Source: Octopus bimaculoides
Taxonomy: Eukaryota
DNA: 64,000 bases
Direction of reading: 5' to 3'
NCBI RefSeq assembly: GCF_001194135.2
Contig: NC_069005.1
Span: 35,224,021-35,288,020, forward strand
This document shows positions 1-64,000 of the stretch, in pieces. The notes under the pieces were generated by a model. The model ran no database searches. It saw only the letters and a program-made list of their open reading frames with translations, and was not told the origin of the DNA. Numbering within the stretch: the first letter of the stretch is position 1; each line of letters starts with the position of its first letter. A program made the position numbers and the translations under genes.

Positions 1-175
1 TCCTGTTGGCCTTGACACAATTACTGTGTCCTTAAGTTTGCGAGGGGGAGACAAGCTCCTCCACCCAGCCTAGCCAGCATTCAGGGACATGTTTCTGAGT
101 CTTTGCTCGTCATCAGCCTGAAGTAGCTTCCCTCACAAACTTAAGGACACAGTAATTGTGTCAAGGCCGACAGGA
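1..175. repeat. Inverted repeat (arms ~1-52 and ~128-175) enclosing a hammerhead motif
   Basis: 1-40 tcctgttggccttgacacaattactgtgtccttaagtttg is the reverse complement of 136-175 caaacttaaggacacagtaattgtgtcaaggccgacagga with one mismatch; imperfect pairing extends about 10 bp further inward. Confidence 0.9.
80..122 (-). ncRNA. Minimal type I hammerhead ribozyme motif (Penelope/retrozyme-type)
   Basis: Minus strand reads UUCAGG-CUGAUGA-cGAGcaaagaCUCa-GAAA-CAUG-UC-CCUGAA: 6-bp stem I, intact CUGAUGA and GAAA core, short stem II (first pair C.A mismatch), palindromic ACAUGU stem III, GUC cleavage triplet. Confidence 0.7.
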
Positions 176-1624
176 AGCGGTCCAGCTTCCTAGGGCTAAA
201 CGGCAGTAGTGTGTTCCCTTATTGGGATTGTCACATTAAGTTGACAATATACTACAACTTTATATATATATATATATATATATGAAGAAATTTTGTATAC
301 AACATAAATGTTTAGTGCGAAAAAGAGAAGGAGTAAAATTTATTTTTATGTTTTCCATTTTGTTCCTTTCAGAAAGCAACAATGAAGACAAATCTGAAAA
401 ATCCTTTTTTAAACAAATCTATGACTAATTACTTGGCCGTGTTTGGTGGAACTGGGCGTTTTCATGGAAACTATAAGTCTGGCTTCACTGTATGTCTTTG
501 GAAATGGCATCTTGATATTTGTATATTTAAAATGCTGACCAACATTGGTTGTTCAGAGACATTCCTGGAAGAATGGATGGAACTACATAATTATCATAAA
601 CATTTCAAGAACTGTCTGTCAGTTGTTCTGCCTCAACAGTCAACTGACAACTTCACATGTGTTTTAGGAGAGTTTTATCATATAATAATAATAATAAATA
701 TCAAAATCCTATCTAAATTTGTCATCAAATTCTTGCAAAATATCTTTTTTCTTATTATTCATTTCGATATTATCCAGGAACCTCAATCTAAGAGTCTCTT
801 TGCAAATTGGCAGCAGCTGTGATTAATTAAAATGAATGCAATCTAATTTTCTGGATAGTTATCATCATCATCATTTTATGTCGACTTCCCATGTTAGCAT
901 GGATTAGATCAGTGGGTTTCAACCATTTTTTTTTTTGTTCCTAGAGCCCTTTGCTTACTCTTTTACTCAAGTGGCCCCTCATAGCCATTCCATGTTTAAG
1001 AACTAGTTTGTAGAGATTTCTTTCAAAATTCCTGTTTTGTTTTTTACCGATTTCCTTGTATATGTTTGACGTAGAATTCTCTGAGAGAACAGATTTCAGT
1101 GGCTGGAAACATGGGAAACTATGTAAAACATCAAAAAAACTTGGGAATAGCTAAATACATCCAAAAACATTTAAAATATTACTGTGTATCCCCAATTTAC
1201 TATTTTGCTTGCATGGACCCTCAAAAATGTTATATGAAGTCACAGAGGTCATGTGGAACCCAACTGTGGAACCCATCATGGTCAAAATTCTTATTTGGAG
1301 TTTATTCTCCTCTTAGGCAGGAACCACACTTCTTTGTTACATTCTGTATATTGTTTGGTTTCAATGACCAGTCTGCCCTCAGTCTTGATTACTCTCTCTC
1401 TCTCTCTATCACACACACACATAAGCACACATACACACATGCAACCACACCCACACACACACATCCTCACTAAAACACTGACAACATTTTAATGCCATCT
1501 GTTTTTAAGATGGAGAATCTCTTTAAAAAGAAGAAAGCCAGAATATTGTTCAATAAAAATCTATTTTATTCAAAAATAGTTGAGATGTCAAGTATGATGT
1601 AGAGTTTCATCACATTGCAAGAAC

Positions 1625-2348
1625 TTATAAAGTCCTTAATGTGGTGTCGATCCAGTTTCTGAAGTAGGAAACACTGGTAAAGATGGCAGCATCAATAGCA
1701 CAGTCATAACCAAATGATGTGATGCCAGCCACAACCATGTTGCCATTTCTGCTGGGGCAATAGAAAGGGCCACCAGAATCACCCTGGGGAGGAAACAAAA
1801 AGAATATTTAACAATTAGTTTGAGATAGTACGTTAACCTTGGTCTCGTTCGTTTTGTTGTTCGTGTTGGAGTGGGATGTGATGGGGGTAAATGACATTAA
1901 TTGTTCGATGAGACACATCTAACTTTGTCAACCGTTAAAAAAAAATCTAAGAAATGTAATGTCACAAACTAAGAAAGGTNNNNNNNNNNNNNNNNNNNNN
2001 NNNNNNNNNNNNNNNNNNNNNNNNNNNNNNNNNNNNNNNNNNNNNNNNNNNNNNNNNNNNNNNNNNNNNNNNNNNNNNNNNNNNNNNNNNNNNNNNNNNN
2101 NNNNNNNNNNNNNNNNNNNNNNNNNNNNNNNNNNNNNNNNNNNNNNNNNNNNNNNNNNNNNNNNNNNNNNNNNNNNNNNNNNNNNNNNNNNNNNNNNNNN
2201 NNNNNNNNNNNNNNNNNNNNNNNNNNNNNNNNNNNNNNNNNNNNNNNNNNNNNNNNNNNNNNNNNNNNNNNNNNNNNNNNNNNNNNNNNNNNNNNNNNNN
2301 NNNNNNNNNNNNNNNNNNNNNNNNNNNNNNNNNNNNNNNNNNNNNNNN

Positions 2349-2397
<49 letters not shown>

Positions 2398-5358
2398 CTA
2401 TGTGCTACAAGTTCATACATCGCTACAAATATAAATGAAACCACTTAAAGCTACCTATAGCACACACACACAGACTGGGGTAGATAACCGCCCCGTCAGC
2501 AAAAAAATGCTAGAACACTTGACTGTCAACAAGGTTCTTCGTTTGCTTCTATGGAACAGTTGATTCACTCTGTTAGTATATACATTTGGCATGTATGTTT
2601 ATGGCTGATTTAGCGAAATGCCAAATCGTGGGGCAGCTGGGCGCAATAGAAACCGTATAAACAAAATTTAGTCGTCAGTGATTGTGGCTGTATGTGCTAC
2701 AATCTATCTATCTATCTGGATATTGTATTGATCATCTTTATCCTGTGTGATTAATTCGTTGCGATTTTCTTTGTCTTATTTATTAATAAACTTTTTTTTT
2801 TTACATTTCGTTCTTGTTTACTAATGACAATAAGTACTTTTTCAAAGATTTCCACTTGATTTTGGATACGTTTGATCTAATGGATATGCAATCTGTATAA
2901 CACCTGAGAAACTGTTTGTCCTCTTAAAAATAAATTGGATGTCGCTGGTGAATTTTCATTAATTCAGAATTAAACATCGAAGAAGAGCACATAGACACGC
3001 ACACACAGAGGAGAGAGAGAGCGGGGGGAGATCAAAAGAAAGAGAAAGAGAGAAGGGCGTGATTGACGGGTTGACTGAACGGCGTAATAGTAAATGAAAT
3101 GAATACTTACATCCAGTTTTACCCCATCCAGCCGCGACACATCTTCTTCTGTCAAATTTCTCTCCTGGAGAAGGAAGGGCAGCAGCAGCTACACAGTTTC
3201 CAAACGGCACTGGCTTAGGTAGACGAATCATAGCAATATCGTTGCCTTTTAAAGTAGACATTATTATCATTATTAGATTCTTGGAAAAGAAGAATTCCTG
3301 ACATCGGGCTACTTAAGATGCCAAGAACCCTCCTAGCTGTCCCTAATAACACTGTTTGCTGCAGCTGTACCAAACTGGGTTTTATGCCTATTTCCTCTAC
3401 CCCTCTGTTCAAATCTTTAGGGAAAGTTCCCAATGCACCTATAACTGGTTGGGATCCATTTTACCCGAACTTTCCATAGTCTCTGTAATTCAATGGTTAG
3501 GTCCAGCTATTTTTTTCTATACCTCTCATATTTATTTTTTCATCATTTGCGACTGTAAAGACAATTATATGGCAGTTTCGATTCCCTTTATCTACCACAG
3601 CAAAATCAGGCCTTCTAGATTCTATTACTCTGTCGGTCTGAATGTTAATGTCCCACAACATCTTGTATTTCTTATTTTCTAGTACTTTACTAGTTTCATT
3701 TTTCATTCCATTCATCACTCTGTTCAAATACTAACTTTCTACATAGCTACCAGTGGATTGCACTCCCGAAATTGTCATGTCTTTCTGTGCCAGCATGCTA
3801 CAGTCACTATATGAGTAACGTTTCCCTCTTTTAATTTGCATAATCTACATGTGGAATTTACTTGGTTTTAGTCAGAAAGTTTACGACTAACATATTAATA
3901 ATCCTACGAAAACAGTGGAAACACGAGAGAAAGACAATGGACACCTTATCAACGGTTGACAACTTCTCGAGTAAGTGTTACATATTTTGGGGTTTAACAC
4001 ACATTTAGCTGTGTGTTAACTGAAGCTTATAGCCAGTGTTTAGCTTACATTGAGGTATTTAACATTCACTTATGTCTGTAATCACAAGGAAATCCCCAAA
4101 ATGTTTCGATATAAGATTATTTGTGTAGAGTATGCAGTTAAGTGTCGATTGGAAAATACTTACGCATGGGTCTAGAAGAATATTGAGAATGTACTTTCCA
4201 TTTAGTTGCTGTCATAACATATCGACCTCTCTGTTTGTTATTATTGGTACCAATATTTACAGAAATGGAACGAGTTCCAGGATTGCTTAAATAAATGAAA
4301 ATGAAATCATGTGCATTACTTTCAATCTCCTATATTTAGCTATGTCTCAAATATATGTAACTATAAACGGCGAACTAAAGTTTAATTATTTTACTGTAAG
4401 TATGAATAGAATTTTAGCTTGAGATCATAAACCAGCGAAAATTATATAAACAGAAATCGTACAAGTGACTGCTTCTTTTAGAGTATTTAATGAAAGAAAA
4501 CGGTGTTAGAAATATTGGGAATTGAAGTCTAAAGAAGATCTACATTGCCGAAATTAGATGGTCTTCTTGGGACTTTTTCATTCGAAGATAACGCTGTTAT
4601 GGCCGAAACAGTTTACAGAATTCTCTAGAGATTTTCATGGACATTTTATGTATATTGTCCATGGTTAATACGAACCAAGAAGCCATTGCTTAGTGGTGCT
4701 ATAATGCATTATGTCAGCCAGCCGTGATTCTCTTCCTAAATATAGGATCAGTTTACTAGATTAATGAGGAGACAAAGACATTTTAATAAGGTATTTAAGA
4801 GTCCGTTGAGAATAAATGGGGATGAAATCAAAATAATTCACTCGGCGTATAATTAAATTCATCAGCTGTCATAGCTTTTATGTTTCGTCTGTTTCGAAGT
4901 CCCTTGATGCATTAGTGACTCAATGAGAGACGTTTACGAAGTAGTAAAGAAGCATGGTTAGTTTGTAACCAGTGAAAGAACTTTTACTTACAAGCAATGG
5001 GCAGCGGTCAAAACATGTTGGTTGTCCAATAGTGTACCACCACAAGCGAAACCACCGTCAGTAGTTTCAAAGATCAAGTGGACGATGGATGGATACTGAC
5101 AATTTGCTGCAGGAGAGCCACCAACGATTTGTTCCCCTGGGGCTGGAAATACATTAACAAACAATATTAGGAAATATGTTAACAAAAAGCTGTGTATTGT
5201 GTTGTCTTGTTGTGTAGAAATATAAATTGTCTTGAAAAAATAGACATAAAATCGTGTTACGGTCTCGAAAATGATTACTAGAGCAATAGAATAGAGAGAG
5301 GTTATTTACCAGCGAAACTGAGAGGAAGAACGATTGCTAAACAAAATATAGCCAACAT
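1625..5358 (-). CDS. Secreted S1A serine protease A (chymotrypsin-like); exon 5 not visible, presumably in gap 1980-2348
   Basis: Exons (minus): 5310-5358 MLAIFCLAIVLPLSFA (signal peptide); 4992-5142 APGEQ-IVGG...TAAHC; 4164-4285; 3111-3245 NDIAMIRL...GWG; 1625-1783 GDSGGP...TLRTL*. GT-AG boundaries and phases match paralog B. Catalytic His, Asp and Ser motifs are present. Confidence 0.88.
3270..3730 (-). mobile_element. 3' fragment of a restriction-like-endonuclease (R4/NeSL-type) non-LTR retrotransposon in intron 3 of protease A
   Basis: Translations ENKKYKMLWDINIQTDRVIESRRPDFAVVDK and GTFPKDL...LQQTVLLGTARRVL match the RLE C-terminal signature; the fragment ends in an AAT-type tail. Confidence 0.75.
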
Positions 5359-5423
5359 GTTTGAGATTGGTGATGTTTCCGAGTCTGAAACACTTTATGC
5401 TACCTCAGCAATATTGGTCCTTC

Positions 5424-5430
5424 TTTTATA
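5424..5430 (-). promoter_or_regulatory. TATA box of protease A
   Basis: TATAAAA on the minus strand ~65 bp upstream of the ATG, at the same position in all three exon-1 copies. Confidence 0.65.
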
Positions 5431-6309
5431 GCTGTAGCTCTGCAAGGTTTTCTTTTCAATGTGCAATTCTCAATTAGTGAAAGTTCTTTAAAAACGTATA
5501 TTTCTTTTGTAACTTTTGTTAATGCACGGTAACATTTACAATGACAATGCGAGACTCAGGATCAATTGCGGTCTACGGCTTTTCTTTAGAAACTGTTCAT
5601 GGAGACGTCATTTGTGCGAACGACAAAGGTTCGTAATCTATAATGTACTTTAAAAAGCTGAACTAAAGGCTACTTGGTAGATTTGAGTCCATTTCTCTTT
5701 AATTGTGCTGTCACGCTGATGCCATTACGTTGCTAAAATGTTTGTGTCCATGTATATAAGATATGTTATACATACATACATACATACATACATACATACA
5801 TACGTACGTACGTACGTACGACCATGCATACATACATACATGTATGTATGTATGTATGTGCATTTGACACATGCCAAAGCTCTCAGGTGCTGATAATCAA
5901 GGGGTATCATTATTGATTTTATAGGATCTTATTTGTTCAATTAGGAACCCCCACAACAAAAACGGAACTCTCACAGAAGTTATTAACGAACATCTGGATT
6001 TCAATTTCTTTCACACGACTCAACCAATTACAATCATTATGACAATATTACCGTCGCTTACAGGATGTTATGTCGGTATTTCTGTGACTAACAGCAAAGT
6101 CTTTTCATTCCCACTGTTTTCTTTCCTGAACCATCTCACATAACAAGGAACTCGTAGTAGCAACCCTATGAATTATCAGCTTTTTTCGAATAAACTATTT
6201 TAAGTTTAGTACTTTTCTCCCATTTATATAGACAAACGCATCACACACACGCACACACACAATCACACATACACACAGAAAAATGTATGCACATATTTGT
6301 GTGCGTGGC

Positions 6310-8520
6310 AAAACAAGAAGCTTCTAGTCCGGACCTGCACGTTGGCGGCAGATGCAAAGGTGGTCGCCTTCCTGGGACCTGGTGACAACCCAGAGACTCG
6401 GTCCTACATCTCCGACTGGGCAGACCTATTTGGGAACACCGCTGCTTACCTTGAATGGGGACGGACCTAGAAAAGGTGAGCTAAATATCGGATGTCAGCA
6501 CAGAATCCTGGCTGGTAAGCCGCCTCCAGCATGACACCCATTCAAGCAGTCGAACAACAACAGAAATTAAATTAAATTAATTAATTAAACTAACCATTGG
6601 AACATGGAACGTGCGAACGCGCCTCGATCCTCAAGACACAGAGAGATCAGAACGTTGAATAGCTCTTGTCTCCATAGAACTAGCGAGATTTAACATCGAC
6701 ATCACTGCCCTCAGTGGAAACTGAAGAGATAGGTTCGGGTTAGAGCTTCTTCTGAAAAGGGAAAGAAGAAAGAGAGAGAAAAATTCATGGAGTCGCTTTT
6801 GCTGTAAAATCCAAGCTTGTGAAGGAACACTATCAATGAACGGCTTATGACTTTCCGAATACCGATCTCTGCCACCACCTTTGTGACACTAATCTCTGCT
6901 TACGCACCTACACTTGATACTACTGACAATGTGAAAAACAGTTGAGTGACCTGGTCCTCAATGTACCACCAAATGACAGGCTCCTCCTCCTCCTCCTCAG
7001 GGATTTCAATGCAAGAGTGGGGAGCGACAACAGACTATAGAAGAATGTTATTAACAAAGAAGGAGTCGGAAACTGCAATGAAAATGGACTCTTGCTCCTT
7101 GGGCTGTTCGCTGAACACTCTCTCGCTTCATCACCAACACCCAATTTCGACTCCCAAGTCGCTTCAAGACCACCTGGAAGCACCCCAGGTCGAAACACTG
7201 GCACCTTCTGGACTACTCCATCATCCGACAAAGGGGCAAAAGAAACGTCCTCATCACGTGAACGGCTAGCAGTGCTGACGATTGTTGGACAGACCATCGA
7301 CTAGTCATCACCCGCCTTCGAGTAATGGTTAACAACAAACCAAAGACTAGAAAGACAAAACCAGTCTGAAGAAAACGTGACACATCGAAGCTTAACAACC
7401 TGGAGATCAGCTCCTTTTATACATTCTCAAACACCTTCAATCCATCCCATCTGACAACCAGGATATGGATAAGGAATGGAGCACACTTCGGAAAACTATC
7501 ACTGCAGTGGCTGAAAATACACTCGGGTACAGCAAAAGGAGACATCAGAAGAAGTCTGATGACAATGATCAAGAAATCAACCAATTGATCGATGCAAAAC
7601 GGCAGGCCCGCCTCTCTCATGAGCAAGATCCAAGATCGCGACACAAGAAAGGTGAGATGTCAAGACCTTGAAAGACAATGCCAAACAAAATTGAGGGATT
7701 TGCAGAACAACTGGTGGCGACAAAAGGCCGTTGAACTCCAGGGGTATGCTGACGCTTGTGACCTCAGACGCTTCTACGCAGCAACGAAAGAATTTTTGGG
7801 GCCCGTGAGATCGTCACCAGGGTCTCTTCAATCAGTAGACTCCAACATCATCCTGACTAACCCACCAGATATCCTTCAACGCTCAAGAAAGCACTTCTCG
7901 AGTCTTCTGAACCAAGACTCCAACGTGACGGAAGATTTCTTGCATCCAACTCGACACTAGATGAACACGCTACCATCCTACGAAAAGCACAAGATTGCGC
8001 TCAACTGCATGAAGTAGCGTAAGTCTCTTGGCCCAGATAATATTCCAGTGGAATTTCTAAATCATGGTGGACTACTATTAAACACCAGTCTGTTCACATT
8101 GATTCTCCGAATCTGGAAGAACTGTAATGATGAGTTTTGGCCCCGAGGCTCTTTTCCCTGTACCTTGCAGCAATGTTTCATCAACTGCCTTCAGACAATC
8201 CAGGAGTCAACATTTCCTGGAAAAATTTAATCACTTTTCATACTTATAAAGTTTGCTTTCGAATAAGTGCACATCGGAAGAGGACGTAGAGAACCGATTA
8301 AGAGCGGCTCACACCGTGTTTGGTGGCCTCCCGGGGAAAAGGGTCATCTAGAACAGAGAACCACAAAACAAAATTGAGTATCTACAAAGCAGTCGTGATC
8401 TCCACTCTCCTCGACGGTTGTGAAACCCGGACTCTTTACCGAAGTGACGTCAAAAGACTGGAGCGACTTCACCAACTGAAGCTCCGCTCTGCTATGAATA
8501 TCAAATGCAACGACTCTTCA
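6310..8520 (+). mobile_element. Degenerate RTE-clade LINE (APE endonuclease plus partial RT, internally deleted)
   Basis: Frameshifted motifs LTIGTWNVRT...ELARFNIDITALS (endonuclease), KSLGPDNIPVEF, and LSIYKAVVISTLLDGCET...RLERLHQLKLR (RTE 3' region); many stops. Confidence 0.85.
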
Positions 8521-8640
8521 TTGCAATTTACTATTCAATTTCTATTTATTTACCAATTATTACCTTAATTATATTCACATATTATCTATTACCCACTAAA
8601 ACAACCTATACCCCCCCCAACCCAGACATATACCAACATT

Positions 8641-8790
8641 CTTTTCTACTCTAAGCACAAGGCCCAAAATTTTGAGGTAGAGGGCCAGTCGATTAGATCG
8701 ACCCCAGTACGCAACTGGTACTTAATTTATCGACCCCGAAAGGATGAAAGGCAAAGTCGACCTTGGTGGAATTTGAACTCATAACATAAT
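8641..8790 (-). mobile_element. SINE-like dispersed repeat, family 1 (other copies ~18410-18620, 42180-42410, 43350-43520, 48780-48980, 50290-50490, 56780-56920)
   Basis: Shared core ...gaccccgaaaggatgaaaggcaaagtcgacct(c/t)ggtggaatttgaactca... recurs at least seven times in the window. Confidence 0.8.
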
Positions 8791-10009
8791 GTTCTATAAC
8801 ATGACGTGCATGGACACGTCAAACACTCGCTCTTTCTTCTCCTGTACACTACCTGCGACTAGCTATGGTGTTCTCCATCTCCGTAGCTGCTATGAGACAA
8901 AATTTCAGTTCCCTTCACCAGTCACGGAATACGGCAAGGTGAAAACATTCCCTTTTCAAATTCCATTCTGTTCTATTGAATGATGATGCACAAGCTGCGT
9001 AAATACTCTCATTCCGTATCGGAATAAATTCCTTATGTACATGATGTCTTCACAATCTCACACGAGTTGTTGTTTCTCACTTGATTTCTAACAGGTATCG
9101 AAGAATGACCGAACATTATATTAAATTAGTGGGTTAGAAACCCACTAAACCTTTATGGACGGGGTGAAAAAGACTGCTATAGAGAATCGAACCCTGCACC
9201 TCTCAGATTCCAGCTGAGAGCTCTGTACCATCAAACTAAACAACCCCGAACAGCAGATACCGTCTTTTATAACGCTAAATAATAGCTTTTGAACTGTAAG
9301 AGGTATAGCGTTCGATTCTCTGTTGCGGCTTGGTGTCCACTTTTTTCCGTCTACAAGGGTATTTTATCTGATCCTCTCAGCTGTTCTCACAGCTATTCTC
9401 TTGCGAGATTTCCTTCTCTTCTAAAATACCAACTCACTTGGTGCTTCAATGTTTATATTTTATCTTTGTTTATAAAAATCTCCTCACATGTTTTCATTAC
9501 TTTTTGTGTCTATCTTTTTTCCATTCTATTTTCCTTTTTCTATACATTTGTAAAAGGTTGATAGTTGCAATAGAGGCATTAGTCTCTCTCTATCACCTTT
9601 CAAGAAAATTATATATTAAGAAAACAGTAGAACAATTAACAACACAATGAAAATGAGTTTTATTTTTTGATGATGCTTTTTTCAAAAAGTTACATTTCGC
9701 AGACCTGTGTTATCCTTGTATCCAGATTTATAATCTGGATAATTTTTTTTTTTATATAAACTGGCGGTTTCGAAGCAGTTGTTCATAGTCATCTTCTTTC
9801 TCTTTGGTTACCAGGGAGATATTCAAATCAGCAGGGCAGCTGACCTCTTTTGACGGTTCAATACTTTTTCTTGTCTGTCCCAAACAACGATATCCGGCCT
9901 TTTATGTTTTACACTTGACAGATGTTTTGGTGAGAATGTTTCACCAAGATTCCTTGTACTGATGTTTATGTACGTATTCAATAACAGAGGAACCCTTTAT
10001 GTTTATTCC

Positions 10010-10577
10010 AAGACAATATGGATGTGTGTATGTGTGTGTATGTGTATGTATGTGTGTATGTATGTATGTATGTATGTATGTATGTATGTATGTATGTGTG
10101 TATGTATGTATGTATGTGTATGTGTATGTATGTATGTATGTATGTATGTATGTGTGTATGTATGTGTGTATGTATGTATGTATGTATGTATGTGTATGTG
10201 TATGTATGTATGTATGTATGTATGTGTGTATGTATGTGTGTATGTATGTATGTATGTATGTGTATGTGTATGTATGTATGTATGTATGTATGTATGTGTG
10301 TATGTATGTGTGTATGTATGTATGTATGTATGTATGTGTATGTGTATGTATGTATGTATGTATGTATGTGTGTATGTATGTGTGTATGTATGTGTATGTG
10401 TATGTATGTGTGTATGTATGTATGTATGTATGTGTGTATGTATGTGTGTATGTGTGTATGTATGTATGTATGTATGTGTGTATGTATGTGTTTATGTGTG
10501 TATGTATGTGTATGTGTATGTATGTGTGTATGTATGTATGTATGTATGTGTGTATGTATGTGTGTATGTGTGTATGA
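10010..10577. repeat. Long compound (TATG)n/(TG)n microsatellite with higher-order periodicity
   Basis: About 570 bp made only of tatg/tgtg units. It explains four spurious ORFs in the ORF track. Confidence 0.95.
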
Positions 10578-11677
10578 GGAAAATGTATACACTTCTTAAG
10601 TATGGTGGATCGGTGCTGTCGTACGCGGTTGACACTGGATTCCTCGTCTACAAACTAACTCAGTCACCAGTTTTAGAATTGTATTATAAAGAAGAGTAAG
10701 TGTGAGATTGAGGTTGCCTTCTTTCACTGTGTCTTCACCATGTCTACTTTTATGCTCGTTAGTAAAATATGGATGTAAATTTATTTTTGTCTAATTTCGC
10801 TAATCATTCGCCATTGCTCTGAGTTGGCNNNNNNNNNNNNNNNNNNNNNNNNNNNNNNNNNNNNNNNNNNNNNNNNNNNNNNNNNNNNNNNNNNNNNNNN
10901 NNNNNNNNNNNNNNNNNNNNNNNNNNNNNNNNNNNNNNNNNNNNNNNNNNNNNNNNNNNNNNNNNNNNNNNNNNNNNNNNNNNNNNNNNNNNNNNNNNNN
11001 NNNNNNNNNNNNNNNNNNNNNNNNNNNNNNNNNNNNNNNNNNNNNNNNNNNNNNNNNNNNNNNNNNNNNNNNNNNNNNNNNNNNNNNNNNNNNNNNNNNN
11101 NNNNNNNNNNNNNNNNNNNNNNNNNNNNNNNNNNNNNNNNNNNNNNNNNNNNNNNNNNNNNNNNNNNNNNNNNNNNNNNNNNNNNNNNNNNNNNNNNNNN
11201 NNNNNNNNNNNNNNNNNNNNNNNNNNNNNNNNNNNNNNNNNNNNNNNNNNNNNNNNNNNNNNNNNNNNNNNNNNNNNNNNNNNNNNNNNNNNNNNNNNNN
11301 NNNNNNNNNNNNNNNNNNNNNNNNNNNNNNNNNNNNNNNNNNNNNNNNNNNNNNNNNNNNNNNNNNNNNNNNNNNNNNNNNNNNNNNNNNNNNNNNNNNN
11401 NNNNNNNNNNNNNNNNNNNNNNNNNNNNNNNNNNNNNNNNNNNNNNNNNNNNNNNNNNNNNNNNNNNNNNNNNNNNNNNNNNNNNNNNNNNNNNNNNNNN
11501 NNNNNNNNNNNNNNNNNNNNNNNNNNNNNNNNNNNNNNNNNNNNNNNNNNNNNNNNNNNNNNNNNNNNNNNNNNNNNNNNNNNNNNNNNNNNNNNNNNNN
11601 NNNNNNNNNNNNNNNNNNNNNNNNNNNNNNGAGGGGGGGGGAGAAATCTTTGAGTCGGTTGTCTAATAAGTTACCTT

Positions 11678-12195
11678 GTTGGTAGAAATATAAATTGTCT
11701 TGAAAATGTAGATATAAAATCGTGTTAGATCAATATAACAGTGAGAGGTTATTTACCAGCGAAACTAAGAGGAAGAACGATTGCTAAACAAAATATAGCC
11801 AACATGTTTGAGATTGGTGATGTTTTCGAGTCTGAAACACTTTATGCTACCTCAGCAATATTGCTCCTTCTTTTATAGCTTTAACCCGACAATGTTTTCT
11901 TTTCAAAATCTGCAAATTCTATTTGCTCTTCTGTCGCTTTTGTGACCATTGTTGAAACACGGCGCCTCTTACAATAGCAATGAAAGACACAAGATCAACT
12001 GCGGTTTGCATCTTGCAGGAACTCATTGTTGATGGACAAAATCGTTTATATTGATGACAAAGACTTTTAAAATGTAAACTGAAGTAAAAAGATCCATAAA
12101 AAACTGAATAAAATATTAAATACTGAAACTGGAAGTTGTTTTTTTCTTTTTTGAAAACTGCTGCTGCTGCTGTTGTTGTTGTTGTTGTTGTTCAT
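11678..12195 (-). pseudogene. Orphan copy of protease promoter, 5'UTR and signal-peptide exon (exon 11757-11805)
   Basis: Reverse complement gives ATG...MLAIFCLAIVLPLSFA-G|gtaaat with TATAAAA at 11871-11877. About 450 bp upstream is nearly identical to the gene B promoter (15380-15845). No downstream exons are visible before gap 10829-11630. Confidence 0.7.
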
Positions 12196-13214
12196 GATGA
12201 TGATAATTTTCTTAATGTACTTAAACTGGAAGTTTTTCTATTTTATTTTGTTGTCGCCGCTTTTTGTATCGCATCGATTGAACGGTAATACACCTGTGTG
12301 CGGGTATATGTGTATGTGTATGTGTGTATATGTATGTATATATATATATGTGTGTGTGTATGCATGCATGTATGTATGTGTGTGTGTGTGTATGTAACAT
12401 CCTAGACATGACTTTAAGCTGCATCTGACAGTGAGACCCTGGTTCAAGAGTTCCAGGGTTTTCAGGAATGCGGAACCACTGTTCAACCACGATTATTCGC
12501 AGGTCTGTTTTCACCTGGAATAATAGCACCTGTCGGGGTCCCAGCTGTGGCTTTATGGATTTATGCGAAACTTCTATTATTCACATTTCAATGTTTCCTT
12601 ACTTTCAAAGCATTTTCCCCATTAGACGCCGGTTTGGCCATTTATAAAGGTATCCGAAAAAACCGCGTATCTCAGTAACCCGTGGTCCGATTTACGCAGA
12701 ACTTGTATTATTCCGCTTGTATTCACATGAGCATCCGATTCATGACGTCTCCTGCTTTTGCCTCATTCTCTGTTTTGCCAGACGCTCAGCTCTTCAAGTG
12801 TTCGATTCCTGATCTCTCCTGCTTCTGTCTCTTTCCCTCTGTTCCGCCAGACACTCGGCCCTTGCTTTATCAATCGACCCTTCAATTCGCATACCTGTCC
12901 CGATCTTGAGTAAATATTTCGTAAAGGACCCGTTCGTACTTCGGCGTGAAATAATTTTTTCCACAGGTTTTTTTCGAGTGCATTCAACGTGTCTCACCTT
13001 CAAACCCACCGCAAGCCACTTTCTTCCGGAAACGAAAGGGGGGAAGGGTTGTGGGGACCTCGAAGTTTCCCGGGAAACTCTGAGTTTCCTACCAACAGAA
13101 TTTTGTTTCGTGAGCTCTTTTTTTTCTTTTCCAGTTTATTTCGCATATTTTCAACGAATGTGACATTGAAATCACGCATAAACGGTTCCTTTCACCATAT
13201 ATATATGGTATATA

Positions 13215-13250
<36 letters not shown>

Positions 13251-13849
13251 CTCAGCCTCGTCGTAGTTCCCCTGGAGACATTGAACTAGTTCCCCACCTC
13301 GTTTTTTTCCCTTTGCTCAGAATAAAGTGTCGTGCTATAATAGTGTGTTGCCGTGGGACGTCGTTGTCACTCGTGCTTGTGCTGATTTGCTAACTACAAG
13401 GAGCTGTATATGGTTGCTGGTGTTGGAAGCTGACCGTTGGCTGTTGGTTGTTGGCAGCCATTTCTGGCGTTGGAGGCGAACAATTGTGCAAAGAACAAAA
13501 CGACGAAATCTGTTGGGATTTTTACGAACCAACTGTTTTTGTTGAGAGAGTTTCAATGTTATTGTACTTGGAGTAATTGAAACAGTATTGCAGTTGAGAG
13601 AGTTTAGATGTTATTGAAATTGCATTCGAAAAGTTACCGTTGGTCGTTGTGTTTCAGTGGATAGTCCATTATGTTGGTATTAGCTAGGTTCATCCGCTGC
13701 CCGTGTCTGTTTGCCTTGTCCTCTCAGCTACATCCCAAAGCTCTCTGGGTCTTGGTCCTATGTGCGTGTTATTTTATACCGATTAAGAAACTCAGAACGG
13801 AGAGCGCCAAAAGCTGACATGGTCGGCCTATTCCACATGAAATCGTGAC

Positions 13850-14650
13850 TAGCCAGATTTGTTGATGACGTGGATACAGGTGATTTATTGGAATTCAGCT
13901 GGGGATTCACTCCATTGGTTACACGGCGTTTCCCACAAATAAAATATGCGTATAACCTATTCCAGGTGAAGTCGCGATTGGTCAGAATCGTTGATCATGT
14001 GGGCAACATTCCCGTGAATCGCGACATCAATTGATTGCTGAATATTCTCACTCGTAGTCAATTCTTATCGTTCATTATTATCCTGGTGTCTCTAGCGTTA
14101 ATTGGGATAAATTCTATCATGAAATTCAGTTTTTAGCGGAAGTGATTTAGAGCTGGAAGAATTTTAGTGAAGTTGTTTAACTGGAGTTTGTGTTTAATTC
14201 CGACATATTCTTTGCTTTATATGCAATTATGTGGACGTTAGTGATGGAGATGGGAGGTTGTTTGAAGGAGTTTGCATCTCCTTATTAAATGTGTTTTGGA
14301 AGGAAGGAATGGATATTCTATTGAAATCTTTTCTTTTATCAAATTGATGAGATCGAATGCGATGCTGTTGAGGTTTTCCCTCTCTTTATTTTTTTAATGG
14401 ATGTAAGAGGTTCGCGTTTTGAATGCTTTTCGACGGAGACCCCTTCAATAAGCGCCTACACAGTCACATCACATTTTTGTCCTAGGAAGAATCTTTCGAA
14501 GGTGTCGATGTACTTGTGTGCAGAGGTAATCCCTACCTCGTCTTTTTCTGTTGGAAAAGGCTTGTCATTGCATGTACTTGACTGTGTTTCTGATGAGGCG
14601 AATGCATAGAACTTTCTAGATGGTATTCATATATTATTCAGTGAAAGAAG
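13850..14650 (-). mobile_element. Highly degenerate LINE reverse-transcriptase relic (L1/Tx1-like)
   Basis: Broken minus-strand peptides such as EPLTS..KKIKRGKTS and RIFSNQLMSRFTGMLPT resemble early RT motifs; many stops. Confidence 0.35.
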
Positions 14651-15141
14651 AATTGTGCTTTAACATCATCTGTTCGTGGGTCGTTGATAAGATTCAACAT
14701 TCGATTATATTTCTAAATTAAAGAAAAAAAGAAAACAGCGTTAACTTTACTTATTGCTACCTGAATACTACGATATCTTGTATGAGCTAACAATTTATAC
14801 TTGTGTTTATCACAATTTTTCACTATGTATGTATGTATGTATGTATGTATGTATGTACGTATGTATGTATGTATGGTGTGTATGTGTATATGTACGTTTT
14901 AGTGTTTGTTCCAATGCTGTTGGTTGGCTTACGTCTTTGTAACCGAGCGGTTTGGCAAAAGATATCGATAGAACAAAGTACCAGACTTCAAAATAAGTAC
15001 TGTAATTGATTTGTCCGACTAAACCCTTCAGTTCAGTGCCCCAGCATGGGCACAATCCAATGACTGAAACAAGCAGAAGATAAAAGAGGAGAAAAGAAAA
15101 CTTTGCGCACAACGATTTTTCCTTCCGTAATTGTAAAACAC

Positions 15142-15186
<45 letters not shown>

Positions 15187-15711
15187 CGTGTGTGTGTGTG
15201 TGTGTGTGTGTTTGCGGGCGTGTGTGTATTTGACTAGGTACATACATACATACATACATACATACATACATACATACATACATACACACATGCCTACGTA
15301 CATTCATAAAATATCACGTATATCATTCTTCAGTCTTTGCAATAAAAACAAGCTAGTAACAACAACATTATCATCATCATCATCATGAACAACAACAACA
15401 ACAACAAACAGCATCCGCAGTTTTCAAAAAAGAAAAAAACTTCCAGTTTCAGTATTTAATTTTTTATTCGTTTTTTTATGGATCTTTTTACTTCAGTTTA
15501 CATTTTAAAAGTCTTTGTCATCAATATAAACGATTTTGTCCATCAACAATGAGTTCCTGCAAGATGCAAACCGCAGTTGATCTTGTGTCTTTCATTGCTA
15601 TTGTAAGAGGCGCCGTGTTTCAACAATGGTCACAAAAGCGACAGAAGAGCAAATAGAATTTGCAGATATTGTGCATAGCGCTTTGAAAAGAAAACATTGT
15701 AGTGTTAAAGC

Positions 15712-15718
15712 TATAAAA
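15712..15718 (+). promoter_or_regulatory. TATA box of protease B
   Basis: TATAAAA ~65 bp upstream of ATG 15784, conserved in the paralogous promoters. Confidence 0.65.
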
Positions 15719-15783
15719 GAAGGAGCAATATTGCTGAAGTAGCATAAAGTGTTTCAGACTCGAAAACATCACCAATCTCAAAC

Positions 15784-16903
15784 ATGTTGGCTATATTTTG
15801 TTTAGCAATCGTTCTTCCTCTCAGTTTCGCTGGTAAATAACCTCTCTCTATTCTATTGCCTTATTACATTATTTTTCTTAGTGTTAATACAATTTTGCGG
15901 TTACATTTTCAAGACAGTTTATATTTCTACCAACGCATCACACGACTACACCATCAACACACCAATACACTCAGTTTTTCTGTTAATATATTTCCAGAGC
16001 CAGATGAACATATCGTAGGTGGTTCTCCAGCAGCAAGTTGTCAGTTTCCATCAATAGTTCATTTACTCTTTGATACTACTAAAGGTACTTTCGAATGTGG
16101 TGGTACACTATTGGACAACCAACATGTTTTGACCGCTGCCCATTGTTTGTAAGTAAAATCTCTTTCACTGGTTTTTGTCTTCTATACTATAATGGAGAAA
16201 GATGCTTATTAATTAGGTATGTAACAATTACTAAAAGTACTAAAAGAAAGCAATTATTAAAAGGTTGACCGTCTGGAAATATTTTTATAAATTCATATTC
16301 TAAGAAATTTCCCATAATTTCGATTTCTCAAATTTCTTGAATTTTTTAAACTCCAATTTCTCGCAAATTTAAATATTCTCTACATTCATTGCATCCAATT
16401 CACAAATTTAAATATTCATTGCATTCACTACAGAATATTCCATTATCATTTGCAAAGTCTCTCACTTTCTCTTTTAAGTTTTCATTCACTATTTGGAAAA
16501 CCGACAGTTTATTCTATTAATGTAAACGTAATTTATTATTTATTGAATGAAAATTTTTAAAACACCCATATAATTTTTGAACGCAGAATCGCTGTGAGAA
16601 GAGTCTAGAAAGGTGGGTAATAACTATTAGAAGACGAGAAGAAAAAAAGTTACCGATAAGTACTCGAAACTTGCAACTTATTCACAGTTTCCAAACACTG
16701 TACCACTAAGTCAATACATACACAAACAAGTTGCATGCGCGACTTCAACGGTGACACACTTTTGTTAAAAAGTATCCCTTTTCTGGATAGCATGAGGCAA
16801 CAAAGTCAGGGGTGTATACATCTGGAGTAATACCCTTTTATTTATACGATTTTTTCATTTCATGTTTATTTCATTCATTGTTTACAATGTTCTCTCTCCC
16901 CCT

Positions 16904-16935
<32 letters not shown>

Positions 16936-19900
16936 TACAAAGCTTACAGAGGGGCTGCTGTATTGAAATTTCTTTGTTGCTTTGAGGGAAAGGTAAAACT
17001 TGGCAAACTGATTCTCCGTCCGTTGTTGGACTACCGTGATATCTGTTTAGAACAAAGAGATTATGACTGTGATAAAATAATGAAAGCAACACTTACTAAG
17101 CAAGTGAGCACTATTATATAAAAAAAATAATTAGACATAATAAAATTTAAACATTATTAGAATTGAGAATCAAATGTGAAAATATTGCCAAAGGGCTAGC
17201 AGAAAACCGCCTGGAGGGCGGTCTTTCTGCTAGTGCAAACTAACCTCGCTTCCTTACTATTTCACAAACATCTCTCATTGAGTCACTAATGCATCGGTGG
17301 ACTACACAACAGATGAGATGATAAATTTAAATATATTGCTGAGTGAAATATTCTAATTTAAATTCCCATTTATTTTCGACGGACTCTTAAACAAATATCT
17401 TACTCAAATGTCTTTGTCTTCTCATTAACTCAGTAAACCGATCCTATATTTAGGAAAAGAATGATTGCTGGCTGACAGAATGCACTATCGGACTATTAAG
17501 CAATGGCTTGATGGTTCGTGTCAACCATGGACAATATATTCAATACATAAAATGCCAACGAAATTCTGTAAATGTTTTGGCCATAGCTTTAGCAAGTAGA
17601 GTTATCTTCGAATGAAAAGGTCCCAATATAAACTTCAAATTCCAATATTACTAACTACATTTTCATTTGTTAAATACTCTAAAGCAAGCAATCACTTCTT
17701 GTACGATTTCTTTGGTTTATGAACCCGAACTAAAGTTCTATTCCTGCCGATCTAAAATATAGATTATATTTCATATATAACTAAATATAAAAGGGATTGA
17801 AAGTAATGCACAGGTGACTTCATTTTCATTAATTTCAGCGCTACCGGAACTCGTTCAGTTTCTATAAATATTGGTACCAATAATAACCAAGTGAACGGTC
17901 GATATGTTATGACATCTAGAACATGGAAAGTCCATTCTGGTTATTCTGATAATCCCATGCGTAAGTACTTTGCAACTGATATTTCACTACATACTCTTCA
18001 CAAATAATCTTATATCTTAATATTCTTTGGGATTTATTTATGATTACTTTAACAAGGCAAAAACAAAACTTTCATTTGTAGTTGATTTGAACGCAAGTTT
18101 CTTGCATAATCCGTTACTTTCCACGATTTGACTGAGATTTTCCGTTCGATGTGGATGAATCAGTCAAATTTCACAAGAGTTTACACTCATACACTTCTGA
18201 CATTCGAAACTGAGGAAAATCACAAAGAAAATCATCTGAGACAGTTAGACATAGAATATATATATATATATTACCTGTGAATTTGCGTGTGCAAACTGGG
18301 AATGCATACAAAGAGCTTCTCTGCCCTAGGTGTACGGAAAAAACTTGGCGAGAAATGGAAGAAAATTTAAAGAAAGAAGAAAAAAAATCAACAATAATAG
18401 TAATCCTTTTCACTATAGGCACAAAGCCTGAATTTTTTAGGGGAGGGGGACTAGTCGATTGTATTAACCCCAGTGTTTCACTGGTACTTCTTTTATGGAC
18501 CCTGAAAGGATGAAAGGTAAAGTCGACCTCAGTGGAATTTAAACTCAGAGCGTAGTGACAGGCAAAACACTGCTAAGTATTTCATCCGGTGCGCTAACAA
18601 TTCTGCCAGCTCACCGCCTTAATACTAATAACAACAACAACAACAACAATAATAATAATAACAGCATCAATGGCAACAATAACTATAACAATAATTTCTA
18701 TTTTAAAAGGCAACGATATTGCTATGATTCGTCTACCTAAGCCAGTGTCATTTGGAAATTGTGTAGCAGCTGCTGCCCTTCCTTCTCAAGGAGAGATATT
18801 TGATGGGAGAAGATGTATCGCAGCTGGATGGGGTAGAACTGGAGGTAAGTATTCATTTCATTTATTAATATCTTTCTTGTCTCTCTCTCTCTCTCTCTTT
18901 CTTTCTCTCCCACCTTATCTATCTTATTATGTACTGAATTTCAGAGAGTTTGCCAGCGATATCCTACGTATCTTTAAGGCTACAAACAGTGTCTCAAATA
19001 GCATAGAGTGAACATCAAATTCGTAGGGAAATAAATAAATGGCAGTTGTGGGTTGTGTAAGGAGATCAAAAGATATTCAGCAATGATAAAAATTCAGGAA
19101 ATCACTTAGAATTTATCACACAAAACCATCTTGTACGTATGTATGTATGTATGTATGCATGCATATATGTATCACTTTCCCAGTAATAGTTCAGATTTGT
19201 AGTCTTCAAATCAGCTTTCTCCTTTCTGGTTTTGAGAAGCCTAATTTCTCAAGACTGATATTTAGGCAGTGTGTTACGTATCCCAATGCCCCAATAATTA
19301 CAGGTATAAACCTGAAGTTGTAATCTGAATAGAATAATTGTAGATTCCTCAATGATGGCTGAGAATTTTAAGATTTCCAGCGCAATAGCAGCTTCTTTTA
19401 ATATCCAGTAGAACTAAAAATGACTTCAATAAAGGCAATTCAAGTTTTTTTTTTTTTTCTGTTTCTAATTTCAGTGGATAAGTCTTCGACTGTCGAACTT
19501 CGACATGTAACTATGCCAATTGTTGAACACAGACTCTGCAAACAGAAAATGGACTATGCGTCTCTCATGGATGAACATATTTGTGGAGGTGATTTCAAGT
19601 TCGGTGGTGCCAGCACTTGTATGGTGAGATTTTTTTTTTAGACCTTGAGAAGTGGAGAAAGTTCAGGGAACTTTCAATCCCTAAATACACATGCAGTGAT
19701 AAGATATTTACACAAACATGAAATCAACTCGAACCGAAAGTAAAATGTAAAGTGAGACAGAATAACTAAAGTTATACGATTCCACCAATCTTCTTCAAAT
19801 ATATAGAAAGAGACACTGGAAAGTTAGATGCATATCCAGCTATTTATCTAACTGGGTATTGAACCTCTTAAAAATGCAGAGAATACCTCAACCAGGTAAA

Positions 19901-20368
19901 AAGCAACATTTCAGAACATCAATATCTTTATATTTTATTGAAGAAATTGGTTATGTTTATCCTATAAAACGAAAACTAATTCTTCAACAGAATATCACTT
20001 CCTCCTCACACTGCACCTTCTGTTGCATTGCCCAATGCCAGGGATCCTGGCTGGAAACATTTCCCAGCAGAAGAATCTTTGGTACATAATTCTGTCACTT
20101 CTTTCCCTTCTATTCCATTCAGCATTGCAGAAAGATTAAGATCTGGAGATAAACATATTGATCGGATGGAAAACTCCAAGCTTTACAGCTTAAAGGTGGT
20201 GACTAGACCTGCTTCCTTCTCAAATTACATCATATTGTCTTCAAATAACGAAGATACCTTGAATAATATTGTCCTACGTACAATATTGTTGTGGAAAAGA
20301 CGAAATAAAAAGGAGTAGAATGTCTGTGATTAAAGGTTTGATGGATCAGGACTGGCCTTGGGCTAAGA

Positions 20369-20399
<31 letters not shown>

Positions 20400-20786
20400 G
20401 CAGTAATGTAAGAAAGAAAAGCCCATAGAAACAGGCAGAAATAAACAGACATACACTTATACATACATATACAAGCTTATGTAGTTATATAGTGACACAC
20501 ACGCACACATGAACAACATATATCTCATCGTATTTATATATTTCTATACACATTCTCATATATACAAGTATACACACCCGTACCATCTCAAACTAATTGT
20601 TAAATATTCTTTTTGTTTCCTCCCCAGGGTGATTCTGGTGGCCCTTTCTATTGCCCCAGCAGAAATGGCAACATGGTTGTGGCTGGCATCACATCATTTG
20701 GTTATGACTGTGCTATTGATGCTGCCATCTTTACCAGTGTTTCCTACTTCAGAAACTGGATCGACACCACATTAAGGACTTTATAA
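15784..20786 (+). CDS. Secreted S1A chymotrypsin-like serine protease B, 254 aa, complete (candidate posterior salivary gland/venom or digestive protease)
   Basis: Exons 15784-15832, 15998-16148, 17839-17960, 18710-18844, 19475-19623, 20628-20786 total 765 nt with consistent phases. Protein: MLAIFCLAIVLPLSFA EPDEH IVGG...TAAHC...NDIA...STCMGDSGGP...TLRTL*. Ser189/Met192 as in chymotrypsin. AATAAA at ~20882. Confidence 0.95.
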
Positions 20787-21224
20787 GATCCAGAAACAGG
20801 ATCGATGACGCCCTGAAAATTTAATAGATTGTTGCAGTCCAACGACACTCTAAAATATATTTGATATTTCAACTATATTTAAATAAAATAGATTTTTACT
20901 GAACAATTTTCTGTCTTTCTTCTTTTTAAAGAGATTCTCCATCTTAAAAATAAACTCACAAATATAAAGAATGTTTCTGTTTACTTTTCTAATGTTAAAA
21001 TACCAAATTCCTGCAGCTTGCTATGATATTGATGGTGCATTCTGTATTTCTTAGACCTGATAATTACAGTCTTGTACTAAAGAAGAGTTTAAAGAATCTC
21101 TTATTGTCCATTGAGGCATTTGGCACACACACACACACACACACACACAATCCACCCATACACACAAATGTATATGTGTTTGTGTGGGGGGTGTACACAT
21201 ACATTACACATACACTCACATACA

Positions 21225-21520
21225 AATAAGTCCCCAGGTTTCCTCCACAGTTAGAGATCAGCACTTCTTTACACAGCCATCTTCGTCCATATGCATCACA
21301 TGACCATATCAGTGCAGTTGTTTCTCTTGCACACCACATCTGATGCCTCTTATGCCCAGCTTTTCTCTTAAGACGCTTACACTCTGTCATACATGCGCAC
21401 TGACGTTGCACATCCAGCAAAGCATACTGGCTTCATTTCTTTCAAGCCTACACAGGTCCTCGGTGGTCACAGCCCATGTTTCACTGCCATGTAGCATGGT
21501 TCTTTGCACACAGGTATCAT
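21225..21520 (-). mobile_element. RTE LINE 3' fragment
   Basis: CVQRTMLHGSETWAVTTEDLCRLERNEASMLCWMCNVS; same family as 56960-57709. Confidence 0.8.
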
Positions 21521-21600
21521 GCATGCATGCATGCATACATACATACATACATACATACATACATACATGCATACATACATACATACATACATACATGCAC

Positions 21601-21631
<31 letters not shown>

Positions 21632-22409
21632 CATACATACATACATACATACATATAAATTCTTATTAATGTAAACAAGTGAAAGAATAAAAGAACCGAA
21701 GTTGAAAATGCAGAGGAAATACATTAAAATTAGAATTTAATTTTATTTTGAAATATCGGAATGCACCCAGGGTATATTGGTATTTATTGTATGGTTTCCG
21801 ACTCACGAGAGAGTGATGCAGGATGTGTCAAAACAACCATTGTGATAAATAAAGTTTCTAGTATATTCTATTTTCCGTATCACCTGTTTCTGGTTGTGTG
21901 GTAAGAAGCTTGCTTCCCAACCACATAGTTCCTGGCTCAGTTCTCCTGCATGGCATCTTGGGCAAGTATCTTCTACAATGTATGAATTTTCAACATATAC
22001 ACACACACACACACACACAGAAAATCTGCCTTTTATAGATAAGATACATACATATACACACACACACATGTATATACACATATATGTATAAATATATTAA
22101 TGTGTATACACACATATATACACACATATACGTGCATGTTATATATATACATTTATCTTCATATATTATGTCCAGACATATGTGTGTGTGTGTGTGTAAG
22201 CATGTGCATTTCTAAGTATGGGTGTGTGTTTTGTACACACACGTGTTCCACATTTGTTGGTTAAAGGTGTCTGCATGCACCAAAGCAATACTTTGTCAAT
22301 CATTTTGAATCTTTTAGAAACTATTTCTTGCTATCGCCATTCACATTGTGTGCTTGGGAAAACTCCAGCTGGACGTCTGTTTGTAGTGACTGTTTTCTCA
22401 AACCACCTT

Positions 22410-22640
22410 ACAGTGCACCCAGCTACCTCCACCATACCACCACCACCATCACCGCCACCACCACCAACATCACTATCACCACCATCACCATCATTGCCAC
22501 CACTGCCACCTTCAACAACAGCAGCACCACCACCAATAGCAACAATAACAACATCGCCACCTCTTCCTATGACCACCACCACCACCAACAACACTATCTT
22601 CACCACCATACCCCACCAACACCACCCACCACTACTACCA
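22410..22640. repeat. Degenerate (CAC/CAA)n trinucleotide low-complexity tract
   Basis: Runs of acc/cac/aac; explains the Thr/Pro/His-rich ORFs. Confidence 0.85.
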
Positions 22641-22749
22641 TTAATATTGAGAAACACAGTCATTTGTTTCCTTTTGTTATTTGATGAGCTTGGAGCAAGG
22701 GGCCAGTACCTATCATGTATGCAGGCCCCTCAAGAAGAGTGACATTGAT

Positions 22750-23900
22750 GCTGGTAATATTTTTCTTAAACTGTTGCAGGTCCACCTCTTCAAGGAGGAG
22801 ATCCCAAAGGAACCAATGTTTCTGGGACAAAGGAAGGACTGATCAATAATGGTCAGTGCAAGGCAGGTGTGAGGGCAGAGGATGGCTTGAGGCTGAAAGA
22901 CAGACTACTTGAGTGGAGGAAGTACAAGACCAACCACCTCTAAGAAACTGGTGGCCATAAGTTGCAATAGAAAAGACAGAGAAAGGCGATAGCATGTGGG
23001 CTGGAGACTGAAGTGTGTCTGTTTGTGATTTAATGCCACTTTGCTGAGTGGCCCTTCAGTATGAGTAGCAGCAACACCACTCCAAAAGTGAAAGCAGTAC
23101 TCCATTATGAGTCTCACTTGAACTTTGTAGAATGTCAACAGCTGTTAAAAGCAGAAATATCCTCTGGTTCTGAAGAGGAGGGCTAGACTTTGGGACGTGG
23201 TCCTAGCTGTGTTAAAGATGTGCTTTCATTAAAAAAGAGACCCTTAATTACAGAAAGGGAGTTAGCTGAGTCCCGGTCATATTTTGGGTGTGATGTGATT
23301 TTTTTTTTTATATTGTGTAGTATTTGAATATTTTGCTGTTCAAAGAGACAAGGTTGGCATTGCTCAGATGAGGAATCCAGTCGAGGTCTCAGTTTGTACA
23401 ATGAAAGCACGTTTGCTATATAATTACATAGGATGAGACATAATTGGGAAAGATGATGCAGAGTCATGTCATCTGCTTGATAGTGTATATTGTTGAATAT
23501 AGCAGCAAATAGGTCATTAATGTATAAATGGAAGAGAGTGGAGGACACAACTGAACCCTGGGGAACAATAAAATTGGTTGAGAGTGGGGTGAAAAGAGCT
23601 CCATCTATGTGTGTCACTATGGTACCTGTCTGATAAGAGGCTACCCATCCAAAAATTGATAGAAGGGTGGAACTCTTAGGCAGGAAGCTTTGAGAGGATT
23701 TTTACATTCCAGACATGGTGAAAAGCTTTGCTGTTGCCTAGAGTAACAATATTGCTTTCACCAAATTTCTTTAAAGCAATTTAACATTCTCAATTCCTGT
23801 GAAATGAGAAAGAACAACTTCTCTTAGAAAGTGTTGATTCCTAGAGAGACCAACAATGAGAATAGATAAGTCTACCTTGGCAATCAAGAAGGTAGGAAGA
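22750..23900 (-). mobile_element. Degenerate LINE (CR1/L2/Jockey-group) RT fragment
   Basis: IVPQGSVVSSTLFHLYINDL...YQADDMTL (RT motifs) and FYKVQVRLIMEYCFHFWSG downstream. Confidence 0.75.
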
Positions 23901-24194
23901 CAGCAAAAAGATTCAAAGAATTAAAATTTATTGTTGCAAACAGAAATGTGAGAGAAGGAGGAAGAAAAAAAGAGAATTGTGAAAAAACTATTTGTCTTAT
24001 CTGATATTATTTAACCTTAACTCTTTCTGATGACATGAACCTATGATCAAAACACATTCCAGCGATGACCATCCAGTCTTTATTAGGTTTTTCTCTTTTG
24101 CATGCACAATATATCGAAGATCATATTCCCCAGTGTATTCTTCCTTTGGGTGTTTTCTGGGTGTTTTCTGGTTGGTTCCTTTGATATGAATCTC

Positions 24195-26486
24195 TCAATT
24201 TATATGCTCCATAATCCAGTCAGAATGGAAAGCAATACTGCTGAACACATTGATATCACTGTAGCAATCAACTCCAAATGATGTTATTCCAGCAAAAATC
24301 ATGACCCCATTGGCATCTGGACAATAAAGAGGCCCACCAGAATCGCCCTAGAAAAATCAAATGAAGGAATTAAATCATCACATCATCATTTTCACCACCA
24401 GCACTAATATCCTAAATATTTAATTAAATATAACTATTATTATCTAATTAAATATATCTATTAATATATATAATTAACACACTTAAAGAAATTGAAGTTG
24501 ATGAGCCAGCTTCAGCATGACTGAGCAGTTCGAAAGGTTTGCAACTGTGTGATTGGGGTTTGGCCGTCTCTGAGCACGGCACTTTAGGTGAATGTCTTCT
24601 CCCATAGCCTCAGACTGACCAAAATCTTGTGAGTGGAGTTCGATGAACAGAAACTATGTGGAAGCCTTTTGTAGAAACCATCCCTGTTGAAGGGACCATT
24701 CCTGTCAGAGAGACAAGCAGATTCAAGACCAAAAGTCTTCCATCCATGACAATCCTGCACCACCCAGAACCACAGATAAGATGGATTTGAGATAGCTTTC
24801 TTTACTAGTTTTAGGGATTCAGCAACCATGTTAAGTCTCCCTTGCTATGCCTAACCCTTGTTTCTTTTACTGATGTCTAAAGTCAACCCCACCAGTCTAA
24901 GAGGTTGTGATCATGTCCCTCCCATCTGGCCGAATCACAAACAAATGTTTAAAAATTAATTATTAAATGGAAAACTAATTAATATAGAGTCTTACATAAC
25001 ATGTATGAGCTCCACCTGGTTTAAAATCCCCAGCACATATAAAACCAGGTAAGATGATCAACTGTGATTTATTTAAACAGGTCTCAAAAGAGATGCTGGT
25101 CAGTTTCGTTTTGAGAAGAATCTTTGATGCCAGCCCATTTGCTGAAAAATAAATCCAAGAACAGTGAATAAAATGTCTGAAATAAAATGAAATCCCCCCA
25201 CCTTTACTGAACCAGAAGTCTTTCAATAGAATGTACCCTTAAACAAGGTTTGTTGCAGTATGTCATTACACATCCATAACAAAAACTCTATCAGGGCAAT
25301 CCTAGTTAAGGTGGGTTCAAATACAGCAGCAACCAACTTTCTGCAGTTGATAGTTTCACATCAAAACTTAGACTTCACAAAGCTTCTGTGATATAAAGGG
25401 TTCCTGGGCCAAGTTTCATGAGTTTCTATGTCTCCTTTTTGTCAAGAGCAGCTTGATGTATTAGTGAACAGTCAATGGCTGTAGTTGAGAAAAAGTTAGC
25501 TGACATAGAAGACTGGAAGCCATCGGAATATTGGGAAGGGTTATCATGAGGATTTATGCAGGGCATCAAAATACCAACATCATGGCTGCTGCTCGATGCT
25601 TTGTTGGCACTGTAATGGCTGTAAAATGTGACAGGGGCAACTGCAATGGAGACTGTGAGGCCATGGCCGGGAGGAAGGGATACAGTAGGCAATGATACAT
25701 CCCCACATCCTTGGACAGGGCCTTAAACAAAGCTGCTGAAGATTGTGCTTGATCCTTGGTTGGACAGGGTTGCTGCTTGAAGGGCCTATAAATACCAGCA
25801 GGATTCAGCTCCCTGCCATACCTCCAGCAAGAATCAGAAATGGTTCTCAGAGAATTCCTATGTGTTCCCCTACCCCAATTTTTGACCTCCTAATTCCCCA
25901 CTTGTAATCCCATAGATTACTGTGTGGGGCACAGTTCAGAAAGGCACTAACCATTCTATTTGCAACACCAAGTCTGAGCAGGTAGCAAAAATCAAGGTGT
26001 TCAAAGGTCTTCCCAGAGACACACTTAAGAATGCATGTGCTAGGTTCTGGAGTCATCTTGAGGATGTGGTGGAAGTTGATGTCAACTACTCTGAGTAAAT
26101 GGTAATCCTCCAGCCATAATCCAGTTGATATCTTTTAATTTTTAAAATACTTTTATTTTTGGATGGGATATTGTATTATTTTTCCTTTAATGCAAACTGT
26201 CAAACACCCTGTATTTTTTTTTTCAGCTGGATACCATTCACAATATAAATGAATATTTTATTCATTGTTTCCCATATTTCAGAGGAGACAAATCTCATCT
26301 AAGCCTGCAGCTGGTTTTGAGTACACATTATTGATGAGGCCCAATGACACTAAAATGTATCTGGTGTTCGCAATTTTTCTCTCTCCAAAATATATTTTGT
26401 GTTTTTAAGCCCAGATGTCCATAAGACATATTGCCTGCCGATGAATACCACCATAAGTTGCCTTTTAATGAAGCATTTGTGTTAAG

Positions 26487-26524
<38 letters not shown>

Positions 26525-26533
26525 GCCTATCAC

Positions 26534-26564
<31 letters not shown>

Positions 26565-29355
26565 CTTATATAGTTACATACATTTTGTTCTTCCCCAACC
26601 AATGGTCTCACACGTCTTGTTGTCAAATGTTGCACTTTTCTTGGCAATTTTTGCTGCTTTAACACATTTCGTGAAGTTTATAGGCTGCTGCAAGATGATA
26701 ATGGCAATATCATTAACTATAAAAGAAACAATGAAATTAGATTAATTATTGATAACCTTTTGGGTTGTTTTTCATTTTTATTCTGTATAAGGATAATGTT
26801 CTGTGGTGAAGGAAATTACTATGTTAACGCCAGTGTATTCTTTGTAAATATTTTATTAATTCCTAAAAATAAATGGAGTATTGCCCCAGGATGACAGTAA
26901 AAACAGAGAAAGAATTTCTTAAAAGTAGGTAAAATAATGAATTCCCTCCATGAATCTACTATTCTAACAGGAGAAGGAGGAGGAGGACAGCAACAGCGAC
27001 AATAACTTTCATGTTTGTCTCATTGATACATAGTGAGAGGGTTTATTTGGGCTAACTTATAGGTTAATCAAGGTTAATTCTGAGCAAACAGAGATAAAAT
27101 TAAGCAAAGATTGTTGTTGCTGTTGTTGTTGTTGTAATGTGTTGCAAAATTTGGTTCATCTTGACAAAATTGTACTAAGCACTTACAGATGAAAGTATTA
27201 GTTCTTGTGTAATTCTCATGAACAATGAATGAGGTTGTGTTTAAAGATTCAACTTCTGTTTCTTCTTCACCCACAGAACCAATACTGATCTTGATGCTGG
27301 GGTCACCATCTTCTCTACAAAACAGAGTTTCAAATGTCTGTTATCATACTTTTATATTGTTGAGTATCAATCACTCCTGTCACACAGTGTCAATCACATC
27401 TATCAAATAGTAGCAGTCACATCTATTATATTGTATCATTAACATCAGTCAAATAACATCAATCACACACCATATAGTCCTGTCACATCTGTCTTTGGTC
27501 TTTTGATGCAGCTGTGTGGTCAAGAAGTTTGCTTCATGACTACATAGTTTCAGGTTCAATTTCACGGAGTGGTGCCTTGATCCTAATCTCAGATCCACCA
27601 AATCATTTTGAGTGAAGTTTGGTAGACGGAAACTATGTGAGAGAAACCTTTCTTCTCCTTAAGAGTCAACCTATTAATTGGTCTGGCAACTCTGACTCAT
27701 CACCCTCAAATGCCTTTAATGAGTCCACTTTGTAGTTTAGGCAAAATCATCAATTTAAGGATAACTACCCCTCCTCTCCTGCCACCAGTTTTAGAGACCC
27801 TGAAAAAGGTTGTGGAGCAGGTTATCCTTCCTCCTCAGTCAGGTTACGTCATGTTAAGGAAATTATCAGTCACATTTGTCATATCAGTTATATCTGTCAT
27901 GCAGTGTCAGTCATTTGTTGTACTGTATCAATCATGCAGTTGCAGCACTCTTCCAAATAAGGAAGCAGTATTCCGGTGTAGATCTATAATGTCTGAATGT
28001 GAAGAAACATTGTCCTAGATTTGATCTTTGCTCTGTAAAACACCAAACCTGACAGCAAGTCAGTTGTCAACTCCATCAGTCTCTGATAAACTCAGGGTTC
28101 AGTGTTAAGACATAGAATGATCACAAGTGGTCAATATATATATGTGGATCAGTTCATTTGGGGCCAGCACACTAATGCCTTCATCTTTGGTTACCATAAT
28201 TTGTATATAAAGAGATTGCAATACTTACAGACAATGAGCTGCTGTCAGGAGATGGGTGGAATCAATAATGGTGGCAGCACACCGGCTGCTGTTTTCCCCC
28301 TCAGCTGATTGATCAGTAATCAATAAATGAACAACTGAAGGGAACTCACACTGTCTGGCTGCAAAACCATTCACAATTTGTAGATTGGGGGCTGTAAATA
28401 AACACAGCTAAAGTTTTTTTTACAGTTGGTGCAGTAGGGAGGGTTGTGTGTAGAGATATTTGTGAAGGTATATGTGGCTATGTGTGTATATACAAGTTGG
28501 AAATATATGCAGGAACTTAGTCTGTTCTCTGTGGTGGCCACATTGAGATTTCAAGGATTCCTCCTGTAATGCCTTTAGTTGCTACTTTAGTGAGACCTCA
28601 TCCATTCAACTGATGATGTGAAACGGCTGGGAAAGTTCAGCTTTTTTAAAGCAGACATTTCTTCAAATATTATTTACTCTTTCTCTTACTTTTTATACCT
28701 CTCTCAATTATGATTATAATTTTGAAAAGTACGACCTCCGGTAATGCATGTTTATTATTGTGGTGTGTCAGTATGTATATGTGCTATCCCACTAGTTCTT
28801 ATTTTCATATTAAATTCCAATATAATCATCATCTACACACTCTGGAAGGTATTTGTCAAAATTTTCATTTAAAATGCCAGTTTTCTCAAAAGTTGAGGAA
28901 ACAAAGCCAGCTTGTGTGAATTTTTTTGAAACTAGCTCAAATCCCAATATAATTAGAATCTACACCATCTGATGAGTATTTGTAGAAAATTTCATTAAAA
29001 AAATATCTATTTTTCTGGAAATTATGAGTAAATAAAGTCAGTGAGGCACATTTGTATATATATATGCCCATTGCTTTAACATAAGTAATACTAACATTAC
29101 ATTGCTATTACATATCTACATATCAGCTTACTTCGCTCCACCTTCATTTTGTATATAACAATTTTCAATTATATAACTGCATGTTATATATAAACAAAGA
29201 ATATATTTCTTTCATTCAGAATGCATCAAATGGGTGAAAATTATGTGAATGAAATGGGCTCAATTTTCACAACACACAAACATAAATAGGATAATGATAT
29301 TTACAATGATATTGTGTTTAGTAACGAATACTAACTGTATTAAAAATGCATCGTA

Positions 29356-29399
<44 letters not shown>

Positions 29400-29652
29400 C
29401 TTAAAATTTATCAGTAGTATGTAGGTAGTAATTTTTCATTGTTTTATAAACACGTGTTCTTTTAACATAATTGCATTTAATCTTGTAGCTCTACTTTGTT
29501 TCCCCTTTTGCTGATGTTTCCACCTAAGTGAGATCACATTATAAAATGGTGCAAATGTAATAAGAAACTACTGTAGATGTAAAAGTTAGATTACCTGTAG
29601 AGACATCAATGATGAGCAGAGAAGCTGCGAAGAGGAATAACACGGTTAGCAT
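24195..29652 (-). CDS. Secreted S1A serine protease C, 260 aa, complete; divergent paralog with His189
   Basis: Exons (minus) 29595-29652 MLTVLFLFAASLLIIDVST; 28229-28391 APNLQ-IVNG...TAAHC; 27187-27314; 26582-26716 NDIAII...GWG; 24996-25141 ...ICAGDFKPGGAHTCY; 24195-24347 GDSGGP...EHIN*. Total 783 nt; intron phases identical to A and B. Confidence 0.93.
25690..26213 (+). mobile_element. Tc1/mariner transposase 3' relic with right end, in intron 4 of protease C
   Basis: YQQDSAPCHTS...PPNSPL.NPIDYCVWG...KNACARFWSHLEDVVE (DDE second half); ends in ...caaacaccctgTA. Confidence 0.8.
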
Positions 29653-32500
29653 ACTAGAGGAGAGAAACTGGTCACCTTAAAATGACATTAAGAGGTTATC
29701 AACTGAGGCACAATCATGTGGTCAGATATGATGCTTTCTCTCTCTCTTTCTTTATGCGTATACCTGTCTGTCTGTCTCTCCTCACCCTCACCCATCTTGC
29801 CACTTACATATTTATATCTCTTTCTCTCTCCCATTCTCCTAATTTCTAAATTTGATCTGCTTTCCTCTCCCCACCTCCCACTTCAATTCACTCCTAATTC
29901 TCCACCCTCTCTCTCTATATATAACCATCTCACTCTGGTTCTTGACATGTGTAGATGGCCAGGTGAGTGTGTGTGTGTGTGTATATATATATCTATATAT
30001 ATATATCTTGTGTTTATAAATGTCTACATGACAGGTATGAAAACATTCACCTCTCCTGCTCTCACCCAATGTCTAAACATTATATTCACCAAAACTGTCA
30101 ACATGACAAACATGGCAAGTTGACACCATAGCCTCTGTGTATGTGAATGTGTGAGGGGTTCCTGCAGCTGGGAAGTCATTTTTCTATGGTCTAGCTCAAC
30201 CGATGTGCCCACCCCAACCCCCAGGCCTACCATAGATAAGGGATTTTGTAGAGGGAATCAGACCTACCAGTTCCCAGAAGCAGAGACAACTGTAGAAAGA
30301 GGAGACTGAATGTCCAATCCTTGTTAGCATGGAAAAATAGATGTCAAATGATGATAATGCTGTAAACCAAAAAAAGTGTAGAGATAACACATCCAGCATT
30401 ACCCAAGTGTCAAATATGTAGAAATAGTTTTTGTTTTTTTCTGGTTAAACAAAACAATTGAATATATAACAAATCATTTATATTTACTTATTTCAAACAT
30501 AAATTCCTGATATTACCCCCAAAATGGCAAAAAGATACTTCCAAAGTTATCCATCATAAGATGGATAACACTTTAGTATAATAATAATAATGTTTGAATG
30601 TGTACATTTTCATTTTATTCTGCTTTTGTACATATAGAAAATGAGAGAAGTGTATAAAATAAATAAACAGGTAAAAAAAGACATTATAATTCAATCTTTA
30701 TTTCACCAATTAACGAAAATATATTTTCCGTTTTACAGTTATACACACTCACACACTTACACACAATAGTATTTACACGCATTATGTACAAATGGGAAAA
30801 TAATTCTTTCCCCATGCTCAGCAAAGACTGAGACTTTGAGAGAGAAAACAAACGAAAGTTGTCAAGTAGATTCCATTCTGTAAGAGTATTTAGTGTTGAA
30901 GAGAGGCAAAATTAGCTGAGTAGATGAGGTACTAGATTGTCAATTCATAGGTTATGAGTTCAAATCCACAGGAAGACATTTCAATTGTCATTGCACCTTA
31001 ATAGTAGTAGAGAAAGTCACTTGCAGTGTTTACTAGCTTCCTAGCCAAGAGATGGTTTAACAAATTAAGGAAAGAGATTAAGTACCAGCTCTATGGAACA
31101 TTGCCTGTTTCTAAAATGATAAATGGATCAGTCAGCAATTGAGTTTACTACCACATAGATCCAGATGTATCGCTATTTACTCTCTATCTTCTGTAGACAG
31201 TTTCAGATGACACAACCAGGCATCAGTTGGCTAAATCAAGGGATCAACATACTGTATTCATGGTGGACCAATTTACTAGACTCTAAATAAGCACCATGAG
31301 TAAGTAGAATCCAATGTTGTAAACGTGTGGTATGGAAGCTGAATAAATGATGTTTTATTAATTTGTAGTCCACTATTTATTAGTTTAAATAAAGCAACAA
31401 GACACCAGCTCTACGAATTTAGTGCTACATGGACACTGCATAAGAAGACACCAGCTCTACGAATTTAGTGCTACATGGACTGAACATCAAAATACACTAA
31501 AATTCACTGACTTTCTCCAATTATAAAATCACACCACTAAAGTATTGCATCTAGTGAACATTCTACTTATAAAACTGACAGTCACATTAAATAATTCCCC
31601 AAGACTTTCCTTCAACTGTAGCAAGATCTAATACAGTACAAATTGTTGGCTTTTGTTATTTTGGCTGGGATACAATGATGCTGCAATTGAAAAGTGTTAA
31701 GCATCTTAGTTAATTTTGAAACAGCATCAAATATTTGTAACCCACATAAAACTAGAATATCTCTTGTAAATATCTCAGTTTGTTGTTTGAAGTGTAAATC
31801 CATACCTCGGTGACTCTACTCTAAAATAAACTTGCTCAAGAACATCAAGTTACAATCCACTCACATAAAGGATTCTCAATCAACAGTCAGTAATGCTTTA
31901 TATGTATATAACTGGTGCTTATTTGGTTGGTCTCTGTCCTCAGCTAAGAACAATAAGGTACCCAACATGGTTACTAATTCTCTGGTAATGAGATTTAAAG
32001 AATGGTTAAGAATCTAATTGCTCCAATTATGTTTGTAAAGAAAACCAATTTGAAGAACAGATCCAAGATAACAAATTAATAGTTCAGATCCTCTAATCTT
32101 TGTAAAAATTCCTGTCATTACATGTTTGATGTTGCGATGAGAATTATCTGTGGTGAATGAAAGAGGGAGGAAATTTATGTACAACTCTGTTGGATGTGCC
32201 CCTCAGCATGGGAGCGAGGTGGGTTGCAACAAATTTGATTTGAACCTTCTTTACTGAGGAAGGATGACAGACAAGGTGGACATGAGCATGATGATGATGA
32301 TGAGGAGGAGGAGGAGGAGTTCTTACACAAATTCACAGGGAAAGAGATAAACAGTTGAATCACCCCAAAGCTGATACTTGTCAAAGATAAGATTGCGGTA
32401 CAGGAGAAGGACTGATAGATTTCTGTGCCAAAGTTTAGGGGAAAATAAAAGCTTTTCAGTTGTTTTTAAGCAGAAAATGGGAAGTTGAGCTGTGAGGAAT

Positions 32501-35500
32501 TTAAGGAGTTCGTCTCTTAAAGCGAGGAGATTGTCGTCGATGCATTTGTTGATTCTGTAGACAATGGCTAACTGATCGAGTCATCTTCGAAGGTACTGGT
32601 GAATCATCTGTTTGAAATATTAGCTGGTGAGTTTTACTCTTTTTCACTTCCTTCACAATGGTCTTTACTGTCTCCAGATTCTCTAATCGACCACAATCTT
32701 TCACTGTCGTCTAAAATAGAAAAAGATTTAAGCAGACAGGATAAAGATAAAAAAAACATTTATTTCTATAGAATATACAAGAGAACAGTAGAGACATTGA
32801 CTGGGATTACAGAGAGATATCACTGAGTGTTGAATAGATTATACTTCTGAGAAATTCTGCACTTATTTTGATAAAATAAGGCAGGTAGAATTAAATGTCA
32901 AGTTCAGAGGAAGCAAACATGATGTCTGTAGCAGATGTAAACACAATAACCAAACATCCAAATGAATCTCTAGTTTGTGCTGTCAGATATTTTCAGTATT
33001 TCTTCCCCCTCCTCCTCCTCCATTTCATTGAATATTTTAAGTGAACACCCCCTCCTCTAACCTTACCCTATTAATGCCTGCAACCAGTGCATTTAGGTTT
33101 CATTTGTTCTTTTCGTGTCATTATTAGAACTGATATAATATATATCATCATCATTGTTTAACATCTGCATTTCATGCTGGCATGGGTAGAACATATACAT
33201 ACACAAAGTACCAGTTAAATACTAAGAGCCTTTCCTTGATAGAGAAAGGCAGATTGTATAATGCTTGTGTATGTACAGCTATGTTACATGGCAGTGAAAC
33301 TACAGTAACGTTGGGCTTTGAAAAGTTGGAGGTGGTATTAGATGAGTTGCGTAAACAAAAAACAATTTATTGTTGATGTAATTTTGTTAAAAAATGCAAA
33401 AATGTCTGAATTTGATGTCATTTACAATGTGATATTCAGTTGCAGCCCTTACCTTGACATAACAGAGTTTGTTAGAACAGTCAGCCTGGTCAGAGTGACA
33501 TAGTTAAGGAGGGAGAAAGAAAGAAACTCGCTAACTTACCTTAGATAGTGAAGATAACAACTTTAAAGATTTGGATAAACTTTCAGACTCTTCAGGGGAA
33601 TGAAAAGACACAGGTGGTGTTGGTACAGCTGGTTTTGGGGGAATTCGAACCTGAACTGAATTCTGCAGAAAATCAGAAAAAAAGTCCTTGCTAAGCTAAA
33701 ATTATTTTTAGAATTTTATCTTTATTTTATGCCCAAGGATGGCAATGGGTTCTACACTGCCCAGATTTTGTAAATAAAATAATTCCCAGACAAGAGACGA
33801 TTGTTGTGACATCTGTGGGCAGAAGTGGGCTTCCAGCTTTGGACTGCAGAGCCACATGCATTCTCATCAGAGAACACAGAATTTGTTGTCATTGGACACT
33901 GTTGGAAGACCTATCAATGTCAGAAGTAATCAACAAGATGAAGGAGAAAGACAAAGAACTGAAGCTTAAGTCATTTCTATCAGATGTTTAGAGAGGCCAG
34001 GTTACAGTGTGAGAGCGTTTTATGAACAGGACACATTGTGTTCAAAGGAGGATGGGAGTAAAATTGTGTTCAATGGAACAAACACTAAGGCTTAAGATTG
34101 TGTTAAGGGAGGTAACACAACTCAATTTCACAAATTTCTGTAAACAAAAGACTGTTTTTGTCATCTTAAATGATTTCTGATAAAGAAACCTTAATTTTAG
34201 GCAAGGTTTTGTGAATGAAACCAACTTCAGTAGTTTATTTCATCGACTGCTGAAAGACTGAAAGGAAAAGTTGACCATAGCAAGATTTGAGTTCACAAAT
34301 GTAAAGGGGAAAACATAAGAAACAGCCCAAAGTATTTCTTCTTCTGTTTCAACAGTTCTGCCAGCTTCCAGTTTTTTTGTCATTCAAAATTATTATCCTT
34401 ATTTTTTTTAAAGTAAATAAAAACACCAGAGAAATATACTTACAAGATAACCAAGTTCTAGTTTTGTATAGGTTTTCAAGTTCCTGACACACAATTTGGG
34501 GAACTCCTTTCGTTTCTGGGCTATATTAAGGATTGCATCATCAAGTTGTATTGTTAATGCCTCACTTGTTGATTTCTTCTTTTCTAAGTTCATGTCACTA
34601 GAATCTGGAAGCGCAATTGAAAACGGGTGGTCATCATGGCATATAAATAGTTTGAGAAAAGAACACATTCTAGCAAAAATCCTTGCACCTTACAGACTGT
34701 GAATGTTTCATATTTCAGTGGTGCCTTACTGCAAACAGCAAGTAGAATATAAGACAATAATGTGCTAATGCTTTAGATGGTAGTGGTGAACTTGTGTTAA
34801 TTCTTAATTAGGGCCATAATTAAGATATGTCAGTTATTGATTTCTTAGATACGAGGTCTCAATTTTGGAGAAGGGTAGAGTCAGCATCAACCCTTCCTTC
34901 CCTCTACTACTTGACTGGAACTTTATCAGTTCCCCACAGAAAGGTGACGTAAGCTTTGGTTTAATTTAAAACCAGAAGGGATTACAAGTAAACAACACAA
35001 GGCAGCCACAGCCCTAACAATTCTACTTGTCCACTGGGATCAACAAATGGAATATTATGAGATTGTCATCAACACTATTGTTGCTTTAATTGCTAATGAC
35101 TTTACACACTCTGCACTAGACGAATTGCCATGAACGAGAGAAGAAGAGAAAGAAGAATGCCAAGAATGCCAAGGAATTCTTGGTCCACTGACACGTAGAA
35201 TGTTTGCACAATTGCTGAACGACTTACACTTTCATAGTGTAAGTCAGTTGAAAGACAGAGATATTGGCGTTAGGAAGGGCATCAAGCTGTAGAAACTCTG
35301 CCAAATTAGACTGGAGCCTGGTGTTGCCATCCGGTTTCACCAGTCCTCAGTCAAATCGTCCAACCCATGCTAGCATGGAAAGCGGACGTTAAACGATGAT
35401 GATGATGATGATGATCAGCCAAAATAAAGGACATTAAAAGAGACGATGCCAAAGATAGGAAAAGTCTATTAGAGATAATAATGAAAAGAAATTTACCTTT

Positions 35501-35582
35501 CTTTCCATCTTCTGTGATCTGTAAGTCTGGTTGTTCAACACGGACATTGGACATGAATATTTGTTTAAACACCTGTGTGGAT

Positions 35583-35624
<42 letters not shown>

Positions 35625-37335
35625 GTTTCAAATTTTGCCACAAGGGTCTGCAGATCCATGCATCACTATAACGGTCATCCAATTCTAAGTGAAATCGTAG
35701 TCATGGCCAATGCTGGTGTCACATAACTGGAGCCCATGCCAGCGACACCTGAAAAGCACCTTTTGAGTGTTGGGCCTCACGGAGGCAATGACGAATGACC
35801 GAGACCTTTGGCATTATGCTGTGCTTGAGAAGACCCATCGAGACAACTAAAATAGTAGTTGTGGAAGATATTGGTGTCACACACATTGTGACATGTAAAA
35901 GCACCCATTACACACTCGGATCGGTTAGGGTTAGGAAGGGCATCCAGCAGTAGAACCCATGCCAAATCAGACTGGAGTCTGGTGCAGCCTTCCAGCTTAC
36001 CAGCACTAGTCAAACCGTCTAACCCATGCCAGCATGGACAACGGATGTTAAATGATGATGATGGTCAATTTCGTCATCGTTAGGTCATCAATGAAGGCCG
36101 AAGTTGGTGTATCTATAGCAAATTGTCACAATGATATTGACCTTTAGCAATTATATTTTCTTCTACAGTAACCCTCTTCATAGAGAGGTAAAAAGAAAAA
36201 ACGACGTAACCAGATATCACCCTTCTACAAGCTTTCAACACTGAAATAATGTTACCATTTTAATGCCAGTGATATAACAGGTCAATCTAGCCCCCTACAA
36301 GTGGTCATTAATTCAACTAACTGCGACTTTTATGATTAAGCCTTTTAATTAAGAACTGGTCGTGGTCTATCAATAGAAGTTTGTTTACATTAATAAAATA
36401 ACTTTAACTTGCCTCGTCCTCCTTCTCTCTCACATACATCACTGTCTTCATTATTTGACAGACAAAATCCTTAGATGGCGAGAAATAAAAATCTTATCTG
36501 TTTGGTGGATACTGTGTCACATTGAAATGAGTAAATGACGTTTGTGGAAATTAGAGGGAAGAGAACAGAGAATGATACTAAGAGGACGAAATGACAACTA
36601 TCACCCGTCCTAACCAACTAAATACTAATTCCAATAAAAAAAAAAAGAATTTCGATATTCATAAATACAGACAGGTGGTGGTATATGCTGGTATATTACC
36701 GGAATTCAGTCAAGGGACGATTCTCCGATAACAATAAAACGGATAGAGACTTTCTATTAATTTCAAACTTTATAAACAATCTCCAACGAGAATCGAACTC
36801 ATGATCACTATGTAACTGCAGACACTTAGGTAATCATTTATTTCTTTGTTTAATGTCTTTAGTTTGTTGTAGAAATATTATTAAATAGTTTCAACAACTT
36901 ATTGTATATTTTATCAAATAAATAATTAATTATAAACCAAAAATAAAGTCGACATCTTTTGAAAGACACGAAATATTGGGATCACTCGATAATAGCGACT
37001 GCAATGTATTTGTGGTGTCAATAAATGTTAAACTGTATATATATACGTGGTATCAATAAATGAAATAAAATTAAAATTAAATCAAAATCAAATGAAAATA
37101 AAACATTTTGTCAAATAATTTTGACGGTTTCTGACGAATTTACCTCCGAGAATCGTTTTTGGCAGATTTGTTTCTCATCCCGTGTAAGACGTGATTGTTT
37201 ATTAAAGCCATTCGCTGCCTCTTCACACAACACATCACACATTTCTTGTAGCGATCGAACAGCATCGCAAGGAACCTTCTGCTTCGATTCGCCGTTCTTT
37301 GGATTCTTTTCTTCTTCTTTTGCCGCCGCCGACAT
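32501..37335 (-). CDS. NSL1: Kinetochore-associated protein NSL1 (Mis14), MIS12 complex subunit, ~253 aa
   Basis: Exons (minus) 37144-37335, 35497-35572, 34444-34604, 33540-33662, 32501-32710 are phase-consistent. KVPCDAVRSLQEM...FKQIFMSNVRVE and LTIQLDDAILNIAQKRKEFPK resemble human NSL1 RVRCTSKRAVTEM...FESAVQENISIN and LEDQFDEIIVDIATKRKQYPR (recalled, not aligned by software). Confidence 0.8.
35265..35415 (+). mobile_element. SINE/LINE-tail repeat, family 2, ending in (GAT)n (many copies, e.g. 35700-36062, 44560-44870, 46440-46660, 48050-48250, 54650-54860, 58020-58270, 60590-60820)
   Basis: Recurrent ...ttaggaagggcatccagctgtagaaac...aacccatgctagcatggaaagcggacgttaaacgatgatgat on both strands. 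Confidence 0.85.
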
Positions 37336-40011
37336 TTTTAAAGTCAGCCTCGTTTTCATTCGAACGCCTTTCAAACCTCCTTCTGCGCATGTGCAGCCAG
37401 TGCTTTACTCTTTGACGTCAACCTTTTAATGTCTTAACAATTGGCCAGCATTTCATCACTGAACAGATCTAATCAGACCAAAATATGTTTAGAGTTGCTT
37501 TTGGTACAAAAAAAAAATTTTTTTTTTTACAGAATTTACCGTACACTGAAAGGTAACAGGTAGGCTGCGCGCACACGACTTCGGGTTAAAACGAAAGATT
37601 GTCCTATATTAATATATTTGATACTACAGTAAATGCTAAGACTACAGAACCCCCGACCCCCTTAGGCCATGAATGACCATAGGATTGCACCTAGAAAGTT
37701 CCCTTCCGAGGCGCAAGTCGCCCATGCATACCAATCTCCCCTCTCTATCGGCATTCTCCAAGATAAAGACAAAGGGGCCGATACAGCTTGGCACCTGTGA
37801 CATTGAATCTCATTTCTAAAGCTGATTGAACTGGAGCAACGTGAAATAAAGTGTCTTGCTCAAGAACACAACACACAGCCCGGTCCGGGAACTGAATTCA
37901 CTTTCTCATGATTGTGAGCCCGACCTTCACATAAATGTTAACACTAATTTATTTTTGGTATGGTTGGACTGTCTCATTAATAAATCTGATTAGTTAATAT
38001 ATACTTTCTTTGTATTTACATATTTTTCGGTTAATGTTTACAACTTGACCTGGAAACGAAAATCAGTGCAACAAGTGTAAGAAAATGTGTAGGAAACGAA
38101 TATGAAAAAAAAAGAAAAAGAAAAATGCGTGCGAGCAGCGGAAGGGTGGGGGGAGGANNNNNNNNNNNNNNNNNNNNNNNNNNNNNNNNNNNNNNNNNNN
38201 NNNNNNNNNNNNNNNNNNNNNNNNNNNNNNNNNNNNNNNNNNNNNNNNNNNNNNNNNNNNNNNNNNNNNNNNNNNNNNNNNNNNNNNNNNNNNNNNNNNN
38301 NNNNNNNNNNNNNNNNNNNNNNNNNNNNNNNNNNNNNNNNNNNNNNNNNNNNNNNNNNNNNNNNNNNNNNNNNNNNNNNNNNNNNNNNNNNNNNNNNNNN
38401 NNNNNNNNNNNNNNNNNNNNNNNNNNNTTATTTCATGTTAAAGTTGTCGTATTTCTGTAATTTCAACCAATGACTGACGTCCATTCAGCCGAATACAGTA
38501 AGTGCTGACTATGTAAACAAACGATTCTCAAACGGTTCTGGCGGTGATAAAATTATTATTTCCTTGTCAAAAAATGGCTGAAGCATATTGGCAGTAGCTA
38601 ATAAACCTTTCTATTATAGGCACAAGGACTGGTTTTTGAGGCAAGGGTTAGGGCAAATGTTGTACACATACAGTTCAGGCAGATGTTAACGAAATTATAT
38701 TAAAAATAAAACGAAGGAAAACGAACACACGTGTGTTGCCTCTCTGCAAAATGTCAGAAGTAATGGAGATTAAATACGCTTTACACCGCTTAAACCGCCA
38801 AAGGAGTAAGTATAAACAGCTGAATACTTGTTCTATAACACAAAATAGATAAATATACGAAGTTTGAAAGTCTTTCCGTACCAAAAACACTACATAAAAC
38901 ATAAATGAAAACTGGTGCCCCCATTTTGAACTAGATCCTTTATGTGTTTGTTAAATTCAACGATAGAAATTTTATTATTTTGTTTCTAAAGTTCTTGCTT
39001 TTGTACAAGCTCTACTGACAAGAGAAGTTATTTTACTGACAAATCAGTTTTAAAATTCATAGTAAATATTTCCTGTAGTAATAACATTTCAGTAAATATA
39101 TTTGCCTTGTCGGGATGATAGCTGTCATAATTGACTGTGATACGTGGTTATCACCCGAAACAAAAATATGTGAAAATCAAACCTGAAGATCTTGCTGATT
39201 TCGGGTTTCTTTGAAGACACTGTCATTACTTTTTCTATAGATACAAATAATAATGATTCAGATATATGTTTAATAATGTTTTTTTTTTAAAGTATAAAAT
39301 ATATATTTAACGAGATTATTGTTAGTAGTAATTCCACTAAGTTATTGTGCAGGTGAGGAAACCTCCCTACAGTTAACTTTTAACCACTGGGTGCACGTGT
39401 TCTTTACTTTCGCCTTTGTCTTCTAGTTGTCGACCTTTTTTTCGTCGTTTTAAATTGGTTTATACTGTTAAGAATATTGAAGCAATGTAGTTTAATTGAA
39501 GTAATGTGTGATAGTTGTTAAAAGGGTTCTGGAAAGCCATAAGTTGGAAATAAAAGGGGTGAAAACAAAAAAAACAAAAAAATTGGTAAGTTAAAACAAA
39601 ATTGCTTTTGGAGTCCACCACCATCTGAATGGAATTGGAGGAGGGTCCTCTCAGAATTCAAGGAGTTTTGAGCTGCTGCTTTTTTTCTTTAGGGAGGTGC
39701 CTAGCAGATAGGCATGGGCCTCTCCTTGGTTCTTCAGGCTTCTGGAGTGATATACCAGCAAAACATCCCTCTCGGAGGCCCTAAAGAGTAGTAGTAGTTT
39801 AATTTCAGGCCATCCCTTATAAAACCAGTTTCTGAACAGAGATATACCACCCATGGTATTCCCATTATTTTTCAGGCATAAAATAGCTTGAACTACATTA
39901 TTCAAAGTGTCCTTTCTTTTATTTAAGATGACAGAGAGTGATTTGAGGGAGATTTCTTGCAGGTCTATGATAGGTATGGTGTGTTGGTCATGGTTTATTA
40001 ATTAATTGGGT

Positions 40012-40380
40012 GGAGGCGCAATGGCCCAGTGGTTAGGGCAGTGGACTCGCGGTTTCGATTCCCAGACCGGGCGTTGTGAATGTTTATTGAGCGAAATCAC
40101 CTAAAGCTCCACGAGGCTCCGGCAGGGGATGGTGGCGAATCCTGCTGTACCCTTTCACCACAACTTTCTCTCACTCTTCCTGTTTCTGTTGTGCCTGTAA
40201 TTCAAAGGGTCAGCCTTGTCACACCGTGTCACGCTGAATATCCCCGAGAACTACGTTAAGGGTACACGTGTTTGTGGAGTGCTCAGCCACTTGCACGTTA
40301 ATTTCACGAGCAGGCTGTTCCGTTGATCGGATCAACTGGAACCCTCGACGTCGTAAGCGACGGAGTGCCAACAACAACAA
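40012..40380 (+). mobile_element. Near full-length tRNA-derived SINE
   Basis: Pol III A box tggcccagtgg (40022-40032), B box ggtttcgattcc (40051-40062), unique body, (CAA)n tail. Confidence 0.85.
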
Positions 40381-41047
40381 TTATTTAATTGGATAGAATT
40401 GATGTTAATTGCTACTTTCTCTTTATGTCTGCCTCACAATCTCACATATCTACCAAACCTCCTCCACCATCCCTGCCCAGAGCCACTCCTATATTTCTCG
40501 CCTGCTCAGTCACCTCTTCCCCATCTCCCTTCACACTTTTATATGACAACCCCTTCTATTGCATCTGGCTCACTCACCCTGTCCCACATTTATTCACTCC
40601 CCCTCCACTCCACTGTACCTTGTGGGCATGTCCCAACACATCTCCATCACCATCTTTCTGCCTGTCTGTCTTCCTATCTATCTCCCTTGCCCCACCTCTC
40701 TCTTTTCTCTCTCCTCTCCTTTCCAACTGAGGGGTGGCCATGTAGTTCCTCTATAGTAAGATACTTATTCTTTATCCTTACTTTAATCTCCCAACAGGTA
40801 CAAAGCCACTCCATCAATACTACTTCTCTTCCCTCTTAAGGGGGTCTTTGTCTTGCAATTAGTTGGTGACCCCACTGATGCTGTTGCCAGGGATACATAA
40901 AAAGCACCCAGTCCACTCTAGAAAGTGGTTGCATCCATCTATAGAAACCATTCCAAAAGAGACAAGAGAACCACCTGGCAAAGTCCTCTGGCTTGCCAGC
41001 TCCTGTCAAACAGTTCAACCCATGCCAGCATGGAAAACAGACATTGA

Positions 41048-41485
41048 ATGAGGAGGATGCCATGCGTTTGCACCTTCACTGGATACAGTTATGCATTGGT
41101 AAATGATAAGGGCATCTCAGCATAGAAAAACTGCCTCAAAAGCCTCTGTCTCACCCATGTGGCATGGAAAAGCGGACATTAACATGATGATGATGATGAT
41201 AATTGACTTAAAAAGCCATGAAATAAATTTATTTAACAAAAATCATTTCATATAATTGTTGATGAGAGGAGCCCTGAAGCGTTCGTTGTGATTATTGAAG
41301 AACAGGTTTTGCTCAAAGCACCATTGTTTGGTTAGACTCTGTAGACAGTTTAGAATAACTTCACATTAAGTGAGCCAAACATTTTTTTTTTAATATTTAA
41401 TTAAAATTTCAATCTTTAGTTTTAATGATTTTGCAATGAGAAGTCAAATAAGATTGAAATACATCTAGGTTTATCCCTACCAAAC
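41048..41485 (+). repeat. Direct duplication, copy 1 (partner 58269-58739)
   Basis: Colinear, highly similar match over ~440 bp, mostly substitutions by eye. Confidence 0.92.
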
Positions 41486-41587
41486 ATCACCCTTATTCTT
41501 CATTGAATGTCTCCAATTTAGACTTCAAACTTTTCTTCCATGCATTGTTTCCTATTTTTCCTTTTTTTAATCTGAATTAATCGTTAG

Positions 41588-41638
41588 CCCTTTTCAAACC
41601 AACCCTAACCCTAACCCTAACCCTTTTCAAACCAACCC
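41588..41638 (-). repeat. Interstitial telomeric repeat, ~(TTAGGG)3-4, flanked by an 18-bp direct repeat
   Basis: cccttttcaaaccaaccc-taaccctaaccctaa-cccttttcaaaccaaccc. Confidence 0.85.
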
Positions 41639-42013
41639 ATCCTGGGACCACTTTTCATTCTATTATACGACACTCATCATCATTCTTTAACAATCCTTGT
41701 CAATTTTTCCATTTCCTGTAATTCTCCAGAAATAATGGAAATTTGTAATGATGTGATAAAATCTGGTGTTCTGCAGATAAAAGCATTTGTAGAAAGTTAA
41801 TGCATCCCTATTTTTTTGGATATATTTACTAAATCTTTGATAATGATGGTTTTATGTTGAATTTTAATCTCATCAGGGTTTTTTTTTTTTTTTTTTTTTC
41901 ACAAAGGAATACACTTAGAGAAGAATATTTCTTAATCCAGTTGGATTTTGTTAAGCAAACAAACTGCAATTCCAATTAAGCCAAAAGCGAAAACGATTTT
42001 GATTTTTTTAAAT

Positions 42014-45000
42014 ATGGAACTAAGCAAATTCGTAAGTATATTTATTTTTCTTTCTTTCTATCAATGACTTATGGCAACATTTTCAAACTGATTTTACTTT
42101 GTTTTCTTCTTTTCAATGTTTATTCTGCTTTGGATGTATTTCTTTGTAGATTTAATCAATTGTTAATAATAACGATAATCTTTTCTACTACAGGCACAAG
42201 GCCTGAAACTCGATGGAGAGGGTTAGGGTGGGGGCCTAGTTGATTACATCAACTCCAGTGCTCAACTGGTATTTATTTTATCAGTGCTGAAAGGATAAAA
42301 GGAAAAGTAGACCCCGGCAGAATTTGAACTGAGAACACAAACACAGATGAAATGCCGCTAAGTATTTTGCCTGGCATGTTAATAATTCTGCCAGCTCACC
42401 ACCTTCAATAATAATAAATGCCCTGATTTAGTACCAGGTAGTGAGTCTCATGGCTTCTGATCTTAAATCATTGGAAGTGTTATCATGTCCATGTTTTGTC
42501 TTGGTATAAAAGATTCTGCTCAATACCACAGCTCTGCTTGTCAGTTGTTTGACCTTAACCAGTTGAACAAGTCCCTTGGTGGCTGATGATATGTGCATCT
42601 TTGATCACGAGCAGAAGTAGTGGGGGAGCATCATAGCCATGTGTTGAGAGGAATTCTTTGGGATTTGAATAATTCACTTCTGGAAACATAGGTTTTTTTG
42701 TTCATCATCCTTGAACGGCCCTTATTCAAGGACTGTTTGAGCAGGATGGGCTACTTGACCTGATGAAAATTTCAACTGGCCCCCACCTGCAAGGTCATTT
42801 CCTTTTTTTATCTTGATATGAGGTCACTGTGTTGTGCACACATGGTTGTGATCTATGTACCCTTATCAGATGGGTAGTCATGATGGGTGTAATGGGTTTT
42901 TGTATAATTGTACCCCAGTGTCACTCTGATGGCATTTGCTGATCCCTCACCCCAAAATAATAACAATGGTTTAAAATTTTGGCACAAGTCCANNNNNNNN
43001 NNNNNNNNNNNNNNNNNNNNNNNNNNNNNNNNNNNNNNNNNNNNNNNNNNNNNNNNNNNNNNNNNNNNNNNNNNNNNNNNNNNNNNNNNNNNCCCTCACC
43101 CCAAAATAATAACAATGGTTTAAAATTTTGGCACAAGTCCAGTGACCTGATAGGGAAGGGGCCAATCAGTACCGTCAAATGCAGTACTTGACTGGTTCTA
43201 TTTTTTTATTGACTTGGAAAGGATGAAACGTCAAAGTTGGCCTTGGTGAGATTTGAGCTCAGAACATTAAGAGATTTTACTAAATACCACAAGGTATTTT
43301 ATCAGCTGCTCTAATGATACTGTCATCCACCAAATAATAATAAAAAGGATAATCCTTTCTATAGGTAAAAGGCTTGAAATTTTGAGGGAGTGGGGGGGGG
43401 GACTAGTTGATTACATCAACCCCAGTGTGTAACTGGTACTTATTTCATTGACCCTGAAAGGATGAAAGGTAAAGTTGACTTCAGTGGAATTTGAACTCAA
43501 AATGTGAAGATGGACGAAATAAGAGTATTATTTTGAATATTTTCATGTTTTGACTTTGTAAAACCTTATAAACCTGCTTCCATCCTATTTTGGATGTTTG
43601 GATTTAAAATTTTAAAATCTTTTCATTATTTTTCCAGAAACCAAGGACGTATTCATACAGCTCCTTAACTTCCTTGAAACCAAACACAATGGTTAATATC
43701 TATGGCATTGTGAAATTTTTTAAGTTGCCCTTTAAAACGAAGGGAACTGGTAAGGCCATTGTCATTTTTTTCATGTGATTAATCCTTTATTATAACACTG
43801 ACAGCTACTTATTCTTTAACTGTTATTAATTAAAAACAGCTCTCTATTTAATCCTTTCTATATCTCTTAATTTCTTGAGTGATCATTTGTTTACTGATGT
43901 TTGGCCATACTGGGGCACCATCTTCAAAGGTTTTAATTGAGCAACAATCAACACACTCTCTTCCAGGTTATCTCTATTCCTACCCAACCCCTTCTCTTGT
44001 CTTTAAAAAAGTTTATTCCCCTTGTGTTCTTCGTGTTTATTGCTCCTCTGCATCTGTTACATGCAATGTCTACTCCTCTGTTAATCTTCCTGTGACTTCC
44101 CTCTTGTGTGTTCACAGTTTCTGTTGGGTACACCATACGGAATTTCTGCTTATACCTTTCCTACATATCAAGCTGGGGCCAGTTACCTGAAGTGGGTAGG
44201 GTCCTGTCTGTTTTCCAGCTCATTACACTTTGATCTTTGCCTTAGTTAACTTTGAGGTGTTTTGATTCCAGGTTTTCTTTCTTCACCTGGAATTTCTTTC
44301 TTGATTCTGCTGCAGATTCAGCTAAAGAAAAAAAAAAAAAGAGCTTAACAACCTAAAGCTATTCCCTTGGGATTATAGTCTTAAACTCTTCTGTTATGGC
44401 CTGAAGGACTTTAATGAATAAGAAGGGACTGAGAACTGAGCCCTGGTGAACTTGTACTTGCACATTAAATTTATCACTCTATCACTATACTCATGGATTC
44501 TCTCCTTACTGACAACCCCTATCCATGGTTCATATGGCTCTCACACACATTTTTGTTTTTTTCATCATCATCATTGTTAAATGTCCACCTTCCATGCTGG
44601 CATGGGTTGGACGGTTTGACAGGAGCTGACCAGGCAGAAACCTGCACTAGACTTCTGTGACTGTTTTTGCAGGATTTTTACAGCTGGATGCCCTTCCTAA
44701 CACCAACCACTCAGCAGAGTGGACTCAGTGCTTTTTACATGGCACAAGCACAGGCAAGGTCAGTTTTGGCAAGGTTTTCACAGCTGGATGCCCTTCCAAA
44801 TATGCCAACCACTTTACAATGCGGACTGGATACTTTTTAAGTGGCGCCTGCACTGAGAGGGTCACAAAGTACCTTGCAAGACAAAAAAAGCTTGTGAGAG
44901 GGAAAGGGGAGGCACTGGAGGAGGAAGTGATCTTGTGTCAGATGATGAAAGGTGAGAGGGAGAGAGAGAGAGAGACAGAAACAGGTGTCTTGTTGTAGAG

Positions 45001-45980
45001 GAGGTACAAGGTTACCTGGCCGGAGGAAAAGAGAGTGTGAAATCAGGATGCTTTTTGAGAAATACAAATAATTTCAATAGTTTGTCTCTATTTTTCAGAC
45101 TTTATGATGATCGTGACAATAGTGGATGAGTCCATAATTCATACTGATCAAAAGTTAAAATGCTTACTATTTTCATACGAGGAAAGGTGTTTACCAGAAA
45201 TGAAAATTGGTAGCATTATTAGATTCCATAGATTACGAGTAAATATTCAAATCTTGTTTTTCTTTTTTTTTTCCATAAATACTTTTGTTTCATTTTTTTC
45301 ATTTTATGAGAACCTACCAGTTGCTGAGACCATTGCTAAAAGTTTCGACGGTAGTGATGGATAGCTGGAGCAAACCCCTCAAGAAGTAAGACGTGATAGA
45401 GGTAGTAGCCATCTATCTGCCCTATTTATGTTGAGGAAAGATAGAATGGTTACTACTGGAATGTCTTTGACCATTGGTCTGCTGAGTCAAGACTGACCAA
45501 CGGCCAAACAATGACTGTTATTATTAGACAGATCTCTACAGTTGCCTGTTTGGGCCGCTTGATTTTAAAGAGGTTATCACATAAGGGAGACTACTTTGAT
45601 AACCTGCAGCACATTAGAGTTGACCAAAGAAGAGAATCCGATTCCTGATGGATGGCACTTACTCTCAGAGTTGTCAAAATGAACTGGTTAACAGTCATTG
45701 AAAGTGTTTTGAAGCTTTTGCTAGATTTATCACTAGATACACATGTTTTACGAAATTTATCTCCACTCATCTGACAAAAATGAACTGTACATGGAATTGA
45801 AAAGGCTAGCTTTATTACATTCTGTGTCATGCTGCATCTCTCCAAAAACTATGTTAAGGCTACATGTGTCTGTGGACTGCTCTGTCACATGTACATTAAT
45901 TCCACCAGCAAGCTGTTCCATTGATCAAATAAACTGGAATACTCATTGTTGTAACTGATGGAATGCCAAAGAAGAAAGAT

Positions 45981-46011
<31 letters not shown>

Positions 46012-49000
46012 GTTTTAGTTATGGATATAGAAACTGAAAATGTCATCTCCTTTACAACACTGAAACTATAAATGTGATTAGTTCTTTAACAAATTGTCTA
46101 AATTGTGGTTTCTGTTTCTAGATTAATCTCTATAATGGGGAATTGCAAGGAAAGAGTGGAAAAGGCTTCTCGTGGCTGGTTATTGATAATCAAGGTGATG
46201 GTTCCATGATAACTAAAGCTTCCAGGGTAAATTATACATTCTCAGATGCTGACAGGAGGAAGGTGAGAACATTACCGTGCTAGAGATTATTCTCATTAGT
46301 TTTGCTATTTTTTAAGACAGATTATTTTCGAGATGTTTGAACCTAAGTTATCATATCACTATTAAAAAGAAGATTAATTTACCATGCATATCTATCCATA
46401 TTGGTATAATTGATCTGGGATAAATTTGATTGAATATTCTCTTTATCATCATCATACGTTTGTTTTCCTTGTTAGCATGGGTTGGATGGTTTGACCAGAG
46501 CTGGCAAGGCCAAGAACCATACCAGTCATCTGTTTCAGCATGGTTTCTACAGCTGGATGCTCTTCCTGATGCCAACCACTTTGCAGGGTGTACATGGTGC
46601 TTTTTATGTGGCACCAGCACTGACAGGGTCACCAAGTAACTTGCAAATGTAAAAACCCCATCAACTGGGAGGAGGGAGTAGTAGTGACAGCAGTGGTGGC
46701 CTTGTGCCAGTTGATGAAAGATTAGGGGTATCGAAGGACAGGGGTAGATGTCTTGCTGTAAAGTTGAAAAAGAATGGAGGGGGAGTTATGTTTTCTTTTC
46801 AACCCCATCATCGAGCATGTTCCAGTTATTTCATCCCAAGTTTTTCTGAAATGCAAGTTTGCTCCCACCTGCCATTTGTTTCGAACACTTTTTCCTTGAG
46901 CATCATTATTATTATGAATTATATTTTCTCATCATACGAAATCCGGTGTTGCAGGTATTTTACTAATCTTTCTCATACACTGACTTCTTCAGCTTTCCTC
47001 CTCTTCTCTCCTAACATATAGCATCATGTGGAAAGGGAATTCTTTGACCTCTTCTTGGAGTGATGCAGTTCTATAAACCCCTTTTTCTCTTACATTGAAG
47101 ACGACTACACTCTTCAACACTAATTTGTAGAACTTTGTGAGAAAGGGAACTTTAAGTGAAAGAATATCTCTAAGATGTGTTAAGAAGGAAATCTTTAAGT
47201 GTAAATGACATATAAAAAAAATTAGGGGTATGCTTCTATTTGAGTAAAATGCTGTTTGTTTTTGTCTTTTGTAGGTCGCAAGATTGTTTCATATTAAACA
47301 GCAAAAGCAAGAACTTAGGTGCCAAAATTTGGTAAAACTTGAACAGCTCCAAGAAGGAATATATTTCGATTTCCTCTGCCAAGTAAGTTGATTTGTTCAT
47401 TTTGAGTTGTTGTTGTTGTTTTTTTTCTGGAATTTAATACAATTTTTCAACAAAAGGTGATTTTTTTTTTTTTCACTTGTTAAACTTGGAATTCTGTTTG
47501 ACTCAATCAATCTAACTGAAAGTTTGAAGTCATCATCATCATTTAATGTCTATTTTTCATGCTGATAGGACCTGACGGATCTAGAGTTGTATCATGCTCC
47601 AATTGTCTGGATGCCCTTTCTAATGCCAACCACTTGTGCACTGGGTGTGTTGTTTTGTGGCATCAGCACCAATGAGGTTGCCATGCAGCTAGCAAGAGGA
47701 AGATCCCCTTTAACTGGAGCTAAAAAAAAAACTTCTAATGAGGAAAACTCCTGTCCCCCACTTAATGATTGAGTTACAGAAGACAATTTTTGAAATTTTG
47801 AATAATTAAAAATTGACTGGAGGTATGCTTACTGTGCAGTACAACAAAGGTTGCCACAGCACCTGTTCGACCCTCTCGCCAGCACTCCACTCTCTCACCC
47901 ATCACAACACAAGAGTCTTAAGGGAACACATTGGTGACACACATACCCCCCCCCAACACACTACCTGTTCTCCCTCCTCCACCATCAGCCATTTGGTATT
48001 GACATCTATTATTCACTATCACCATTTAATCACCTCTTGTCATCCCGTAAACTATTAATGTCTGTTTTCCATGCTGGCATGGGTCGGATGGTTTAATGGG
48101 ATCTGACAAACCAGTGAACTGCATCAAACACCACTGTTTTGGCATAGTTTTTACAGCTGAATGCCTCTCCCAATGCCAACAGCTTTACAGAGTGGAGTGG
48201 GTACTCTTTACCTGGCACCAACACTACTGACAGAGGTCACCAAGTGACTTATAAGTCAACTGAGGTGGGGAGAGAAGAGGTGGTTTTGTACAATGGAACT
48301 GGAACAGATACCTTGCTGTGGAGGGGGTTACGTGGTTACCTCAGTTGGAAAGGAGAGACGATGTCTCGGCATGCACCCTCAAGTTACACACAGGTAAATA
48401 TAAGAGAAGCAGAATGGATGGGTAGTATGTCAATGGTTATCAGAAAAATATAACCTCATAACTTCACTGAGGTGTATGGAATCGTAGAGAGACAATGAAC
48501 TTGGCTGTAAGTCTTTTGAATTGCATTCAGGTAGAATTGAATTTATTCAGTTTTATTAATTATTGTTTTCAATGGAATATTAATTGTTGTTTTGAAACTA
48601 CTTTAGGTTGTGGCTGTCTCTGTTGTAGAACTCAATGTTTGCTATTTACTTCAAGTCTGGGATGGCACCCATTCTTCATGGTGAGTAAAGCAACTTTTTT
48701 TTCTGTTGTCTTTCAGCAAAATTTTTTTTTTTCCTTTTTTCACTGCATTCAATCAGATTTCGTCTTCCTCATATCGTAAGAAGACAGGGAACTGGCAGAG
48801 TCGTAAGCATGTCGGACAAAATGCTTTGTGGCATTTTTTCCACTTCTTTACATTCTGAGTTCAAGTCCCACCAAGGTCAACTTTTCCTTTCATTCTTTTG
48901 GGAGAAGGAAGGGGGAGGTCAATAAAATAGAGTACCAGTCATACACCGGGGTTGATGTAATTGACTTGCCTCCTCTCAAAGTGATAGACTGGCATGTCCT

Positions 49001-51530
49001 GTTCAAGAAGAATGCTGTGATATCAGTCACTTATTCACCATGGGAACTGGCCTTAGGAGTCAGTCCTAGGGTTCAAGGGGGAAAATAAAGTAAAAACTCT
49101 TGTAATAAAGATGCTGTGGAAGGTTTTCTTCGAATGAGTCTGTAAGTTAGGATTTCAATTCACAGTTGGAACCGTTTCGCATAGATTAATCAATACAAAT
49201 TAAGAGAACAACTTGTGACACCCCCACCCACCCAAGTAACCATTATTTCTTTGTCGACAATTCAGTTGATCAGGGTTCATCNNNNNNNNNNNNNNNNNNN
49301 NNNNNNNNNNNNNNNNNNNNNNNNNNNNNNNNNNNNNNNNNNNNNNNNNNNNNNNNNNNNNNNNNNNNNNNNNNNNNNNNNNNNNNNNNNNNNNNNNNNN
49401 NNNNNNNNNNNNNNNNNNNNNNNNNNNNNNNNNNNNNNNNNNNNNNNNNNGCTTGTTTTGGAATTATATGTTTAGGAGTTTGGTGGATTGTTGGTAAAAG
49501 ACTCTTACTAAAAGTGGCACTTGCTTCTGGCTCACTGTGGAATGATGTCCAGACTGTGTGCTCTTTAATAGATTGGGAGATTATTATTATTATCTTGTTC
49601 AGAAACCGGCGAGCATTGCCCCCAGTGTAGTTTTGTCTGAACCATGCAACAAAGGAAAAGATGCTAAAATGATGAAGATGATGACGACGACAACACTGCT
49701 GCTGCCCTTACATTTGTTTGGTTTAATGTCTTTTTCTGTCAGCATGGCTGAGGTAGGAGTTAACTGAGGCAAACTTTTAAAATCTGGATGGTCTTGTTGC
49801 TGTCAGCCCTTACCTGTTTTACAAGTAAGGGATTATCTATAAATCCATTATTCTATTTAAATAGATTAAGGTTCAGGAAAGAAGCAATGTTTCTCTAGTG
49901 TTCATCATCATCATCATTGTTGTTTAACATCCGCTTTCCATGCTGGCATGGGTTGGACAGTTTGACAGGAGCCGGCCAAGCAGAAGCCTGCACCAGTCTT
50001 CTATGACTGTTCATTCTTAAAATTGATTTCATGTTAATTTGTCAAATATTTCTCTAGAGTTTATAGTTCAAAGGATTTTTTAACTCAGAAATCTTTTTTT
50101 ATATTTTTCAGCCCACTCTTCACTGTTGAACCAGAAGAGAGGAATCTGACTGTGAAAACTGATATGGAACTGAAGAAAATTGCCAAAGATCGGCTAGTTG
50201 ATGTCTGTGTCTATGATGACCATTTTGAAAAAGCCGCAACCATAAAGGTTTGTTTTCTCATTAATGCTGTGTTGTTAATTAAATTGATATCTTTTCTATT
50301 ATAGGCAGAAGGCTTGAAATTTTGGGGAAATTATTACATCAACCCCAGTGCATAACTGGTACTTATTTCATAGATTCCGAAAGGATGAAAGACAAAGTTG
50401 ACCTCAGTGGAATTTGAACTCAGAACGTAGCAAAGACAGACAAAATGCAGTGATGTGTCTTGTCCAGTGTGCTAATAATTCAGTCATCTTGTTAATTAAA
50501 TTAATATAGAGTAATATAATTAATAGTGAGAGCAAGTAAAAGTATTAATGGAAAGTCTATAAAGATAGACTCTTAGATGAAGTGTTAATTACACAGATTA
50601 AGGATGGTTTATCTTTTTATTTTTTATCTTGTTTCAGTTATTTGACTGGCCATACTGGAGCACTGCTTTGAAAGGGTTTAGATTGACCCTAGTACTTTAT
50701 TTTTAAATCTGGTACTCATTCTATCAGTATCTTATTCCAAGCCATTAAGTTATGGAGACGTAACCAAATTTAGTCATCATGAGGTAGTGGTGATGGGGAA
50801 TGAACACACTCACACAATGGGCTTCCACACAGTTTCCATCTATCAAATTCACTTGCAAAGCATTGGTTGGCATGGATTTTGATAAACTGATTATTTTCTA
50901 TTACAGCCAGGAATGTTTATAAAGTTTTTTAATTTACATTGCTCAAAGCGTAAAGCTCCAGAGTTTGTTAATGCGTCAACTTATGAAAAACTGGAGCTTG
51001 TTCTCCATCAAGGAACATCTTATGGTCGAGGTATAAAAATACTTTCTGAAACAGATCCAGAAATAGATGATCTCAAAAAGAAATTAGAGGAATTAACAAA
51101 GAATGTGGAAAGAACTGGCACAAGTGTTAAACGAGGTCCTAAGGGTTCCCATTCAAAGGGTGTTAAAAAGAAAAAAGTTGAAACAGGTAAGAATTTATTG
51201 GCATCTTTCTGATTTGGTGGGTGCCACTTTTTATTTATGTTTTATTTAGTGTGTTTTCTACCGAAACACTTTCAAACTTCGTATACTTGTATATTTTGTC
51301 TTATAGAACAGAGAAAAATTTTTGTATTCGAAGTTATTTCATGTAAAAAATTGTCGTATTTCAGTAATTTCAACCAATCACTGACGTCTATTGAGGTAAA
51401 AACTTTAAAAAGATAAAATTTTCTCAATAACACTAAGAGTAAAAGATGTTTTATATGACACATTCTACCAGTGTCCCAAGTTTGGAAGTGTTTCGTTAAG
51501 GAAACAAGTGGCGCCTGCCAAAGCAGAAAG

Positions 51531-51561
<31 letters not shown>

Positions 51562-63773: not shown

Positions 63774-64000
63774 GTAGGATATTTCTCATGTCTTCTTTAT
63801 ATTCTTTGATTTGGTTTTGATTATATTTTGAGGGACCTTCTGTCTAAACTGTGACATCTGCATTGTTTCCTGGAACGTGAACAAGTCTGCATGCATTGTT
63901 TGATGTGGTGTTCCAGTTCAATTCTGTTATGGATTTGTAGTCCTGGGTCAAGCCGGGACCAGAACTGAGTGTTTTGCATTTAGAATGTTTTTAGGTAGTT

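Follow-up and report, generated by a model that had tools for sequence, protein, structure and literature searches.

Concerted ends and divergent middle exons in a head-to-head pair of octopus S1 protease genes: evidence for segmental gene conversion

The Octopus bimaculoides protease genes A and B are likely to be two old inverted paralogs whose end blocks evolve in concert through gene conversion while their middles are kept apart, with B being accelerated. The evidence is a four-way site comparison of A and B from O. bimaculoides with A and B from O. sinensis, a site being termed concerted when the paralogs share a species-specific base. Taken together, the end tracts contain 16 sites that group the paralogs by species and none that group the orthologs, compared with about 450 orthology sites and 4 concerted sites in the rest of the gene, where the introns and exons 2-5 retain orthology. 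The concerted sites are unpolarised without an outgroup; each implies conversion in one lineage or more, which need not include that of O. bimaculoides. Judged from the sequences, the locus appears to be a clear-cut if unexceptional instance of segmental gene conversion.

Within the window (the whole stretch of 64,000 nucleotides analysed) gene A lies on the minus strand (5358-1625) and gene B on the plus strand (15784-20786) with their 5' ends facing, and the head-to-head layout given by the first-pass annotation is borne out by exon models on both strands. The exon models were assembled manually from alignments, using canonical GT-AG splice sites, and A, as far as its sequence goes, has the same six-exon structure as B (Table 1). 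The product of gene B is a complete open reading frame of 254 amino acids, 100% identical to the NCBI O. bimaculoides chymotrypsin-1, and the public (NCBI) annotation of gene A is a truncated 153-amino acid protein (XP_014768492.1). A more distant S1 protease paralog, gene C, is placed tail-to-tail with B and takes no part in the conversion tracts.

Table 1. Positions of genes, exons, homogenised tracts and assembly gaps in the window.
Feature	Positions	Strand	Remarks
Wider 3' concerted block, A arm	1500-1832	-	Adds 3'UTR and AATAAA signal
Recent 3' conversion tract, A arm	1621-1832	-	Exon 6 with 49 nt of intron 5 and 4 nt after the stop
Gene A exon 6	1625-1783	-	GDSGGP to stop; same as B exon 6
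Assembly gap inside gene A	1980-2348		Predicted site of missing exon 5
Gene A exon 4	3111-3245	-	NDIAMI to AAGWGKTG, with catalytic Asp
Gene A exon 3	4164-4285	-	Encodes 60-, 70-80- and 99-loops
Gene A exon 2	4992-5142	-	Propeptide, IVGG, catalytic His in AAHC
5' concerted tract, A arm	5282-5441	-	TATA box, 5'UTR, exon 1, 27 nt of intron 1
Gene A exon 1	5310-5358	-	49 nt, putative signal peptide MLAIFCLAIVLPLSFA
Assembly gap, A-B intergenic region	10829-11630		Flanks collinear with O. sinensis
A', orphan inverted copy of B promoter/5'UTR/exon 1/intron 1 start	11678-12207	-
A'/B inverted repeat, B arm	15373-15934	+	88% identical overall, 96-97% in blocks
5' concerted tract, B arm	15701-15860	+	Common to A and A'
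Gene B exon 1	15784-15832	+
Gene B exon 2	15998-16148	+
Gene B exon 3	17839-17960	+	Fast-evolving exon
Gene B exon 4	18710-18844	+
Gene B exon 5	19475-19623	+	Counterpart in A not sequenced
Recent 3' conversion tract, B arm	20579-20790	+	Matches A arm
Gene B exon 6	20628-20786	+	Stop codon included
41-nt insertion	20787-20827	+	O. bimaculoides B only, at 3' edge of identical tract
Gene C, more distant S1 protease paralog	24201-28398	-	Tail-to-tail with B

Residues 22-247 of gene B match the Pfam PF00089 Trypsin profile over its full length (1-220/220, E 9.5e-49, 166.6 bits with a cutoff of 20.6), and alignment to bovine chymotrypsinogen A places the catalytic triad His57/Asp102/Ser195 in the motifs AAHC, NDI and GDSGG. 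Gene B is intact, with a putative signal peptide, a short propeptide, IVGG, the His/Asp/Ser residues and Ser189; the zymogen layout, read by eye, runs from the putative signal peptide MLAIFCLAIVLPLSFA through a 5-residue propeptide to IVGG. In gene A the catalytic His, Asp and Ser are present in exons 2, 4 and 6, respectively. Among PDB entries the closest in sequence is chymotrypsinogen C (1pyt_D, E 1.5e-33) and the AlphaFold model is confident (pLDDT 91.8). The S1 fold is common to A/B and vertebrate chymotrypsin C/chymotrypsinogen, but identity is only about 30-35%, and the residue before the activation site, Arg/Lys in the vertebrate enzymes, is His in B and Gln in A, suggesting that activation by trypsin is unlikely. 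The top 22 matches in the database search are all cephalopod (38-84% identity) and the next ones are at or below 34%. The best relatives, at 74-84% full-length identity, are the S1 proteases of the cephalopod posterior salivary gland (SP1-Abd, SP1-Oct, SP1-Sep and the O. kaurna "S1 type peptidase"), which have the length, putative signal peptide, IVGG, triad and Ser189 of A/B and are structurally no different. A and B would accordingly belong to the secreted, chymotrypsin-fold S1 proteases that are specific to cephalopods and have been described from the posterior salivary (venom) glands of octopuses. This family dominates posterior salivary gland-specific expression in O. bimaculoides (PMC7656900). 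Earlier surveys admitted only trypsin domains of more than 200 amino acids (supplement of PMC7656900), a filter that the truncated A model would have failed, and XP_014768492/3 were not found in the supplements of that paper.

The truncation of the A annotation is probably explained by exon 5 falling within one of the eight N gaps in the window (1980-2348). Exons 4 and 6 of A are out of frame unless an exon of 3n+2 nt sits between them, and synteny with O. sinensis predicts a 149-nt exon 5 at approximately 2177-2325. At both gaps listed in Table 1 the order, orientation and approximate spacing of the flanks are as in the gap-free O. sinensis assembly (917 versus 904 nt for the gap in gene A and 1744 versus 1944 nt for the intergenic gap), and no protease exon was found in the O. 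sinensis interval matching the latter. It is improbable that gene A is instead a decaying pseudogene that has truly lost exon 5 and had its ends overwritten by conversion from B. Such decay would agree with the failure to find exon 5 in the sequenced parts of A, with the 153-residue annotation and with the lack of a full-length O. bimaculoides A protein or transcript in the protein collection searched. However, the reading frame is open in exons 1-4 and 6 and their splice sites are canonical, strong purifying selection acts between the A orthologs (dN/dS 0.25), and the gap is located exactly at the O. sinensis exon 5 position with a spacing that fits. The integrity of A is unproven while exon 5 is hidden by the gap.

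The 3' ends of the two genes are sharply homogenised. Exon 6 shows no differences between A and B over 159 nt, and the recent 3' tract is identical at 211/212 nt, confirming the earlier description of exon 6 and adjacent intron as identical with one mismatch. All 35 synonymous sites of exon 6 are identical (dS 0), and against 62 differences in the 616 coding positions compared between A and B the identical run is unlikely by chance (P 3e-9 for that segment, 2e-7 for any fragment). The borders are sharp, with a 3'UTR of about 85% identity on one side and unalignable intron on the other. The wider block of approximately 330 nt contains 11 concerted sites and no orthology sites, with orthology resuming at 1499. 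Four concerted sites in exon 6 are synonymous, and a further four lie in the 3'UTR, where identity between the two O. bimaculoides genes is no more than about 85%, so that these four cannot be a collapse artefact. The 41-nt insertion resembles a tandem duplicate of the end of the coding sequence that has since diverged. Homogenisation is patchy, since exon 6 of O. sinensis differs at 12/159 positions between A and B.

At the 5' end exon 1 is identical in A and B over 49 nt (dS 0), as originally described, and this identity alone is not significant (P 0.004 for the specified end, 0.28 for any fragment). The surrounding 160-nt tract has 5 concerted and no orthology sites, and directly upstream (5442-5738) there are 91 orthology sites. 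Within this tract paralogs of one species differ at 5-11 sites (7-11 among the O. bimaculoides copies) and orthologs at 11-18. Located between genes A and B is a third copy, A', whose orphan exon 1 (11757-11805) has its ATG and GT donor intact and whose position is conserved in O. bimaculoides, O. sinensis and O. vulgaris. A' and B are homogenised over about 500 bp; compared with O. sinensis the A'/B repeat has 17 concerted and no orthology sites, and its breakpoints are common to both species. The O. sinensis isoform annotation hints at A' as an alternative first exon for gene A. The proposal that conversion homogenises the signal-peptide and catalytic-Ser exons of two copies is well supported as to the exons and the exchange, but too narrow in extent, as the promoter, 5'UTR, splice donor, intron end and 3'UTR are included, and in the number of partners, A' being a third participant.

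The ends could in principle have been kept identical by purifying selection alone with no exchange between the copies, and the exon 6 and signal peptide protein sequences are indeed strongly conserved across all the octopods compared, Argonauta included. This is hardly credible, as the identity also covers the synonymous exon 6 sites, 49 nt of intron, the 5'UTR and the start of intron 1, and the positions do change between species, jointly in both paralogs. Selection alone is contradicted by these concerted synonymous and noncoding substitutions, and the claim of conversion between inverted copies is well supported.

It is also unlikely that the identity of exon 6 and exon 1 reflects repeat collapse or consensus smoothing in the assembly, with the true copies being different. 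One of the N gaps is only 148 nt from the 3' tract, a contig end lies 47 nt from the A' repeat, and the identity is unusually sharp beside the diverged 3'UTR. Against this, each arm is embedded in contig whose flanking sequence, to either side, is unique and unlike that of the other arm, the copies of the 5' tract resemble one another without being identical, so were assembled separately, and the non-identical 3'UTR also carries concerted sites. The same phenomenon occurs in other material: the O. sinensis and O. vulgaris assemblies, neither of which has any N (over 67 kb in O. sinensis), have the same A'/B arrangement, and paralogs derived from O. kaurna cDNA differ at 0/16 and 3/52 residues in the terminal segments, compared with 14/40, 14/45 and 13/50 in the middle ones. 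An artefact would at most reduce the 100% identity to a very high one; the O. bimaculoides assembly contains many gaps, and its consensus could exaggerate the exact 100% identity in the 212-nt repeat. The paralogs themselves are old, as A-like and B-like exon 5 types are both present in Abdopus and O. kaurna, placing the A/B duplication before the split of these octopodids.

In the middle of the gene the amino acid differences between A and B (10/51 in exon 2, 13/40 in exon 3 and 6/45 in exon 4) reproduce the counts first noted, as do the 2 purely synonymous codon differences in exon 3. The diversifying selection proposed for exons 2-4 is only suggestive. dN/dS for A against B is 1.25 in exon 3 (20 nonsynonymous and 5 synonymous differences), 0.34 in exon 2, 0.30 in exon 4 and 0.53 for exons 2-4 together, and in none of the three exons tested, exon 3 included, is it significantly above 1. 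The divergence of the pair is asymmetrical, with a replacement excess specific to the O. bimaculoides B lineage; on this branch exon 3 has 10 nonsynonymous and 2 synonymous changes, a split that does not depart from the ratio of about 3.3:1 given by neutral sites. Between B orthologs, pN in exons 3 and 5 is 16.9% compared with 8.1% in introns (alignable stretches only, P 6e-5), and pS (approximately 18%) is likewise about twice the intron divergence (approximately 8%, alignable stretches only). The acceleration is confined to these two exons, exons 2, 4 and 6 of B being less diverged than introns, and exon 3 differs by 17% between B orthologs compared with 2% in its 100-nt flanks. The changes had been assigned largely to predicted surface loops around the active-site cleft. 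The eight canonical S1 loops, comprising 26% of positions, contain 13 of the 26 mature-domain differences (odds ratio 3.6, P 0.006), but in the AlphaFold model coil is not enriched over regular structure (P 0.40). The 37-loop and positions 76-78 and 96-97 vary repeatedly across species. Accelerated amino acid change in B, especially in exons 3 and 5, is thus compatible with positive selection on specificity loops, which it does not prove.

Because the synonymous divergence of B is also about twice that of introns, a substantial chance, somewhat short of even, has to be given to a divergent middle that results from age and relaxed constraint on B, through subfunctionalisation or drift, and not from diversifying selection on substrate-recognition loops. 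In S1 proteases generally, it is the loops that are under the least constraint. The dN/dS values, the near-neutral changes on the B branch, the synonymous divergence of the B orthologs, which is as elevated over introns as the nonsynonymous divergence in exons 3 and 5, and the lack of coil enrichment all point in this direction, and coleoid venom serine proteases are mostly under negative selection (PMC4619613). Relaxed constraint fits less well with a B reading frame, triad, cysteines and splice sites that are intact in three species, with acceleration limited to two exons, or with the canonical loop enrichment and the repeated variation at the same positions.

The concerted ends would be produced by non-allelic gene conversion between the inverted repeats, an interlocus and probably intrachromatid process in which the inversion of the copies allows exchange without deletion. 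It would act on two blocks, one comprising the core promoter, 5'UTR, exon 1 and splice donor and the other the end of intron 5, exon 6 and the 3'UTR. The tract ends may be set by heterology, such as the 41-nt insertion at the stop codon of B, and the latest event in O. bimaculoides would have made exon 6 identical. The middle may escape through poor intron homology and/or selection keeping paralog-specific loops. A more elaborate, rather doubtful possibility is a modular locus in which the promoter/signal-peptide and last-exon/3'UTR cassettes are kept uniform by active homogenisation, preserving co-regulation and secretion, selection blocks conversion of the specificity-loop exons and B exons 3 and 5 are positively selected. 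A' would then supply gene A with an alternative promoter and first exon of the B type and/or act as a standing conversion donor.

In snake-venom serine protease and PLA2 genes evolution is accelerated, exons outpacing introns and UTRs in divergence. Conotoxin precursors combine a conserved signal with a hypervariable mature region. A/B have the same conserved ends and variable middle, with exons 3 and 5 of the B orthologs at about twice the intron divergence. In a difference with those systems, conversion between two loci evidently maintains the A/B ends, the overall omega is at or below 0.5 and the acceleration concerns only one paralog and two exons. Arm-to-arm conversion is known in inverted repeats and palindromes such as those of the human Y chromosome, and segment-limited conversion between duplicated genes in the gamma-globin genes and L/M opsins. 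A'/B resemble these in being inverted copies a few kb apart that are near-identical within and diverging between species (17:0), and A/B in having short heterology-bounded tracts with functionally distinct segments left unconverted. However, the A/A'/B arms are only 0.16-0.5 kb and not tens of kb, the 5' tract has three partners, and what is homogenised is a set of regulatory and terminal-exon cassettes belonging to protease genes. No literature combining gene conversion, cephalopods and serine proteases was found in the library searched.

The locus is a clearly bounded instance of segmental concerted evolution, backed by comparison across species, in the principal family of proteins in octopus saliva/venom. 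The assembly gap over exon 5 of A, with the truncated annotation that follows from it, would make O. bimaculoides paralogs undercounted. Analyses of the family should be partitioned by exon, because mosaic histories can mislead whole-gene trees and dN/dS, and the conserved inverted A' copy, with its promoter and exon 1, is a concrete candidate for an alternative promoter.

The stretch (64 kb, 37% G+C) has eight N gaps, two of them within the region of the S1 serine protease paralogs A and B: gap 1 (1980-2348) inside gene A and gap 2 (10829-11630) between the genes. The models of A and B were built from the alignment of both arms together with canonical splice sites and show the genes arranged head-to-head with both 5' ends facing each other. 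The gene B product is a protein of 254 amino acids that includes the full Pfam Trypsin domain; it carries AAHC, NDI and GDSGG as triad motifs and a serine at chymotrypsin position 189, its AlphaFold model is confident (pLDDT 91.8), and it is 100% identical to the NCBI entry "chymotrypsin-1 [Octopus bimaculoides]" (XP_014768493.1). The nearest relatives of the B protein are S1 proteases of the cephalopod posterior salivary gland (PSG) (O. sinensis, the Abdopus SP1-Abd series, the O. kaurna "S1 type peptidase" and Argonauta), and by sequence relationship A and B are assigned to the salivary/venom S1 proteases specific to cephalopods, the dominant family in the PSG-specific expression of O. bimaculoides (PMC7656900). 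The supplements of that study were searched for expression data under the A and B accessions and none was found; trypsin domains were retained there only if longer than 200 amino acids, a cut-off because of which a truncated A model would have escaped the survey. The residue preceding IVGG at the activation cleavage site is Gln in A (APGEQ; 5127-5142) and His in B (EPDEH; 15998-16013), not Arg/Lys. Gene C carries the motifs AAHC, NDIAI and GDSGG and an exon 6 ~58% identical to that of B, in a partial model in which exons 1 and 3 are not located.

Features of the A-B region in window coordinates
Feature	Position	Strand	Description or basis
Gene A	exons 5358-5310, 5142-4992, 4285-4164, 3245-3111, 1783-1625	-	alignment, splice sites
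Gene B	exons 15784-15832, 15998-16148, 17839-17960, 18710-18844, 19475-19623, 20628-20786	+	alignment, splice sites
A'	11678-12207, orphan exon 11757-11805	-	inverted copy of B promoter, 5'UTR, exon 1 and start of intron 1
B arm of A'/B repeat	15373-15934	+	alignment
41-nt insertion	20787-20827, directly after B stop codon	+	only in O. bimaculoides B; absent from A and both O. sinensis genes
Gene C	~28398-24201	-	third, more distant S1 paralog, tail-to-tail with B

Exon 5 of gene A, which went unmentioned in the first-pass annotation, is absent from the sequenced parts of A: neither reading 1780-3120 in every frame nor a tblastn search with B recovers it, and a comparison of exon 5 between A and B is therefore impossible. 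Exons 4 and 6 of A are out of frame unless an exon of 3n+2 nucleotides intervenes. The spacing between the matches on either side of gap 1 is 917 nt here and 904 nt in O. sinensis, whose exon 5 projects onto ~2177-2325 within the gap; from this collinearity and projection, the missing exon most probably lies unsequenced within gap 1. In public annotation A appears as a 153-amino acid truncation named "mast cell protease 2" (XP_014768492.1), and a search of the protein collection with A exons 1-4 returned this truncated model and no full-length O. bimaculoides A. A (TA)n run at 2349-2397 abuts the gap.

The O. sinensis reference comprises 67,439 bp of CM016883.1:930594-998032, joined from four loci whose overlaps agree, with no N. 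Collinearity of the window with this reference holds across both gaps, the flanks of gap 2 being spaced by 1744 nt in the window and 1944 nt in O. sinensis; collinearity and spacing at both gaps thus support the way in which the three contigs are ordered and oriented. A 14.7-kb tandem duplication in O. sinensis yields two A genes with identical coding sequence compared with the single A of the window; in O. vulgaris the A model is fused (412 amino acids; P0121). Degraded non-LTR retrotransposon fragments occupy a G+C-richer stretch at 6300-8600, with reverse transcriptase-like ORF pieces at 7592-7960 and 8320-8568, and represent an old insertion because the syntenic O. sinensis copy is 88% identical. 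One tetranucleotide-type microsatellite (CMYV/HTYI in translation) recurs at 10016-10576, 12295-12396, 14824-14909, 15239-15308 and 21518-21657, its copies being dispersed around the A-B intergenic region and next to gap 2. Further along, a 169-nt inverted repeat of 99.4% identity (52259-52426 and 54066-54234) brackets the N gaps 52427-52726 and 53282-53933, with a 69-nt perfect palindrome at 53088-53156; this arrangement may be a scaffolding or gap-filling artefact.

The identity of the A and B ends claimed in the first-pass annotation is reproduced, with 0/49 differences in exon 1, 0/159 in exon 6 and a single mismatch, located in the intronic part, between 1621-1832 and 20579-20790. The exactness of this 211/212 identity rests solely on the gap-rich O. 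bimaculoides assembly. With 62 differences in 616 compared coding positions, the difference-free run of 159 nt has a probability of ~2e-7; exon 1 identity by itself is statistically unremarkable, and support for the 5' tract comes from its flanks and the cross-species pattern. This pattern was obtained from a four-way whole-gene alignment of A and B from O. bimaculoides with A and B from O. sinensis, in which informative columns are scored as orthology (A matching A and B matching B) or as concerted (both copies of one species sharing a base). Upstream of the TATA box (A 5738-5442) there are 91 orthology and 0 concerted sites. From 5441 to 5282, covering the TATA box, 5'UTR, exon 1 and 27 nt of intron 1, the counts are 0 orthology and 5 concerted, with orthology resuming from 5277, and across this 160-nt tract the copies differ at 5-11 positions within species and 11-18 between species. 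The 3' block (A 1832-1500), which takes in the end of intron 5, exon 6 and the 3'UTR beyond AATAAA, has 0 orthology and 11 concerted sites, with orthology back at 1499, and the remainder of the gene ~450 orthology versus 4 concerted sites. Purifying selection alone as the cause of the end identity is ruled out because four of the concerted sites in exon 6 are synonymous. The 3'UTR, where A and B of O. bimaculoides are only ~85% identical, contributes four of the 3' concerted sites, and these are independent of the perfect tract. A concerted site is proof of conversion on one or the other species lineage, or on both, and need not record an event in O. bimaculoides.

A similar distribution is present in O. 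kaurna, where cDNA-derived paralogs differ at 0/16 and 3/52 positions in the ends and at 14/40, 14/45 and 13/50 in exons 3-5, with species-specific residues in common at both termini. A-like and B-like exon 5 types are both present in Abdopus and O. kaurna, so the A/B duplication is old; in the unconverted O. sinensis exons dS is 0.6-1.2 between paralogs compared with ~0.2 between orthologs. Taken from these sequence patterns, concerted evolution of both end blocks is real and recurrent, and the conversion proposed earlier is supported by better evidence than was then suggested, namely the concerted sites against O. sinensis and the O. kaurna paralogs.

The perfect tract in O. bimaculoides ends on its 5' side at the point where the A intron ceases to align with the B intron and on its 3' side one base past the stop codon, at the site of the 41-nt insertion in B. 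This insertion looks like a tandem duplicate, since diverged, of the final 41 nt of the coding sequence (shuffle P ~0.0025). In O. sinensis, A and B are nearly identical over ~100 nt of intron and ~150 nt of 3'UTR (1/102 and 1/59 differences) and differ at 12/159 positions in exon 6, eight of them nonsynonymous; from this differing pattern, conversion is patchy and lineage-specific. Both O. kaurna paralogs share EVEEH before IVGG, and the 5' conversion tract there thus seems to extend into exon 2.

The start of exon 1 is present in three exact copies in the window, not two, the third belonging to A', an orphan inverted copy of the B promoter and first exon sited between the genes. Identity between the A'/B arms is 88% over the whole length and 96-97% within blocks. 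The orphan exon recurs in O. sinensis, 6.7 kb upstream of B (merged region 41848-41896), and in the gap-free O. vulgaris assembly, 6.6 kb upstream (L005 3320-3367), so that A' is conserved in three Octopus species; because the repeat breakpoints coincide in O. bimaculoides and O. sinensis, A' is older than their split. Compared with O. sinensis the A'/B repeat shows 17 concerted and 0 orthology sites, with orthology outside both breakpoints, which indicates that A' takes part in the sequence exchange. Codon 10 of A' is GTT (Val, B-like) in O. bimaculoides and O. vulgaris and GCT (Ala, A-like) in O. sinensis. In O. sinensis, two isoforms with an identical protein are annotated for one A gene, and the orphan exon is recorded as one of the coding starts, which hints that gene A may use A' as an alternative first exon. 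A further gene for the orphan exon inside gap 2 is rejected, as the gap-free syntenic interval of O. sinensis is of similar length and no protease exon was found in it.

In the middle of the genes, A and B differ at 10/51, 13/40 and 6/45 amino acids in exons 2, 3 and 4, and two codons of exon 3 differ in a purely synonymous way, in agreement with the earlier counts. The Nei-Gojobori dN/dS between A and B is 0.34, 1.25 and 0.30 for these exons and 0.53 together. Four-sequence parsimony places the excess on the O. bimaculoides B branch, with 10:2 nonsynonymous to synonymous changes in exon 3 compared with 1:2, 1:0 and 2:1 for the remaining terminal branches, and over exons 2-4 there are 14 nonsynonymous changes in B versus 4 in A (P 0.03) with 5 synonymous in each. 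A orthologs are clearly constrained (dN/dS 0.25). Between B orthologs, dN/dS rises to 1.15 for exon 3 and 0.82 for exon 5, and nonsynonymous divergence in the two exons is twice that of alignable intron (16.9% versus 8.1%, P 6e-5), with exons 2, 4 and 6 below intron divergence. Positive selection on B exons 3 and 5 is suggested by these values, no more strongly because synonymous divergence (~18%) exceeds that of the intron equally and because 10:2 is indistinguishable from the neutral site ratio; on both counts relaxed constraint on B is a live rival. B exon 3 differs at 21/122 positions between orthologs versus 2/100 in each 100-nt flank (window 17739-18060), flanks far more conserved than the 8% intron average. 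Replacement of the O. bimaculoides exon from another donor, which would explain this step, is less likely, since exon 3 dS (0.18) matches the rest of the gene, the window holds no donor and gene C is far more distant. The diversifying selection formerly proposed for the middle exons finds partial support and is better read as an acceleration of B exons 3 and 5 that is lineage-specific. Published analyses find coleoid venom serine proteases mainly under negative selection (PMC4619613).

The differences had also been placed largely in loops around the cleft, which proves half true. On alignment to bovine chymotrypsinogen A, 13/26 mature-domain differences fall within the eight canonical loops (37-, 60-, 70-80-, 99-, autolysis, 174-, 186- and 220-), although these account for 26% of the positions compared (odds ratio 3.6, P 0.006). 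In the AlphaFold model the differences are not enriched in coil relative to strand and helix (P 0.40).

Conversion limited to segments between duplicated or inverted copies is known from the gamma-globins, opsins and palindrome arms, and conserved ends with a fast middle from the toxin genes of snake venom serine proteases and PLA2 and from conotoxins; the A/B locus resembles the former in its segment-limited conversion and the latter in its conserved ends and fast middle. A literature search for gene conversion, cephalopod, venom and serine protease returned no paper combining them, which is not proof of novelty. The earlier observation is confirmed overall, with two additions that matter: A is incomplete in the assembly, its exon 5 lying in a gap, and the conserved A' joins the exchange. 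The A/B pair is a good, ordinary case of a known process in a family in which it seems to have been undescribed.
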